Below, piece after piece: positions 1-64,000 of a DNA stretch of 64,000 nt. The notes below the pieces were generated by a model that saw only the letters and a list, made by a program, of their open reading frames with translations, was not told where the DNA came from and made no database searches. The first letter of the stretch is position 1. Each line of letters starts with the position of its first letter. The position numbers were made by a program, and so were the translations under genes. The DNA comes from an archaeon (GTDB lineage Archaea; Hydrothermarchaeota; Hydrothermarchaeia; JALTZZ01). The DNA lies in NCBI GenBank assembly GCA_027051165.1, contig JALTZZ010000036.1, forward strand, positions 5,050-69,049. Direction: 5' to 3'.

Positions 1-660
1 TTCAAACCTTTCAAGGTTCTCCTCTACGCTTAGACCTCTGCATTCGCAAGCTTTCTTGGTAAGCTTCAGCTTTTGAAACTTCTCTTGCTCGCACGTGCAT
101 ACGTAGGCTTTGCCAAGCTCTATGAGCTTCCTTGCATGCTCGTAGTATATCTCGAGCCTGTCGCTCTGTATAACCTTTTCGTGATACTCAACCCCGAGCC
201 AAGCCAAGTCCTCTTCTATCATTTCATAAGCTTCTGGCAGTATTCTTGCTGGGTCTGTGTCTTCTATTCTCAAAATAAGCCTGCCTTTATACCTCTTAAC
301 ATATTCATCGTTTAAAATCGCCGCTCTTGCATGTCCTATGTGCAGTGGACCGCTTGGATTAGGTGCGAACCTCATTACAACTCCTTTATCAGCATTTGGC
401 AAATCTTTAAGACCTTTTTCTACTTTCTTTGTAACATACTTAAATCTCTTTACCTCCTCCTCAATTTTCTCCCTTGGTAGCCTGTTAACCTCATCAATGA
501 CTTCCTTAACGATAGGTATTATTTCTTTTGCCCTACTCCTCAACTCTTTTCTCTCGGCAAAAATTTTTCCGAGAACAGCTTTTTCATCAGCTTTTCCATA
601 ATCATAGGCATTTTTAACAGCATACTTGTATATTATTTCCTTTATCTCCTCGATTTCCAT
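1..660 (-). CDS. gltX: Glutamyl-tRNA synthetase, N-terminal part (3' end runs off the window; absent from the ORF track)
   Basis: My minus-strand translation from ATG at 660: MEIEEIKEIIYKYAVKNA...VVMRFAPNPSGPLHIGHARAAILND...LILRIEDTDP...IQSDRLEIYY...AYVCTC. Class I HIGH motif and archaeal GluRS N-terminal extension. Confidence 0.93.
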   Translation of the reverse strand, partial: MEIEEIKEIIYKYAVKNAYDYGKADEKAVLGKIFAERKELRSRAKEIIPIVKEVIDEVNRLPREKIEEEVKRFKYVTKKVEKGLKDLPNADKGVVMRFAPNPSGPLHIGHARAAILNDEYVKRYKGRLILRIEDTDPARILPEAYEMIEEDLAWLGVEYHEKVIQSDRLEIYYEHARKLIELGKAYVCTCEQEKFQKLKLTKKACECRGLSVEENLERFE

Positions 661-662
661 GA

Positions 663-1376
663 TCACACCTCTATTACTGTAGAATATCTAACAAGAGGAT
701 TTCTAACCTTAATAACAACTTTACATCTGCATTTAAATTTTTTTTCAGCATCCCTTTTTATTTCCTTAGCCAATTCTGCCGGAGATATCTCCTTTCTGCA
801 CATATCATTCAGAACTTTTTTTACATTTTCTCTGTCCAAATATAAACTTTTTCTGCTTATTCTTTTTTCTAAAACTTCTATTATATCGAGTATAGATACG
901 TTTGCTTCCTTGAGTATAAGCCAAGCCTCAACCTCCTGCAACACGCTACACCCGTTCATATCGGTATATATTACTCCTTCAAGACATACTCCAATCTCCT
1001 TTTCAACATCGTATTTATCACCGAAAGCTCTTGCAAATATTTTATAATGTTTATTTTTCAAAATAAGCTTACTTATCATTGAAACTTCACTTTTACTTGC
1101 ATACTCGTGCCTCTTTAGTATTTCAAGAACAATGTCTTTGCATAAATCTTCCACCCTATAGATAGGCTTCTTCGTTGCCTGCTCTATTATTTCGTTTATC
1201 GCTTCTAAGTTTCTTGACATGTGAATGCCTTTTTTTATAGCAGGGAGGTCAACAAAGCAGTTAAAAACAGCCAAAAGTGCAAAATTATCGTGAAACTTTA
1301 TAAACTTCTTAACATTTGTAACACCTACCCTCGTTAGGTGAAGCTTTATTTCCGGTATCTGCTCCTGAACATCCAT
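663..1376 (-). CDS. mptA: GTP cyclohydrolase MptA/FolE2-family protein (short, divergent second half)
   Basis: DVQEQIPEIKLHLTRVGVTNVKK and VDLPAIKKGIHMSRN match the MptA N-terminal T-fold. The CPC, HNQR and ESIH motifs are not visible. Confidence 0.72.
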   Translation of the reverse strand: MDVQEQIPEIKLHLTRVGVTNVKKFIKFHDNFALLAVFNCFVDLPAIKKGIHMSRNLEAINEIIEQATKKPIYRVEDLCKDIVLEILKRHEYASKSEVSMISKLILKNKHYKIFARAFGDKYDVEKEIGVCLEGVIYTDMNGCSVLQEVEAWLILKEANVSILDIIEVLEKRISRKSLYLDRENVKKVLNDMCRKEISPAELAKEIKRDAEKKFKCRCKVVIKVRNPLVRYSTVIEV

Positions 1377-1473
1377 ACCCTTTTTCTGATGAATAATATC
1401 TTTAAAAAATTTTTAATATATTTCTAATGTTTTATCCTCAAATATAGCTCTCTGTTTAATGAACTATACACAG

Positions 1474-2652
1474 CTACTCTTTGCTGTCCTTTCCGAAAAA
1501 GAGAAATCCTTTTTTCTTTTCTTTCTTTTTCTTTTCGAACTTCAAATCCTTAACTTCTTCGTAGCAGTTCCCTACACCGCTTGTGTTTCCAACGCCAACA
1601 ACGATTACCTCGTTTCCTTCCGTTCTTCTCACGCTGTCTCTTATAAGCTCGATAGTCTTTTTAAGCGAGTTCTTTACTATATCTTCGGTAAGTGGAGATA
1701 TAGCCTCTTCGATGCTCATCTTTATAATATAAGCCTCAAGCGGTATATCCCTCTTTAATGCACTTTCCTCAATTTTAGCCTTTTCTGGACCCGGATCGCC
1801 TATTGCTGCTCCAATACCCTCGCTCACTTTCCCCGACTTCTCCCCTTCGAGCTTTAACCCAGCATCTATCGTTATTATCTTTCCAATGCTTTTTTCGTCG
1901 CAAAGCTTTTTAACAGCATCTCCAAGCTTTCCCAGCGTTGCACCTTTTCCCTTGGCTTTAAGAACGTAGACCTTTTTTCCTTCCATTTCAACTTCGGCAC
2001 ATATTACATCTTTGGCGATTTCGGTGTAGTTGCACGTTTTAATTAAATGCGCTGCAATCAGCGGTCCAATGCTGTCTCCTATTGGTTTGTTTTCTGCAAT
2101 AGCTTCTATACCTCGCATCTGTGCGTTTGCAATCCTCCTAATCATGGGGAGGTTCATGTGGAGTATCATTGCGAGCTGTATGTTGTTTGTCTTCCTTATA
2201 AGTCCAATGTAGTGTCTAAGGAGCTTTGCTATCATGTTAAGCCCAATGCTTCCTTTTAGCAGGGCAACGATGTTTGCTCTAAGCTCCTCGCTTGCCTTGG
2301 GTGCGATATCCTTTGCGATGTATTCGAATCTGTCCTCAGCTTTATCGAGGAGATGCTCGATCTTCTTCAAAATTCCGTATGGATCAAGGTCTACTGGAGG
2401 TATTATAAAGAAATCGAGGAAATCCTCTATCTTTCTTCTCTTAAGAACGTTGCCGCCGCCCTTTTCAACACAGAGTTTGCATGTTATATCAACAGACTTC
2501 CTTACGTAGTCCTCTACCATCCTCGCGAGCATTTCCATTTCATTTATTATCTTATAAAGAAGATACTTTGGATACAGGAGGAAAAGAAGTAGAATAAGGA
2601 ATATCCCTAACATCTGTCCAAGCAACGACTGCTGGTCAAATATGTTCATCAT
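1474..2652 (-). CDS. DUF1512-family membrane-anchored archaeal protein
   Basis: N-terminal TM helix; GDSIGPLIA, IDAGLKLEGEKSG..EGIGAAIGDPGPEK and GVGNTSGV motifs. Confidence 0.72.
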   Translation of the reverse strand: MMNIFDQQSLLGQMLGIFLILLLFLLYPKYLLYKIINEMEMLARMVEDYVRKSVDITCKLCVEKGGGNVLKRRKIEDFLDFFIIPPVDLDPYGILKKIEHLLDKAEDRFEYIAKDIAPKASEELRANIVALLKGSIGLNMIAKLLRHYIGLIRKTNNIQLAMILHMNLPMIRRIANAQMRGIEAIAENKPIGDSIGPLIAAHLIKTCNYTEIAKDVICAEVEMEGKKVYVLKAKGKGATLGKLGDAVKKLCDEKSIGKIITIDAGLKLEGEKSGKVSEGIGAAIGDPGPEKAKIEESALKRDIPLEAYIIKMSIEEAISPLTEDIVKNSLKKTIELIRDSVRRTEGNEVIVVGVGNTSGVGNCYEEVKDLKFEKKKKEKKKGFLFFGKDSKE

Positions 2653-2698
2653 GCAAAATACCTAAAGGTTTAATAGTATATAAATCTTATTTTCGTAT

Positions 2699-3088
2699 AT
2701 GAGACTTTACGTAAAGGCGAGGGTTTATCCAACAGAGGATAAGGAAAAGGTTAAGATAGCGATACTAAATCTATTCGAAAATGTTGAGGTAGAAGAGGTT
2801 TACGAAAACGGCGAACTCTATATAGTTGCAAGGGGAAAGAAAAAGGAGTGCTTAAACAAAATGAGAGAAGCCATAAGAAGGCAGGCTATACTTGACACTG
2901 TTAGAAGCGTTTTAATGGCAAGCATCGAGGATAATAAAAGAATAAGAGTAAAGCTTAACAAACAAGCTGCTTTTGCTGGTTCTTTAAACTTTTACGAGGA
3001 TTCCATACTCGGCTATATTGAAGTGGTCATCGAAGCTGAAAATATCTACGAAATTATAGACTGGCTTGCACCCTCCACCGTAGATTAG
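2699..3088 (+). CDS. UPF0201/DUF54 putative RNA-binding protein
   Basis: VYPTEDKEKVKIAILNLF, IRRQAILDTVRSVL and LNKQAAFAG motifs. Confidence 0.75.
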   Translation: MRLYVKARVYPTEDKEKVKIAILNLFENVEVEEVYENGELYIVARGKKKECLNKMREAIRRQAILDTVRSVLMASIEDNKRIRVKLNKQAAFAGSLNFYEDSILGYIEVVIEAENIYEIIDWLAPSTVD

Positions 3089-3099
3089 CGGTGAAGCGT

Positions 3100-3519
3100 A
3101 TGAGCGATGAGAAAGAGCTTCTTAAAAAATCTTTTTTTACGGAGAGGCAGTATGAGGTTCTCAAACTAAGGGCTAAAGGACTCACACAAGAAAAAATTGC
3201 AAAAATTTTAAACACTACAAGGGAAAATGTAACAATTTTGGAGAAAAAAGCTAAGGAAAAAATAGAAAAAGCAAGAAATACGCTCCAGCTCTTTGAAATT
3301 CTCGATCCGGTTGAAGTTAAAATAGATGCATATACAGATGTGTTCGAAATACCGAGGATAATTTTTAGAGAAGCAGATAAGCATAATATAAAGGTTTTAT
3401 ACAACACGACATCAATCATCGGGATAGTTAGAAGAAAGGCTGGAGATAAAATAGCTGGGAATTACGTAAGGAAGCCTTTTACGGTTAAAATACTCAGAAG
3501 TGGAAAAATTATAATATAA
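3100..3519 (+). CDS. tfx: Tfx-family DNA-binding protein
   Basis: FTERQYEVLKLRAKGLTQEKIAKILNTTRENV HTH plus Tfx C-terminal domain. ATG at 3100 preferred over GTG at 3091. Confidence 0.8.
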   Translation: MSDEKELLKKSFFTERQYEVLKLRAKGLTQEKIAKILNTTRENVTILEKKAKEKIEKARNTLQLFEILDPVEVKIDAYTDVFEIPRIIFREADKHNIKVLYNTTSIIGIVRRKAGDKIAGNYVRKPFTVKILRSGKIII

Positions 3520-3521
3520 AA

Positions 3522-4412
3522 TCAGATTGCAAGTCCGATTATCTCCTCTATGCTCTCAAATCCTTCTTTCCTTAGATAATCCTCAATTTCGCTGCAGACT
3601 TTTTTAAAGACATCTATACCCCTATAAAGAACTGCGGTTCCTATCTGCACAGCTTTTGCTCCAGCTAAGAAGTATTCAACCGCATCCTCGCCGGTAAACA
3701 CGCCTCCGCACCCTATTATATCTATATCAACTTCCTTGGCTATTTCATATACGCATCTAACCGCTATCGGCTTTAGACATCTGCCGCTTAATCCACCGGT
3801 TTTATTTGCTAAAACGGGCTTCTTCGCATATATGTCTATCTTCATCGCCTTTACGGTATTCGTAACCACTAAGGCATCTACCTTAGCCTCTTCGCATGCC
3901 TTCGCTACGCTAACGATATCCGTAACGTTAGGAGTAAGCTTTGCAAAAACCGGAATTTTTAACTTTGACTTAACAGCCCTAACAGCTTCATAGCTCAGAT
4001 TTTCACTTTGAGCAAAAAGCTTGCCCTCAACATTTGGGCATGAGAGGTTCAATTCCACAGCATCAGCATACTTAGCCACACCACATGCGACTTCGACGTA
4101 TTCTGATATGCTTTTACCAAAAACGCTTGCTACAACGACAACACCGCTCTCTTTAAGATATTTGAGTTCTTTTATAAAATTTTTGTAACCGGGATTTGCA
4201 AGTCCAACAGCGTTGAGCAAACCTTCCTCTATCTCAATCACGGTTGGATTTTTATGCCCTTCCCTTGCTTCTACGCTGAGAGATTTCGTAACGACTGCAC
4301 CGGCACCTCCTTCAAAATATACCCTCTTTAAAGCCGCACCGCTCGCACTTAGCACACCGCTTGCTAAAATTGTTGGATTTCTCATTTGAAGTCCGCCTAC
4401 ATTTATATGCAT
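3522..4412 (-). CDS. pyrD: Dihydroorotate dehydrogenase, family 1 catalytic subunit
   Basis: NPTILASG, VVTKS, ELNLSCPN (catalytic Cys), KLTPN, GGLSG, IGCGG, VQIGTA. Start moved to ATG 4412 because the longer ORF N-terminus is non-homologous. Confidence 0.92.
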   Translation of the reverse strand: MHINVGGLQMRNPTILASGVLSASGAALKRVYFEGGAGAVVTKSLSVEAREGHKNPTVIEIEEGLLNAVGLANPGYKNFIKELKYLKESGVVVVASVFGKSISEYVEVACGVAKYADAVELNLSCPNVEGKLFAQSENLSYEAVRAVKSKLKIPVFAKLTPNVTDIVSVAKACEEAKVDALVVTNTVKAMKIDIYAKKPVLANKTGGLSGRCLKPIAVRCVYEIAKEVDIDIIGCGGVFTGEDAVEYFLAGAKAVQIGTAVLYRGIDVFKKVCSEIEDYLRKEGFESIEEIIGLAI

Positions 4413-4485
4413 GTTATTAAAGAAACATTTAGCATTGATAAGCATTTGGTTATATTTGATTTCGTTAAAACATAACATTGTTTCC

Positions 4486-4734
4486 ATGAAGTTCAGAATT
4501 CTGCTGAAAAGTCTTGTAAAAGGACTTTTAGCCACAGGAAATTTTAGATATGTTGAAGTTTTCAGAGATCCAGATGTAGATGGGCTTGTTGTTGAAACAG
4601 ACTTGGGCAAAGCTGTGGTTACTGCTAATGATCTCAGGATACTGAGAGAGGAAAATCCCAATGTGGAAAAACTTAAAAAGGCTTTGGTTGAAAAAGTTCT
4701 AAAAGATTTAAAGATAAACGAAAATAAAAGTTAA
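4486..4734 (+). CDS. Small hypothetical protein
   Basis: 82-aa ORF divergent from pyrD and convergent with wecC; natural-looking composition; no recognised motif. Confidence 0.4.
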   Translation: MKFRILLKSLVKGLLATGNFRYVEVFRDPDVDGLVVETDLGKAVVTANDLRILREENPNVEKLKKALVEKVLKDLKINENKS

Positions 4735-6029
4735 CATCCTATTCCAAAGTAAATAAATCCGTATTTTTCTGCTTCTTTTTTATTTAAAATTCTCCTTCCA
4801 TCAACAATTATACAGTTCTCATTTACAAGCTTCTTCAGCTCTTTAAGATCGAGCTTCTTGTATTCGTCGTGATCCGTTACTATAACGATGCAGTCTGCAC
4901 TCTTAACCACCTCTTTAAGATTCCTTGAGAAATTGCTCTGAAAATCGCTTTTTGCACGTGGATCGTGAGAAAATACATCGTATTTTCTTTTAAGTGCATG
5001 TATAATATCCTTGGCTGGAGAGTTTCTCGTATCATCGGTATTTCCTTTATATGCTACTCCGAGAACTGCTATCTTTGCTCTTTCTTTTTTAAGCATCTTT
5101 AAGCTGTTTTCAACGATTTCAACCACATGCAGAGGCATGCTTTCGTTTATTTTTCTTGCACTCTCAATAAGCTTAAGCTCCAAGTCGTATTCTCTTGCTT
5201 TGTATATAAGGAAGTATGGATCCTTTGGCAGGCAGTATCCACCAACCCCAGCTCCGGGATAGTGGAGGTTTACCCTTGGATGCTTGTTTGCAAGTTCTAT
5301 AACTTTTAGAACATCCACATTAAGCTTTTCGCACAATAAAGCAATTTCATTTGCGAGTGCAATGTTTACGTCCCTAAATGTGTTCTCAACAAGCTTAACC
5401 ACTTCTGCAGTTGTTGGATCTGTTATATAGATATTTCCTTTAGTTATTTTAGAATAAAAGGCTTTTGCGAGCTCTGCACTATTTTCGTCAAAAGCACCTA
5501 TCACCCTATCATTTTCAACGATTTCTTTAATAGTCCTTGACGGAATTGCCCTCTCAGGGACATATGCATAGAATATATCTCTCCCAACAGTTAAGCTATG
5601 CTCTTTTAGCATGTTCACAATTTTTTTGCTTGTTTCAATGGCTAATGTGCTTTCAACTATCAAAAGCTTTTCTTTATTATAGTTTTCAGCTACTTTTCTG
5701 CAGACATCAAAAACTGCTTGCATACACGCTTTATTTCCTTTTAAAGGCGTAGAAACCACAACTATAACTATATCCGCAGCTCTTACAACACTCTCAACAT
5801 CCGTGGTTGCTGAGATTTTTACCTTTTTTAATAGCTCCTCCAACCCCTTCTCCTTTATATGTGGCTTCCCTTTATTTACGCTCTCAACAACGCTTGGGTT
5901 TATGTCCGCTCCAAAAACCTTATAGCCTCTGCTCGCTATTATGCATGCTAAGGGCAAGCCTATGTATCCTAAGCCAACCACTCCTACAGTAGCACCGCTA
6001 TTCTCTATAATCTCTCTGAGCATGCTCAT
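4731..6029 (-). CDS. wecC: UDP-N-acetyl-D-mannosamine/nucleotide-sugar dehydrogenase
   Basis: GLGYIGLP Rossmann motif, ESTL, PER, KLVENTFRDVNIALANE, PGAGVGGYCLPKDP, LGVAYKGNTDDTRNSP. Confidence 0.85.
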   Translation of the reverse strand: MSMLREIIENSGATVGVVGLGYIGLPLACIIASRGYKVFGADINPSVVESVNKGKPHIKEKGLEELLKKVKISATTDVESVVRAADIVIVVVSTPLKGNKACMQAVFDVCRKVAENYNKEKLLIVESTLAIETSKKIVNMLKEHSLTVGRDIFYAYVPERAIPSRTIKEIVENDRVIGAFDENSAELAKAFYSKITKGNIYITDPTTAEVVKLVENTFRDVNIALANEIALLCEKLNVDVLKVIELANKHPRVNLHYPGAGVGGYCLPKDPYFLIYKAREYDLELKLIESARKINESMPLHVVEIVENSLKMLKKERAKIAVLGVAYKGNTDDTRNSPAKDIIHALKRKYDVFSHDPRAKSDFQSNFSRNLKEVVKSADCIVIVTDHDEYKKLDLKELKKLVNENCIIVDGRRILNKKEAEKYGFIYFGIGC

Positions 6030-6158
6030 AGCTTTTTCTATCTCCTATTTTAACCTTTCTGTTGAAACCCTTTCAAGCACAATTTCCAGAGATTAACAAA
6101 CAGTGTCATGGTGCAGTATAAGATTTTATACCATTTCTTATCGTTTCATAAGGATTTT

Positions 6159-7106
6159 TTATTCCTTTTTCTTAAGATTACGCTTCAAATATATTATTTG
6201 TGTCTTTTTATACGGTTTTTTCTCAATAATTCCCCTCTCAGCTAAGCTCGAAAGTATTCTGCTAATCTTCGGCTTTGAAAAATTCGTTAATTCTGGAAGC
6301 TTATCTTGTCTTATCGAACCTCCGTGCTCCATAATTACTTTTACTATTTTTTCTTCATCTTCTGTAAGAATTTCAAATATAATTTCCTCCTTTTTTCTTC
6401 CAGCCACCTTATAGACTGCATATAAAAGCAAAATCAGGAATGGTATTGCAAACAAGGTAAAGATTATATATCCGTTTTTATTTGATACTTCCTCCAAGCT
6501 TCTTATTCTATGAACGTTAAAACCTCTGAGCTGATCGTATATGCTTTCGTTAATCTCATAGTCAATCACATACACGTCTCTTGCCTCCACAAAGTTGAGT
6601 GCATATAAAACGCTTTCTGGTATTTTATTCTTTTTTACATAAAGTATCGGTGCTTCAAGGTTTATAGCTACTCTCTGTGCAAGAAGAAGAGCTTTTTGCG
6701 ACTCTCCATTCACAAGAACAACGCTGTCTGCTTTTCCAAACATGAACATCGCTATAGCTGCAGATGTGGAGTATCTGTCAACCTCGCTGAATCTATTCGT
6801 AATAAATCCCATGTTTTCAAGCTTCTGCTGAACTGCAAATGATATGGCATCGTAACCTCCGATTATTGCCACCCTCTCGTAGCCAAGCTCTTTGTATCCA
6901 ATGAGGAGTTCTTCGGCAGTTTTATCAAGCTCGTTGCTTGACGTTGAGACTATGGGAACCTTATATTTATAAGCATAAGCCTGTGCAAGTGTATAATCGT
7001 ATGCGAGGTCGTTTCTAACAATTATTACATCAAAGTCGCTTGAATATGCAATGCTTGCATTAAGCACCAGAGAAATGAATATTATTAGTGTAACCAACTT
7101 TTTCAT
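6159..7106 (-). CDS. Signal peptide + cell-wall-binding-repeat-2-like domains + TM helix + C-terminal winged HTH
   Basis: CWB2-like segments (IIGGYDAIS, RFSEVDRYSTSAAIA, APILYV), TM IIFTLFAIPFLILLLYAVY, wHTH LTEDEEKIV..IRQDKLPELTNFSKPKISRILSSLAERGIIEK. Confidence 0.7.
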   Translation of the reverse strand: MKKLVTLIIFISLVLNASIAYSSDFDVIIVRNDLAYDYTLAQAYAYKYKVPIVSTSSNELDKTAEELLIGYKELGYERVAIIGGYDAISFAVQQKLENMGFITNRFSEVDRYSTSAAIAMFMFGKADSVVLVNGESQKALLLAQRVAINLEAPILYVKKNKIPESVLYALNFVEARDVYVIDYEINESIYDQLRGFNVHRIRSLEEVSNKNGYIIFTLFAIPFLILLLYAVYKVAGRKKEEIIFEILTEDEEKIVKVIMEHGGSIRQDKLPELTNFSKPKISRILSSLAERGIIEKKPYKKTQIIYLKRNLKKKE

Positions 7107-7158
7107 GTTAAAACTTATATTCTGCTTTATTAAAAAGTTAACTTTCTTTAGTAGTTTG

Positions 7159-8100
7159 ATGAGATATAGGGTTGGAGCAACAGCTTTAATCCCATGTGAA
7201 GTCGTGTATGCATGCGGTCATGCTTTAGTGGATTTAAATAATTTTGTCCCATTTTCAAACATTAGTCCAGATGATAAACTTTGTGCGTGGACTGCTATAT
7301 GGAGAGACCTTGTTTTAAAAAAATATGTTAAAATAGATAAGCTTGTGGTAGTTGCTTCTGGAGACTGCTACAATGCACTTGTGGACGGAGAAAAAATAGA
7401 ACTGAGCGGAATAAAGACGTTTTACTTCACGTATCCTTTTGACGGCAACGTTGATTACATGAAAGAAACGCTCAGAAATTTTGTCGAATTTCTCGGCGGA
7501 GATATGGATGAGGGTTTAATGAATGAGGTTTACAAGCTTAAGAAGCTTGCACTTGAGATTGATAGAAAGAGGGTTCTCGGTAAGGCAGATAATGCAAGCA
7601 CATTTAAGATTCTTGTTTCATCAAGCGACCTTATGGGAAACATCGAAAAGTATAGAAGAGAGATTGAAAGTTTTGAAGAAGAAGATGTTAACTATGATTA
7701 TAGAGTTGCCTTAATAGGAATTCCCCCAATATATAGAGATTTTCATGAAGTTCTTAAAGAAATAGGTTTTCTTGTTGTTTACGATGAAATGCCGTATGAA
7801 TTTGCAAGATTAAGCGGAAGAAGTCTTGATGAAATCGCCAAAAATTACGTAAACTATACATTTGCAAGAAACATTAAGTTCAGGATTAATTTTATAAAAA
7901 ATGAAATTAAAAAAAGGAAAGCCGAGGCGGTTATACACTTTACACAGTTTGCATGCCACCACAAGCTTGAGGACAGTATATTTAGAAGGGAGCTTGATGT
8001 TCCTTTTCTCACAATCGAAGCAGACCTTCCAAGCAGAACTCCGGAGCAGGCAAGAATAAGATTAGAGGCGTTTGCCGAAAGACTCAGGGAATATATATGA
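7159..8100 (+). CDS. 2-hydroxyacyl-CoA dehydratase subunit D-family (HgdB-like) Fe-S protein
   Basis: LCAW, GDC, IHFTQFACHH and LTIEAD...QARIRLEAFAERL motifs. ATG at 7159. Confidence 0.78.
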   Translation: MRYRVGATALIPCEVVYACGHALVDLNNFVPFSNISPDDKLCAWTAIWRDLVLKKYVKIDKLVVVASGDCYNALVDGEKIELSGIKTFYFTYPFDGNVDYMKETLRNFVEFLGGDMDEGLMNEVYKLKKLALEIDRKRVLGKADNASTFKILVSSSDLMGNIEKYRREIESFEEEDVNYDYRVALIGIPPIYRDFHEVLKEIGFLVVYDEMPYEFARLSGRSLDEIAKNYVNYTFARNIKFRINFIKNEIKKRKAEAVIHFTQFACHHKLEDSIFRRELDVPFLTIEADLPSRTPEQARIRLEAFAERLREYI

Positions 8101-8112
8101 TGGTGATGAAAT

Positions 8113-8790
8113 ATGGGGATTAAAAAGATACTCGACGAATACATGGAAAAAGTTCCGGAAGTTGTAGACTTCAGCGATAGATGCTTGAGAAGCGAGAGGT
8201 GGAACAAAAACGTTGTTCTGATGGTTTTCGATGCCGCTCTAACGTCCATAGGGGTGAACTACTTCAACGCAGTAGTTCCGAAGGTTAGGCTTTTTAAAGA
8301 GGTTTTTATTGATAGCGGAAAGATTAATGGTTTAAAAGACCTCGCAAATATAAACTTGGATGATTTAAAAGTAATATGGAAAAATGAAAGGTCTCTAAGA
8401 GTTGCAAAAGATGTTGCACATGCTTTAAGCAGTTTTGGGAACGATGTTAAAGCTTTAAGGGTGTGGGCTGAAAATTCGAGGCTTGAAAACTGGAAGAGCG
8501 ATGTTGTCGGAAAAATTAAGGGTGTCGGAATAAATACATACCAGTATTTGAGAATGATGGGCGGAGTAGATACCGTTATGCCAGATAAAATTGTTAAAAG
8601 GGTTGTGAATGAAATTTTAAGAAAGGCTGGAGAAAGGGAAATATTTGAAGACATAAAATTTATAAAAAAGGTTCATGAAATTGCAGAAAAAACCGGATAC
8701 AGGGCTATAGATATATGCTTCATGTCATGGCTCGTTCAATACGACGATGAGAAGAGAAAAAAGTATTCGAAGATGCTCAGCGAGATATAA
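8113..8790 (+). CDS. Helix-hairpin-helix (HhH-GPD-like) protein
   Basis: KIKGVGINTYQYLRMMGGVDTVMPDKIV resembles the HhH plus PD motif of DNA glycosylase-like proteins. Confidence 0.5.
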   Translation: MGIKKILDEYMEKVPEVVDFSDRCLRSERWNKNVVLMVFDAALTSIGVNYFNAVVPKVRLFKEVFIDSGKINGLKDLANINLDDLKVIWKNERSLRVAKDVAHALSSFGNDVKALRVWAENSRLENWKSDVVGKIKGVGINTYQYLRMMGGVDTVMPDKIVKRVVNEILRKAGEREIFEDIKFIKKVHEIAEKTGYRAIDICFMSWLVQYDDEKRKKYSKMLSEI

Positions 8791-8796
8791 AATAAG

Positions 8797-9813
8797 CTAT
8801 CCTTCCCTTCCAGTTTCTCTAACAGCTTCAACAGTTCTCCTTAGCAACTCATAGGCAACCTCCTGAGATGGCCAGCTTCCAAGACCGCAATCAGGACCTG
8901 CGAAAAGTATTCTGTTTCCAAACTTCTCTAAAAGCCATTTGAACCTCTTTTTAATAGTTTCCTTATCATCTATTAAATCGTATTCTGTATATTTTACCCC
9001 TTTTTCAACGAGCTCGCCTATAATGGTATCTATATTTGTTCTTGTAATGCCGGCTCTCAAAAATTTATCGTATCTTTCCAGATCTTCCTTCTTTATAAGC
9101 TCAGCGTTTATCGGCGTTGAGGCAAATTCTCCCGTTAGAATTTTAATATTATCGCATTTAACAACAGATTCCGCCATCTTCAGGCTGTGGAGGTGAATCT
9201 GAACGTGTTTATCCTTAACGCTTTCAACACTCTTATCGAGGGCTTTTATTAGGGTTTCCTCATCCAAATTCATTATATCAGCGAGACCCAAGCTCGGCTC
9301 ATCTATCGAGAATACCTCTGCTTTTATATATTTTTTATCAACAAGGGAATTTTTAAGGAATCTGTTGACACTCTCGGCTATGTTCATTAGAACCTCAGGA
9401 TATACGTATGTTCCGAATTCTGTTCTTAAATAGAGCTCAACGGCTCCGGTAACACATACCCTAAGCTTTAATGGCTCTCCCGTTTCTTCGTAATACTCCT
9501 TCGAAAATTCCTCCACAACCTTAACTTCCGGAATTATTGCCTTTTTTTCGTCAATCAGATAAGGTTCAGACTGATATTTTAATATGGGCTCTAAAAACTG
9601 CTTGTGCATGTCAAAATGCTGCGGATATGTTACGTAGTCGAGACCGGCCTTTATTTTATATTTAAGCGATGTAAATATTGATTTTTTGAATATTTCGTCC
9701 GGCTCTTCTCCTCTTAAAATTTTATCGTAGTTTCTAAAATATATCTTTGAGAATTCCTCTTTTTTGATTTCCTTCGGAAGGGGAAAGCTACCTATGTCGT
9801 CTGCATACACCAT
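8797..9813 (-). CDS. metE: Core (half-size) cobalamin-independent methionine synthase, MetE C-terminal family
   Basis: DIGSFPLP, SIDEPSLG, IHLH zinc ligand, AGPDCGLGSW. Confidence 0.8.
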   Translation of the reverse strand: MVYADDIGSFPLPKEIKKEEFSKIYFRNYDKILRGEEPDEIFKKSIFTSLKYKIKAGLDYVTYPQHFDMHKQFLEPILKYQSEPYLIDEKKAIIPEVKVVEEFSKEYYEETGEPLKLRVCVTGAVELYLRTEFGTYVYPEVLMNIAESVNRFLKNSLVDKKYIKAEVFSIDEPSLGLADIMNLDEETLIKALDKSVESVKDKHVQIHLHSLKMAESVVKCDNIKILTGEFASTPINAELIKKEDLERYDKFLRAGITRTNIDTIIGELVEKGVKYTEYDLIDDKETIKKRFKWLLEKFGNRILFAGPDCGLGSWPSQEVAYELLRRTVEAVRETGREG

Positions 9814-9864
9814 AGGTTAATATATTTAAAAATAAATTTAAAAATCTTTTGCAGATATTTTTAT

Positions 9865-10998
9865 ATGGATAAAAAAGTTTATATCGCATATGCGATTGTG
9901 TTCTTTGCGTATTTAGGTTCTTTTTTAAGACTGCCCATAATTCCCCTATATGCAAGCGAACTTGGTGCGGATAAATTTGAAATCGGAATAATAACATTCG
10001 GATTCATGCTAACAGCTTTTATTCTTGCCTTCCCAATGGGTTTTTCTTCTGACAAATTTGGAAGAAAAAAGCTCATTTTGCTTGGTTTATTTCTAAACAT
10101 GGTTTCTTCTCTTATTTTATTCATGTCAGAGAATGTTTTAGAGATTTTCTTTGCAAACATCGTTGGCGGTGCAGGTGTTGCAACGTTTGCACCGAGCTTA
10201 TCCTCATACGTAGGAGATATATCGAAAAGGCTCGGCAAGGCATACGGATACTTCACCGCATGCATGCAGAGCGGAATGGCTGCAGGACCGCTTATGGGTG
10301 GTATTTTAGCAGATGCTCTTGGATATGTTTATAGTTTTCTCATTTCTGCTCTGATTATATTTATATGCATCCCAATTTCACTTTTTATAAGCGAGGTGTA
10401 TATGAGGAGACCTAAGGAAAGCTTTTTCAAGAATCTTTATTTACTTTTAAGGGAGAGAAAAATTTCTGGGAGCTGGATAGCCGTTTTATCAGTCGCATTT
10501 GCATTTGGAGTTTTTATGCCGTTCTTCCCGTTATACGCAAGTGAGGTTGGATATTCAACGTCTATTATAGGTTTGTTCTTCATGATTCAAGCTTTTTTTA
10601 ATGCTTTAAGCAGAATACCGGTTGGATACCTTGCCGATGCTGTGGAAAGAAAGAACTTTATTCCAAGCTTCTCTATGATTGTTTTATCGCTTTTAATTTT
10701 TATTCTACCAAATTTTAAAGATTTTTATTCTTTAGTTCTGATATCTGCATTTATAGGATTTTCGATGGGTTCCTCAACAACCGTCTTAAGCACGATACTT
10801 GCAGAAAACAGCCCTCCGAGGCTGAGAGGATTGACAATGAGCGGATTTAATGCATTTTTATACCTCGGATTTGCTCTGAGCTCTTTTATATGCGGATATT
10901 TCGTAAATGAATACGGATATTTTTACGGCTTCTCCTTAGGAAGCTTAACGTGTCTGCTTGGAGCTTTTATTTTTATAGCATCATTTTTCAACAGATAA
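9865..10998 (+). CDS. MFS transporter
   Basis: About 12 hydrophobic helices; motif A GFSSDKFGRK and its repeat GYLADAVERK. Confidence 0.9.
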   Translation: MDKKVYIAYAIVFFAYLGSFLRLPIIPLYASELGADKFEIGIITFGFMLTAFILAFPMGFSSDKFGRKKLILLGLFLNMVSSLILFMSENVLEIFFANIVGGAGVATFAPSLSSYVGDISKRLGKAYGYFTACMQSGMAAGPLMGGILADALGYVYSFLISALIIFICIPISLFISEVYMRRPKESFFKNLYLLLRERKISGSWIAVLSVAFAFGVFMPFFPLYASEVGYSTSIIGLFFMIQAFFNALSRIPVGYLADAVERKNFIPSFSMIVLSLLIFILPNFKDFYSLVLISAFIGFSMGSSTTVLSTILAENSPPRLRGLTMSGFNAFLYLGFALSSFICGYFVNEYGYFYGFSLGSLTCLLGAFIFIASFFNR

Positions 10999-11028
10999 CC
11001 AAATTTTTTAAGTTTTTGTAGAAGATTT

Positions 11029-11458
11029 TTATATTTCAGAATTTTTCCAAATTCCGGAACCTATAAATCTCTTTTCAAAATCTTCTTTGTCCAAATTACC
11101 ATATTTTATTTCTTTACCGTGCCTTGGTATAAAAACACGATAGTTTCTATTCTTAGTTCCTACAAAAAAATCGCTTAAATCTCTACATGAATTCAATTCA
11201 TCTTCACAAACCGCTGGATAAAAGTATGTTGTTCTTATATCCTTCTTTATATATTCCCCCTATCTTCCTGTAATCTTCGCTACTTGGCTGATCATATAAA
11301 GCCCTTGTTAAATTCGCTGTTATCGCTCCCCAAATTGCTCTCCCAGTTATGTAATATCTCGTTGTCTTCAATATTCCTATCTGCTTGTAGCCTATGTGAA
11401 TAGGAGCTTCTGCTCTAAACACAATTTTATAGCATTTCCAAGTCACTTCAATCACCAA
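11029..11458 (-). pseudogene. CRISPR RAMP (Csx10/Cas5-like) pseudogene, frameshifted and 3'-truncated
   Basis: WKCYKIVFRAEAPIHIGYKQIGILKTTRYYITGRAIWGAITA. Removing one G from the G5 run (C5 at 11256-11260 on +) restores IGEYIKKDIRTTYFYPA...FEKRFIGS, which stops at 11029. Confidence 0.75.
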
Positions 11459-11852
11459 AACTCTTCATAACAACTTTAACGATAAATTTAGCATCTTCTA
11501 TTGCTTTTTTTGCATCTTCTTTATCATACTCTTCAAGGGGTATAAAATCCTCAGCTCCATAAAAGCTTAGCGCTCTTTCTTTTCTTAAACGTTTAGATAT
11601 CCTTTTTATTTTGTCTAAATTCTCTTTGATTTCTTTTGGGAGAATATCCTTATATTTTTCGAGTATTTTCCCAACATCGTGTAGCTTTGGAACTTCAACA
11701 CCTAAATTCCTAAGAACGGCTTTTAGAGACAGTTCAACAATTTCTTGAGCTTCTCTTACGACATCTGGATAATCGCCTTTTTCGTAAAATATTTCTAACA
11801 CTTCAAGCCTTATTTTAGCCCTTTTTAAATAGTCTCTTGCAAGCTTATCCAA
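11448..11852 (-). CDS. HEPN domain protein (toxin of MNT-HEPN pair)
   Basis: DYPDVVREAQEIVELSLKAVL, LHDVG, RLRKERALSFYG; overlaps the upstream MNT gene. Confidence 0.87.
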   Translation of the reverse strand: MDKLARDYLKRAKIRLEVLEIFYEKGDYPDVVREAQEIVELSLKAVLRNLGVEVPKLHDVGKILEKYKDILPKEIKENLDKIKRISKRLRKERALSFYGAEDFIPLEEYDKEDAKKAIEDAKFIVKVVMKSFGD

Positions 11853-12348
11853 GCTTTACTCCTCCAACAAATCTTCCTTTCTTTATTACCCAAATCCAAG
11901 TATCATCTACTTTTTCTTTGTAGCTCCCCCACTCCTTCATTTTTTCCTCAACTTTTTTAAGCAGTTCTTTCATAAAGTTTTCCTTATCATATATAATTAT
12001 GCACGATTGTGTCATGTCCAAGTATATCGGATTGAAATAGCTTGCTTCTTCTTTTGTTAAGATTATAGGAGAGATTTCGGAACTTATCCCTTTTTCAAAA
12101 AGCTCTAAAGCTATATCCTCCAGAGGAATTTCCACATTTTCTACGAAATCTTCTATTCTTTCTCTCATTTTTCCAGCTCTTTCAAGAACAATCAGAATAT
12201 CTATGTCAGATTTTGGTTTGTTTTCTTTTCTCGCATAAGAGCCGAAAATAACAATAGAAACAAGATTATCTTTGTAATGATCCTTTATCCTTTCTATTAG
12301 CTTTTTTATGTATTCCTCCTGCAGCTTAGAGTAAAATTTCATTTTCAT
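11845..12348 (-). CDS. Minimal nucleotidyltransferase (MNT antitoxin)
   Basis: IFGSYARKENKPKSDIDILIV (GS-x10-DxD). Confidence 0.87.
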   Translation of the reverse strand: MKMKFYSKLQEEYIKKLIERIKDHYKDNLVSIVIFGSYARKENKPKSDIDILIVLERAGKMRERIEDFVENVEIPLEDIALELFEKGISSEISPIILTKEEASYFNPIYLDMTQSCIIIYDKENFMKELLKKVEEKMKEWGSYKEKVDDTWIWVIKKGRFVGGVKLG

Positions 12349-12475
12349 AATATTCTAAGCTCATTCTTAACCTCTTTAACAAAAATCTCAACCTCTTTTT
12401 GCAGACAATATGAATACATATAGCCCTCAACATGTCTTTTTCTAAACACATCACTGCTTTCTTAGGCAGTTCTGA

Positions 12476-12808
<333 letters not shown>

Positions 12809-14041
12809 CTAAATTTTTGGGAATTTTACTTTTTCTATCCAAGAATCTATGTCATCGAAAATAATTCTTGCATATTCTAAGACTTTATTGTAAAGGTCTT
12901 CGGCATCGTCTTTTTCTACTGGTGAAAGACCATGAGCCAAAATTGAACTGTTTCTCTTGCTAATTAAATCATGCAGTTTTTTATCTTCTTTGAATTTTAT
13001 TCCTATTTCTTCATTTAAATCTTTTAAAAGCTCATACGTTCCATGCAAGCCTAATTTTACATTTCCTTTTTCATCAACAAATTTCTCATATTTTTCTCTC
13101 AATTCTTCTTCTGGGAGTATAGAAATTAAATCGGCTAAAACTTCTATTTGCCCGTATCTCTTTTTAAGGACAATGTTTCCGATAAATTCTATTGAACGAT
13201 AGAGTCTTGCTACTGCATCGTCATATTTACCTTCTTCAATCCTCCTCTTAGCGTTGCATATAATATCAGCCAGCAATAATTTATCTCTGAGCATTTCATC
13301 TTTTGTATTTAATAGTGTTCCTAAAAATTCCTTGTTTTTATTTATTTGAGAAACATCACATAAGATATCTTCTATATCAGAACCTTTAATGTTTTTCATA
13401 AGGTTGTAGGCTTCTTCGTGCCTAAATAGATCCCAGAAATAATAGAATTTTATAATGTTCTCAAAGACATCTATTTTGAATTCTTTTATAAGTCTATCAT
13501 CCAGTTTGCTTTTTATGTCTTCGATTAATTTTAGACAATCGTAAAATTGATAGTTATTGAACATTTCTTTGATGATATTCTTTTTCATATCTGATGTAAC
13601 CCTTACTGGAGATGGAATTGTATATACACGTTCCGTTCCTGGAATAACTCTTCCAGTTTCAGGATCTCTTTCTCCGGTAACGTATATTAAACCATCAACT
13701 TCTTCGACTATTCCAGCAAGTATAAGTCCTCCAGTCATAGCTTTTGTTCCGCTTGTAAAGTCTATAAAAATCTCTTTATATTTGTTTTTTAATTCTAAAA
13801 TAGATTTTTTAGAAATTTCATAACACTCTTCAGCATCATTTTCATTTTTTATTAATTTTTGCTCATATTTTATTTCTAATCCAAATTTTTCTTTAAGAAT
13901 ATTTTTTACTTTTTCGACAGTTCCCTTACTCTTTTCTGTAACTAAAAATACGACAAAATCTGGTCTTCTATCGTTAATAGATACAGAAATACCGTGTTCT
14001 ACTCCCTTACCAGTCCCTACGGTTATTACCATTGCCCTCAT
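12809..14041 (-). CDS. CRISPR-associated CARF-HEPN protein (TIGR02710/Csm6-like putative cOA-activated RNase)
   Basis: ITVGTG, FLVTEKS, IDFTSGTKAM (CARF); YDDAVARLYRSIE and RNSSILAHG (HEPN R-x-H motif). Confidence 0.85.
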   Translation of the reverse strand: MRAMVITVGTGKGVEHGISVSINDRRPDFVVFLVTEKSKGTVEKVKNILKEKFGLEIKYEQKLIKNENDAEECYEISKKSILELKNKYKEIFIDFTSGTKAMTGGLILAGIVEEVDGLIYVTGERDPETGRVIPGTERVYTIPSPVRVTSDMKKNIIKEMFNNYQFYDCLKLIEDIKSKLDDRLIKEFKIDVFENIIKFYYFWDLFRHEEAYNLMKNIKGSDIEDILCDVSQINKNKEFLGTLLNTKDEMLRDKLLLADIICNAKRRIEEGKYDDAVARLYRSIEFIGNIVLKKRYGQIEVLADLISILPEEELREKYEKFVDEKGNVKLGLHGTYELLKDLNEEIGIKFKEDKKLHDLISKRNSSILAHGLSPVEKDDAEDLYNKVLEYARIIFDDIDSWIEKVKFPKI

Positions 14042-14043
14042 TT

Positions 14044-14337
14044 TTACTCACTATTAATTTTTATGATTTCTCCAACTTTATATTTTACGCTGTGGGATTC
14101 TACTACTACAGCTCCACCCAATCTTGGATCGTATGTTGCTATAAATTTAGTTGGATGGTAATAGTGAACCAAAAAGCAGTAGAGCCATATTGGACCACGA
14201 CCACTTAGTATTACTCCCTTGGTTGGATCTATTTCCGGTGGCTTTAAATTTTTAAGTATATCTGGCTCTATAGTATCGTTAAGTTCAAAGTGTATGAGCG
14301 TATATTCCTTTTTTTCTGTGATTTTGAAGTTTATCAT
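14044..14337 (-). CDS. csx3: Csx3 / Crn3 cyclic oligoadenylate ring nuclease
   Basis: GVILSGRGPIWLYCFLVHYYHPTKFIATYDPRLGGAVVVESH, the Csx3 signature. Confidence 0.92.
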   Translation of the reverse strand: MINFKITEKKEYTLIHFELNDTIEPDILKNLKPPEIDPTKGVILSGRGPIWLYCFLVHYYHPTKFIATYDPRLGGAVVVESHSVKYKVGEIIKINSE

Positions 14338-14348
14338 TATATATTCAC

Positions 14349-15254
14349 CTAAATTTTCTTTATATTTAAGTCTTTTATTAATTCTTCAACATTTTTTGGA
14401 TATTCCCTACCTATTAATGCAGAAATTAATGGTGATTTAATTCTGTTAAGTAAATATTTTCCATCTTCATTTATTTTTATTTTTTCATCATTTTTCTCTA
14501 TACACCAACCGCTCATTATATTTATATAATCCCTTCTAAAAGTTCTTAAATTGAAATTTTCAAATAATATAGGTTGTTTACCCTTTAATCTGCTTAAAAG
14601 CTCTTCGTCTTTTATAAAATCGCCAATATTATTTAATTCCTCAAGAATATAGAAGAATCTCCCATCAAAAGTCGTTTTAAATACATTTATCCTTTTAAAG
14701 TAAAACTCATTTTTATTCCTACTAAAAGGTTTGAGATATTTTCCATCTTCTTTCATGTTTGCTACAAATGTGTAATACATTACTGGAATAAGACCACTTA
14801 AATAAGCCACTTGCACTAAAGCTGAGTTTAATATATTTGTTCCACCTGTTAGATTTGCCCATATATGTTTTCCTACCTCTCCTCGTGGATGAAATTTTAA
14901 TAAAGCTTTTGTAACAGCTTCAAAACATTCGTCAAAATTGTTTACATCAACAATGCATAAATATATCTCCACATCTTTAAATTCTCTATGAATAAATTCT
15001 TTTACAATTTTTACGGAATTATTTAGTTTTTCTGCCCAATTGCACTGAACCTTTCTTTTCATATATTCATTATCAACAGAATAAAAAGCTTTTTCTTTTC
15101 CACTTGCTATTTCTTCAGATGTAAATATAACTACTTTTTCGACAATTTTTCCATATTCTTCTTTTTTATTTCCATATTCATTTTTAAGATAACTTAGAGC
15201 ACATGTCACGGCACCTGGAGATTTTCCCAAACCTGCAAAATGAACGACACCCAT
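14349..15254 (-). CDS. CARF domain protein with C-terminal winged-helix-like region
   Basis: HFAGLGKSPGAV (CARF motif I) and IWANLTGGTNILN (motif II). The C-terminus is helical then beta-hairpin-like, with no visible nuclease motif. Confidence 0.72.
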   Translation of the reverse strand: MGVVHFAGLGKSPGAVTCALSYLKNEYGNKKEEYGKIVEKVVIFTSEEIASGKEKAFYSVDNEYMKRKVQCNWAEKLNNSVKIVKEFIHREFKDVEIYLCIVDVNNFDECFEAVTKALLKFHPRGEVGKHIWANLTGGTNILNSALVQVAYLSGLIPVMYYTFVANMKEDGKYLKPFSRNKNEFYFKRINVFKTTFDGRFFYILEELNNIGDFIKDEELLSRLKGKQPILFENFNLRTFRRDYINIMSGWCIEKNDEKIKINEDGKYLLNRIKSPLISALIGREYPKNVEELIKDLNIKKI

Positions 15255-16268
15255 TTATTTCACCTCAAAGTATCCGTAGCCAGCCGATGTTTTTGCACCG
15301 ATGCCAATTTTTTTGACTGCTTCTTTTAATAGTTTTATCGCTTTCTCTGCAAGCTTTTGATTTTTGGATGCAACAGCAAATCTAAATTTGGTTCCTTTTT
15401 CAACTGCTAAGAAGAATATAGGATTTGGATTCATCCAGTCGCCTGGCGGAGTTTTACTGCTCTTATCTTGATAATAATCCCTATAGTGCACATTCATTAC
15501 ATCAAGAACTACAAAATCTCTATCTCTATCATCTAAAACTGGTGGGGTATCAAAGAATATAACTTTTCCTCTTTGTTTTTGTGTGCCAAAAATTTTAATC
15601 ACATCTTTAAATGTTATTTCATTTACCTTAATTCCTAAATCTTCACCATTTTCAAGAGCTTTATCTACCTCCTTAATAGCAATTTCATAAGATACATCTC
15701 TTTGTTTTTGATATTCTTTGGCAAACTTTTGTATTGTCCAATGCCTCGTAACACCTTTCACTGCACTTCCTGGAATGTAAGGGATTGAGTAATTTCTGTG
15801 GAAAAGTAAAGAGGTTTCATAAACACTTGCGGCACCTAAATTTATAACGAGGCGCCAATTGAGAGGCAAGCCTGAATTCTCGTCAGGTAAGTATTTAATG
15901 TAATAACCCATTCGTTTGAGGTTGTTAAATAGATTATTTACTCTTTTTTCATAGCGTTTATATTCATTTAATGGAAAAAATTCAAAAGATAAACTTTTTC
16001 TAACATTTTCTGTCATTTTTTCTCTGAATTTCTTTCCAGAAGGATTGGGATTTTCTAATAATCTTTTTGCTTCCTGAGGATTATTATAAATAATTCTTAA
16101 AAGAGCTACTTGAACCTCTGGGCTACATTTCAGCTCATTATTTTCCTTCCACCATAATACATATTTATCGAAAAACAGTCCAAGGTTTAGATCTTTAGTT
16201 CTTAAAGCACTAGCTACAACATCAATTACATTTTTTGATAAATCCTTGGAAAGAAAAAAACCTTTCAT
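15255..16268 (-). CDS. cmr6: Type III-B RAMP Cmr6
   Basis: WRLVINLGAASVYETSLLFHRNYSIPYIPGSAVKG, LDVMNVHY, GIGAKTSAGYG. Confidence 0.93.
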   Translation of the reverse strand: MKGFFLSKDLSKNVIDVVASALRTKDLNLGLFFDKYVLWWKENNELKCSPEVQVALLRIIYNNPQEAKRLLENPNPSGKKFREKMTENVRKSLSFEFFPLNEYKRYEKRVNNLFNNLKRMGYYIKYLPDENSGLPLNWRLVINLGAASVYETSLLFHRNYSIPYIPGSAVKGVTRHWTIQKFAKEYQKQRDVSYEIAIKEVDKALENGEDLGIKVNEITFKDVIKIFGTQKQRGKVIFFDTPPVLDDRDRDFVVLDVMNVHYRDYYQDKSSKTPPGDWMNPNPIFFLAVEKGTKFRFAVASKNQKLAEKAIKLLKEAVKKIGIGAKTSAGYGYFEVK

Positions 16269-16732
16269 GTTCCCTCCTCCTTATCTCTTAGCTCTGCTTC
16301 AGCAAATCTTTTCATCCAATTTAAAAGAGCGATTATTTCTTTAGTAACCTGAAAAACTTCGATAGATGATGTATTTTCATCAATTATCCAGTTTAGAATG
16401 TCTTTATTTTGTTTAAATTTTTTATTGAACCAACCGTTTATATGGTCATAGAGCAGCTTATATGCTTTTTTATCATCACCTAATTTTTGAAAAGCCTCTC
16501 TTTCTGGATCTTGTATGTCACTTCGTTTTAATTTATCTAAGTGTTTTTTGAATTCTGCCTCAAATTTTGATTTATAAAAGGCTAATGTATTTCCCAAGCC
16601 GTTTACTTGAATATACGTTGAGGCTTTTTTGACATACGATTTGTATTTATCTTCGAGATTAATGTCCCCCTTCACTTCCTGAATGCATCCCCAAGCATAT
16701 CTTGCCCTTTCCTGTTCAAGACTTCTTAGCAT
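16265..16732 (-). CDS. cmr5: Type III-B small subunit Cmr5
   Basis: LEQERARYAW, IQVNGLGNTLAF, LLNWMKRFAEA. ATG 16732 follows a GGAGG-like RBS. Confidence 0.9.
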   Translation of the reverse strand: MLRSLEQERARYAWGCIQEVKGDINLEDKYKSYVKKASTYIQVNGLGNTLAFYKSKFEAEFKKHLDKLKRSDIQDPEREAFQKLGDDKKAYKLLYDHINGWFNKKFKQNKDILNWIIDENTSSIEVFQVTKEIIALLNWMKRFAEAELRDKEEGT

Positions 16733-17720
16733 GGTTATTCCCTCCTTCAACAAGCTTAATGCTTGCAAAACCTTTTCCAATGGTTTCATCTCCGCCTATA
16801 TGTATTATTTTTTCGCTGTAATTTTCTTTAAAGATAGTCTCTATCTGCTCTGAAAACTCTTTTTTGTTTTTTAATTTTTCTTTTAAGTCTTTCCTCAAAT
16901 TTTCTAAATCTATCTCCTTTGTTCTATTTGGAATTAGAATTAAAGAATACATTATGGTATCTGCTGGTAAATATTCCTCCGTCCACAACGCACCTGTTTT
17001 TACAGTTCCTTTTTCTGGATCTATTCTAATCCTTGTAACAACTTCTGTTGTAAGTGAAACCAAATCTCTGAAAACGTTGTTGGAGACGACTATCAAATCT
17101 TTTTGGAGTTTTTCCCTAAGTTCTTTGTATGCATTGTTGTTTGGCAATGCCTCTACTATATTTTTTGCAATTTTATTTACATTTCCATCTTCACAGCATT
17201 TTAGCTGTAAATCTTCTATATAAACATGTTTATCTGTTACATAAGAATTTTTACAAACTTTAGCCTCTTCATCACTTGTAGGTTCTGGAATTTCCCAATC
17301 AACAGAAATTTTTGCAACATTTAGATCTCTTTTGTATCTATCTAAAACTAAAGGACAGGTTATCCATCCAAAAACCCCTTTTAGAGTTCTAACGGGAAAT
17401 GCAAGAATTTTTGCATCTGTTACTGATATGCCTCCAATACCTTCTTCTGTGCCAAATATTTGGCCGCAAAGAGGACATACTTCATTACCCTCTTTATCTG
17501 GACAATTTTCGCATTCATCGCTCAATGCTATAACACTATTCTTTTTTGCACACTTAGGTGCATTTCTCAGTACTCCTTTCAATGAGGAACCTTGAATTAT
17601 TGGAAATTCTGTGTGCCTTTCTCTCTGTATCGGTAAATCAACCGCTCCTAACGTTGCTCCACTTCCAGCATGTATTGGAGTCTCCGCATAGATATACATA
17701 ACCAAGGTTCTACCAAACAT
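16716..17720 (-). CDS. cmr4: Type III-B RAMP Cmr4
   Basis: YAETPIHAGSG...VDLPIQRERHTEFPIIQGSSLKGVLR, ALWTEEYLP, IGGDETIGKG. Confidence 0.95.
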   Translation of the reverse strand: MFGRTLVMYIYAETPIHAGSGATLGAVDLPIQRERHTEFPIIQGSSLKGVLRNAPKCAKKNSVIALSDECENCPDKEGNEVCPLCGQIFGTEEGIGGISVTDAKILAFPVRTLKGVFGWITCPLVLDRYKRDLNVAKISVDWEIPEPTSDEEAKVCKNSYVTDKHVYIEDLQLKCCEDGNVNKIAKNIVEALPNNNAYKELREKLQKDLIVVSNNVFRDLVSLTTEVVTRIRIDPEKGTVKTGALWTEEYLPADTIMYSLILIPNRTKEIDLENLRKDLKEKLKNKKEFSEQIETIFKENYSEKIIHIGGDETIGKGFASIKLVEGGNNHAKKS

Positions 17721-17722
17721 TT

Positions 17723-18871
17723 CTACCACCTTCCTATAAATGCACACCTCATATCTATGTTATTATTTAAAATTCTTATGGGGATATCAATATCTTCTTT
17801 AATTTTTCCTTTAAATTTATAATAATAAACAGCACCAGCGTTTACCCATCTTCTAAGCGACTTTTCTAAGTTTTTTGCAAAATCATAACCTCCTACATAT
17901 ATAGGCTTTCCCGGCAAGCATGCCACCATTTTTAAGTCTTTTATTTCAAGTTTGTTCTCAAGCACTTTTTCATCTGGTTTGTATCCTCCAAAATATGAAG
18001 GTGCTGCAAGATATAGCTTGAATTTTCCATCTTCATTTATTTTTTTAATTATACCTTTTAAATCTAATTCATCCTCAATATTGATATCTTCTATTTTCCT
18101 AAAAATAGCCCCTCTTCCTTCTCCACCAAGCCTAATTAAGTCACAATCTTTGACAAAATCGTCTATATCACCGTTATACCATAAAACAAAACCCCAGTTT
18201 TCTAAGAGTCTTAGAAATTCAGCTGCATATAAATGTCCCTCTATCGTCTGCTTTTTAACTTTATCTAATTTTATTCCTACCCTAATCTCCTTAGTATATG
18301 GCTTTTCTTTGATTTCTGGAACTCCTCCGTAAAGATATTTTTTTAATCCTTTTAGATCAATATATCCGTCTATAGGTTTTACTTTTGAATACTTCGGTGA
18401 GATGAGGACTTTTAATTCTTCTAAAAATTTAACTTTAACTATATCCCCGTTTTTCTTGTTTTCCTTAACTATATCATTAGGAACTGGGAAATATTCTTTT
18501 TCTTTTTTTGAAAAGAAAACGCCCAAAACGTTGAATCTTGACTTTAAGTTAAGAGGAGTATAGCCAACTATTTCCAGCATTCTTTTAAGCATAGAGTCAT
18601 TTTTTATTTTTTCTTCAACAATTTTTCTTAATTCATTTAAACTTTTCTCAATATCATCTACTGTTTCATTCTTTCTTTTTTTTCTTTGAAAATCACTTAA
18701 ACTGTAATTTTTCTGTAAACAAAAATCAGAAAATATTTTTGATTTTATAGCACCTTCAAATGTTTGAGGTAATATTAAGCCCAGTTTAGCTATGTGCGAT
18801 TCTCTCGCTATAAAAGGTCTCTCACTTCTGAACATGAAAACATCTAAAGGTTCTATAAAAAGTCTTTTCAT
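17723..18871 (-). CDS. cmr3: Type III-B Cmr3
   Basis: IEPLDVFMFRSERPF, EIRVGIKLD, RLGGEGR, VNAGAVYY. Confidence 0.92.
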   Translation of the reverse strand: MKRLFIEPLDVFMFRSERPFIARESHIAKLGLILPQTFEGAIKSKIFSDFCLQKNYSLSDFQRKKRKNETVDDIEKSLNELRKIVEEKIKNDSMLKRMLEIVGYTPLNLKSRFNVLGVFFSKKEKEYFPVPNDIVKENKKNGDIVKVKFLEELKVLISPKYSKVKPIDGYIDLKGLKKYLYGGVPEIKEKPYTKEIRVGIKLDKVKKQTIEGHLYAAEFLRLLENWGFVLWYNGDIDDFVKDCDLIRLGGEGRGAIFRKIEDINIEDELDLKGIIKKINEDGKFKLYLAAPSYFGGYKPDEKVLENKLEIKDLKMVACLPGKPIYVGGYDFAKNLEKSLRRWVNAGAVYYYKFKGKIKEDIDIPIRILNNNIDMRCAFIGRW

Positions 18872-21459
18872 ATTTCCCCACCTCTGTAGGCATCGTAAAG
18901 AATTTTAAGCGATATTCCTATATCTTTTAACGGTAAGTCTTTTTCAAGATATTTACCGAGTAAATTGCAGAACACTTCTCTATGCAATTTTTCAATTTCA
19001 TCTTTTTTAAGCCTATTCTTGTAATTTCTTCTCTTTAAAAGTCTCTTAATTTCTGCTTTTAGCATGCTTATAAATGGTTCTTCCCATTTATCATCATTCT
19101 TCTTTAGACGTTCAATAATATCAATAAGATCATAGATAAATCTGTGAGAAAGTTTTCTTTTCTTTTCTTCTTTTGGACTTAACGCATCTATTATTTGATC
19201 AAAAAATTCTTTAAATTCCCATTTTCCACCAGCCGTTAAAATCTCGCCAGAACGCTTTATGAAAGTCATGCAGAATGCATTTCTTTCATACTCATTTTTA
19301 GCTTTTTTCTCAGCTTCTCTAACTCTTTCCATGGCATCATACAATGGCCACTTGTAGTGAGCAAAAACTATGCCAGCACTCATGCTTGCTCTATTCCCAA
19401 GGCCTATCATTCCTACTCTCTCATCATGGATTCCAATTTTTTGGAGATCTTCTTTTGTATAAAAATCTTTCTTGAAATACTCTTGAATTTCATAAGCTGC
19501 ATCAAGAACTTTATCTGCAGGGAATAAAGCTAAAACATCATCTCCACCCGCATATACAAGAAAACCTTTATATTTTTCAACAATCTTCGGAACAACATGA
19601 AGTGAGAAGTCTTTCATTGCTCTGCTTATCGCTATATGGTGAGAAGGTGTAAGGATTCTTTCTGTTTCCTTTATAGCAGGCTTATATTTAACAACTTCAT
19701 TTTTAAATTCATCGTGCAGATAATTATCAAAGTTTAAAAGCTTTTCCCCAGATAAAGTTTTTCCTATTTCATCTCCATCCATCATTAAAATTGCGTAGTA
19801 TTTATTCGGTTTGCCATATTTTTCATATAAATTTTTAAGATAATTCTTTGCTTCCTCCTCATCGGAATACAATTTTTTCGCCCAGTTTTCTAAATATATA
19901 TTTTCTATGTCAAGTTTTAATATTCCTTTTAAATTTTCATGTTTCTTTATATGCTCTTCAGCTTTTTCAATAAAGTCTCTTGCCGCAATATGAACAACAG
20001 ATTCAGATTTTGGTGGCTTATCTCCAAAAATTTTTTCGAAAACACTTTTTGCTCGGTATCCATACAATCTCTTAGTTAAACAAACAGCACATAACCTCTC
20101 GTTTTCTTTGAGGATATCTTTATTTAATTTTGCTTCTTTCCAACCATTGTTCCAATAATAATAAATTTCTTTTCTTTCAATTACCGCATTTCTTCTTCCA
20201 CACATCAAGCATTTTTTTCCTGTTATGGGTTTTTCTTCCCAAGCATTCCAGAACCTTGATTTCTGAGCTAAAGATATGCCAAGAATTTCATAGGTTAGCG
20301 AATAAAAGTGTGCTTCATTAGGATTATTTATTAATTCTAACCATCTCTCTTGTATATCCTTCAAATCTTCTGGCAAATCATCTTTTATATTATTAAATTT
20401 ATTTTGGTCAAAAAATTTAATATATGCACAGGTTACTTCAACAGCTTTTTCTATCTGCTTATTCCAAATATTTACATCTATATCTATATGCATTTCTTTA
20501 AGAATTTCTCTCGCTTTATTGCTAATTTCTTTCCATTCGTTCATTATGCTTTTCTTTATTTCTCTACATAGTCCTTCAGCTTCTGAATATTTAGCAAAGG
20601 CTAAAAAAACATTTGGTATATTTGCTATCAACAATCTTTTCCCTAAATCATCTTTATTAACGAACTCAGAAAACTCATAGAAATCTACTAAGGGATTTCC
20701 TCTAAGCTGAGGATATATTATGGTATCGTATCCATATTTATCGGCTATTGCCCTTATTCCAGCAAAAATTATCGTTGAATATATATGGCTACCAGCCCAT
20801 AAATCGCTTAGCTTCCTTGCATGGGAAATAAACTCTTGCACAGCTGGAAGCTTAACAGCAATTAGGCTAAGCTCGTCTAAGAAAGGAAAAACCGCACTTG
20901 AAACGTCTAAGTGATCCCAAATACTGTGGTCTGGTATCCTTGTATCTGCTGGAAGGAAGTATGCATGAGAATACTCCTCTGGCAGAAATCTCCAAAGTAT
21001 AAGGAAAACTTTCTTATAATCCTTATCTTTCAGCTTATATTTATCTATAAATTTCTTCATTTCTTTCTTGTTAAAACCATATTTTTCCACAGTTTTTCCA
21101 TAGTCCTTAATATATTCAATGTATTTCTTTATTTCTCTTAAATCGTTTACTTTTCCAGAAAGAGTATGTTTAAAAACTACTTTCTTATCTTTAAAATATA
21201 TTGGATAACTCCATAGCTCTTGTGGTAAGTCTAATCTTTGCATTGCGGATGATATAGTATCAGCTTTATGAATATTATTAAAAGCTCTTAATTTACTTCT
21301 CCTAAGCCTTTCAGCATCTTCTTTAAATCCAATTTCGTACCATAACTCTGATGCTCTTTCTATATGATCCATATAACCCAATATCAAAGCTTTATCTGGA
21401 GGATCATGTAGAAAAGCTTTGATTTTGTTTTTCCAACGTTCATTCATATCGTTATCCAC
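18868..21459 (-). CDS. cmr2: Cas10/Cmr2 large subunit
   Basis: FLHDPPDKAL (HD), PADTRIPDHSIWDHL, ARKLSDLWAGS, CLMCG/CAVC zinc cysteines, MMDGDEIGK, VYAGGDDVLA (Palm2 GGDD). Confidence 0.95.
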   Translation of the reverse strand: MDNDMNERWKNKIKAFLHDPPDKALILGYMDHIERASELWYEIGFKEDAERLRRSKLRAFNNIHKADTISSAMQRLDLPQELWSYPIYFKDKKVVFKHTLSGKVNDLREIKKYIEYIKDYGKTVEKYGFNKKEMKKFIDKYKLKDKDYKKVFLILWRFLPEEYSHAYFLPADTRIPDHSIWDHLDVSSAVFPFLDELSLIAVKLPAVQEFISHARKLSDLWAGSHIYSTIIFAGIRAIADKYGYDTIIYPQLRGNPLVDFYEFSEFVNKDDLGKRLLIANIPNVFLAFAKYSEAEGLCREIKKSIMNEWKEISNKAREILKEMHIDIDVNIWNKQIEKAVEVTCAYIKFFDQNKFNNIKDDLPEDLKDIQERWLELINNPNEAHFYSLTYEILGISLAQKSRFWNAWEEKPITGKKCLMCGRRNAVIERKEIYYYWNNGWKEAKLNKDILKENERLCAVCLTKRLYGYRAKSVFEKIFGDKPPKSESVVHIAARDFIEKAEEHIKKHENLKGILKLDIENIYLENWAKKLYSDEEEAKNYLKNLYEKYGKPNKYYAILMMDGDEIGKTLSGEKLLNFDNYLHDEFKNEVVKYKPAIKETERILTPSHHIAISRAMKDFSLHVVPKIVEKYKGFLVYAGGDDVLALFPADKVLDAAYEIQEYFKKDFYTKEDLQKIGIHDERVGMIGLGNRASMSAGIVFAHYKWPLYDAMERVREAEKKAKNEYERNAFCMTFIKRSGEILTAGGKWEFKEFFDQIIDALSPKEEKKRKLSHRFIYDLIDIIERLKKNDDKWEEPFISMLKAEIKRLLKRRNYKNRLKKDEIEKLHREVFCNLLGKYLEKDLPLKDIGISLKILYDAYRGGEI

Positions 21460-22619
21460 CTCCCAGATAACCGATTAAGGAAGTCCTCAAGATAGCTATA
21501 TGATGGAATATTTACATCAGCTTTTATGTTAGGATTTCTTATATCAGAAATTCTTAACCTATTTTCTGGGAGAAATAGTGACTTAAATAGCTGTAATCCG
21601 ATAGCAAATTGATTATTATCTAATTTCCATATCTTTATGTGTAGAGGTGATGCTCGTCTGTCATGTCTTATACCTTTTACCATAGCTTTTGGTCTATCTG
21701 GAAGGGATTGAAACTGAAACTGATGAGGCAGACCAAAAATTGATCCTTGAGGTGTTGATGGAGAACCTTTAGTATAAATACTTTTTACAGAGTGATAATC
21801 TTTTGTAACCCAGTATGAAAAAGTTCCTCTTCGAGTATGGCGTGTATGTCTTGCAGATGGATTACCTCTATCTTCTCTATATTCCCTTATTTTCTCACCG
21901 ATATAATTGATTGCATCAATTGCAGAATTATGTGTGTTACTTAAAATTTTCATCCTCCAGTAATGAGGAGCAATAATTGAGTATTGAGGAAGAGAGGTGC
22001 TTCTCGATATACTCCCGTTCCATCCAAAAATTCTGAGACACTTTTTGAGATTATTTCTAATATATCTCTCTAGCTCGTCTAAACTTTTTGGATTTATAAA
22101 CTCCATTTCGTCTATTGTTATATCTTTTCTTATTCTTAAACTTCCAAATCCCTTTCTGCTTTTACTTCCTATATTCCCTAAATTTAATAGCAACCACAAA
22201 GCAGCTATTACCTTTTTCTTATCTTCATTAGATATTGAGCGTTTAAAGATGACATGTAATTTAAATTGGCTTCCTAAATCTATATACGGTCTGTCGGATG
22301 CACCATAAGAGAGATATTTTATTCCTCTTCCTCTAATATTCTGAAAAGTTGATATCTTTAAGCTTATTGGAAAAATTTTTAGAGATACTTTACTTTGATT
22401 TTTTGTACTACCCCAAATTTTTTCTTCCTCTTCTTTAACACTTTTTAAATTTAAATCTCCCGTAGAGAATTTAACACCCCCCATTATTGCCCTAAACCAC
22501 CACCTTAGCAATCCTCTCAAACTCGGAGTTCGTAAACCCTCATTTTCTATATATCTTTGATCTGCACCAGCAATAAATAAGGGAGTTATATTTTCAATTT
22601 CTAATGTTACCTCTTCCAT
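21444..22619 (-). CDS. cmr1: Type III-B RAMP Cmr1
   Basis: ITPLFIAGA, LRTPSLRGLLRWWFRA, GNIGSKSRKGFGS, IFGLP, RRASPL. ATG 22619. Confidence 0.92.
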   Translation of the reverse strand: MEEVTLEIENITPLFIAGADQRYIENEGLRTPSLRGLLRWWFRAIMGGVKFSTGDLNLKSVKEEEEKIWGSTKNQSKVSLKIFPISLKISTFQNIRGRGIKYLSYGASDRPYIDLGSQFKLHVIFKRSISNEDKKKVIAALWLLLNLGNIGSKSRKGFGSLRIRKDITIDEMEFINPKSLDELERYIRNNLKKCLRIFGWNGSISRSTSLPQYSIIAPHYWRMKILSNTHNSAIDAINYIGEKIREYREDRGNPSARHTRHTRRGTFSYWVTKDYHSVKSIYTKGSPSTPQGSIFGLPHQFQFQSLPDRPKAMVKGIRHDRRASPLHIKIWKLDNNQFAIGLQLFKSLFLPENRLRISDIRNPNIKADVNIPSYSYLEDFLNRLSGRWITI

Positions 22620-22748
22620 AGCACAATAACCTCCTATAAGTCTATACTTGCACATCAAAGTATAAAAATTTTACTTTTAAATTATTAAACAAATTCAAAT
22701 TAATTATAAATAAATGATAAAAATGGGTTTAAAATTAAAAATATAATA

Positions 22749-23765
22749 TCAATATTCCCTCTCTATCAGGAACTCTGCAAGCGTTTTTATCTTCTCTATG
22801 GGTTCGTTTTTTATTCCGGTTTTTTCAAGCTCCTCTAATGCAATTTTCTTGAATTTTTCTGCCTCCTTTTTGCAGACTTCTAATATGTTGAGTTCATTTA
22901 AAATATTTAGGACTTTTTCAATGTCCTCCTCGCTCAGCTTCTCTTTTCTGTATATCTCCACTATCTCATCTCTTCTATCACTTTCGAAAACGCATACAAT
23001 CGGCATGCTCTTCTTCTTGTTCCTTATGTCGCTTGCAACCGGCTTACCAGTTTTTTCCTCCTTTCCCCATATACCTATTATATCGTCAACTATCTGGAAC
23101 GCCAACCCAATATTCCTTCCAAAGCTTGAGAAGCGATTTACTATTTCCTCATCATCCGTAGCGAGTATTGCACCTATTTTGCAAGAGGCTTCTATAAGGG
23201 AGGCTGTCTTTTTATATATCATCTCCATATACTCCTGCATCGTTATTGTATCTCTATCCTGAAAGCTCATGTCGAGGAATTGACCCTCGCAGAGGTTCAT
23301 TACAGCGTTGTTGAGAATTTCAAGGACGTCGAGAATCTTATCGCTGCTCACATACCTCTCCCTAAGCTTTAAAGCTGCTATGTTTGCGAGGACGTGCATT
23401 CCATCTCCAGCGTTTATTGCATGGGGAATTCCAAAAAGCTTCCATACAGTAGGTCTGTGCCTCCTCTCTTCGTCCATATCCTCAATATCGTCGTGAATCA
23501 AGCTGAAGTTGTGTATGAGCTCTATGGCTACAGCCGCTGGAAGGGCTTTATCGTAAACCCCAGCTATTGAACTGTAAACGAGCAAGCATAATGTAGGTCG
23601 AAACCTCTTTCCCCTATACTGCTCCACCTTTCTTAAATTCTCGTCGAGCCAGCCGAGGTGATACCTCATCATGTCGTAGAGCAGATATCTCCTGTTCTCA
23701 AAAAGCTTCTCCATTTCCTTATCAACAACCTCAGCATATTCTTTAAGGATATCCTCAGCCCTCAA
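22749..23765 (-). CDS. idsA: Short-chain isoprenyl diphosphate (GGPP) synthase
   Basis: GKRFRP, IHDDIED (FARM), RRHRPT, GQFLD, FQIVDDII (SARM). Confidence 0.92.
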   Translation of the reverse strand: MRAEDILKEYAEVVDKEMEKLFENRRYLLYDMMRYHLGWLDENLRKVEQYRGKRFRPTLCLLVYSSIAGVYDKALPAAVAIELIHNFSLIHDDIEDMDEERRHRPTVWKLFGIPHAINAGDGMHVLANIAALKLRERYVSSDKILDVLEILNNAVMNLCEGQFLDMSFQDRDTITMQEYMEMIYKKTASLIEASCKIGAILATDDEEIVNRFSSFGRNIGLAFQIVDDIIGIWGKEEKTGKPVASDIRNKKKSMPIVCVFESDRRDEIVEIYRKEKLSEEDIEKVLNILNELNILEVCKKEAEKFKKIALEELEKTGIKNEPIEKIKTLAEFLIEREY

Positions 23766-23766
23766 A

Positions 23767-24990
23767 CTACTTCCTCCAGAAGTCTATAAGAGTTTTCTGC
23801 TTTCTTTCTTCCACGTGCTCATCTCCAAATACGACCTTGCCGTATCTGCCACCGCCACCTTCTATTACCTTAAATAACCCATGCCTAAAATATTTTACCC
23901 CTTCGGCAATTCTTCCATCGCTCACCTTTGCTATGTCGTCTATATCCGCATCAACAAGAACCTTGATTTCGCTTCCAAAATGCTCAACAAGGCTGTGCCA
24001 TAGGCTCTTTACTCTATATGAGTAAACACTCTTAACGTTTATAACTATTGAGATTATCTCGGCTAAAGGAACTATTCTCAAATACCTCGGTCTGTGCTTG
24101 GGCTTCTTAGGCTTCTCGTATGTGGCAAGCTCGTTTATCCTGTCAATGACACCCTTTTTTATTCTCCCCCCGCAGAGCTTGCACCTAAATTTAAGCCTCT
24201 CAGCGGCATCTATGCTATACTTATGGTAGCACCTCGTGCAAGCGGTTCTGTGGTATTTTCCGAGCCTCGGATCAAGCCCAACGTTCAGGATTACTCTATT
24301 TCCTCCTCTTCTCTCAAAAGCTTTTCTTATGTTTTCAAAATCAAGCTCTTCAAGAAGAATTCTGTTGAACTCCCTTCCAAGCCTGTGAGGCTGAGGGGAA
24401 TGTGCATCTGAGTTGCTTAAAAAGGTTATATTTTCGAGCTCCTTTATTCTGTCGGCAAGATCGCTATCCGCACTTAATCCGAGCTCAAGGAAGTCAACAT
24501 CTAAGCTGCCGTAGCACTCTCTAAGGCTATTGAACTCCTTGTATATGCTTGTCCAGGGAACAAAAGCATGGCTTGGACCTATTAAGCCGTTTACATCTCT
24601 AACAGCATCGAGGATTTCTGCACCACTTAGATTTAGCCTTGGTCTTCCGTCGTTGAGATTTCCATATCTTGAAAAGTAGCTCCTGAGCTCCTCAACAGAA
24701 TCGAAGTCTGGGAGAAGGATAAGGTGGTGAACCCTGTTCTCATCTTCTACCTCGGTTGAAAGAACGAACTTGCAGGAATCGTATTCATATATCCCGTAGC
24801 TGAATTCCCTGAGCTTGACCTTAACCTCCTTCAGCCATGTTTTATGAAGAATATCCCCGGTGGCAACCAAGTCTAAGCCCTTAACCTTGGAATACCTCGC
24901 AATATTCTCAACATTCATCTCCTTTGAAACTCCGCCAGAAAATCTGCTGTGTATGTGAAGATCGCAGTCAATTTTCAGCATTATCTGCAC
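23767..24990 (-). CDS. TIGR00375 PHP-domain nuclease (endonuclease Q homolog)
   Basis: DLHIHSRFS, SNSDAHS, LGREFN, LGKYHRTACTRC..CKLCGG zinc finger. Confidence 0.85.
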   Translation of the reverse strand: MQIMLKIDCDLHIHSRFSGGVSKEMNVENIARYSKVKGLDLVATGDILHKTWLKEVKVKLREFSYGIYEYDSCKFVLSTEVEDENRVHHLILLPDFDSVEELRSYFSRYGNLNDGRPRLNLSGAEILDAVRDVNGLIGPSHAFVPWTSIYKEFNSLRECYGSLDVDFLELGLSADSDLADRIKELENITFLSNSDAHSPQPHRLGREFNRILLEELDFENIRKAFERRGGNRVILNVGLDPRLGKYHRTACTRCYHKYSIDAAERLKFRCKLCGGRIKKGVIDRINELATYEKPKKPKHRPRYLRIVPLAEIISIVINVKSVYSYRVKSLWHSLVEHFGSEIKVLVDADIDDIAKVSDGRIAEGVKYFRHGLFKVIEGGGGRYGKVVFGDEHVEERKQKTLIDFWRK

Positions 24991-25906
24991 CTTCGTCGTT
25001 AAGCTCCGAGATTTTTTCCAAGATCTTCTCTACGTCTATGTGCTCAAGAACGGTAGCACCGCTTGCCACTCTGTGCCCACCGCCGCCGAACTTTAAAGCC
25101 AAGCTTAAGACGTCTTTATTCGTATGAGTTCTGAACTCAAGCTTTGTCATGCTCTTGTTCTTAAAAACCTTATAAGTCATTACGCATATATAGTCAAAGG
25201 GAGCTTCTTCATGCTCCTTCAGCTTGTTTGTAATATAGTATATGGGCAAATCTGTTATTGTCTTTAAAACAGCCACCTTCCTCCCGTTTACATCAAAAAT
25301 CTTAACATCCTTTATCCTTTCGTCAAGCTCCTTGAGCCACGTTCTGTATTTCTCGACGAGCTCCTTATATTCCTCCTTGTTCTTAACTCCGTCGAGACCC
25401 TCTAAGGCAAGCTCCTTTGCGAGCTTCCTCAAGTTGAATGCAAGCTGAACTCCGCTGAACTCCTTCTTTATAGAGCCGATTAAATTTCTGAAGAACTCCG
25501 CATCCTCACTTTGAACGTTGTTCTTGTCTATCTCGTTTGCTATGTCAACGAGCTGTGATTCTATTCCAAAATACTCAGCCACAACCTTGCTCGCACTCTC
25601 GCTGTCGCTGTCGAAGTATATTTCCACATTCTTTGGAACTTCGAAGTCTATTTTCCAGATGTGATGATCTATCCAAACCGCTTTGTCGTATATTGCACTC
25701 GCATAGACACTCTGCCGGTTACCGCTCAGATCAACTATATAAACTATATCGAGAACGCTTTTGCCAGAGATAGATGAGCATATAGTATCTCTAAGCCTTG
25801 CCGGAGATGTGAAGTATATATATGCTTTCTGCTCTCCGAGAACTCTCAGTATGAGGCTTGCAGAAATTACGCCATCTGCATCTCCGTGTGCTATTATTGT
25901 TGGCAT
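24968..25906 (-). CDS. DHH/DHHA1 phosphoesterase
   Basis: HGDADG, IVDL, WIDHH, FGGGGH. Confidence 0.85.
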   Translation of the reverse strand: MPTIIAHGDADGVISASLILRVLGEQKAYIYFTSPARLRDTICSSISGKSVLDIVYIVDLSGNRQSVYASAIYDKAVWIDHHIWKIDFEVPKNVEIYFDSDSESASKVVAEYFGIESQLVDIANEIDKNNVQSEDAEFFRNLIGSIKKEFSGVQLAFNLRKLAKELALEGLDGVKNKEEYKELVEKYRTWLKELDERIKDVKIFDVNGRKVAVLKTITDLPIYYITNKLKEHEEAPFDYICVMTYKVFKNKSMTKLEFRTHTNKDVLSLALKFGGGGHRVASGATVLEHIDVEKILEKISELNDEGADNAEN

Positions 25907-25938
25907 GTATATTATTTAACACAAAAAAATAAATATAA

Positions 25939-26520
25939 TTATTTCCAAAAGTTCCCTCTGTAGAACCCTAAGGATGGGCAGCCCAAGCACCTCTCAGCCT
26001 TGTAGTATGAGCAGTCGCCGCAGTTTCCGTTTGAGCCGCATGGAGCATGTTCCGTTTTTTCAAAGCTCATTTTTACTGGCAGAACAAAGCTCATTGCTGG
26101 CGTTATAATTATGTTTATCTCAACATCATCAACGTTAGGATCGTTTCTCAGATGAACGTCAACTATGCTGTCTATTGTAGAGATATCTTCGCTCATGAAG
26201 AAGAGGCAGAGATTGTTCTTTCCAGAGGTTATAAGACCATTTATGAAGTATGGGCAGTTCTTAAACTTTTCCACGATTTCAGCAGTGTTCTTTGCGGTAA
26301 GCTCGACCTTTGCCAAATAAAGCCCAACTCTTTTAAAGTCCATGCCTACAACGAAAGAAATAGCACCCTTTTGCTTCAGTTTTTTGAGTCTAACACCAAC
26401 GGATGGCTGACTAATCCCTATTTTTTCCGCTATTTCGCTCTGACTCATCTCTGGATTCTCTACGAGGAGTGATATTATCTGTCTATCCTTCTCGTCGAGC
26501 TCAAGGTTCTCCTTTGGCAT
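25939..26520 (-). CDS. Lrp/AsnC transcriptional regulator with Cys-rich C-terminal tail
   Basis: LDEKDRQII..SQSEIAEKIGISQPSVGVRLKKL HTH, AsnC ligand domain, tail CGSNGNCGDCSYYKAERCLGCP. Confidence 0.85.
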   Translation of the reverse strand: MPKENLELDEKDRQIISLLVENPEMSQSEIAEKIGISQPSVGVRLKKLKQKGAISFVVGMDFKRVGLYLAKVELTAKNTAEIVEKFKNCPYFINGLITSGKNNLCLFFMSEDISTIDSIVDVHLRNDPNVDDVEINIIITPAMSFVLPVKMSFEKTEHAPCGSNGNCGDCSYYKAERCLGCPSLGFYRGNFWK

Positions 26521-26685
26521 ACTAAACCCACCTATAAATTATAACTGATTATACAATGCTGTTTCATATTTATAAATTTTTTTATTGATATAGTAATAAT
26601 TGTTTCATGCATGACAAACAATGGTATCCCATATATTATCATGCCCATTCAGCAAGCCTAATAAAACATAACGTATTGACGAAAA

Positions 26686-27345
26686 TTAGAAAACGTCTAA
26701 AATTCCAAGAAAAATTCCAAAAAATGCTGCAAGTGCTGCTAATATAATCTTTATATGAAGTGTATAGCAGATATAGCTTTCGCCATCTGCCCTTAGGTTG
26801 TAGAGCTCTATATAGGGTATGATAGTCCTTCTATACCATCCCAAAACTTTGCACTTCCTTCCTATAAGTCTCTCTACGTGCTCAACTGCAAAAATCCATT
26901 TAAATATAAAGATGATGTCCTCTGAAATGGTATTCTCCTACCAATCTATTATCTTAACGGGCATTTCCCTAACCGGATGCACATCTGCACTTCTTCTCGT
27001 ATCTAATTATCAATTCATTTTTATCAGCCATCCTTGGAATCCCCTCGTTAGAACGATTCTTGTGTTTCCCCTAAAGTGTCCGTATGTGAATGCGTTTGGA
27101 TGGTCGTCCTCGATTATACCCTTTCTTGGAATTTTAAATCTGTATATCCACCTAATTTTAAAAAATTTATCTATAAGTATTGGCGAAATTAAATATTCAA
27201 GAAAGACAAATAAAATCCCGAGGGGAAGGGCGATGATGTAGTCTATTTTGAAGTAATATGCGAGTGCCAAGAGGAAGGCAAACACAACCGCAAACAGCCA
27301 TGTCAGTATAGCTATGGAGTGAACTAAAAGAATGTTGACTTTCAT
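26686..27345 (-). pseudogene. htpX: Long-form HtpX/M48 zinc protease pseudogene
   Basis: N-part EYLISPILID..IIEDDHPNAFTYGHFRGNTRIVLTRG, then frameshift/deletion with no HExxH. C-part in another frame: VHPVREMPV..VLGWYRRTIIPYIELY..CYTLHIK, ending TAA at 26686. Confidence 0.7.
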
Positions 27346-27436
27346 GCTATTTTGTTCTCTTGGAGCTCCAAGATAAATCTTATGATGCTGCAAAGCTTAG
27401 GAAATGTTATTAAGCCCGCGGGTATATATTAGAAGT

Positions 27437-28333
27437 ATGGTAAGGGTTAGGCTGCTGAGCTGGCACAACGACCCAAGCTTCGTTGCAAGAAGTGCGAGAG
27501 TAAGCGGAGTTGGCAAGGTTAAATGCGAAAAATGCAAAGGAGCTGGAAGGATAAACGGAGAAATTTGCAAAGATTGCAATGGGGAAGGTAAGAGGGAGCC
27601 TACGGATAAGGAAATCGTTGAGATGATAGTTCTAAACGACTACAGCTCCGCACTTGAGCACATAGTTATGAGCTTTGAGATAACGGAGCTGAGCAAGGGA
27701 AACGCATGCGAGTTCCTTGAGCACAGGATAGCGAGCCACACTGGAAGAAGCACGAGGTATCACAAGGAGATAGGCTTTGGTTTCGTAATACCGCCGAAAA
27801 TAAGAAAAATTATGGAAAAGTATGGAATAAAGGACTACACAGAAATTGATAAAGCCTCGGGAGAAGATAAGGAAATTTTAAGGCTGTTCTTCGACGAAAT
27901 GCTTAAGAGCAGAGAGGTTTACGAGAGGCTCGTTGAGATAATCGGCAAAGAAAATGCGAGATACGTTTTGCCCTTCGCAGCTCACACGGCTTATATATGG
28001 ACTATAAACATGAGAAGCCTTATAAACTTCTTGGGTTTGAGGCTATGCGTTAGAGCGAGTCCGGAGATGCAGGAGTTCGCAAAGAAGGTTTACAAGGAAG
28101 TTTACAAGGTATTTCCAGAGATTCTCGAGCACGTGTGGTGCAGAGGGTTTAACCTTGGTGCATGTCCGGAAAACGAGGTTAGGGATTCCCCTCAAGCTAA
28201 GGACTGCCCGTTCAAGAATCCGAATTCAAAGCTCTTCATACCAACGAAAAAGCAGGTGTTTAGAGGAATTGGTGCAAAATTCGATTTTGATGAATTTAGG
28301 AAGTTAAGGGAGAAAATTTTATCAGAGGTTTAA
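27437..28333 (+). CDS. thyX: ThyX-like flavin-dependent thymidylate synthase with zinc-finger insertion
   Basis: SALEH, EHRIASHTGRSTRY (variant of RHRx7SxR), NARYVLP, WTINMRSLINFLGLRLC. ATG 27437. Confidence 0.82.
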   Translation: MVRVRLLSWHNDPSFVARSARVSGVGKVKCEKCKGAGRINGEICKDCNGEGKREPTDKEIVEMIVLNDYSSALEHIVMSFEITELSKGNACEFLEHRIASHTGRSTRYHKEIGFGFVIPPKIRKIMEKYGIKDYTEIDKASGEDKEILRLFFDEMLKSREVYERLVEIIGKENARYVLPFAAHTAYIWTINMRSLINFLGLRLCVRASPEMQEFAKKVYKEVYKVFPEILEHVWCRGFNLGACPENEVRDSPQAKDCPFKNPNSKLFIPTKKQVFRGIGAKFDFDEFRKLREKILSEV

Positions 28334-28334
28334 A

Positions 28335-28787
28335 ATGGAGAAGAATAAGAAGGGATTTGAAATACTTCCAAATGTAGAGATAGATGTAAAGGGATCTCAT
28401 AGAGTTAAAAAGATTATTTTTGAATTTTTATCTAAAAAAGACAGAGCATCTTTAAATGAGATAATAGAGCTTGCTGAAAAAGAGGGATTTAGCATCAATC
28501 AAGTTAAGTATGCTTTGATATCAATGCTTTCGGATGGAACAATTTTCATGCCGGAGAGGAACCTCTTCTCGATATATAAAAAGGGTAGAGGGGTGTTCAG
28601 GATATACGTTGAGAGGGTTTACAGGGGCGGTGCCACCGTTTTAGTTAACGATAGATTCCGTGCAAGGGTTGAGGAAACAGATTCGTGCATAGTTCTTAAG
28701 AAGGGTGCAAGACTCGTCGTTAGGGGCTCGCTCGTTAGAGATCGTGTTATGAGGTTAAAAATTTACGATATAGTGGCGTATGAATAG
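28335..28787 (+). CDS. Hypothetical protein, putative wHTH + beta-barrel
   Basis: Helical N-half ending LSDGTIFMP (wHTH wing-like), beta-rich C-half; overlaps the xpb start. Confidence 0.5.
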   Translation: MEKNKKGFEILPNVEIDVKGSHRVKKIIFEFLSKKDRASLNEIIELAEKEGFSINQVKYALISMLSDGTIFMPERNLFSIYKKGRGVFRIYVERVYRGGATVLVNDRFRARVEETDSCIVLKKGARLVVRGSLVRDRVMRLKIYDIVAYE

Positions 28788-30111
28788 AGTTCTGCTCTTC
28801 TACGAGAAGGGCACTGTTGTCGTTAAAGGAAGCGTTGCGGTGCCACATGCAAGGTTCGATGATAGAATAAACGCTTTTAGAGCCCTTGCCATGTATTATA
28901 GGGATATCGTTGACTTTCTAAAAAGCTCAAGAATAAGCTTTGTTGACAAAGTTCTTAAAACAAAAAAGCCAAGAATAAAGCATCACGGATATATGCTTAG
29001 GGATTATCAAAAAGAATGCGTTGACAGGTGGTTTTTGAGCGGTAAAAGGGGTATAGTTGTTCTCCCCACCGGTGCGGGAAAAACTGTTGTTGCCCTTGAA
29101 ATTATATACAGGCTTGGGTGCTCAACGCTTGTTGTGGTTCCAACCATCGAGCTTCTTGAGCAGTGGTTTAGAGTGCTTAAAAAGGTGAGCGAAGATGTTG
29201 GCAGATATGGCGGCGGTTATAAGGAAATAAAGCCGATCACGGTAATAACATACGACTCCGCCTACTTAAACGTTCAGAATTTTGGGAACAGGTTTGAGCT
29301 CGTGATCTTTGATGAGGTGCACCACCTCCCGGCACCGAGCTATGCAACGATAGCTGAGATGCTTGCAAGTCCGTATAGGCTTGGACTTACCGCAACCCTT
29401 GAGAGGGAAGACGGCTTGCACGTTGAGCTCTATAGGCTTATTGGCGGTAAGGTTTATGAGGCGAAAATAGAGGAGCTTAAAGGAAGGTATCTGTCGGAGT
29501 TTGACATAGAGGTTGTGAGGGTAAGGCTCAGCAGGGAGGAAAAGAAGATATACAACGAGCTCAGGGAAAAATATTTAAAATTTTTAGAGAAGCACGATCT
29601 AAAAATGCCGGAGGATTTTGAAAAACTTGTGATGATGTCTGCGAGAAATAAAGAGGCAAGGGAAGCCTTAATTGCGAGAAATAAGGCAAGAAAAATTGCT
29701 TTCTGTGCGGAGAGGAAGATGGAGAAGCTTAAGGAGATTTTGAAGAAGCATAGAAATGACAGAATTATTATATTTACGGAGCATAACGATATAGTCTATG
29801 AAATATCGAGGAGGTTCCTCATACCCTTTATAACGCATAAAACTAATAAAAATGAAAGAAGGGAGGTTCTTGAAAAATTTAGGAGAGGAATATATAAAGC
29901 GATAGTTACATCCAAGGTTCTCGATGAAGGTATAGACGTCCCCGAGGCTAACATCGGTGTTATAATAAGCGGTAGCGGAAGCAGAAGAGAATTTAGGCAG
30001 AGATTAGGAAGGATATTGAGGAAAAAAGAAGGTAAGAGGGCGATACTATATGAGATAGTTTCAAGCGGAACGAGCGAAACGTTCACGCACAGAAAGAGGC
30101 ACAGAGATTAA
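28780..30111 (+). CDS. xpb: XPB/Rad25-family SF2 helicase
   Basis: PTGAGKT, DEVHH, GLTATLEREDG, LDEGIDVP, QRLGRILR; N-terminal ARFDDRINAFRA damage-recognition-like domain. Confidence 0.88.
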   Translation: MNRVLLFYEKGTVVVKGSVAVPHARFDDRINAFRALAMYYRDIVDFLKSSRISFVDKVLKTKKPRIKHHGYMLRDYQKECVDRWFLSGKRGIVVLPTGAGKTVVALEIIYRLGCSTLVVVPTIELLEQWFRVLKKVSEDVGRYGGGYKEIKPITVITYDSAYLNVQNFGNRFELVIFDEVHHLPAPSYATIAEMLASPYRLGLTATLEREDGLHVELYRLIGGKVYEAKIEELKGRYLSEFDIEVVRVRLSREEKKIYNELREKYLKFLEKHDLKMPEDFEKLVMMSARNKEAREALIARNKARKIAFCAERKMEKLKEILKKHRNDRIIIFTEHNDIVYEISRRFLIPFITHKTNKNERREVLEKFRRGIYKAIVTSKVLDEGIDVPEANIGVIISGSGSRREFRQRLGRILRKKEGKRAILYEIVSSGTSETFTHRKRHRD

Positions 30112-31133
30112 GATTTTGTTTCCCTTACCACTATGTTTTCGAGCCTGTTCATATCGTCTATGGAGCTGTTGAACTCTTCCGCAAGATTTTTCAGTCTTTC
30201 ATACTCTCTTCTCCTTACATCATCAACATAGCTCCAGTCAAAGCTCTTTCTAAACTCCCAGTATACCTTTTCAATCTCTTTCAGCAGTATTTTTCTGTAT
30301 CCATGCAAGCCGGCTATAAAGAAGCTGAAAGATCCAGCTCTCTTTTTCTTTATTATAAAGCTCAATCTTCCTTTATCGTTTAAATCTGCTAATGAATCGT
30401 ATAAAGCTGTTGCAAACATCTCTATTTTTGTCTTGGGATACATTTTTGCAATATTTTTATACGCCTCCAAACTCTCTTTTTCATGAAACTCTCCTATTTC
30501 GTGCCATATATAGCTCTCTATCTCCATGTCCACGATCCTCTCTACATCCTCTATGCTTGTGAGATCTGCATTGTAGTCCTTAAAAGCGAGCTTTAGGGCG
30601 TTTTCGAACATTAAGCTTTTTGCCTCCTCGACCTTGCTCCATATATAGAAGCTTGCAACCTCTCTCCTAACGTAGACCTCTCTGCTCTGAAGCATTGCTG
30701 TAGGGGCTAAGAGATCTCTTGCAAGCTCCCTCCCGCAGATGTAAACATCCAAGCCCTCTATGTTCTTTGTTTCTATTACCTCAGCCAAGAAGAACGACGG
30801 TTTGAGGGAGCCTAAGAAGCCGGCTCCGTATATATAGCCCTTTTCGAGATTCTCATTTATTTCCTTTACATCAAAGGGTTCGTATTCTTTTTTTCCTATT
30901 CTTATTTTTTCAAAGTTTTTGCTCATTAGAGAGTTCCAAAGCTTTTCTTTTTCTTTTATCCATGCAGAAACACTATCAAAATCAGCTTTTTCCCAAGGTT
31001 TAATTCCTTTTTCCCATTTATAAAGTTCAATAGCCCTTATTATAAAAGTGCAGAGAGATAAAGCCCCCCAGTTGTGAGCGTTTGCTATTTCGCAGTTTCT
31101 TTTAACAGCTTCAGCAACGTCTTTTATAGTCAT
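30108..31133 (-). CDS. Sfum_1244-like uncharacterised protein
   Basis: NCEIANA..SLC..YKWEKG..PW, PFDV..IN, YGAG..KPSFFLA, GRELARDL, HEIGE. Family recalled from motif pattern. Confidence 0.62.
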   Translation of the reverse strand: MTIKDVAEAVKRNCEIANAHNWGALSLCTFIIRAIELYKWEKGIKPWEKADFDSVSAWIKEKEKLWNSLMSKNFEKIRIGKKEYEPFDVKEINENLEKGYIYGAGFLGSLKPSFFLAEVIETKNIEGLDVYICGRELARDLLAPTAMLQSREVYVRREVASFYIWSKVEEAKSLMFENALKLAFKDYNADLTSIEDVERIVDMEIESYIWHEIGEFHEKESLEAYKNIAKMYPKTKIEMFATALYDSLADLNDKGRLSFIIKKKRAGSFSFFIAGLHGYRKILLKEIEKVYWEFRKSFDWSYVDDVRRREYERLKNLAEEFNSSIDDMNRLENIVVRETKS

Positions 31134-31460
31134 GATATTATAGTTATGTGACTTACGGTTTAATAAATTTATGCTCAAATTACTTTCATGGCTATAAAGT
31201 TGAGGGTTTAATTCTGTTCTTTAAATCAAAATCACGCTTGATGGTGAGCTCGAAACCTTTATTTAGCCTTGTGCTAACGGAAACCCTGCACTTATGCAGC
31301 TCTACGACACGCTTGACCTACTGTTCTTTATTGCAAAATTATTGCGAGAATGTAGCAGAGCTCTTTCTAAGAGAAAAAATTGTGTAAAGATGAATTAACT
31401 TTTTGTTTATAAAAATTAACAGATAATAATTTAAATAATAATATTAAAATATAGGTTATT

Positions 31461-32411
31461 ATGAAAAAATATTTTGTGGTAATGCTTCTAATTTCGATAA
31501 GTCTTTCATGCCTGAGAGGGGGTGCAGAAAGTTCTGAACAACTGCCGCATCAGAAAGCTTTTTTCAGCATAAATAATAAAGGGAAATATATTTTTGTAGG
31601 AACAGACAGCGGCATTGAAGTTTATAAATTTCAAAACGGAACATTGATTCGTATTTGCTCTAAGGAGTTAAATGCAACCGTGCACGATATAGAAATTTTT
31701 AGTGACTATGCTGTATTGTCCCTTGGTAGCAGCGGCATTGCAATAGGGAATATAAGCATGTTTATTGAAAATCCATATAACTACAGCTTCAAAATAATAA
31801 ATATAAATAACAACATACTTGACGCGGAGATTTATAAAAATTACATACTTGCTGGCGGGTTTATAGGAAATAAGATATATGTTTTTGATTTTGGTGGAAG
31901 AAACATTCTAAACATAACAATACCAGAGTATGGGTATGTGAGGAGGATAAAATCTATAGACGATGAAATATATGTGGCTGATTTTACTGGCGGTGTTTAT
32001 AAGCTGAATATATTTACAGACTACGGATTTTATTTTATGATAACAAAGCATTTTGAAACAAGCGGTGTAGCATATGATGTCGAAAAATTTGATGATAGAA
32101 GAATTATTGTTGCATGTTCATTAAAAGGTTTGGATGTTGTTAACAGCGAAAACGGGTCTCTGGAAAAGAATATTCCGGTAAACGGGTATGCAATACTAAT
32201 AAAGAGATACGGAGATAAGTTCTACATAAGCTTGGCTACTGGAGGACTGCTTGTAATAGATAGGGACATGTTTAAAATCTATAAAACAAAAGGAAATATA
32301 CTTGACTTTGTAGTTTTAGAAAATAAAACAGCTATAATTGCTGATTATTACCACCTTTCACTTCTTGATTTAACAACGGGGGAGGTGAGGAGTTATGAAT
32401 GTAAGGTGTAA
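31461..32411 (+). CDS. Exported (probable lipoprotein) beta-propeller, LVIVD-like repeats
   Basis: Signal peptide with Cys (ISLSCLRG); repeated units IFVGTDSGIEVY, IYVADFTGGVYKL, FYISLATGGLLVID, IIADYYHLSLLD. Confidence 0.65.
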   Translation: MKKYFVVMLLISISLSCLRGGAESSEQLPHQKAFFSINNKGKYIFVGTDSGIEVYKFQNGTLIRICSKELNATVHDIEIFSDYAVLSLGSSGIAIGNISMFIENPYNYSFKIININNNILDAEIYKNYILAGGFIGNKIYVFDFGGRNILNITIPEYGYVRRIKSIDDEIYVADFTGGVYKLNIFTDYGFYFMITKHFETSGVAYDVEKFDDRRIIVACSLKGLDVVNSENGSLEKNIPVNGYAILIKRYGDKFYISLATGGLLVIDRDMFKIYKTKGNILDFVVLENKTAIIADYYHLSLLDLTTGEVRSYECKV

Positions 32412-33828
32412 AATAATAATCATAATAGCATTGGTTGTTTATATCACGATTTTTGGAATATTTTACTATATCGCTAAATCGCAGGAGAAGCAGCTTACAA
32501 ACGTTTTAAAAGAGCAGGCAAAGGGAATTGCACAGTCAATTAAACTTGTAAGATACTGGGCTGCGGAAAATAGGGAACTTATAGTTCCAGTTCCAGCTAA
32601 GCTGACGTATGAACTTGCAGAGCTTTCCAACAAAAAATACAACTACAAAATTGGACTTAAATCGAATAAAATAAGGAATTATAAAAATGCTTTGAGTTCT
32701 GAGTTCGACTACAGAAGCTACTATGCATTTATGAATGGAAGAGATGAATACTACATGTTTTCGGATGGAAAATTTATGTATGCGGTTCCGTTGAAGGTAG
32801 AGGAGCCATGTTTATACTGTCATATAGATCAGGGGTATCGTGCAGGCGATCTACGAGGCATTCTCGTGGTTGAGCTTCCTATTGATGAAATAGAAAGGCT
32901 TAAACAGGAAAATAAGAGAAAAATCTTCCTTTTAGCTCTTTTCTCAGCTCTAATAGTTTCCGCATTTCTATATATACTTCTAAGCAGATTTGTTATTGAC
33001 CCGGTGTATAAGCTGAAAGATGTTGCGGAGGAAGTTATGAGGGGAAATTATGATGTTAGAATTAAAAAGAAAAGCGAAGATGAGTTTGGCATGGTATTTG
33101 AAGCCTTTGATAAAATGGTTAGAGAAATAAAGAAAAGAGAAGATGCTATAGTTAGAGCGGAGAAGCTTGCAACGATAGGGAAGATAACATCGGGAATCTC
33201 CCACCAGATAAACAATCCGCTTGCTAACATAATGCTCTACGCCCAGCTTCACAAAATGGAATGCAAGGATAAAAATACAATAAAGGTTCTTGACATAATT
33301 GAAAAAGAAGCAGAAAGAATAGCGAAAGTTGTTAGAAGCCTTTTGGAATATGCTAAAGAGAGGAAAATCAAAAAGAAAATAGTAAAGCTGAGCGACGTAA
33401 TAAACAGTGCATTGGAAATTTTAAGTCCGCTGATGAAGAATATTACTCTCGTAAAAGATTTGAACGACAAAATATATGTGAATGCGGACTTTATAAAGCT
33501 CAGAGAAGCTATTTTAAACATTGTAATTAACGCAATAGAAGCTGTTTCTAATAAAAAAGATGCAAAAATCGTTATAAAGACCTATGTTGATGCATCAAAC
33601 AGCTCGCAGAGGGCAGTGATAGAAGTATCGGACAACGGAATTGGAATTCCGGAGAGCCACTTATCAAAGATTTTTGATCCTTTATTCTCAACGAAAAAAG
33701 ATGGAACTGGTTTAGGATTGGCTATAACTTACGAAATAATAAAGGATCATGGGGGAAATATTAAGGTTGAAAGCAAGGTTGGTGCGGGAACGAAATTTAT
33801 AATAGAACTTCCGATGGTGGTATTATGA
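32395..33828 (+). CDS. Membrane sensor histidine kinase with extracytoplasmic heme-c (DUF3365-like) sensor, HAMP, HisKA and HATPase_c
   Basis: Two TM helices flank PLKVEEPCLYCH..GYRAGDLRG; HAMP KSEDEFGMVFEAF; H-box ISHQINNPL; N, G1 (DNGIGI), F and G2 (GTGLGL) boxes. Confidence 0.9.
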   Translation: MNVRCKIIIIIALVVYITIFGIFYYIAKSQEKQLTNVLKEQAKGIAQSIKLVRYWAAENRELIVPVPAKLTYELAELSNKKYNYKIGLKSNKIRNYKNALSSEFDYRSYYAFMNGRDEYYMFSDGKFMYAVPLKVEEPCLYCHIDQGYRAGDLRGILVVELPIDEIERLKQENKRKIFLLALFSALIVSAFLYILLSRFVIDPVYKLKDVAEEVMRGNYDVRIKKKSEDEFGMVFEAFDKMVREIKKREDAIVRAEKLATIGKITSGISHQINNPLANIMLYAQLHKMECKDKNTIKVLDIIEKEAERIAKVVRSLLEYAKERKIKKKIVKLSDVINSALEILSPLMKNITLVKDLNDKIYVNADFIKLREAILNIVINAIEAVSNKKDAKIVIKTYVDASNSSQRAVIEVSDNGIGIPESHLSKIFDPLFSTKKDGTGLGLAITYEIIKDHGGNIKVESKVGAGTKFIIELPMVVL

Positions 33829-34451
33829 CCAAGAAGATTTTGGTTGTGGAGGACGATCAGAATCTTAGGAATGGGTTGGAGATGCTGCTTAAAACAAGAG
33901 GTTATGAAGTAAAGACCGCAGAAAATGGTGCAAAGGCTTTGGATATGCTAAGGAAAGAGGATTTCGATTTAATAATTGCAGACTTAATAATGCCAGAGCT
34001 TGACGGCATGGAGCTATTAAGAATTGCAAGGAAGATGTGTCCGCATACAAGTTTCATCGTAATAACGGCTTATGGAACTGTGGAGAGTGCAGTTGAAGCT
34101 ATGAAGCTTGGTGCATGTGACTATATTCTTAAACCGTTTAAAATAGACGAGGTCTATTCGAAGGTTCTAAAAGCACTTGAGGAGGTAAAAATAAGATCCG
34201 AGAGAAGAGTTATTGACGAGTGTTCTTTTAAGTGTCTTTCAAATTCCATAAGAAGGTCTATTATAAGATTTTTATCGAAGAACGAGAAGGCACGCTTCGT
34301 GGATATAATGAACGCGGTTAACATTAAAGATTCAGCGAAGCTGAGTTTTCATTTAAAATTTTTAAAGAAGCACGGTGTTATAGATAAAGATGAAACCAAA
34401 TTTTATTATTTAACATCAAGAGGAAAAATGTTAGCAGAGCTTTTATCATAG
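33825..34451 (+). CDS. Response regulator, receiver + winged-HTH output domain
   Basis: ILVVEDD, DLIIADLIMP (phospho-Asp), ITAYG, KPF; C-terminal LSNSIRRSIIRFL..SAKLSFHLKFLKKHGVI..YYLTSRG. Confidence 0.88.
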   Translation: MTKKILVVEDDQNLRNGLEMLLKTRGYEVKTAENGAKALDMLRKEDFDLIIADLIMPELDGMELLRIARKMCPHTSFIVITAYGTVESAVEAMKLGACDYILKPFKIDEVYSKVLKALEEVKIRSERRVIDECSFKCLSNSIRRSIIRFLSKNEKARFVDIMNAVNIKDSAKLSFHLKFLKKHGVIDKDETKFYYLTSRGKMLAELLS

Positions 34452-34495
34452 TCTCTTTATTTTTATGCTTTTATTCGATATTTAATAAAAAGTTA

Positions 34496-34567
34496 TTTAC
34501 AAACTTGTAAATGCGGATTTCAAAAAAGAATATAAATAACTTTTATTAAAATTTAAAGTGGGGATGT
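34496..34567 (+). promoter_or_regulatory. Palindromic operator + BRE/TATA + RBS upstream of the octaheme nitrite reductase
   Basis: TTTACAA-AC-TTGTAAA (34496-34511), AAAAAAG followed by AATATAAATA, then AGTGGGGATG; paralogous to 37263-37333. Confidence 0.6.
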
Positions 34568-34570
34568 GGT

Positions 34571-36451
34571 ATGAGATACGGTGTGGTTGTTGTTTCTATG
34601 CTCTTGGCTATGGTAGTGATGCTTGGAACAGTAAGTGCAGCAGTTAAGGAACAGTGTAAAACATGTCATAGCGATATGTATGGCTTCTTGCAGGAGGGTA
34701 AGCACAAGACTCATGATTGCAGTCTATGCCATGGAGATTCTACAAAGCAGCTGCAGGATCACATGTCAAATCCAAAGAAAACAAAGCCTTCAATAAAACC
34801 GCTGGAAGAAGGACCTAAATTCTGTGGGCAGTGTCATGAAAAATACTATGAGCAGTACAAAGATATAAACTGGAAGTCTATTGCAAAAATTGAGAAGGCT
34901 AGCCCAGTAGGTAGAGCACCAGCATTTGATCTATTACTCCACAGATACGGATTCGTGTTCGAGCATGCTGAGCCAAGAAGCCATGTATTCATGCTACTCG
35001 ATCATGTGATCGTTGACAGGGGTTACAAAGGAAGATTTAGACTTAAGGACTACAGTCTATTTGTTCCGCCAGAAGGATGGGACGGTGACATAACACCGCT
35101 AATTGTTGATACAAAGAAGAACAATCCTTACAGTGGTAGAGCTGATGTGAAGGGTCTGAAACCATGGGTCGCTGGAGCTGGGAGCACTATATGTCTGCAG
35201 TGTAAGACAACTGATATGGTAGTTGGCTGGGAAACGATAAGCAAAGGTGGAAACAAGACCGGTTATGCAAAGTTCATGAGGTGGGGTAATGCAAAAACCG
35301 CGGAGCTTATAGCAGCGGGTAAGATAAAGAGATCTCTAAACTGCGTCCACTGCCACGATCCACACATGACAAAGATGAGAGTTATAAGAGATGCACTTAT
35401 AGAAGCGGTAAAGAAGAAAGGTCCATTCCCATACGATAAAGAAAAGAATGAAAAAGCTAAGAAGCTTTACAAGATAGTGGCATTCCCAAGCGTAAAGAAC
35501 AACTACAGAGAAATTATTGTATGGGATGCCGATGCTAAGGATCCAAAGCTAAACTGGCTAACGTGTGCGCAGTGCCACGTAGAGTATGAGTGCAACCCAG
35601 TTACAGATGTGAAGACGGATAAGAAAGTAAAGCATGAGGAAGATCCAAGGACAAACATATTCCCATGGGTAAACGTCAACGAAGTCTACGACTACTACCT
35701 CAAGGAAGTCGGTATCTACACATTTAAGCATGGTATCACAAAAGCTAAGCTTATAAAAGCCCAGCATCCAGAGGTTGAGGTATGGTGGGAAAGCAAGCAC
35801 GAAAAGAACAACGTTGACTGTATAGACTGCCACATGCCAGAGATCGATGGCATAGCGTTCCACTCGCCAAGAAGCCCACAAGATATAGGTGTTGATAAAA
35901 CATGTTTGAAGTGCCACAAAGAGTGGGATGTGGAGCAAGCTAACTACGTAATTGAGTCAATACAGGAATACAGTAAGGGTAAGATGAGAGACGCTGAGTT
36001 CCACCTATCAAGACTTGTTGACAGGATAAAGCTTGCCGAGCAGATAGGAGTTGATCCAGCGAAGATAGAAGAAGCGAGAGAATTGCATGCAAGAGCACAT
36101 ATACTATGGGAGTGGTGGACCGCTGAAAACAGCGACGGATTCCACGATCCAGATGAAGCTTGGCTAACGCTTGGCGAGGCTTCAAGACTCGCAGAGAAAG
36201 GCTGGAAGATGCTTGACGAAGAGATAAAGAAAAAGATGGAGGAGCTGCAGGCTAAAATAGAAAAAGCACCAGCTGAGAAGGTTCCAAAGGCTGAGGAAGT
36301 CGTTCCAAAAGTTGAGAAGCCGGCTCCAGAAAAGCCAGCAGAGGTAAAGCCACCAGCAGAAGAGAAGAAAGGCATCTGCGGTCCAACAGCTATTATAGCA
36401 CTTGCAATGCTACCTCTGGCTGGATACCTTGCTCTAAAGAGAAGAAGATAA
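34571..36451 (+). CDS. nrfA: Octaheme cytochrome c nitrite reductase (NrfA/TvNiR-type) with CGP-CTERM anchor
   Basis: Signal peptide; CKTCH, CSLCH, CGQCH, CLQCK (Lys-ligated active-site heme), CVHCH, CAQCH, CIDCH, CLKCH; LIKAQHPEVE; AENSDGFH; Pro/Glu/Lys linker then GICGPTAIIALAMLPLAGYLALKRRR. Confidence 0.9.
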   Translation: MRYGVVVVSMLLAMVVMLGTVSAAVKEQCKTCHSDMYGFLQEGKHKTHDCSLCHGDSTKQLQDHMSNPKKTKPSIKPLEEGPKFCGQCHEKYYEQYKDINWKSIAKIEKASPVGRAPAFDLLLHRYGFVFEHAEPRSHVFMLLDHVIVDRGYKGRFRLKDYSLFVPPEGWDGDITPLIVDTKKNNPYSGRADVKGLKPWVAGAGSTICLQCKTTDMVVGWETISKGGNKTGYAKFMRWGNAKTAELIAAGKIKRSLNCVHCHDPHMTKMRVIRDALIEAVKKKGPFPYDKEKNEKAKKLYKIVAFPSVKNNYREIIVWDADAKDPKLNWLTCAQCHVEYECNPVTDVKTDKKVKHEEDPRTNIFPWVNVNEVYDYYLKEVGIYTFKHGITKAKLIKAQHPEVEVWWESKHEKNNVDCIDCHMPEIDGIAFHSPRSPQDIGVDKTCLKCHKEWDVEQANYVIESIQEYSKGKMRDAEFHLSRLVDRIKLAEQIGVDPAKIEEARELHARAHILWEWWTAENSDGFHDPDEAWLTLGEASRLAEKGWKMLDEEIKKKMEELQAKIEKAPAEKVPKAEEVVPKVEKPAPEKPAEVKPPAEEKKGICGPTAIIALAMLPLAGYLALKRRR

Positions 36452-36482
36452 ATTCTCCAATTTTTTCTTTTTATTATTTTGT

Positions 36483-37226
36483 ATGAGTTTTAAACTTAAA
36501 CTAATAATAATCCTAATATCCTTTTCTATACTGCTGGTAGCATGCAATCTTTTCGAGAAAAATTCTAAGAAGAATTTTTATGAGGGATTCTACGAAGGAT
36601 ACATGCAGGGGTTATCTCAGGGTTATAAAGAGGGTTATGAACTTTCGTGCACAGAAAAAATATTTCCGGAGATCGTGAGAAAAGAAGGTGTAATAGTGAG
36701 AAAATTTGACGTTGGCGACTACATAGTAAATGTTAGAATAAGCACGAGAAAATACTTCTACTACAAATTTAAAGAAGAGGAAAATCTTTCCGAATACATT
36801 ACCCCAAATGAAAGCGAGATAAAGGAGCTTGCCTTAATTCTAAGAAAGCTCTATCCAGATGATGAGGATTTCGCAAGGATTTGCTTAAAAATAGTCCAGC
36901 AGATAAAGTATGAGGATGATATAACGGCTTTTAATGTGAAATTTCCGGTAGAAACGCTTGCCGAGGGAAGCGGAGACTGCGAGGACTTGGCAATACTCCT
37001 TGCCTCGTTGCTTAGAGCTGGTGGACTAAACGCAAGCCTCGTAGTTTTCGATGCCCATGTAGGGGCTGCTGTAAACCTTAAAAATTTAAGAAAAATACCA
37101 AAAGATGGAGCTTTCTTTCTTGAATACAATGGAAAAAAATTTTACTACTGTGAGCCACAGGAAAATTTCGATATCGGTGAAATGCCCAAAAAATATATAA
37201 ACAGCACTGCCAAGCTTTTGTTTTAA
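36483..37226 (+). CDS. Lipoprotein with transglutaminase-like cysteine protease domain
   Basis: LLVACN lipobox-like; GSGDCEDLAILLASLL, AHVGAAV, YYCEP (Cys-His-acid triad order). Confidence 0.68.
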   Translation: MSFKLKLIIILISFSILLVACNLFEKNSKKNFYEGFYEGYMQGLSQGYKEGYELSCTEKIFPEIVRKEGVIVRKFDVGDYIVNVRISTRKYFYYKFKEEENLSEYITPNESEIKELALILRKLYPDDEDFARICLKIVQQIKYEDDITAFNVKFPVETLAEGSGDCEDLAILLASLLRAGGLNASLVVFDAHVGAAVNLKNLRKIPKDGAFFLEYNGKKFYYCEPQENFDIGEMPKKYINSTAKLLF

Positions 37227-37262
37227 AAATTTCGGTAGCAAAGCTTTTTATGTTAACTATTG

Positions 37263-37333
37263 TTTACAAATTGTTAATTTTTATTTTAAAAAAGCATATA
37301 TATTACTTATTTATAAAAAATAGAGTGGGGATG
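37263..37333 (+). promoter_or_regulatory. Second copy of the upstream module, in front of the Reeler-nap operon
   Basis: TTTACAAATTGTTAA, AAAAAAG followed by CATATAT, AGTGGGGATG, with spacing within 1-2 nt of the 34496 copy. Confidence 0.55.
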
Positions 37334-37337
37334 GTGG

Positions 37338-37898
37338 ATGAAGTTCAAAGTATTGGTGTTCTATGTTTTATTAGCCGTGTGTGTTGCGATGGGTAGTGCC
37401 TTCGCTCTGAGCAACGGTGCACCAGACTTAAAGTGTGCAAAGTGTCATAAGAACGTTGTTGGCACCGCTGATATAAAGATTTCTGGACTTCCAGAAAAAT
37501 ACAAGCCGGGCAAAGAGTATACAATTGAAATAGAGATTTTGAGTAGTGTAAAGAGCACGGGCTTTTCTCAGGGAGGTTTTGCCATAGAAGCCAGTGCTGG
37601 AGAGCTGAAAGTTGTTGATGAAAAAAATACACTAAAAAGTGGAAAATACGTTACCCATACTACTGAAGGTGCAGGAAAAAGAAAGTGGAAAGTTGTCTGG
37701 CAAGCTCCAGATAAGCCCGTTGAAGTTACGATAAGCGTTTCAGCCATAGCCTCTAACGGTGATGCATCTCCAGCAAACGATGCTATGGGAATGAAAACAG
37801 TAAAGATAAAGCCAGAGCTTCCATCAAAAACTCTGGGCTATCTTCTGATAATAATAGGAATAGGATTGCTTGTTTTTGCGATATTATATAAGGGGTGA
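37338..37898 (+). CDS. Membrane-anchored monoheme cytochrome c with Reeler-like (choice-of-anchor V-like) domain
   Basis: Signal peptide, CAKCH, GLPEKYKPGKEYTI, GGFAIEASAG, YVTHT, WKVVWQAP, ASNGD, C-terminal TM helix. Confidence 0.72.
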   Translation: MKFKVLVFYVLLAVCVAMGSAFALSNGAPDLKCAKCHKNVVGTADIKISGLPEKYKPGKEYTIEIEILSSVKSTGFSQGGFAIEASAGELKVVDEKNTLKSGKYVTHTTEGAGKRKWKVVWQAPDKPVEVTISVSAIASNGDASPANDAMGMKTVKIKPELPSKTLGYLLIIIGIGLLVFAILYKG

Positions 37899-37903
37899 TA
37901 TAG

Positions 37904-40900
37904 ATGGGTTTGACGAGAAGAGATTTTATTAGAGCAAGTGCCTTAGCTGCAGCTGCTGCGTGCATCGGTGCTGGTGGTTATTTAGCAACCAGAAAAGAGG
38001 AGATTGCAAAAGTGCTACCGATAAGAACGAAGGACTTTCCAGTTGGACAGTGCAGATTCTGTGCGGTTGGATGCACAACCGTAGCAGAGGCTGAGGTTGA
38101 TGAGTCTGGAAAGATAGTCAAGGTCATTGCAATAAAGGGAGACCCTACAAGTCCAGTTAATAGGGGTGTTCTCTGCACGAAAGGATTTTATTTGAACAAA
38201 GCCTTAGCCTATGAAAAAAGACCAAAGAAGCCACTTATAAGAAAGGAATGGATAAATCCAGCAACAGGAAAACCTGATTTGAAAAATTCACCGAGAGTAA
38301 CTAAAGGAGTAACAACAAAAGACCCAGAGGGATTAAAGCCGAGCGAAGTTGACCTTCAGGAGAACTTCGTTGAGGTTGACTGGGAAACAATACTTGAGTT
38401 TATAGCGGATGCAATGGAAATGTGCATAAATGAATACGGAATCTTCTCGATAGGCTACTACGGAAGCGGTCAGCTTGGAACCGAGGAAACCTATGTTATG
38501 AACAAGGCTTTAAAAGGTGGCTTGCCCAACAACCACATAGAAGGTCAGCCAAGGATGTGCATGGCAAGTGCCGTTGTTGCCTATCTTCAAACGTTTGGCA
38601 GAGACGAGCCTTATGGATGCTTTGACGATATAGATGTCCCAGACCCGGATTATGGAGTTCATGCAGATACGTTCTTTATAATGGGAAACAATACCGCAGA
38701 AGCGCATCCAGTTCTTTTCAACAGAATTGCAACTCTAAAACATAAAAATCCAGAAAAAATAAAAATAATACTTGCAGATCCGAGAAAAACGAGAAGCGGA
38801 ACAGTAGCTGATTTATGGCTGCCGTTCATGTCGGGCTCCAATCTAAGCCTGCTGAACGCAATGCTGCACTACATAGTCCTTGAGGCGAACAATATAAAGC
38901 GTGTTGTTGATGTAGATAATGCAAAAGTTGAGCTCAACGACGGCAGAGTAGTTCATCTAAAGGATATAAACTGGAAGTATGTTGATATAAAATTCATAAA
39001 AAGACACTGTAACTTTGGAATAGTAACTCAGGTTCAGAAGGTATGGGTTTTAAACAAGTATGGCGGAACGAGAGGAGAAGTTTGGGATCCAGCATATAAA
39101 TTAGGAACAAAAGCACAGTTCTTCCCGGATCCGAGAAAAGCGGATAAATATAAATCAGAAGAAGAAATAGAAAAGGACTGGTGGAAAGGATTCGCAATGT
39201 ATATAAAGTTCTTAGAAGACTATAAGCCGGAGAAAGTTGCTGATATTGTATTCAGGGGAGAAACTCCGCTGAAGTATGACAGGGCAAAGGGTGAATGGGT
39301 GGAAATAGATCAGGCAGAGGCTATCAGGCTTGCGGCTAAGTGGTTCGCAGAGGGATATACAGTTAGCCTATGGTGCATGGGCGTAAACCAAAATGTTCAG
39401 GGTGTCTGGATAAACAGGGCTATACATGCTCTGCATCTAATAACTGGAAAAGCTGTAAAGCCGGGTAGACATGCGTTTAGCCTAACTGGTCAGCCAAACG
39501 CGTGCGGCGGTATAAGAGCTCCCGGAGCTCTCTGCCATGCACTGCCCTATGGAAGGGTAGTCTTCGATGGTGTAAACAGAAAAGAGGTTGAGGACATCTG
39601 GAAAAAGAACCTTGCAAACTATCTAAGAAAGAAGGGATACAGCGAAGCTGAGATTCAGAAAGAAATTGAAAAGATAAAGATACACGGAAAACCGGGACCG
39701 CATACAATAGAGATGTTCAGAAGATATGGTGCAGGGCAGATAAAGATAATGTTCATTTCTACCGTGAACCCCGGGCAGAGCCTTCCTTATGCGTATGTAT
39801 ATAGAAAGGCAATGGCAGGTGCAGAGAAGAGTAAACCATGGCCTCTTACAATAACTCTCGAAGCATTCCCGAGCACAACTACGCTTGTTAGCGACATTGT
39901 TCTACCAGCTGCAAGCTGGTATGAGAAATCGTTTACATATGGAAATACGGAAAGAAGATATCAGTATATAAGGAAGATCATGGATCCACCATCCAAGGAA
40001 ATGCTTCCGGATTCAGTGATATTTGCAATGATATGGAGAAAAATGGAAGAAAGAGGAATAATACCAAAAGGCTTTATATCAATGTTCTGGCCTGAGGAAT
40101 ATGGAGAAGACTGGATTAAAAAGACGATAGAAAACTGCCACAAGCCTGAGTGGATAGATAAGTTCACAGAGAACCTGTGGAACGAGCTTAGAGAGTTGAG
40201 CAATGAAACACCATACGATCTCAGCGGAATAACAAGAAAGAGACTCAAAGAAAAGGTATCTGGATACAGAATGCCGATGCCAGAAGAATACGACACGGAT
40301 CCTGATGTAAGGGCAAGATATGACAAATATCAGTCAAGAATCACCTATGCATATCCATACGATCCGCATATAGAGAAGCATACAAAAAGGGCTCTTGAAA
40401 ACTTGAAGAAGTGGGCACCGCTATATGCAAGATGGGTTGAGAAAAATATAGAAGAAACTAAGAACGATTTAGAATATAAGAGAAAAGAAAAGCTTCCAGA
40501 TAACTACTGGATAAGCTTCTATGCAGCATGCAAGCCAGTATATAAACGTAAACAGCTTCCAGATGGAAGCAAGGTTCCTATAATAGACTGCAGAGCTATA
40601 ATATGGTCAAATCCGCATTGGGCTACATATTACGATGAGAAGGAGCAGAAATTCAAGATATTTAAGAAAGTGAAGATAATAAAGAAGAAGTTCAATCCCG
40701 AAAAGGCATACAAAGGTCTCTCAGCAGGACCGCTTCCATTTGACAAAATTGAGGAGTTTGAAGCAGATGTTATAGGAGATCCAGAGAGAGACCTAAATGC
40801 AATGTTTACCCTTGTTCTAAGTCCGCCAGAAGTGCCTGGAGTTAAAATTGCCTACAGAAAGCCAGATGGAAGCGAGATCGTAATAATGGATGCGAGAGAC

Positions 40901-41311
40901 TATCCATACGGCGTATGCACGGGCAGAGTAATAGAGCACTGGCACACAGCAACGATGACTAATAGGGTGCCGGAGATAAACAGAGTCCTACCAGAAGCTT
41001 ATGTCGAAATAAACGTGAAACTTGCAGAAAAGCTTGGAATAAAGGATGGGGATCCAGTTATACTCGAATCACCGAGAGCAAAAATAGAGCTTAAAGCTAA
41101 GGTTCTCGATCCAAAGAAGGCATTAGGTGGTCCAAGATACGATTACCTCTTTGTTCCGTGGTTCGATGAGAAGAAGCTTATAGGATTCCTACTAAGGGAT
41201 AACTTCGATCCATTCAGCTTCCAAGCGGACTACAAGATGGCAGCAGTTAAGCTATACAAAGGAACCCTTCAGAGAAAACAGGCTATAGCAAAGCCCTTAA
41301 CGGTAGCTTAA
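37904..41311 (+). CDS. napA: Periplasmic-type nitrate reductase catalytic subunit (NapA-like molybdoenzyme, 1135 aa)
   Basis: Tat signal TRRDF; CRFCAVGC...C [4Fe-4S]; PRMCMASAV (Mo-ligating Cys); NTAEAHP; SLTGQPNACG; CTGRVIEHWHT. Confidence 0.88.
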   Translation: MGLTRRDFIRASALAAAAACIGAGGYLATRKEEIAKVLPIRTKDFPVGQCRFCAVGCTTVAEAEVDESGKIVKVIAIKGDPTSPVNRGVLCTKGFYLNKALAYEKRPKKPLIRKEWINPATGKPDLKNSPRVTKGVTTKDPEGLKPSEVDLQENFVEVDWETILEFIADAMEMCINEYGIFSIGYYGSGQLGTEETYVMNKALKGGLPNNHIEGQPRMCMASAVVAYLQTFGRDEPYGCFDDIDVPDPDYGVHADTFFIMGNNTAEAHPVLFNRIATLKHKNPEKIKIILADPRKTRSGTVADLWLPFMSGSNLSLLNAMLHYIVLEANNIKRVVDVDNAKVELNDGRVVHLKDINWKYVDIKFIKRHCNFGIVTQVQKVWVLNKYGGTRGEVWDPAYKLGTKAQFFPDPRKADKYKSEEEIEKDWWKGFAMYIKFLEDYKPEKVADIVFRGETPLKYDRAKGEWVEIDQAEAIRLAAKWFAEGYTVSLWCMGVNQNVQGVWINRAIHALHLITGKAVKPGRHAFSLTGQPNACGGIRAPGALCHALPYGRVVFDGVNRKEVEDIWKKNLANYLRKKGYSEAEIQKEIEKIKIHGKPGPHTIEMFRRYGAGQIKIMFISTVNPGQSLPYAYVYRKAMAGAEKSKPWPLTITLEAFPSTTTLVSDIVLPAASWYEKSFTYGNTERRYQYIRKIMDPPSKEMLPDSVIFAMIWRKMEERGIIPKGFISMFWPEEYGEDWIKKTIENCHKPEWIDKFTENLWNELRELSNETPYDLSGITRKRLKEKVSGYRMPMPEEYDTDPDVRARYDKYQSRITYAYPYDPHIEKHTKRALENLKKWAPLYARWVEKNIEETKNDLEYKRKEKLPDNYWISFYAACKPVYKRKQLPDGSKVPIIDCRAIIWSNPHWATYYDEKEQKFKIFKKVKIIKKKFNPEKAYKGLSAGPLPFDKIEEFEADVIGDPERDLNAMFTLVLSPPEVPGVKIAYRKPDGSEIVIMDARDYPYGVCTGRVIEHWHTATMTNRVPEINRVLPEAYVEINVKLAEKLGIKDGDPVILESPRAKIELKAKVLDPKKALGGPRYDYLFVPWFDEKKLIGFLLRDNFDPFSFQADYKMAAVKLYKGTLQRKQAIAKPLTVA

Positions 41312-41340
41312 CTCTATTTTTATTTTTTTAAGGTGTAGGA

Positions 41341-42087
41341 ATGAAAAAAGGAATAAAAAGAAGAGATTTTCTAAAATTTTATATTCTTTCTCCGCTTTTA
41401 TTTGGATTTAACACTAAAAAAGATGAAGAGCTTGAAGATGTTGTAAGACCACCTGGTGCAAGCAGAGGATTCTCAAGAAAGTGCGTAAGGTGCTCCGCAT
41501 GTGTCAGCACATGCAGGAATGTCGGCAGATACGCCATAACGCTTGCAGGGCTTTCAAAAGGCATAAGGAACCTTGGAACGCCAGTTGTAGAGAACATGAG
41601 GGAATACCCATGCGATCTCTGCATGGAGTGCACAAAAATTTGTCCAACAGGGGCTTTAAAAGAGATACCAAAGGAAAAGGTGAAGATGGGCGTTGCGGTT
41701 ATAGATATAGACCTGTGCTTGGGGTGGAACTCCGATGTCTGCCTCTCGTGTAGCAAGGTTTGCCCATTTGCAAACGATGTTTTTGAATTTAGAAGCTCAG
41801 AATGGGGAAATCAGCCATATATAAAGCCAGATAAATGTGTAGGCTGCGGTTTGTGTGTTAAAGCGTGTATTGTGAGGAAAACAGCCGTAGTTGTATATCC
41901 GCCCAAAAAATACAGAGAAATAGAGAGGGAGTATCTGATGTATCTTGACTATATTGAAAGCCTTCCCAATCTAAACAGATACAAGGTTGTATACGAGGAC
42001 AACCTGCCGAGAATACTTGAAATAGGTATAGAAAGGGAAAGGGAGGAAAGGGTTCTGAGAGAGCTAAAAAAGAGGAAGGTGAAGTAA
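41341..42087 (+). CDS. napG: NapG/MauM ferredoxin-type protein
   Basis: RRDF, VRPPGA, CVRCSACVSTC, CDLCMECTKICPTGAL, GVAVIDIDLC, CVGCGLC. Confidence 0.9.
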   Translation: MKKGIKRRDFLKFYILSPLLFGFNTKKDEELEDVVRPPGASRGFSRKCVRCSACVSTCRNVGRYAITLAGLSKGIRNLGTPVVENMREYPCDLCMECTKICPTGALKEIPKEKVKMGVAVIDIDLCLGWNSDVCLSCSKVCPFANDVFEFRSSEWGNQPYIKPDKCVGCGLCVKACIVRKTAVVVYPPKKYREIEREYLMYLDYIESLPNLNRYKVVYEDNLPRILEIGIEREREERVLRELKKRKVK

Positions 42088-42830
42088 TGATCAGCAGAGC
42101 AAGAAGGCTTGTGCTTGCCTTAATATTAGCTCTATTTATCCTTCAGTTCTTTGGTATAGAAATTTTGAAGGGAAACCTTGTAAGCTCGATATTTTTAAAT
42201 AAAATCTATCTTTTTGATGTTTTTTCTGGTATAGAAACAATTTTATCTTCTAAACGATTGGAGATTAATATAATCCTCGGAATACTCACGGTAACCTTCA
42301 TATACGTTATATTCGGAAGAGCGTTCTGTGGATGGATATGTCCGCTTGATGCGGTTTTTTCATATATAAAAGGAAGGGAGAAAAATAGAAAAACCTTAAA
42401 TCCAGCCTATCCAGCGGTATTTTTTCTCACAGCTTCGCTACTGCTCTCACAACCGATATTTGCATCATATATCTCACCAGTATCGAACTTCTTTAGAATA
42501 ATATACTCCCCATTTCTTGGAAGCATTTCTCTGCTCATTTTCTCTGGAGCAATGATCCTTCCGATAATTCTTATGGAAATTCTTGAAAAAAGATTTTGGT
42601 GCAAAAATATTTGTCCAATAGGATTTATCTATGGAAAATTTAATAAAATAAGCTTAATAGGAATAAAAATAGATAAAAATGCATGCATAGACTGCAAAGC
42701 CTGCGTGCAAGCATGCCCTATGGATGTTGAGATAAAAAAATACAGCACCAGAATAAGATCATCGAACTGCATTCTCTGCGGGATATGTGTCGAAAAATGC
42801 GAGAAAAATGCACTAAAATTTGGGGGGTGA
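42087..42830 (+). CDS. napH: NapH membrane polyferredoxin (quinol dehydrogenase)
   Basis: GRAFCGWICP, RFWCKNICPIG, CIDCKACVQACP, CILCGICVEKC; several TM helices. Confidence 0.9.
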   Translation: MISRARRLVLALILALFILQFFGIEILKGNLVSSIFLNKIYLFDVFSGIETILSSKRLEINIILGILTVTFIYVIFGRAFCGWICPLDAVFSYIKGREKNRKTLNPAYPAVFFLTASLLLSQPIFASYISPVSNFFRIIYSPFLGSISLLIFSGAMILPIILMEILEKRFWCKNICPIGFIYGKFNKISLIGIKIDKNACIDCKACVQACPMDVEIKKYSTRIRSSNCILCGICVEKCEKNALKFGG

Positions 42831-42833
42831 ATA

Positions 42834-43055
42834 ATGGTTGTGGTGAGCGGATATTTTGTCGTTAGACCTGAGTGCAAAGTTGAAGATGCAATAAGCAAAG
42901 CAAAGGAGATCGGTGTAGAGATTCACTACGTAAAGGAAAACAAAGTCCTAATTTTGATAGAGGACGATCCAAAAACGGTTAAAAGAAAACTAAATAGATT
43001 AAAGAAAATTGAAGAGATCGAAAACGTCTTTATAGCATACTACTCTCTTGAATAA
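42834..43055 (+). CDS. napD: NapD-like Tat proofreading chaperone
   Basis: 73 aa, ferredoxin-like pattern (SGYFVVRPE, GVEIH, KVLILIE, VFIAY); last gene of the nap operon. Confidence 0.75.
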   Translation: MVVVSGYFVVRPECKVEDAISKAKEIGVEIHYVKENKVLILIEDDPKTVKRKLNRLKKIEEIENVFIAYYSLE

Positions 43056-43087
43056 TTTCAAACGTTAGCTAAGCTGAGATAACCAAG

Positions 43088-44230
43088 ATGATAAAAATCA
43101 TAGGTGTAGCCCACGTAAGTGAGGAAAGTGTAAGAGAAGTAGAAGAGACTATAGAAACTCTAAAACCAGATGTTGTTGCTGTTGAGCTCTGTGAAACAAG
43201 ATATAGAGGGTTATTAGAAAATGAAAGAAAAATACCTGTTTTTGATTTAATAAAGAAAGGAGAATCAACAACACTGCTTGTTAACATCCTCCTTTCATAC
43301 TTTCAGAAGAAAATAGGTAGAGAGCTTGGAACAAAGCCGGGCAAGGAAATGCTTGCCGCAATAGAAGCAGCTAAGAGGGTTAATGCAGAAGTTGCACTGA
43401 TAGATAGAGATATAAAGATCACGCTTAAAAGAGCTTTGGCAAAAATGGGTTTTTTAGAGAAAATAAAGATTTTATTTGATTTGTTTGCATCAATGGGAAT
43501 AAGCAGGGAGGAAATTGAGAAGGAACTGAAAAAAATAAAGTCAGAGGACTACATAGCAAAGCTCCTACAAGAGCTTAAAAACATCTCTCCAAATGTTTAC
43601 AAGGTGATCGTTGATGAGAGGGATATGTTCATGGCATACAGGCTTCTTGAGCTGAGCAGAAAATATGAAAAGATAGTTGCAGTAGTTGGTGCCGGGCATA
43701 AAGCAGGAATAGAGTTCTATTTAAATAATCCTGATAAAATAAATGAAAAAAAGATAAAGGAGATTGTAGAAGTCCCTAAAAGAAAAATTACATTCACAAA
43801 AATGATAAAATATGGTTTTCCGTTGGCAATTTTAGCTATATTTATACTTGCATTCATTAAAGGTGTGGACATGAAAACGCCAATGAAATACTGGATTATA
43901 AACAACTTTGTCCCAACATTCATAGCAGTAGTTGCTGCGAGGGGACACATATTCTCAGCCCTTGCCGGAGCTCTCTCCTCCCCCATTACTTCTCTTTTAC
44001 CGTTTATAGGTGCTGGATGGGTAGCTGGAGCAGTTGAGCTTAAGGTTGGCAAAGCTACGGTTGAAGATGTGGTAAAGGTTTTTAATGTTGAAAGCTTTAA
44101 GGAACTTTATTCAAACAAAGCATTTAGGGTTGTGCTTGTAACAGCGCTCGGCAACTTAGGCTCATTAATAGGAACGCTCATATCTATACCAACGGTAATA
44201 CTACCGCTTATAAAGGCATTGGGTGGTTAA
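43088..44230 (+). CDS. TraB/GumN-family protein
   Basis: IIGVAHVSEES, VAVELC, PGKEM, IDRDIKITLKR, IVDERDMFMA, VVGAGH; C-terminal TM helices. Confidence 0.88.
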   Translation: MIKIIGVAHVSEESVREVEETIETLKPDVVAVELCETRYRGLLENERKIPVFDLIKKGESTTLLVNILLSYFQKKIGRELGTKPGKEMLAAIEAAKRVNAEVALIDRDIKITLKRALAKMGFLEKIKILFDLFASMGISREEIEKELKKIKSEDYIAKLLQELKNISPNVYKVIVDERDMFMAYRLLELSRKYEKIVAVVGAGHKAGIEFYLNNPDKINEKKIKEIVEVPKRKITFTKMIKYGFPLAILAIFILAFIKGVDMKTPMKYWIINNFVPTFIAVVAARGHIFSALAGALSSPITSLLPFIGAGWVAGAVELKVGKATVEDVVKVFNVESFKELYSNKAFRVVLVTALGNLGSLIGTLISIPTVILPLIKALGG

Positions 44231-44612
44231 AATGCGTGTTGAAGTATTCATAAAAACGTATCTGTTGTGTGTAGCAATAATGTTTATAATATTCACGATA
44301 TTCGACCTTAAGCTTAACAGAGCAATCTTTTTATTTTTGGCAATGACTTTTTTATATCCATTCATATTTAAAATAGGAATAAGGCTGAGAGGGATAAGAA
44401 AAGGTGATATTGTAGTGGTTAGTATAGAAAATAAGGATAAATATGGAATATTTATACAGAAAACTCTTGCAAAAGCCCTTAGCAATGCAAAGCTTAATGA
44501 AATTGTGGAGATTGAAATAAACGGAAGTAGAGGAAAAGCTGTAGTTAAAAACTTGGGTGGAATATTGATGCCTCCTATAGTTGAGCTGCTATACACAGAG
44601 GTGAAGAAATGA
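44223..44612 (+). CDS. NfeD-like membrane protein with OB-fold
   Basis: Two TM helices plus a beta-rich C-terminal domain; coupled to traB and the M50 protease. Confidence 0.5.
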   Translation: MVKMRVEVFIKTYLLCVAIMFIIFTIFDLKLNRAIFLFLAMTFLYPFIFKIGIRLRGIRKGDIVVVSIENKDKYGIFIQKTLAKALSNAKLNEIVEIEINGSRGKAVVKNLGGILMPPIVELLYTEVKK

Positions 44613-45175
44613 GGTTTACATTTAGGGAGATTAAGGAGCTTCTGATATCAACAATTATAATAACGTTCTGCTTTGCATGGGTTCACAGAGATTTACCAAT
44701 AAACTTTGGTGTGCTCTACATTTACATGTTCATAGTAGTTGGCAGTGCTTTTGCTCTTCACGAGCTTGGGCACAAGATAAGTGCTCAGAGATTTGGACAC
44801 TACGCAGAGTATAGAATGTGGGAGTTTGGCTTGCTGATAGCATTTGTCCTTGCGGTAACGGTAAACTGGTTCTTCATAGCTCCGGGCGCTGTCTATATTA
44901 TACCGAGCTATAGGGGAATGTCGAGAGAGGAGAACGGAATAATCTCCGTAAGTGGTATTATTGTAAACATAAGCCTTTCTCTGCTCTTCTATATAGGATA
45001 TCAATTAACAGGGCTGTGGTTCCTTGGATATGGGGCGATGATAAATGCATTCTTAGCTTTCCTAAACCTCTTGCCAATACCCCCATTAGATGGATCAAAG
45101 GTTCTTACATGGAATCCAATTGCGTGGATCGTTCTAATTGCAGTATCCTTTATGATAACATCAAAGCTCTGGTAA
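44609..45175 (+). CDS. Site-2 protease (M50) family
   Basis: HELGH zinc motif, APGAV, FLNLLPIPPLDG. Confidence 0.9.
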   Translation: MRFTFREIKELLISTIIITFCFAWVHRDLPINFGVLYIYMFIVVGSAFALHELGHKISAQRFGHYAEYRMWEFGLLIAFVLAVTVNWFFIAPGAVYIIPSYRGMSREENGIISVSGIIVNISLSLLFYIGYQLTGLWFLGYGAMINAFLAFLNLLPIPPLDGSKVLTWNPIAWIVLIAVSFMITSKLW

Positions 45176-45182
45176 GCGGTGT

Positions 45183-45275
45183 GCTGACCTCCTCCCCGCC
45201 CTAAAGGGCGAGGGTTCTCATAGGGAACATCTCACTCAGCCGCCTCACGACGGCTTCACGAGGCAGGTTGGTGTC
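45183..45275 (-). mobile_element. Isolated IS200/IS605-family (tnpB-type) right end, omega-RNA-like 3' scaffold
   Basis: Minus strand reads ...CCTGCCTCGTGAAGCCGTCGTGAGGCGGC...GAACCCTCGCCCTTTAGGGCGGGGAGGAGGTCAG; hairpin CGCCC-TAAA-GGGCG at 45197-45210. Confidence 0.65.
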
Positions 45276-45768
45276 ATCGGGCTGGGTCAGAGCAGCCGAA
45301 AAAGCCGGGATAAAGAAGAGGATTCATCCCCACATATTCAGACACTCCAGAGCCACCTTCTTGGCTAATCATTTCACAGAGGCACAGATGTGCGAATATC
45401 TTGGCTGGGTTAAAGGGTTACCAATGCCACAGGTTTATGTTCATCTGAGCGGTAGGGATGTTGACAAGGCAATTTTAAAGCTTCACGGCATTGAGATAGA
45501 GGAAGAAGACAAGCCAAAGCCAAAGAAGTGTCCAGGGTGCAGATTGGCAAATCCGAGCATCGCAAGATTTTGCATAAGGTGCGGAGCAATCTTGGATATG
45601 GAAACTGCCTTAGAGCTTGAGGTTAAGGAGAACGAAATGACTAAGATATTCTTAGAAAATCCAAAGCTTATGGACAAAGCCATTAAGCTCGCTCAGATGC
45701 TTGAACTGATAGAGAAGATTGGCTGGGATAAGGTTAAGCAGTTAGCGGAGCAGATGGGAGGAAAATGA
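45268..45768 (+). pseudogene. Tyrosine recombinase/integrase, C-terminal fragment
   Basis: AAEKAGIKKRIHPHIFRHSRAT, LGW, YVHLS (catalytic Tyr), zinc ribbon CPGC..CIRC. The N-terminal domains and first Arg are missing. Confidence 0.8.
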
Positions 45769-45772
45769 GAGT

Positions 45773-46075
45773 ATGTTTATAGCAATTTCAAAGAACAATG
45801 TTCCGATAAGGTTAACTGAGGAGAGATTGAACCATATCATTAGGAGACATCCTGAAATGCTTAATCAAATAGATAAGATACTAACAACTATTGAAAACCC
45901 AGATTTTATTCAGAAAGGAGATATGGACGAGTTATTAGCTGTGAAATTCTTTGATGAAACACCTTTAACAAAAAAGTATTTAGTTGTTGTTTATAGGGAA
46001 TTAAGTAAAGAAGATGGATTTGTGATAACGGCATACTTTACAAGTAAACCTTCAAAGAGGAGAGAAATCCTATGA
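45773..46075 (+). CDS. Putative RelE/barnase-like toxin-type nuclease
   Basis: IRLTEERLNHIIRRHPEM, IENPD, YLVVVY, GFVITAY; overlaps the DUF2283 gene. Confidence 0.6.
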   Translation: MFIAISKNNVPIRLTEERLNHIIRRHPEMLNQIDKILTTIENPDFIQKGDMDELLAVKFFDETPLTKKYLVVVYRELSKEDGFVITAYFTSKPSKRREIL

Positions 46076-46287
46076 AAAGCTTGAAAATATTGAAAAAGGA
46101 GAATTTAAATTGGGAATATGATAAAGAAGCTGATGTTTTGTATATCTCAGTAGGTGAGCCAAGACCAGCTGAAGGCATAGACATAGGCGAAGGCGTTATT
46201 GTTAGAATTGATCCCAAGACAAAAGAGGTTGTCGGCTTAACGATTATAAACTTTGCAAGGAGAATATTAGAGGAAGTGAAGGGATGA
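46072..46287 (+). CDS. DUF2283-family protein (putative antitoxin)
   Basis: YDKEADVLYI, GVIVRIDPKTKEVVGLTI. Confidence 0.8.
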   Translation: MKSLKILKKENLNWEYDKEADVLYISVGEPRPAEGIDIGEGVIVRIDPKTKEVVGLTIINFARRILEEVKG

Positions 46288-46336
46288 GGGTTAGAATTTT
46301 CTACTGCAAGGAGGACGAGGGGTTAACTGGGTTAGA

Positions 46337-46612
46337 ATGATGCTTCAGAGATGGAGCTATGCGGATTTAATCCAGAAAATCAAATACAAAGCAGGGTTTG
46401 AGGGTGTTCCAGTTATAGAAGTTTCGCCAAGAAATACATCAAAAACATGTTCAAGATGCGGACATGTTAATAAGAAATTTAAAGATGAAAGGATGTTTAC
46501 TTGTCCAAAATGTGGGTTAAAATTGGATAGAGATTTGAACGCATCCATAAATATAGCTAAAAAAGGTATGGAAAAGTTCAAACTCTCCGCCTTAAAAGGC
46601 GAAGCTTCTTAA
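46337..46612 (+). pseudogene. tnpB: TnpB C-terminal fragment (IS200/IS605) with element end
   Basis: WSYADLIQKIKYKA, VSPRNTSKTCSRCG, FTCPKCG, DRDLNASINI; hairpin CGCCT-TAAA-AGGCG at 46588-46601. Confidence 0.85.
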
Positions 46613-46624
46613 AGAGGTGGTGAA

Positions 46625-47113
46625 ATGTTTATAGCAAGGGATGAAATAATAAGGAGAATAAAGGAAGAAAAGCTGATTGAAAATGTGAGCATGGATGCTA
46701 TACAGCCAAGCGGGGTGGATTTGAGCATAGATAGACTCTATATAATGAAATCCCATTCAGCACTCTATAAAGATAAAAAAGAAATGCCAGAAATAGAAGA
46801 AGTAGTCTCCGACAGTTATGTTATAAAACCCAAAGAATATTATCTCTTCAGAACAAAGGAATGGATAAACATGCCGAAAGATCTTGTTGCGTTTATATTT
46901 CCAAGATCAACGATATTTAGGTGCGGTGTTTCGCTGAGAACTGCGGTGGTTGACCCAGGTTATAAAGGATATCTAACTGTAGGAATAAAAAATGAGGGTA
47001 ATCATGTATTTAAACTTGAAAGACATGCAAGAGTTGCACAGATAGTTTTTGCAAAGGTTTTCGGAAATGCGAGCCTTTACAACGGTAGCTATCAGTTTGG
47101 AAAAATTGTATAA
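46625..47113 (+). CDS. Trimeric dUTPase / dCTP deaminase family protein
   Basis: IQPSGVDL, PRSTIFRCG, VVDPGYKG, RVAQIVF, YNGSYQ. Confidence 0.85.
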   Translation: MFIARDEIIRRIKEEKLIENVSMDAIQPSGVDLSIDRLYIMKSHSALYKDKKEMPEIEEVVSDSYVIKPKEYYLFRTKEWINMPKDLVAFIFPRSTIFRCGVSLRTAVVDPGYKGYLTVGIKNEGNHVFKLERHARVAQIVFAKVFGNASLYNGSYQFGKIV

Positions 47114-47123
47114 TGGTGGTGAA

Positions 47124-47723
47124 ATGAAGGTTGCAATAATAGACTATGGATTGGGAAACCTGATGAGTGTTAAAAAAGCTTTTGAACATTTTAATATTGA
47201 AGTATTGATAACAAAGGAAGAAAAAGTAATTAAAGAATGTGATGCAATCGTTCTGCCAGGGGTAGGTGCATTTTCCGATGCTGTTAAAAATATATCCCCG
47301 CTAAAGGATGTTGTCATAAGCGAAGCTGAAGAAAAGCCTATTTTGGGCATATGCTTAGGTTTACAGCTCTTATTTACATTAAGCGAGGAAGATGGACTGC
47401 ACAGAGGATTAAACCTAATAAAAGGTATTGTTAAGAGGCTTCCAGAAGGAATAAAGGTTCCTCATATGGGATGGAACAGCATAACCATAGAAAAGCAGAA
47501 CGAAATAGTTGATGGAATAAAAAGCGGAGATTACTTCTACTTCGTTCATTCTTACTATGCAGAGCCAGAGGAAAGCGTTGTTGTTGCATCCTGCGAATAT
47601 GGAGTTAAGTTCCCAGCAATTATAGCGGATAGAAACATATACGCTACGCAATTTCACCCAGAAAAGAGCGGTAAAAAGGGGCTAAAAATTATTGAAAACT
47701 TTATAAAAATTGCAAGAAAATGA
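47124..47723 (+). CDS. hisH: Imidazole glycerol phosphate synthase, glutamine amidotransferase subunit
   Basis: IDYGLGNL, LPGVGAF, LGICLGLQ, VPHMGWN, YFVHSY, QFHPEKSG. Confidence 0.96.
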   Translation: MKVAIIDYGLGNLMSVKKAFEHFNIEVLITKEEKVIKECDAIVLPGVGAFSDAVKNISPLKDVVISEAEEKPILGICLGLQLLFTLSEEDGLHRGLNLIKGIVKRLPEGIKVPHMGWNSITIEKQNEIVDGIKSGDYFYFVHSYYAEPEESVVVASCEYGVKFPAIIADRNIYATQFHPEKSGKKGLKIIENFIKIARK

Positions 47724-47735
47724 GAGGTATACGCT

Positions 47736-48071
47736 ATGAAAATTATATTTTTAAAAAAAGCACTTCCAAAGCCAGATGGATGTTGCGGGATAGAAGTTGA
47801 GGATGAAAGTATAGACATCGAGAAGAATATTCTTGATTTTTTAAGAAAAACAAGCGAAGAAGGAAGATTGTGGGTTAATACTATAAATGTATACGAGGAG
47901 CTCGGTGGAAGAAGGAAGCTGATCGTTTACAACTTTCCAAACAACATAAAAATCGCAGAGAAATATAAGATTAAGCTACCAGCTTTAATTATTGAGGATG
48001 AAGTTATAGAGGAAATAGATGAGAAAAAGCTTAAAGCTGTTTATAAAAAAATCGAAAAACCCGAGCGTTAA
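47736..48071 (+). CDS. Small thioredoxin-fold protein with vicinal CC (ArsD-like)
   Basis: DGCCG and KLPALIIEDEV. Confidence 0.45.
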   Translation: MKIIFLKKALPKPDGCCGIEVEDESIDIEKNILDFLRKTSEEGRLWVNTINVYEELGGRRKLIVYNFPNNIKIAEKYKIKLPALIIEDEVIEEIDEKKLKAVYKKIEKPER

Positions 48072-48083
48072 AAGGGATCGAAA

Positions 48084-48848
48084 ATGAAAAAAATAGAAGA
48101 ATATGTTAAAAACATTAAAAATGCAATTATAGAAGCTGTGAGACTTGACACAGAAGGTATCGAAAGAGTAGGGGTGCTGTTTTCCTCCGGATTGGATAGC
48201 TCAATTATAGCAAAAGCCTGTGAGCTTATTGGCAAGAAGACAACACTTTACTGCGTTGGAACGGTTAAGTCAAAAGATTTTGAGTATGCTACAAAAGCAG
48301 TTGCATACATAAATGCGGATTTAAAGATAATAGAACTTCGCGAAGAAGACATAGAAAAACTTTCTCGGGAAGTTTTAAAATTTATACCTAAAAAAACACC
48401 AATGGATATCTCCATAGCACTTGGTGTTTATGCATCCTGTAAGGTTGCAGATGAGAAGCTCATGCTTTCTGGACAAGGTGCAGATGAGCTTTTTGCTGGC
48501 TACTATAGATATTTAAGAGCTGATTTAAAAGGTTTAAATGAAATCCTCAGGAAAGATTTTGAAAAACTGATAAACGATGATTTGGTGAGAGATAGACTCG
48601 CAGCTGAACATGCGGGCAAGATACTGAAAGCACCGTATACGAGAATATCAGAAGTAGCTTTTAACATTCCTCCAGAATATAAGATATTTGACGGAAAAAG
48701 GAAATATATATTGAGGCTTGTTGGAAAAGATTTGGGATTGCCTGAGTTTATATACGAGAGGGAGAAAAAAGCCATGCAATATTCTACGGGGATTGAAAAA
48801 ATTGTTAAAAAACTTATAAAAACTGGAAAATTAAATGCTCTGTTGTAA
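48084..48848 (+). CDS. Asparagine synthetase C-terminal (ATP-pyrophosphatase) domain protein
   Basis: VLFSSGLDSS, LSGQGADELFAGY, REKKAMQYSTG; no N-terminal glutaminase domain. Confidence 0.82.
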   Translation: MKKIEEYVKNIKNAIIEAVRLDTEGIERVGVLFSSGLDSSIIAKACELIGKKTTLYCVGTVKSKDFEYATKAVAYINADLKIIELREEDIEKLSREVLKFIPKKTPMDISIALGVYASCKVADEKLMLSGQGADELFAGYYRYLRADLKGLNEILRKDFEKLINDDLVRDRLAAEHAGKILKAPYTRISEVAFNIPPEYKIFDGKRKYILRLVGKDLGLPEFIYEREKKAMQYSTGIEKIVKKLIKTGKLNALL

Positions 48849-48888
48849 GTTTAATATCTTTATGATGTTATTTCATTGATAAATTTTT

Positions 48889-49416
48889 ATGGAAATCATC
48901 GAAGCACTTGAAAGAGATGAGGAGCTCAGGAAAAGACTTACAAAGCTCATAGTTTCAGAGATCGTTTTGGACCCCGAGCTCAAGCTTCTTCTTGTTGAAA
49001 AAAGCCTTAAAACCCTTGCAACGAAAAACGATATCAAAGATCTGAGAAATGAGATTAAAGATGTAGAAGAAAGACTTAGAAAAGAGATCAATGAAGCGGA
49101 AAACAGATTAAGAAATGAGATTAAAGATGTAGAAAACAAATTAAGAAACGAGATTAAAGAAGTGGAAAACAGATTAAGAAACGAAATCAAAGACGTAGAA
49201 AACAAATTAAGAAATGAAATAAAAAATACGGAGGAAAGGCTTAAAAGTTATGTAGATGCGAGATTCGATGCTTTGAACAAGAGGATTGATGATATGAACA
49301 AGAGGATGGACGATTTGAACAAGAGGATAGATGATCTCTTCAAGGTTGTTTCGGCAACGCTTATCGCTATAGTTGTTGGGATAGTTGGCTTGTTTGTTTC
49401 GAAAATTTTCATTTAA
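48889..49416 (+). CDS. Coiled-coil 11-residue repeat protein with C-terminal membrane anchor (DUF1640/Bdr-like)
   Basis: LATKNDIKDL followed by LRNEIKDVENK-type repeats, DARF..RIDD heptads and a hydrophobic tail. Confidence 0.65.
   Translation: MEIIEALERDEELRKRLTKLIVSEIVLDPELKLLLVEKSLKTLATKNDIKDLRNEIKDVEERLRKEINEAENRLRNEIKDVENKLRNEIKEVENRLRNEIKDVENKLRNEIKNTEERLKSYVDARFDALNKRIDDMNKRMDDLNKRIDDLFKVVSATLIAIVVGIVGLFVSKIFI
49042..49239 (+). repeat. Six imperfect 33-bp coding tandem repeats
   Basis: Units such as ttaagaaatgagattaaagatgtagaaaacaaa and ttaagaaacgagattaaagaagtggaaaacaga. Confidence 0.85.
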
Positions 49417-49433
49417 TGAAAACTTGCAGCATA

Positions 49434-49599
49434 GAGGTTTGTTGAGAAATCGTAATTGTGTTATAATTAAGTTTTCCTTGCTTTCATCTTTCCTTAATCT
49501 CTACTATCTATCAATGAAAAGTTAAAAATTTTATAGTTATTTAAAAATCATGATAATTCATGATTATGCCATAATTGTAATTATTTCTCAACAAACCTG
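49434..49599. mobile_element. MITE-like element (~166 bp) with 16-bp terminal inverted repeats
   Basis: AGGTTTGTTGAGAAAT (49435-49450) is the exact reverse complement of ATTTCTCAACAAACCT (49583-49598). Flanked by (C/T)AGCATA; AT-rich non-coding interior. Confidence 0.75.
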
Positions 49600-49647
49600 T
49601 AGCATAGCAGAAATTAAAAATAAACGTTAATGTTTAACAGTTTCTTG

Positions 49648-50931
49648 ATGAGACTCTACGTAGGCTTGGATGACACAGATTCAAGCAAGGGGATGTGCAC
49701 AACATACATAGCGACACTAATAGTTGAGAGAACGTCTAAATATGCTGATCTTGTTGAAGCAAGGCTTATCAGGCTTAATCCCAACATAAAATTTAAAACA
49801 AGGGGAAATGGTAGTATTTGCTTAATTTTTGATGTAAAAAAGAAGAATATTGATAAAATAAAAGAAATAGTTATAGAAACTGTTAAAGAATATGCAATGC
49901 TTGATGATGAAAACACAAATCCGGGAATAGCTTTTTATACTGGTGAAATTACTGAAGAACTAAGAAAATTTTATGAAAAAGCATTAAAAGATGTCGTTGA
50001 TATTAAGGAAGCTGAAAAAATTGCGAAAAAGCATGGAATAGAGATTCACAAGTTTAAAAAGGGTTTAGGAATTATAGGAGCAATAGCTGCAATAGGTAGC
50101 GATCTAAGGGATTATACCTATGAGCTTATCGCATACAGAAAAAAAGAAAACTGGGGGAAACCAAGAAAAATTGATGAAGAGAGTGTTTACAGAATGGATT
50201 CTCTAACGTTTCCTTTAACGTTTAACAATGTTGACAGGGAAAACGAAACCGTTTTGATAGCTCCCCACACGCCATGTCCGGTTTTATATGGTATAAGAGG
50301 AGAAAATGTCGAAATATTAAAAATAGCGAGTGAAATGGTAAAAGTTTATGAAGATATTGATAGAGTAATGATATTTAAGACGAATCAGGGGACAGATGCA
50401 CATATAGCAGAGGTAAAAATAAAGGATGCAAAGCCCTATAGCTCGGTAGCTGTTGTGGGCTTTGTTGAAGAAGAACCTAAAACCATTGAGGGCGGGCATG
50501 TTATATTTAAGATAAGAGATGAGACTGGTAGCATATATTGTGCTGCATACGAACCAACAAAAAGCTTTAGAAAAATTGTAAAAAAACTTTTTGTAGGGGA
50601 TAAAGTAAAGGTATATGGAGGAGTGAGAAATTTAAACGGAAAATTAACAATAAATCTCGAAAAAATTGAAATTTTAAAAGTTTCAGATGTTTATGAATAC
50701 AGGAACCCCAAGTGCCCAATATGCGGAAAAAGAATGAAGTCGGCTGGAAAAAATCAAGGATATAGATGCAAGAGATGCAAAACAAAGGCTTATGAAAAGG
50801 AAAAAATAAAAATTAAGAGAGATCTGAAAGAAGGAATATACTCGGTGCCGCCAGTGGCTATGAGACATCTGAGCAAGCCCCTCTATAGATTTAGTAAAGG
50901 TGAGCTTGGTGATAACGATATATCCCATTAG
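49648..50931 (+). CDS. tiaS: tRNA(Ile2) agmatinylcytidine synthetase
   Basis: GLDDTDSSKGMCTTY, RLNPNIKFKTRGNG, PHTPCPVLYGIRG, TNQGTDAH, CAAYEPT, zinc ribbon CPICG..CKRC. Confidence 0.94.
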   Translation: MRLYVGLDDTDSSKGMCTTYIATLIVERTSKYADLVEARLIRLNPNIKFKTRGNGSICLIFDVKKKNIDKIKEIVIETVKEYAMLDDENTNPGIAFYTGEITEELRKFYEKALKDVVDIKEAEKIAKKHGIEIHKFKKGLGIIGAIAAIGSDLRDYTYELIAYRKKENWGKPRKIDEESVYRMDSLTFPLTFNNVDRENETVLIAPHTPCPVLYGIRGENVEILKIASEMVKVYEDIDRVMIFKTNQGTDAHIAEVKIKDAKPYSSVAVVGFVEEEPKTIEGGHVIFKIRDETGSIYCAAYEPTKSFRKIVKKLFVGDKVKVYGGVRNLNGKLTINLEKIEILKVSDVYEYRNPKCPICGKRMKSAGKNQGYRCKRCKTKAYEKEKIKIKRDLKEGIYSVPPVAMRHLSKPLYRFSKGELGDNDISH

Positions 50932-51691
50932 AGGAGTCCCACTAATTAAAGCTGGCGACAATATTGCGGAGATTATACTAAACTCTATTAATAAAAACGG
51001 TGTAGAGATCAGAGACAACGATATAATAGCGGTTACTGAAAAGATCGTTTCAAAAGCCGAAGGAAGGCTTGTAAAAATAAGCGAGATAGTTCCATCAAAA
51101 AAGGCTATAAAAATTGCAGAAAAACTTGACAAAGACCCAAGAATCGTTGAGCTTATTTTGAGGGAGAGCAAAAACATAGTTGCTCTGACGGAAAACTTTA
51201 TAATTGTTGAAACGAAGCACGGGTTTATATGTGCAAATGCCGGAATAGATGAGAGCAACGTGGAGCACGGATATGTAAAACTCCTGCCAAAAGATCCGGA
51301 TAGAAGTGCAGACAACATAAGAAGATATATCGAAAAAAATACGGGAAAAAAAGTGGGTGTTATAATTGTTGATTCCTTTGGAAGACCGTTCAGAAACGGT
51401 AGCGTAGGCGTTGCACTCGGTGCAAGCGGAATAATAACGCTGTGGGATAGAAGAGGAGATAAGGATCTTTACGGAAAAGTCCTGAAGGTTACGAGAGTAG
51501 CTGTTGCAGATTGCTTAGCCAGCATTGCCTGCTTAGTTTTTGGAGAAGCCAATGAAAAAATTCCAGTTGCGGTTATTAGGGGTTTCAGATTTTTAGGTAG
51601 AGGAAAGGCTAAGGATCTGATAAGAGAAAAAAATGATTTTTTCAAAGAAGTTGCACTAAATTTCACGAAAGAACTTGATATCAAAAAATAA
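50900..51691 (+). CDS. cofE: Coenzyme F420-0:L-glutamate ligase
   Basis: EKIVSKAEGR, ICANAGIDESN, LLPKDPDRSA, DSFGRPFR, GDKDLYG. Confidence 0.93.
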   Translation: MSLVITIYPIRGVPLIKAGDNIAEIILNSINKNGVEIRDNDIIAVTEKIVSKAEGRLVKISEIVPSKKAIKIAEKLDKDPRIVELILRESKNIVALTENFIIVETKHGFICANAGIDESNVEHGYVKLLPKDPDRSADNIRRYIEKNTGKKVGVIIVDSFGRPFRNGSVGVALGASGIITLWDRRGDKDLYGKVLKVTRVAVADCLASIACLVFGEANEKIPVAVIRGFRFLGRGKAKDLIREKNDFFKEVALNFTKELDIKK

Positions 51692-51724
51692 CCCTCTTGC
51701 AGAGTCATGACTCAGCAAGGGATT
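51683..51724. repeat. Palindromic repeat, copy A
   Basis: AAAAAATAACCCTCTTGCA is identical to 52835-52853; it continues GAGTCATGACTC (perfect palindrome) AGCAAGGG and contains the cofE stop codon. Confidence 0.65.
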
Positions 51725-52694
51725 GAAGCTTTTCCTTTGTATTAAATCCCATAGATACGAGCATGCCCAATAAAAGGACGCATAAAGCTGTGAACTTTGC
51801 TACGGAACGTTTAGAATATCTGTGTAAGTTCTTTAAAGAGAGAGAATTTTTGAGAACCTTGAACAGATCTTTGATAACGCTTTTAACAGCTTTAAATTCC
51901 TTCCAAGAGCTCAAGAAGCTCTTAAAAGAGGAAAAGAATCTATCATAAAGCCTCTTTATCCTTAAGGGCTTTAAAGGGGTAAGTAAATCTTCCCTTAATC
52001 CTTTTAACGTTAAGATTTCTCTTAGGAAATATGAAAGGGAGAATTTTATAGTGCATAATGCTCCTCCAGTAGTTTTTCTGAGCACAGAATCCTTTATCTG
52101 CTATTATCTTGTCTCCTTTTCTCAGAATTCTCCTTCTCTTAAGGTCTTTAACGATTTTAAGGAAGAGCTTTGAGTCGTTTGGCGAGCCTTCGTATAGATA
52201 AAAGCCTACTGGTTTTAAGGAAGGATATTCTACGACTAAAGCTAATTTATAGTCTTTATAGAACCCTTTGCCTGGAGCATAGCCCCATTTATACTCAATT
52301 TTTTGCTCTCTGAACAGATTTAAGTCAAGCTTTATATCGGTAGTATCGAGGAGCTTTACCGAGCTCCTCGTCCTTCTTTTGCTTAACCTGTTTATAACTG
52401 ATAAAAGCTTTATGAACTGATCTTCGCTGAATCTGCTGAGGAAGCTGTATATCTCATCTGCAGAAGGAATCTCTGCAACTCTAACGACTCTTCTAAGCTC
52501 TTCATTCCTTTTAAGCTCCTCTATCAGTTACGCTTCTCTCAAAGAATATCGCTGTTATCGTTACTCTAAGCATCATCTTCAGGTTTTATCCCTGCTTTAG
52601 CCAGCTCTTTCTTTACAACTCTTCTGTCAAAAAGATTTGTTTGAAATTCCTCCATGTTGAATGTCTTAAATCTGGGATTAGAGGTTGTTTCATG
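51705..52694 (-). pseudogene. IS4/IS5-superfamily DDE transposase pseudogene (multiple stops and frameshifts)
   Basis: Minus-strand pieces: KLLDTTDIKLDL, KWGY..KGFYKDYKLALVVEYPSLKP..GSPNDSK, IIADKGF, KDLFKVLKNSLSLKNLHRY. Confidence 0.8.
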
Positions 52695-52834
52695 CCTATC
52701 ACCGGAGAAAGGGTTAATATCCCTTCCCCTATATAAATCTTTCTGCGTTCCGTCTGGAAAATTTTGCTTTGTTTCTAATGTAAACGTCCTTTTATAAGAA
52801 TGAAGAGTTTCTCTTGGAAAATTTGTTTTTATAG

Positions 52835-52880
52835 AAAAAATAACCCTCTTGCATCACTCATCTCACAAGGGGGGTTATTA
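52835..52880. repeat. Palindromic repeat, copy B
   Basis: TAACCCTCTTGCATCACTCATCTCACAAGGGGGGTTATTA; near-identical to the reverse complement of 58261-58300. Confidence 0.75.
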
Positions 52881-53134
52881 TCCCTTATAAAAAGACTTCT
52901 TATCCCAAGAGACTCTACCCCTTCGATGAAAAGAAATACAGGCAGAGAGGTGTTGGCGAAGGTGTATTTAGCGCCTTAAAGAGGAAAAAGATCAAGAACA
53001 TGCTGAAAAGGATTTCCCCGTCGCCTATAACTTAATGAGAGTTAAAATCTTTGTCTCGCCAGCTTGCTGCCCTGCAAGCTGGCATAATATCTATGTGTAT
53101 GTTTGTGTCAAAATCTTGATTTCTCAACAAACTC
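52881..53134 (+). mobile_element. IS5-like transposase 3' remnant with terminal inverted repeat
   Basis: LYPFDEKKYRQRGVGEGVFSALKR; 10-bp hairpin GCCAGCTTGC/GCAAGCTGGC at 53058-53083; ATTTCTCAACAAAC at 53119-53132 matches the MITE TIR. Confidence 0.65.
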
Positions 53135-53337
53135 CTTCGCTCCAATGCTTTATGTTGCAGCTCAACAGAAGTAAATTTCTCCCATATTTCTGATAAACCA
53201 TCCTCCCAGTCGAATTTAAATTTCTTGGTTTTTTTACTCTTATACTTCTTTAATAGAAACTCTATATAATCTAAAACTTCCCTCTTTAAATCTTCTGGAA
53301 GCTCTCTTATTTTCAATTCAATTTCTTTTTCATACAT
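53032..53337 (-). pseudogene. DUF2281-family antitoxin-like gene whose 3' end runs into the IS terminus
   Basis: MYEKEIELKIRELPEDLKREVLDYIEFLLKK..FDWEDGL..SVELQHKALE; the frame continues into TIR sequence at about 53134. Confidence 0.7.
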
Positions 53338-53478
53338 AGTTGATACATTAAGCTTGCCCTCGGCAAAAATATTCACTTTGATATGAAAACATTTGCAGAA
53401 AATAAAGTAAAGGTATAGAATGCAAAAAAGTAGGATAATAAGCGATTCCACTGCCGACAAGCATTCACATGTTGTTAG

Positions 53479-55824
53479 TCATGTAGTAAGCTTTCTGTAT
53501 ATCTCTGGGAGCTTTCTCGGAAGCTTTTCAACGTTGTCAAGGATTATGTAGCCTACTTCGCCGAACATTCTATGTATGTATTTGTTGGCTTCTTTATCAA
53601 TCGTTATGCAGAAGGGCTTTATTCCCTTTTGCTTGGCTTCTATTAAGGCTTTTCTTGTATCTTCTATGCCGTGGTCTCCCTTATATTCATCGTAGTCCTC
53701 CGGTTTTCCGTCTGTTATAAGTATGAGAAGCTTAAGTCTCGCATCTGTTTCATCAAGGAGCTTTGTAACGTGCCTTATTGCCGGACCCATCCTCGTGTAG
53801 TCTAAAGCATCCATGCCAGCTATTCTTCTCTTAACATCATCGTTAAAGTCTTCATCAAACTTCTTTATTATATAAAATTCGCACTGCTTCCTTGTCTTTG
53901 ATGTAAATCCGAATATTCCGTATTTATCTCCGAGAATTTCGAGGGCTTCGCAGAGAAGAATTAGTGCCTCCTTTTCGGTTTCTATAACCCAGCCAGCAGT
54001 AGAGCCGCTCATGTCAACGAGAAAGGCTACAGCTATATCCCTTTCCCTCTTAAAGTTCCTTATGTATATATCTTCTCTTGGCGAAATACCTGCCTTCATA
54101 TCGGTAAAAGCCTCAACAAATGCATCTATATCTATTACATCTCCATCTTTCTGTTTTTTAAGCTTTTTATAGTCCATTCTGAGCATTTCAAACTGCTTCT
54201 TTATGTTTTCAACCAAGGCTCTGTGCTTCTTTATTGTCCTTTCGTAGAAGCTTAAAGAACCCTTCTTCATTTCCATCTCCTTTAAAGCACACCACTTAAC
54301 TCTGTAGCTGTTTAACTTGTAGTCCCACTCATCGTAGAGGATTGCATTTTCGATATCTTCTTTAGTTAAGCTTACTTGGATGTTGTTCTCAGGAGTTTTT
54401 ATGTTTGCCCTTATTTTTCTCCCAGTATCGTGGAGAACTTTTATAAACATGTTTGGATCAAGCTTCTTTCCAGCAAGCTTCTTCTCTATCTCCTTTATAA
54501 CTTCATCTATCATTTCATCGTCAAATTCCATCTTTATTCTAAAAAGGAAGTCTGTTATTCCCTCTGTATAGTAGAGCGGGTCTATAAGCTTATCCATATC
54601 GCTCTGTATTTGGGAATTTATCTCAGGCAATTCCTTTATATCAAAATCCTCAAATATCTCCTCTAAAGCTTCTTTCAAATCATTTTTAAGCTCTCTAATT
54701 CCTATAGTAACTTTTTCTGGCATTATTTCACCTCTGTATGAAAACTTGAAGACATTTGTATATCCTTGGCTGTATTTGTCAAGTATCTCGTATATTCTCG
54801 CAGTTGCTCTTAAAACATCATATACATTTCCTTTTATAGCTTTTTTTGCAATTTCATAGATTTTTTCAAAATCTTCCTCCAATTTATCATTTATAAAATC
54901 CTTTACAGCCCTCTTTCCAAAGGTCAATGCTAAAAAGAGCATATATAATAGGCTTTCAACCTCATTCCTCGGAGTAAAACTTATCTTTTTAAACTCAAGC
55001 CTCTGTATCTCCTCCAAATCCCTCTTCAATCCCTTAAAATCCTTTTTGAGATTTCTCTCTATTCTCGCATCTTCAACTATGCTGAATATGTTTAAAGCAA
55101 GGTTTTTGTTTGGGAAAAGGTTAAAAAAGTTCTCAAAATCGCTTGCATCTTCCCTTAAGCCGTTACCATATTTTTTCTTCAGCTCATTTACCAAATCTTC
55201 AACATTTTCTAATCTAAAGAAGAATGTTCCGTAGACAAGCTGAGCATACTTATGGCTCGCCATAACCTTGTATAGCTTGAAGTTCAGCTCCTCATTTTCA
55301 AATAGGTCTATTCTTTTAGGAAGAAATATTGTTTTTCCGTTTGTATAGCAACCGTCAACACTCTCACTTATATTAAGCTCGTAACCGCTTAGTGCTTGGA
55401 GGTATAGGCTTAGGATATTCGATATTTCCTCGAGCTTTAATCCACAGGCAACCTTTTTAACGATTTCTTTTGTTAATCCCTTAAAATAATTTTTTCCTTC
55501 TTTTAAGTCTTTTTTTAGAATTTCATATCCTAAATCAACCCATTTTTTAAAATCTTCCTTTCCAAACACCTTAAGTGCTTGAGGAGCTGTTAAAAAATAA
55601 TAGAAGCCAGCATCACTATCCACTTCAGCTATCTTCTTTCCATGCTCGCATATAAAATCTATATCAATATCTTTCAGCTCTTTTAGTCCCGGAATAAGCT
55701 CTTCAATTGTTCTCTCGCCTTCTTTATATTGCTCACCAGCGTAACCAAGCTGATAAACAGGCTTTCCAAAGAAATTCTTTTTAAGTATTTTGAAAAGCTT
55801 CTGCCTAATCTCATCGGATTCCAT
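53479..55824 (-). CDS. NorD/CbbO-type von Willebrand A domain protein
   Basis: YTNGKTIFLP, EDARIE, LYDEWDY, MIDAS LVDMSGST, YTRMGPAIRH, LITDGKPED. Confidence 0.87.
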   Translation of the reverse strand: MESDEIRQKLFKILKKNFFGKPVYQLGYAGEQYKEGERTIEELIPGLKELKDIDIDFICEHGKKIAEVDSDAGFYYFLTAPQALKVFGKEDFKKWVDLGYEILKKDLKEGKNYFKGLTKEIVKKVACGLKLEEISNILSLYLQALSGYELNISESVDGCYTNGKTIFLPKRIDLFENEELNFKLYKVMASHKYAQLVYGTFFFRLENVEDLVNELKKKYGNGLREDASDFENFFNLFPNKNLALNIFSIVEDARIERNLKKDFKGLKRDLEEIQRLEFKKISFTPRNEVESLLYMLFLALTFGKRAVKDFINDKLEEDFEKIYEIAKKAIKGNVYDVLRATARIYEILDKYSQGYTNVFKFSYRGEIMPEKVTIGIRELKNDLKEALEEIFEDFDIKELPEINSQIQSDMDKLIDPLYYTEGITDFLFRIKMEFDDEMIDEVIKEIEKKLAGKKLDPNMFIKVLHDTGRKIRANIKTPENNIQVSLTKEDIENAILYDEWDYKLNSYRVKWCALKEMEMKKGSLSFYERTIKKHRALVENIKKQFEMLRMDYKKLKKQKDGDVIDIDAFVEAFTDMKAGISPREDIYIRNFKRERDIAVAFLVDMSGSTAGWVIETEKEALILLCEALEILGDKYGIFGFTSKTRKQCEFYIIKKFDEDFNDDVKRRIAGMDALDYTRMGPAIRHVTKLLDETDARLKLLILITDGKPEDYDEYKGDHGIEDTRKALIEAKQKGIKPFCITIDKEANKYIHRMFGEVGYIILDNVEKLPRKLPEIYRKLTT

Positions 55825-55838
55825 ACCAAGGGCTGAAA

Positions 55839-56924
55839 CTATATCATCTGTAATTTTATAAATTTTATCATGGGTTTGATGCTTTTAAACAGAATCCTCT
55901 TATGCCTTCTCAGTCTCCTCGCTATAGGTCTTGGAAAATTTTTCATATACCCTTCTACATACATACCTGTTTTTATGAGCTCCTTAAACAAAGTTTCTAA
56001 ATCCTCTTCTTTGGCTTTTTCGATTTTATCAAGCCTCCAATCAAATACATCAAGAATCTCCCTTAAAGTAATCCTCTTCAAACAGCTTTCAAGAAAGTGC
56101 ATGCCGCAGCAATTTTTTGCAGTATGTAGGTTAAAAAATCCTTCCTTACATGTTGAAAACTCTAAACCAAGCTTATCTGCAATTTTTTTAATATACTCTG
56201 CAGTTTTATACCTATACTCGTATATTGGGCTAATTAGGTTATCCGATTCGTAGTAGCTTTCAAATTCAACGTTTTTAACATACTTCAAAAATTCATCGTT
56301 TTTTGCAAGCCTTATATTTTCAACTATAACGAGCTTTGCACCGCAGTCTTTTGCATTTCTCAAAATTTCTTCAGCTTCTTCCTCCACAACTCCGGGAATT
56401 GCTGGCTGGAGCCTCAGCACCGTTGTAATTCCTTCACTGCCAACTTTTTCCATAGCATCAAGTCTTTCGTATGCTCTTGGAGAGTGAGGCTCGAAGATTT
56501 TATCTTTTTTCAGCGTTGTAATTGTGAACTGAACTATTGTATTTTCGTGCAGATTTTCTATCCAAGGTTTTTCGGAAATCTTTGTTGACTTCGTTGAGAT
56601 TATTAGCGGTATCCTAAATTTTTTAGAAATTTTTAGCACCTTTAAGCTAAGTTTATACTTCTCCTCTAAGTGGCTAAAAGGGTCTGTGAGCGTTGATAGT
56701 CTAAAGGGAAGTGTTCTGTCTTTTAAATATTTAGAAATTTTTTCAAAAGCTCTTACGTGATTTGTTATAATTTCTCTTTCTTCTGCAACCCATCTTCTGT
56801 AGCAGTAGAGGCATGCGTGTGGACATGTGGAATAAGGCTCTATTCTCAGAATGGAATAGCAAAGAGTGCTTACCACATAGTTTGGATTTATTACAAGTTC
56901 TTCTAGCTTTCTTTTCATTTTCAT
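55839..56924 (-). CDS. Radical SAM protein (SPL-like family)
   Basis: EPYSTCPHACLYC (CxxxCxxC), STLTDP, ISTK, FEPHSP..ERL, RLQP. Confidence 0.83.
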   Translation of the reverse strand: MKMKRKLEELVINPNYVVSTLCYSILRIEPYSTCPHACLYCYRRWVAEEREIITNHVRAFEKISKYLKDRTLPFRLSTLTDPFSHLEEKYKLSLKVLKISKKFRIPLIISTKSTKISEKPWIENLHENTIVQFTITTLKKDKIFEPHSPRAYERLDAMEKVGSEGITTVLRLQPAIPGVVEEEAEEILRNAKDCGAKLVIVENIRLAKNDEFLKYVKNVEFESYYESDNLISPIYEYRYKTAEYIKKIADKLGLEFSTCKEGFFNLHTAKNCCGMHFLESCLKRITLREILDVFDWRLDKIEKAKEEDLETLFKELIKTGMYVEGYMKNFPRPIARRLRRHKRILFKSIKPMIKFIKLQMI

Positions 56925-56928
56925 CTAT

Positions 56929-57141
56929 TTAAATTTCCTCAAGCTTCTTTTTTATATCATTTACAACAGCTTTTATACCATTTATTTCGCTTTCAAGTTT
57001 GTTTATTCTTTCATTCATCTTCATCTGCATTAGAAGCAGTAAAACGAGAAGTATTATTATAACAGCCATAATTATGATTTCATATGCCCCTATTGTTGTA
57101 GAATTCGCCCTATACCAATGCATCATCTGAAACAGCATCAC
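56929..57141 (-). CDS. Small single-TM coiled-coil protein
   Basis: Hydrophobic helix IIIMAVIIILLVLLLLM followed by a heptad tail; ATGA-type overlap with arsR. Confidence 0.55.
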   Translation of the reverse strand: MMLFQMMHWYRANSTTIGAYEIIIMAVIIILLVLLLLMQMKMNERINKLESEINGIKAVVNDIKKKLEEI

Positions 57142-57470
57142 TCACCACCCTTTTCAAACAGTTTTTTTATAATTTCCAAATTTATAACTACTTCAAAATT
57201 TTTAGCCCTATAATACTTTTTTGCCCTTGGATCACCTTCTTCCAACCTAAGATCACTTTCAACCAATCCGGCTTTTTCAAGCTTTCTTAGGTGCAGATAT
57301 AGAAGCTGTCTTGATATTTTAAACTCCTTCGCAAGCTCATATATATACCATTCTTTCTCAGCCAAGGTGGCTAACAGCTTTACTCTTAACGGATTGCTCA
57401 ATGCATCACATATTTCAACCAGCCTCTTCAGTGTAATCTTCTCCATAGTGCCAGCGGATATTTTTCCCAT
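57138..57470 (-). CDS. ArsR-family winged-HTH regulator
   Basis: ALSNPLRVKLL, YIYELAKEFKISRQLLYLHLRKLEKAGLVES, KKYY. Confidence 0.88.
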   Translation of the reverse strand: MGKISAGTMEKITLKRLVEICDALSNPLRVKLLATLAEKEWYIYELAKEFKISRQLLYLHLRKLEKAGLVESDLRLEEGDPRAKKYYRAKNFEVVINLEIIKKLFEKGGE

Positions 57471-57957
57471 ATATTTTTATTTAACGTGCTAAAATTATAT
57501 TAGTTTTGCTCGGAAAATTTACTTGAACTTCTTATGTTTAAGCTTAAAAATATGAAATCAGAAACAGAAGATGGTTCATGAATTTTCATGATGCCCCATA
57601 ATTTTTCTTAGATGATCCATTGAAAATCCATATTCATTTTTTAAGCTCTCGAATTCCTACATTCTTAGGCAGATTTGGGAATTATATATAGTCCGCAGGC
57701 TGTTTTTCTTTTCTGCTGTTTTTTGTTAGATATTCTTCTATGTTGTTCTCAATACTCTTAATAGCATGATTATATTCTTTTTTCAGCTCTTTTATCTTAC
57801 TATCTACTTCGGTGTAGATATATGTGAACTGTCAAAAAGATAAAGGAGATACAAGCTTCTCTGTGTATCTGTTGGATCATTAATTTAGATCACACTATAA
57901 CAAGCTCATCCATACTCCGCTTGGGTTTATAAATCCTCACCTTCACAGCTGTGAGGA

Positions 57958-58260
57958 AATGAGTTTAAAAGCTCAAGGTTTGTTATGTATGCCGGGGAGA
58001 TTATAATATTTGACGTGCACCCACGAAATTGGTATGAGAGGGGCTTGAAGGAAAGCACGACTGCGTTATGGTAGGGTTCGGCAGGGAAGATAAAGTTCTG
58101 GAAGTTCTCGACAGATACACAGAGCTTCTGAGCAAAAACATCATCATAGACTTCGACAAAGTCAGAGAGTTGCTCAAAAAATACGGAAAATCTACGAAAA
58201 GCCTCGATCTGATTTTCACAGTTGGGGCAACGCTCAACGGAATACACTTCGATTCCTACT
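57958..58260 (+). pseudogene. Frameshifted gene fragment of unknown family
   Basis: Two frames join as FVMYAGEIIIFDVHPRNWYERGLK / KHDCVMVGFGREDKVLEVLDRY..., cut off by palindrome copy C. Confidence 0.4.
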
Positions 58261-58300
58261 ATAACCCCCTTGCGGGATGGGTGATGCAAGGGGGTTATTA
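58261..58300. repeat. Palindromic repeat, copy C (inverted relative to B)
   Basis: ATAACCCCCTTGCGGGATGGGTGATGCAAGGGGGTTATTA. Confidence 0.75.
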
Positions 58301-58420
58301 TTTATAACTACCTAACAACCGCTTTATAAACGTTTCGCTTACCGTTGCTCCTCCAAACCTCCCCGTTTGCAAGCCTAATTCATCCCGCCCTAAAGGGTGG
58401 GGCTTTCTTAGCGACGTTTT
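58301..58420 (-). mobile_element. IS200/IS605-family end with promoter-like sequence, no transposase
   Basis: Hairpin CCCGCCC-TAAA-GGGTGGG at 58384-58401; minus strand carries GAAACGTTTATAAAG (BRE/TATA-like) pointing to palindrome C. Confidence 0.55.
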
Positions 58421-58482
58421 GTAATAATTTTATTACATAAAAATTTGATCTGAAAAAACAAATTCTAACGGTTGATATTTCT

Positions 58483-59301
58483 TTAAGTAAGCTCTTCATC
58501 TCTGAGAACAAGCTTTGAAGTTCTGTGTGCGTAGCACTGAATATTAACCGCCACTGGTAGAGAGGCTATATGGCATGGCTTGACCTCGATGTTTACAGCT
58601 AAGCACGTTACTCCTTTTTTTATCCCCATAATCCCTATACCAAGGTTGTTTATCTCTTCTAAGAGTTCTTCTTCAAGCCTTGCTATATCAGGATTCTTAT
58701 TCCTTTCTTTTATCCCTCTGAGCAGTGCTTTTTTTGAAAGCTTACAAGCTATGTCAAAGCTTCCTCCAATCCCAACGCCGACTATTATAGGCGGACACGG
58801 CTTTGCACCTGCTTTTTTAACGACTTCCAAAACGAAGTCCTTTATTCCCTCGATACCTTCGTTTGGGTTCAGCATCTTAAATGCACTAACGTTCTCTGAA
58901 CCAGCCCCCTTTGGCAGGAAGATTATCTCTGCACCGCTCTCAGCAGGCTCATAGTATATAAAAACTTTTTTAATTTTTTTCCTTGTTATCGGATCAACGG
59001 TGTTGTATCTCAGAATCCCTTCATCTAAAAGCTCATAAAAAGCTTCCTCTATATACTTCTTTAATTTTTCGAAGTAAATACATCTGCATTTAACAAAAAA
59101 AAGCGGCAAGCCCGTGTCTTGACATAGCGGATACTTAAGATCCCTTGCAAGTTTTATGTTTTTTATCATGTTTTCAAGCTGTATTTTTGCTATTTCATCC
59201 TTTTCTTTTTTATAGAGCTCTCTAAGCGTATGTTCAACATCTTCATCTACTTCAGTTACACCTCTTAAAATAAGCTCTTTAATCTTTTCTTTTAGGTTCA
59301 T
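58483..59301 (-). CDS. Class I fumarate hydratase / tartrate dehydratase alpha subunit
   Basis: [56 protein letters not shown]. Confidence 0.9.
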
Positions 59302-59843
59302 GGCACAAAAACAGCAGCAGCTATAACCGTAGTCCAGAGACCGTCTTTAGCTACCACTGCAGTTTGCGTAATGTTGAAAGTTTTAACGATCTTTCCGCTC
59401 ATGAGCCATATCTGTCTCCTCTCGTCCCAAGCTTCGTCTGGGTCGAAGTCTATGCCAAGCGTTGTTGCGAGCATCGTTGCGGCTAAGTCTTCAGCATAGT
59501 CCCCAGCTTCTTTTTCATCCTTACCAAAGCAGTGATATTCGCTTAAATAGCCGTAGTGGCTTCTATCGCTTGGTATAGCACAGCCAACGCTTGCAGCTAT
59601 AAGTCTGTGAGGCTCGTTGCTTGAGTTTTCGCTCATAACGCAGAAAACTATCTGCCCGGGCTTTAAAAGCTTTAATCCCTCTTCTTTGCTTACAATTTCG
59701 CAGTTTGGCGGGAGTATGCTGCTAACCTTTACTATGTTAAACTGTGCTATTCCAGCATCTCTAAGTGCAAGCTCAAAGCTTGCAAGCTTGTCCTTGTGCC
59801 TTCCAACTCCTTTCGTAAAGAAAACCTTCCTCGGAACGAACAT
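59298..59843 (-). CDS. pdaD: Pyruvoyl-dependent arginine decarboxylase
   Basis: [25 protein letters not shown] (SS autocleavage site), GYLSEYH. Confidence 0.93.
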
Positions 59844-59883
59844 ACATTTTTAATTTAATGTAAAACATCTAAAAATATTTTTG

Positions 59884-60570
59884 TCAGATAGAATTATCCT
59901 TGGCTGAAGCTTTAAAAGACTCTTTAATTTTTTTAATTAGAACATTTCCTTTTCTGCTTAGGCTTTCTATTTTTAGGATTACAATATTATTTTCTTTATC
60001 TTTATCGTAATATATAACAACATCTCCACTTGGAATCTCTCTCGCAATTTTCTCCTTTTCCTCATAAGTTTTAGGCTTTATGGAAATGGCATATTCATCA
60101 ATAAAACCATCAATTCCTCTAGATTCCTCCTCAGGTTCAGCAAGTCGGTATTTCATATTCAATCTACGAGCAAAAAAAGATAATATGGGTTCTTGAACTC
60201 TCAAACCTATATAAGTTTTAACTAAAACTAAATCTTCAACCCACTTTCTTACTTTATCTCTGTCAAGTCCCTCTATCACACTTTTAAAATTTTCAAGCAT
60301 ATTCATAATCTTGTCTGTCGCCTCTTCAATTGCTGTTGGGTATCTGCTTAGATACCACTTCTTCCAACCTTCGAAATCCCTATACGGACATTCCTTTATT
60401 AGTTCACTCATTTTTCCAACAATTTTGGGACGTGTAGCTTGTGAAAATCTGTTTGCAAGGTTTATTAGAGGCATGGCATATTTTGGAAAATCAGATTCAC
60501 TTTCAATTTTTAGCAATTTCTTAATTTCATCAATCTTCAATACTATTTCTTCATCAAATATTAGTTCCAT
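59884..60570 (-). CDS. MjaI-family type II restriction endonuclease
   Basis: FPKYAMPLINLANRFSQATRPKIVGKMSELI, WVEDLVLVKTYIGL, EESRGIDGFI..ISIKP (PD-(D/E)xK). Confidence 0.85.
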   Translation of the reverse strand: MELIFDEEIVLKIDEIKKLLKIESESDFPKYAMPLINLANRFSQATRPKIVGKMSELIKECPYRDFEGWKKWYLSRYPTAIEEATDKIMNMLENFKSVIEGLDRDKVRKWVEDLVLVKTYIGLRVQEPILSFFARRLNMKYRLAEPEEESRGIDGFIDEYAISIKPKTYEEKEKIAREIPSGDVVIYYDKDKENNIVILKIESLSRKGNVLIKKIKESFKASAKDNSI

Positions 60571-60656
60571 AGGAGTAATTTTTATTCATCAGTATATAAC
60601 TTTATTTTATTTTTTATTTTGTTAATATAGTAGAAGTAATAATAGGTGGAAATGTT

Positions 60657-60914
60657 ATGGGTGGTGTTGTTAGAAGTAGTATTGGAAATAGGAACTTTAC
60701 AATATCAAGAAAAGATGTTGAAAATGTATTGGAGACTATAGAACCAGAGCCTTTAAAGGGAAGAGCAAAGTATTACATAGAATATAAAGGCAAAAAGTAT
60801 CCAATTAAGCAGATTATTGCTGAAGTAACCGGATTACCGAGAGTAGCCTTTACAGCTAAGCATGCCTACGATATACTAACAAAGCTTGGTTTTACTGTTA
60901 AAGAGCTAAGATAG
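60657..60914 (+). CDS. Small protein resembling the ScoMcrA N-terminal head domain
   Basis: ISRKDVENVL, YYIEYKGKKYPIKQII, AYDILTKLGFTV. Confidence 0.55.
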   Translation: MGGVVRSSIGNRNFTISRKDVENVLETIEPEPLKGRAKYYIEYKGKKYPIKQIIAEVTGLPRVAFTAKHAYDILTKLGFTVKELR

Positions 60915-60923
60915 GTTAAAAGT

Positions 60924-61856
60924 ATGATGGAAAAAGTAGCTATTAAAACTGAGAAAACATATCACAGAATAGTGATTGGCGATTCGAGAAAAATGGAGGA
61001 TATTGAGGATGAAAGTGTTCATTTAGTTGTTACCTCTCCACCATATCCAATGATAGAGATGTGGGATAGCTTGTTTAAAAAAATCGATGAAAAAATTGAG
61101 AAATTATGGGAAAGAATGGAATTAGAAAGAAATAAGAAGAAAAAACAAAGATATATTATGGAAATATATGAGCTAATGCATGAAAATCTTGCAAAAGTAT
61201 GGAAGGAATGCTATAGGGTTCTCGTAGATGGAGGAATTGCCTGCATAAACATAGGGGATGCAACAAGAAGTATTAATGGAATGTTTAAATTGTTTCCAAA
61301 CCATGCGAAAGTAATAGAACATTGTGAAAAAATAGGATTTGTAACACTACCCTATATTCTTTGGAAGAAGCCTACAAACAAACCAAAATATAAGGGTAAA
61401 GGAGCTTTTCTTGGCTCTGGTTTTTTGCCCCCTAACGCTTATGTAACACTTGATTGTGAGTTTATACTCATATTTAGAAAAGGAGAGACAAGGAAATTTA
61501 AGCCAAAAGATCCCCTAAGATATGCAAGTTCATACACAAAAGAAGAAAGAGATAGATGGTTTACCCAAATTTGGGAAATTACTGGAGCAAGACAAACAGT
61601 TGAAGAAAGAAGAGTAGCCGCTTTTCCGGAAAAAATACCATACAGACTTATTAGAATGTTCTCGGTAATAGGTGATACTGTTCTTGACCCATTCTTAGGA
61701 ACTGGAACTACGGTAAAAGTTGCAATAACACTTAAAAGAAACTCTATTGGCTACGAAATTGATGAATCTCTGTTACCAATAATAAAAAAGAAAGTTGGAA
61801 TATCGCAAAAACTTTTAACAGACAGCTATTCAGTAGAAATCATAAAACAGACCTAA
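60924..61856 (+). CDS. N4-cytosine/N6-adenine DNA methyltransferase (beta class)
   Basis: VVTSPPY (motif IV) precedes VLDPFLGTGT (motif I); AFPEKIP, GYEID. Confidence 0.92.
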   Translation: MMEKVAIKTEKTYHRIVIGDSRKMEDIEDESVHLVVTSPPYPMIEMWDSLFKKIDEKIEKLWERMELERNKKKKQRYIMEIYELMHENLAKVWKECYRVLVDGGIACINIGDATRSINGMFKLFPNHAKVIEHCEKIGFVTLPYILWKKPTNKPKYKGKGAFLGSGFLPPNAYVTLDCEFILIFRKGETRKFKPKDPLRYASSYTKEERDRWFTQIWEITGARQTVEERRVAAFPEKIPYRLIRMFSVIGDTVLDPFLGTGTTVKVAITLKRNSIGYEIDESLLPIIKKKVGISQKLLTDSYSVEIIKQT

Positions 61857-63199
61857 ACTTTTTTCAGTTTTGCAATAAAAAAGGCTGTGCAGTCATGTAA
61901 ATGAGGATATGTTCTCACAACTCTCTTCCAGTGCTTAAAGTATTTCCCGTTAAATTTCTTTATTCCATGGGTTCCTATTTTTCTGTCAATTTTTTGAACG
62001 GAAAAAAAGTTGCTCGCAAAATCAACGTTTTCCTCGTTTTCTTCAAAAAGTATTGAGCAAGTTGAATATACAGCTATGCCTTGAGGCTTTAAATTTGCAT
62101 AAGCATTTACGAGCATTTTTCTCTGCAACTTAACAATGCCTTTAACCTTATTTATATTAAACTTCCACTTAACACATGGAAACTGCCTTAACGTTCCCGT
62201 AGATGAGCATGGAACGTCTAAGAGAACCTTGTCCACCTCTTCTTCATATCTGAACTTTGCTCCATCTGCAACAACATATTCGATATTTTTCACTCCAAGA
62301 ATCTTCATATTTTCCTTCATTCTTCTCATTCTACTCTTTGATATGTCAACAGCTATTATTTTTCCCTTATTTTCCATAAGCTGAGCTATGTGGGATGCTT
62401 TTGATCCGGGTGCAGATGCTAAGTCCAAAATTGTTTCATCGGGCTCTGGATCTAAAACGTGTGCAACGTAGCTTGAGGCTAAATCCTGAACTACAAAAAA
62501 TCCTTTTTTATAAAGCTCAAGTCTTGTAAGCGGTTTTTTGTAATCTAAAACTTTAAAGACATCGAAGAGGGGAGTTTCTTCTAACGAGACACCCTCTTTC
62601 TCAAGCCTCTTAATCAAATTTTCCGGGGATATTTTTAGGGTGTTTACCCTTATATAATATCTCTGCTCTTCATTATTAGCTTTAAGTAGTTTTACAGCTT
62701 CCTCTTTACTGAAAATTTTCAAAACATATTCAACGAACCATTCTGGATGAAAGTATTTGTATGCTAAATATTTTATCTCATCTTTTTCGTATTTTTTTAG
62801 TATGTCCTCTATCTTTATTTTTTCAATTTTTCTGAGGAGAGCATTTACAAGTTTTGCCTTTTTTTCGCTCTTATTTTTTACTATTCTAACTGCGGCATCT
62901 GTTGCGAGCGGGGGAGGCACACTTTTAAATTTCATTTCATATACTGCCACTCTTAAAACGTTTCTTGTAAATGGGTCTATTGTGTCTATTTTTCCTTTAT
63001 CTAAAGCTAAATTTAATAATTTATCTATAATATTCTTCCTTTTAAGAGTTTCATAAACGTAAGCATGAACTACCGCTCTTATTTTTACATCATCTATTTT
63101 TCTTTTGTCAAAAATCCTCTTTAAAGACTCTTTTATTGAAACAGATTTTTCTTCTATATATTCAAGAGTCTCCGCAGCTACTTCTTGGTTGACTATCAT
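61853..63199 (-). CDS. RsmB/NOP2-family RNA m5C methyltransferase with NusB-like N-terminal domain
   Basis: RNVLRVAVYEM, VQDLAS, LDLASAPGSK, LLDVPCSSTG, VYSTCS. Confidence 0.9.
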   Translation of the reverse strand: MIVNQEVAAETLEYIEEKSVSIKESLKRIFDKRKIDDVKIRAVVHAYVYETLKRKNIIDKLLNLALDKGKIDTIDPFTRNVLRVAVYEMKFKSVPPPLATDAAVRIVKNKSEKKAKLVNALLRKIEKIKIEDILKKYEKDEIKYLAYKYFHPEWFVEYVLKIFSKEEAVKLLKANNEEQRYYIRVNTLKISPENLIKRLEKEGVSLEETPLFDVFKVLDYKKPLTRLELYKKGFFVVQDLASSYVAHVLDPEPDETILDLASAPGSKASHIAQLMENKGKIIAVDISKSRMRRMKENMKILGVKNIEYVVADGAKFRYEEEVDKVLLDVPCSSTGTLRQFPCVKWKFNINKVKGIVKLQRKMLVNAYANLKPQGIAVYSTCSILFEENEENVDFASNFFSVQKIDRKIGTHGIKKFNGKYFKHWKRVVRTYPHLHDCTAFFIAKLKKV

Positions 63200-63257
63200 C
63201 CCTTGCTTTTAAAACAGTATTAACTTTTGCCAATGTTATAGTTCTTTTCCATACTCA

Positions 63258-63330
63258 GCCGGGGTAGGGTAGTTGGTCATCCTACGGGACTGTGGATCCC
63301 GTGAGCCGGGTTCAAATCCCGGCCCCGGCC
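63258..63330 (+). tRNA. tRNA-His (GUG)
   Basis: Acceptor GCCGGGG/CCCCGGC, anticodon arm CGGGA-CTGTGGA-TCCCG (GTG at 63292-63294), T arm CCGGG-TTCAAAT-CCCGG, discriminator C; CCA not encoded, no intron. Confidence 0.96.
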
Positions 63331-63337
63331 TATTGTT

Positions 63338-63500
63338 TTACTTGTTTATACTTTCTTTAATCTTCATTTTTATAACTTTAACAATTCTTTCTTTACGAGA
63401 ATCATTATAAACAATTCTATATTTTCCGATTCTACATTTAAAAATATCTTCTAAATCTTCAAGTCTTCTAATATCATATAACACTTTGTTAAAAAGGTAT
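63338..63500 (-). pseudogene. RelE/ParE-like toxin C-terminal remnant
   Basis: LYDIRRLEDLEDIFKCRIGKYRIVYNDSRKERIVKVIKM; no start codon, in-frame stop just upstream. Confidence 0.6.
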
Positions 63501-64000
63501 TATAAGCATAGTTAGTCGGAGATTTGTAAAACTCTCTGATATGATGACCTATCCAACAAACAAAAGTTAAATGATCTTATACATAGAAAAGGGATGCAAA
63601 TTCATATAAAAACTTCCACTAAATCTTATTTATACGAGGAATTGTTAAGTGGTTCCTTGGAATCATCAAAGACCTTGGGAAAACTTTAAAGAAAAGATAA
63701 CAACGATAAAACTTTAAAGTCCTAGAAAATATAGGGTAAAGAGGTTATATAATAGGTTATCTATTTTCTTCAAGAACTTTTTGAACTATTGGGAAAATTT
63801 AAAGCGTTAAGAGCGTTATTGAAGATTTATTCAGAGTTCCCAAAAATTCTCTTTCTAAAATCTACTAAATAGACATTCTAAATGTTCTGCTACGAAGTTT
63901 TGTAGTTTTGTGAATTCTTTTATTTGAGTTACTCATATCTATGGAGTTAAACAATAAAAAACTACAAGCACTTTCTATGTCAGAATTCCTCAGCAAAAAG

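Follow-up and report, generated by a model that had tools for sequence, protein, structure and literature searches.

A predicted TvNiR-type octahaem nitrite reductase with a CGP-type C-terminal tail in a Hydrothermarchaeota-affiliated archaeon

How a multihaem reductase might be held at the surface of an archaeon, and where it takes its electrons from, is the question raised by a gene in the 64,000-nt stretch of archaeal DNA analysed here, the whole of which we call the window. The gene encodes a candidate octahaem nitrite reductase (ONR) ending in a tail of the CGP type, and it lies in a run of genes collected in Table 1. The joint reading that we consider likely is that of a TvNiR-type ONR, tethered by its CGP tail, supplied with quinol electrons via NapH and NapG without NrfH, and controlled by the kinase and regulator encoded upstream.

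Table 1. Features of the ONR locus, in window coordinates (L numbers denote loci)
Feature	Coordinates	Strand	Evidence
316-aa conserved gene, probably LVIVD-type beta-propeller	31461..32411	+	PF08309 LVIVD in the L172/L173 homologue
Sensor histidine kinase	32395..33828	+	Pfam: Tll0287-like periplasmic domain, HAMP, HisKA, HATPase
Response regulator, winged-helix (ArsR/DUF7347)	33825..34451	+	Response_reg E = 3e-30, DUF7347 E = 2.5e-10; synteny conserved
Perfect palindrome TTTACAAACTTGTAAA	34496..34511	.	Left half-site ATTATTTACAA kept in L082
Archaeal TATA-like box AATATAAATA, preceded by A-rich BRE-like stretch	34529..34538	+	Sequence
Ribosome-binding site GGGGATGTGG	34560-34569	+	Sequence
Sec signal peptide of ONR (residues 1-23)	34571..34639	+	MRYGVVVVSMLLAMVVMLGTVSA, then A; cleavage after VSA judged by eye
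Octahaem catalytic core, TvNiR-type (residues 27-549)	34649..36217	+	2ot4 match, haem motifs, catalytic residues
Stalk (residues 550-599)	36218..36367	+	Short helix-like segment, then Glu/Lys/Pro/Ala-rich linker
CGP-type C-terminal sorting signal KGICGPTAIIALAMLPLAGYLALKRRR and stop codon	36368..36451	+	TIGR04288 match, conservation, other carriers
N-terminally anchored transglutaminase-fold (LapG-like) candidate cysteine peptidase	36483..37226	+	Cys166 in GSGDCED
Monohaem (CAKCH) Reeler / choice-of-anchor V protein, C-terminal TM helix	37338..37898	+	NF041895 E = 4.6e-27 (above cutoff), Pfam Reeler
TAT-exported NapA-like molybdopterin nitrate reductase, 1135 aa	37904..41311	+	NF010055 E = 2e-128, below equivalog cutoff; TAT signal
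NapG-like periplasmic polyferredoxin, RRDFLK TAT motif	41341..42087	+	NF007012 NapG E = 2e-30
NapH-like membrane quinol dehydrogenase subunit	42087..42830	+	TIGR02163 NapH/MauN E = 1.4e-40, Fer4_5, 4 TM helices

The ONR open reading frame, 34571..36451 on the plus strand, starts with ATG and encodes 626 aa; the minus-strand frames 35558-35938 and 35944-36375 within it are set aside as shadow ORFs. Its haem motifs are C29KTCH, C50SLCH, C85GQCH, C208LQCK, C258VHCH, C332AQCH, C417IDCH, and C445LKCH, in the order of 3 CxxCH, 1 CxxCK, and 4 CxxCH (HHHKHHHH) that is found in 85 of the 85 family members examined. By phmmer, residues 27-549 align with chain residues 12-515 of 525 in the Thioalkalivibrio nitratireducens enzyme TvNiR (PDB ID: 2ot4; also 2zo5) at E = 1.1e-105, and PDB ID: 8rv0 is matched at E = 8e-97. 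Because of the 2ot4 score together with the match to Pfam Cytochrom_C552 (E = 4e-48), the haem pattern is not a product of chance. Arg150 (VDR), Tyr339 and Cys341 (VEYECNP), and His399 (KAQHPE) align with Arg131, Tyr303, Cys305, and His361 of TvNiR, as counted along the alignment; Arg, Tyr, and His are the catalytic residues, Cys305 is the partner in the Tyr-Cys bond, and the catalytic His sits between haem sites 6 and 7. The octahaem layout claimed in the preliminary description is thus borne out. Homology to TvNiR is full length, with haem order and catalytic residues shared, but identity is only ~40%, and the window protein is archaeal and carries a 50-aa stalk and a CGP tail. Judged by its sequence, the gene product is an octahaem cytochrome c nitrite reductase of the TvNiR type, exported by Sec, for which reduction of nitrite with 6 electrons to ammonium is predicted.

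The haem order is an ONR criterion in Saghai et al. 2023 (PMC10716430). Six-electron reduction of nitrite to ammonium and hexameric assembly are further marks of the class. Supplementary Table 1 of Saghai et al. lists onr in 2 Hydrothermarchaeota assemblies, so the statement that this type is known from bacteria needs widening. In published genome papers on Hydrothermarchaeota, Nap/Nar and multihaem cytochromes are reported, and a nitrite reductase is not. The same reaction is expected as for the NrfA-NrfH system, to which the five C-terminal haems and the CxxCK active site are homologous and which is likewise membrane-associated; NrfA structures in the PDB match the window ONR at E ~1e-21. 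NrfA has five haems versus eight, however, and is tethered by a quinol-oxidising partner where the window ONR would rely on its own C-terminal signal, and the scores against the NrfA equivalogs lie far below their cutoffs (NF008339, 99.1 bits versus 595; TIGR03152, 78.8 bits versus 692.5).

Beyond the catalytic core, the protein has the Pro/Glu/Lys-rich stalk, CGP, TM helix, and basic end that had been noted from the DNA alone (residues 550-626, with the Cys at 603). The 50 stalk residues include 13 E, 12 K, 8 P, and 7 A, with no Thr and no Ser; in two orthologues (P0003/P0004) a coiled-coil-like linker takes the place of the stalk. The tail then runs KGICGP, hydrophobic helix TAIIALAMLPLAGYLAL, KRRR, stop, which is a tripartite signal at the extreme C-terminus, and its C, G, P, mid-helix Pro, and Tyr are invariant across 6 ONR orthologues. 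Stalk and tail, about 77 extra residues, are confined to archaeal ONRs and are missing from 78 of 78 bacterial homologues. The family that this resembles is CGP-CTERM (TIGR04288), for which the scores are 16.8 bits with the 34-aa tail and 17.6 bits with the 27-aa tail, short of the 21-bit cutoff. Haft 2023 (bioRxiv 10.1101/2023.06.07.544157) describes CGP-CTERM as exclusive to Thermococcales (Thermococcus, Pyrococcus, Palaeococcus), with Thr/Ser-rich upstream regions.

The way to ask if the tail stands alone is to look for it on other proteins of the lineage, and they are there. An exhaustive tail profile search finds 42 representative proteins with E <= 1e-3 among 1.84e9, always with the match no more than 9 residues from the C-terminus, and ~35 of these 42 tail-bearing clusters are unrelated to ONR. 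The carriers include cytochromes, rhodaneses, PQQ/YVTN propellers, a subtilase, LamG, and transglutaminase proteins, with the Pfam families cytochromes c, Rhodanese, PQQ_2, Peptidase_S8, Laminin_G_3, Transglut_core, and EB_dh. TIGR04288 is the top family for 43 of 46 tails, with a best E = 6e-7, and is almost the sole family matched. One archaeal contig has the identical tail on two different proteins within 21 kb, one carrier cluster includes RLG58985.1, labelled [Candidatus Hydrothermarchaeota archaeon], and all traceable carriers come from Hydrothermarchaeota-type archaea. The strict pattern KGICGP[TS]A[IL], scanned genome-wide, matches archaeal MAGs only (6 genome loci), with 4 metagenome loci besides, a yield of DNA too small for locating the sorting enzyme. 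A word-indexed protein search with the tail profile returned one 74-aa fragment and missed known positives, and hence is uninformative on absence. A tail-based locus search whose pattern fell on the linker recovered ONR orthologues only.

The variant consensus is KGICGP[TS]A..x.A.LP...Y.L.RRR, with 24-27 residues from the Cys as against the 20-residue TIGR04288 model. With the Thermococcales system (TIGR04288; MrtA NF040590) it shares the tripartite signal, Cys-Gly-Pro on a TM helix, an Arg cluster, and the many unrelated exported proteins; it differs in its Hydrothermarchaeota-type hosts, its longer tail, its own consensus, and a linker that is Glu/Lys/Pro-rich or coiled-coil, not Thr/Ser-rich. 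Thr/Pro-rich linkers do occur on some other carriers (e.g., P0131, P0140). Of the CGP-CTERM assignment made earlier, the tripartite signal stands, and it recurs on unrelated proteins; the TIGR04288 cutoff is not reached, the tail being a non-Thermococcales variant. Because the same extreme C-terminal tail is on 42 clusters mostly unrelated to ONR, we take it to be a real lineage-specific CGP-CTERM variant, and by its distribution and sequence a general surface-sorting signal outside Thermococcales. As an addition to known biology, such a lineage-wide signal is a modest extension.

The tail would hold the ONR at the cytoplasmic membrane, on its outer side, and the stalk would extend the enzyme into the space under the S-layer; the protein would be tethered in this way because the archaeon lacks an outer membrane that could keep a periplasmic enzyme in place. 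The preliminary description had called for a cognate archaeosortase, and that candidate is rejected, as the literature predicts instead the CPBP/Rce1-like archaeomyxosortase MrtA, with Cys lipidation and helix removal only predicted even for Thermococcales (bioRxiv 10.1101/2023.06.07.544157). Taking Haft's model of sorting signals with a Cys as an analogy, we put about even chances on Cys603 being lipid-modified and the helix being removed by a CPBP/Rce1-like MrtA-type protease; otherwise, the helix itself would be the anchor. A scan by the motifs EExxxR, FxxxH, and HxxxN/D plus TM helices, which did catch the CPBP gene in a Thermoplasmatota locus (L159), detects a CPBP/MrtA-like gene neither in the window nor across the ~330 kb sampled from Hydrothermarchaeota-type archaea (a sample smaller than whole genomes). 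Two other ideas for a sorting enzyme fall away: the genes for TraB and M50 peptidases that come after napH are ONR-linked only in the window lineage (L082) and not in L002-L004, and the LapG-like gene is not near other CGP-tailed proteins (L086-L088).

The strongest alternative is a plain, uncleaved C-terminal TM anchor, in which KGxCGP...P...Y would serve helix capping or packing, a disulfide, or a metal contact, with no sorting enzyme and no lipid. That the sampled DNA holds no MrtA/CPBP gene, that the ONR tail is below the TIGR04288 threshold, that the adjoining Reeler cytochrome has a simple TM helix, and that the literature searched yielded no experimental proof of cleavage or lipidation for any CGP-CTERM protein all favor it. 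Against it, Cys-Gly-Pro directly before the helix is near-invariant in 46 tails on unrelated proteins whose linkers vary freely, an invariant Cys would be unneeded in a plain anchor, and both the architecture and the best-matching family are those of Cys-type sorting signals with a predicted cognate protease family. We regard the plain anchor as possible but on the doubtful side.

Concerning the electron supply, the suggestion that NapGH or the Reeler cytochrome is the donor is well supported, because the order ONR-Reeler-NapA-NapG-NapH recurs in nine bacterial loci (L016, L026, L028, L031, L038, L059, L064, L071, L073). These are Nitrospirota/Thermodesulfovibrionia and Dissulfurispiraceae MAGs, and the module there is without NrfH. 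Identities of the window proteins to this module are 56-58% full-length for NapA, 43-49% for NapG, 33-39% for NapH, and 38-49% for the Reeler monohaem protein. The bacterial clusters share with the window both the gene order and an unusually long NapA (~1130 aa), but their ONRs are only ~40% identical to the archaeal one, and the archaeal cluster differs by C-terminal membrane anchors on ONR and Reeler and by an additional LapG-like gene that follows the ONR. Archaeal Reeler cytochromes have a C-terminal TM helix, which the nine bacterial homologues between ONR and NapA do not. No NrfH/NapC-type tetrahaem gene is found in the 64,000 nt of the window, where the ONR is the sole ORF of at least 100 aa with more than one CxxCH; an nrfH elsewhere in the genome is possible. 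The contrast with NrfH that had been drawn earlier is misplaced, since linkage to NrfH is not the general rule for TvNiR-type ONRs: of 77 bacterial ONR loci, the majority are free of haem genes within 4 kb, and a small tetrahaem neighbor occurs in just 5. As the window has none and such neighbors are rare in bacterial ONR loci, NrfH is rejected as the partner. Electrons from the quinol pool would pass through NapH and NapG to the ONR, probably via the membrane-anchored monohaem Reeler cytochrome, which may also serve NapA, and the cluster would carry nitrate to nitrite to ammonium without NrfH.

A different main role can be proposed, with the enzyme serving to detoxify nitrite, hydroxylamine, or NO, or to reduce sulfite, and not for respiratory nitrite ammonification. 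Hydroxylamine and sulfite are further in vitro substrates of TvNiR. The ONR locus of L002-L004 is without nap genes, so the Nap coupling is lineage-specific; related genomes have an IhOCC/HAO-like octahaem protein in the same regulated slot; the haem-based sensor of the kinase upstream is of a kind typical for detecting small molecules or redox state; and nitrate is, according to the literature, scarce in the Juan de Fuca crustal fluids that these archaea inhabit. On the other hand, in the window and L082 the ONR is in one co-directional cluster with NapA, NapG, and NapH, that linkage is repeated in the nine bacterial loci, and the active site with CxxCK and Arg/Tyr/His is of the nitrite-reductase type. 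A non-ammonifying main role is in our judgment unlikely.

Upstream of the ONR, the 316-aa gene precedes the kinase gene in every archaeal locus, its product being 70% identical in L082 and 23-25% in L002-L004; Pfam on the window protein itself gives a weak CPSF_A match only. The Tll0287-like domain of the kinase carries one CxxCH at about residue 139, and the kinase gene adjoins the octahaem gene in all archaeal loci. The palindrome TTTACAAACTTGTAAA is a candidate operator for the response regulator, as suggested by its sequence, and the block AAAAAGAATATAAA and the GGTGGGGATG site are both kept in L082. The haem-sensor kinase and response regulator would control expression of the cluster.

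New here are two observations: a LapG-like gene follows CGP-tailed octahaem enzymes, and a stalk-and-tail cassette is common to the ONR and an HAO-like enzyme. LapG itself is a transglutaminase-like cysteine protease of the periplasm, and its action frees the adhesin LapA. The LapG-like product matches Pfam Transglut_core at E = 8e-7 and LapG NF045674 at E = 1.7e-4, and its AF2 model (pLDDT 78.6) has LapG 4u65/4fgq as top Foldseek matches at E = 5e-4. It shares with LapG the GxGDCED(F/L)A catalytic-Cys motif, the fold, and an extracytoplasmic site beside a surface-tethered candidate substrate; the similarity is weak, however (E 5e-4 to 0.05, TM 0.36-0.47), the N-terminal membrane helix and Tyr/Gly/Glu-rich segment are missing from LapG, and the window has no LapD-like partner. 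In all contexts visible, this rare gene comes immediately after a CGP-tailed octahaem gene.

In L172-L174 the regulated slot is filled by octahaem proteins that match PDB ID: 4qo5, which we take to be IhOCC, at E = 1e-54, and that end in a stalk and CGP tail homologous to those of the ONR. Alignment of the L173 HAO-like protein with the window ONR, to whose stalk its own is homologous, is confined to the signal peptide and the C-terminal 82 residues. IhOCC is described as an octahaem cytochrome c of Ignicoccus hospitalis that is associated with the membrane (Parey et al. 2016, as given in PMC8840924). Like the window ONR, it is a membrane-associated octahaem member of the HAO/NrfA superfamily from an archaeon; its core differs in being HAO-like with 8 CxxCH. 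A tentative proposal, which we hold to be rather unlikely, is that CGP-tailed octahaem N-oxide reductases and the outward-facing LapG-like peptidase are a dedicated pair, the peptidase acting on the Lys/Glu/Pro-rich stalk so that the enzyme is released, matured, or cross-linked to the envelope, with stalk-anchor, signal peptide, and regulators as a fixed cassette into which cores of ONR or IhOCC/HAO-like type are swapped.

The host of the ONR is an uncultured thermophilic hot-vent archaeon affiliated with Hydrothermarchaeota. The window contains TiaS, an archaeal-specific enzyme whose best genome matches are in archaeal MAGs, the top two being S141 bin.124 (57%) and a Hydrothermarchaeota MAG (54%), and ONR relatives with 68-88% identity are found in Hydrothermarchaeota MAGs in the same synteny. 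Mis-assembly of a bacterial gene into an archaeal contig, through a chimera or contamination, is highly improbable. In its favor, the nearest homologues outside the small clade are bacterial, and identity of the nap genes to those of Nitrospirota is 56-58%. Against it, several archaeal MAGs and samples repeat the gene order on contigs independent of one another; TiaS, HgcC RNA, and TATA/BRE elements of archaeal type are present in the window; only archaeal copies have the tail and the TM-anchored form of Reeler; and the GC content is continuous over the cluster. In a neighbor-joining tree, the window ONR is in a long-branch clade with two tail-less sequences, P0005 and P0006. P0005 is the closest tail-less relative with a readable contig, 68% identical to the window ONR, and that contig is bacterial, its neighbors there being genes for a T9SS-tailed protein and for an outer-membrane barrel of the Alginate_exp type. 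As the tree is midpoint-rooted without an NrfA outgroup, we claim no direction of transfer between bacteria and archaea. The ONR and Reeler anchors, from their sequence distribution, appear to have been gained in the archaeon.

The identification of the gene as an ONR linked to NapAGH makes the abundant subseafloor Hydrothermarchaeota candidate nitrate ammonifiers, not incomplete denitrifiers. The CGP-CTERM variant on dozens of redox and surface proteins in a second archaeal lineage widens a system thought confined to Thermococcales, and that lineage offers an independent phylogenetic profile for the MrtA hypothesis. The strict pairing with the LapG-like gene and the shared stalk-tail cassette lend themselves to testing; if the proposal for them is true, pair and cassette would be an enzyme-specific control system for surface tethering with no described archaeal counterpart. 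Overall, the locus illustrates how a periplasmic respiratory module of double-membraned bacteria may be adapted to a cell that lacks an outer membrane, the two soluble cytochromes having each acquired a C-terminal anchor.

The octahaem nitrite reductase (ONR) gene encodes a typical Sec signal peptide (MRYGVVVVSMLLAMVVMLGTVSA|A) and eight haem c motifs, at C29, C50, C85, C208 (CLQCK), C258, C332, C417 and C445, which is exactly the layout of three CxxCH, one CxxCK and four CxxCH read in the preliminary description. By phmmer against PDB sequences, the best match is PDB 2ot4, the enzyme TvNiR of Thioalkalivibrio nitratireducens, along with many other TvNiR entries (E = 1e-105, residues 27-549); a second ONR structure, 8rv0, scores E = 8e-97, and pentahaem NrfA structures reach only about 1e-21, in the C-terminal part. 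In the alignment to TvNiR, Arg150, Tyr339 and His399 correspond to the catalytic Arg131, Tyr303 and His361, and Cys341 to Cys305, the residue bonded to that Tyr. Scores against the NCBIfam NrfA equivalogs are far under their cutoffs. The TvNiR-type assignment thus stands, and judged from its sequence the enzyme is an ONR and not an NrfA; within the ONR family it is unremarkable, and only its host is unusual. The preliminary observation holds up, and most of its interpretation is right. Minus-strand ORFs within the gene are dismissed as shadow ORFs. About 20 bp 5' of the TATA-like box there is a perfect 16-bp palindrome, TTTACAAACTTGTAAA, whose left half is kept in L082, the closest relative locus; the adjoining response regulator may use this palindrome as its operator.

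As to the host, the window encodes CofE and TiaS, the latter known as an archaeal-specific tRNA-modifying enzyme, with best genome matches in the archaeal MAG S141 bin.124 (57%) and then a Hydrothermarchaeota MAG (54%). It also holds an HgcC RNA and a type III-B CRISPR module. ONR relatives 68-88% identical are found in the Hydrothermarchaeota-type MAGs JdFR-17 'Pyrohabitans', S141_78, M_MaxBin.100, S141 bin.124 and GCA_054046405.1, and outside this set the nearest homologues are bacterial ONRs with no more than 44% identity. Since Saghai et al. 2023 (PMC10716430, Suppl. Table 1) count onr in two Hydrothermarchaeota assemblies, the archaeal ONR had been catalogued, though not discussed; the genome papers on Hydrothermarchaeota mention Nap, Nar and multihaem cytochromes, and no nitrite reductase. 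The CRISPR module occupies the window's lowest-GC part (0.30-0.33 vs about 0.37-0.40). Elsewhere, a 1.45-kb stretch with the HgcC RNA and a 166-aa ORF is missing from L082, where the dCTP deaminase gene comes 12 nt after the M50 peptidase gene; this stretch is possibly left over from an integrated element.

Features of the window and of the comparison loci
Feature	Coordinates	Strand	Remarks
Type III-B CRISPR-Cas module	12809-22658	minus	
Csm6 HEPN	12809-14041	minus	
Cas10/Cmr2	18868-21459	minus	
RAMP	21444-22658	minus	
Sensor histidine kinase	32395-33828		Tll0287-like periplasmic domain with CxxCH
Palindrome	34496-34511		
A-rich BRE/TATA-like element and ribosome-binding site GGGGATGTGG	5' of ONR		both kept in L082
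ONR	34571..36451	+	626 residues; ORF confirmed
ONR stalk and tail	36200-36448		aligned with the HAO-like protein
LapG-like transglutaminase-fold gene	36483-37226		N-terminally anchored
Monohaem Reeler (choice-of-anchor V) protein	37338-37898		C-terminal TM helix
NapA-like reductase	37904-41311		TAT-exported, 1135 aa
TraB-family protein, 129-aa ORF, M50 peptidase	43088-45175		
HgcC RNA	45171-45300	minus	
Stretch missing from L082	45176-46624		
166-aa ORF	45268-45768		phage-integrase C-terminal fragment and zinc ribbon
IhOCC/HAO-like 8x CxxCH protein	8396-9952 of L172-L174 (GCA_002010065.2)		also L092, L175; E=1e-54 to PDB 4qo5
YVTN beta-propeller, L086	10001-11296		tail GKGICGPTALLALAMLPLGAYRLYRRRR
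Rhodanese, L086	20576-21295		tail GKGICGPTALLALAMLPLGAYRLYRRRR

The cluster runs from a probable LVIVD-type propeller through a haem-sensor histidine kinase, a winged-helix response regulator and ONR to the LapG-like protein, Reeler protein, NapA-like reductase, NapG and NapH, in an order identical in L082. The kinase is probably a haem c-based sensor because of the CxxCH in its periplasmic domain; kinases like it (24-34% identity) flank bacterial ONR loci. In the archaeal ONR loci L002-L004, the propeller-kinase-regulator context is kept and the nap genes are not. The genes after napH, which include a minimal 188-aa site-2 protease-like M50 membrane peptidase, keep their order in L082 and are unlinked to ONR in L002-L004. 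The series ONR-Reeler-NapA-NapG-NapH is present in nine bacterial loci (Nitrospirota, Thermodesulfovibrionia, Dissulfurispiraceae), with identities to the window of 56-58% for NapA (full length), 43-49% for NapG, 33-39% for NapH and 38-49% for Reeler. The Hydrothermarchaeota napA has been proposed as an 'early-evolved form' (PMC6775978), but the identity to Nitrospirota ONR-Nap clusters makes lateral transfer the better fit for the window NapA, which is ~300 aa longer than canonical NapA. NrfH, against which the preliminary description had set the tail as a tether, is not the expected partner in this family, because a small tetrahaem gene adjoins ONR in only 5/77 bacterial loci; no NrfH-type gene is found within the window. 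NapGH or the Reeler cytochrome had been named as donor candidates, and the synteny with the nine bacterial loci makes NapGH plus Reeler the best-supported candidate electron route to ONR.

The catalytic core is followed by a 50-residue segment with a high content of E, K, P and A, and then by KGICGPTAIIALAMLPLAGYLALKRRR. Taken alone, the tail has TIGR04288 (CGP_CTERM) as its sole NCBIfam match, at 16.8-17.6 bits and so under the trusted cutoff of 21 bits. In 6 orthologue tails the C, G, P, mid-helix Pro and Tyr are invariant, while the linkers differ completely, being Pro/Glu/Lys-rich in some and coiled-coil-like in others. The decisive test is an exhaustive hmmsearch of the tail profile against 1.84e9 representative proteins, which gives 42 matches at E<=1e-3, every one lying <=9 residues from the C-terminus. 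Some 35 of these are on proteins unrelated to ONR, namely mono- and multihaem cytochromes, an HAO-like protein, rhodaneses, PQQ/YVTN propellers, a subtilase, and LamG, transglutaminase and EB_dh domains. Their consensus is KGICGP[TS]A..x.A.LP...Y.L.RRR, and TIGR04288 is matched by 43/46 such tails with a best E of 6e-7. One carrier cluster contains an NCBI protein labelled Candidatus Hydrothermarchaeota, and on L086, an archaeal contig encoding GatD/GatE, a propeller and a rhodanese within 21 kb bear an identical tail; these two stand among NnrS, ScdA_N, DUF1858 and NosL-like genes. A scan for KGICGP[TS]A[IL] in 596 Gb of representative genomes finds archaeal MAGs only (two contigs from one MAG), and about 0.9 Mb of sequence belonging to other archaeal lineages has no such tail. 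From the unrelated proteins and the archaeal carriers it follows that the tail is a true shared sorting signal. Haft gives CGP-CTERM as exclusive to Thermococcales (bioRxiv 10.1101/2023.06.07.544157), whereas this variant is found outside them; the signal itself was known, though it is still uncharacterised, and what is new is the variant in this lineage.

Membrane anchoring of ONR is well supported. For CGP-CTERM, Haft's proposal is that the Cys is first lipidated and the protein then cleaved, and the signal is paired with MrtA, an archaeomyxosortase of the CPBP/Rce1-like intramembrane protease type (same preprint). On that assignment the cognate archaeosortase suggested earlier is not supported, and MrtA is the predicted partner instead. 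A motif scan, which did detect one CPBP in a Thermoplasmatota locus, covered the window and some 330 kb from related loci and gave no CPBP-like ORF in either, and the literature searched reports no experimental evidence for CGP-CTERM processing. We rate cleavage and lipidation of this tail as evenly balanced.

The LapG-like gene is rare (seven clusters among 5.8e9 proteins) and, wherever context is visible, lies directly 3' of a CGP-tailed octahaem gene. The window and the loci L082, L001 and L003 have ONR as this partner, whereas L172-L174, L092 and L175 have an IhOCC/HAO-like protein. The AF2 model (pLDDT 78.6) has only a modest likeness to LapG/transglutaminase-fold proteases (E=5e-4, TM 0.36-0.47). 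A role as general sorting enzyme is rejected because other CGP-tailed genes have no LapG-like neighbour. Significant alignment between ONR and the HAO-like protein is confined to the signal peptide and the last 82 residues, with stalk and tail 52% identical (E=2e-20) and the catalytic cores unrelated, and in related Hydrothermarchaeota the HAO-like gene occupies the same propeller-kinase-regulator slot. It looks as if the export-and-anchor cassette is fixed and catalytic cores are exchanged within it.

All 78 bacterial ONRs examined stop shortly past the core. In a neighbour-joining tree the six tailed archaeal ONRs form one clade, whose sisters are two tail-less homologues, P0005 and P0006 (65-68% identity), the latter on a 4 kb contig. 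The host of P0005 is a bacterium with two membranes, since on its 515-kb contig the gene adjoins those for a T9SS C-terminal-domain protein and an Alginate_exp outer-membrane barrel. The tree is midpoint-rooted without an outgroup and therefore does not orient the transfer. The nine bacterial Reeler homologues, also between ONR and NapA, end after the domain, and the archaeal ones add the C-terminal TM helix, so that the archaeon has acquired two anchors. With this helix on Reeler and the tail on ONR, both soluble cytochromes of the bacterial periplasmic module are membrane-anchored in the archaeon.
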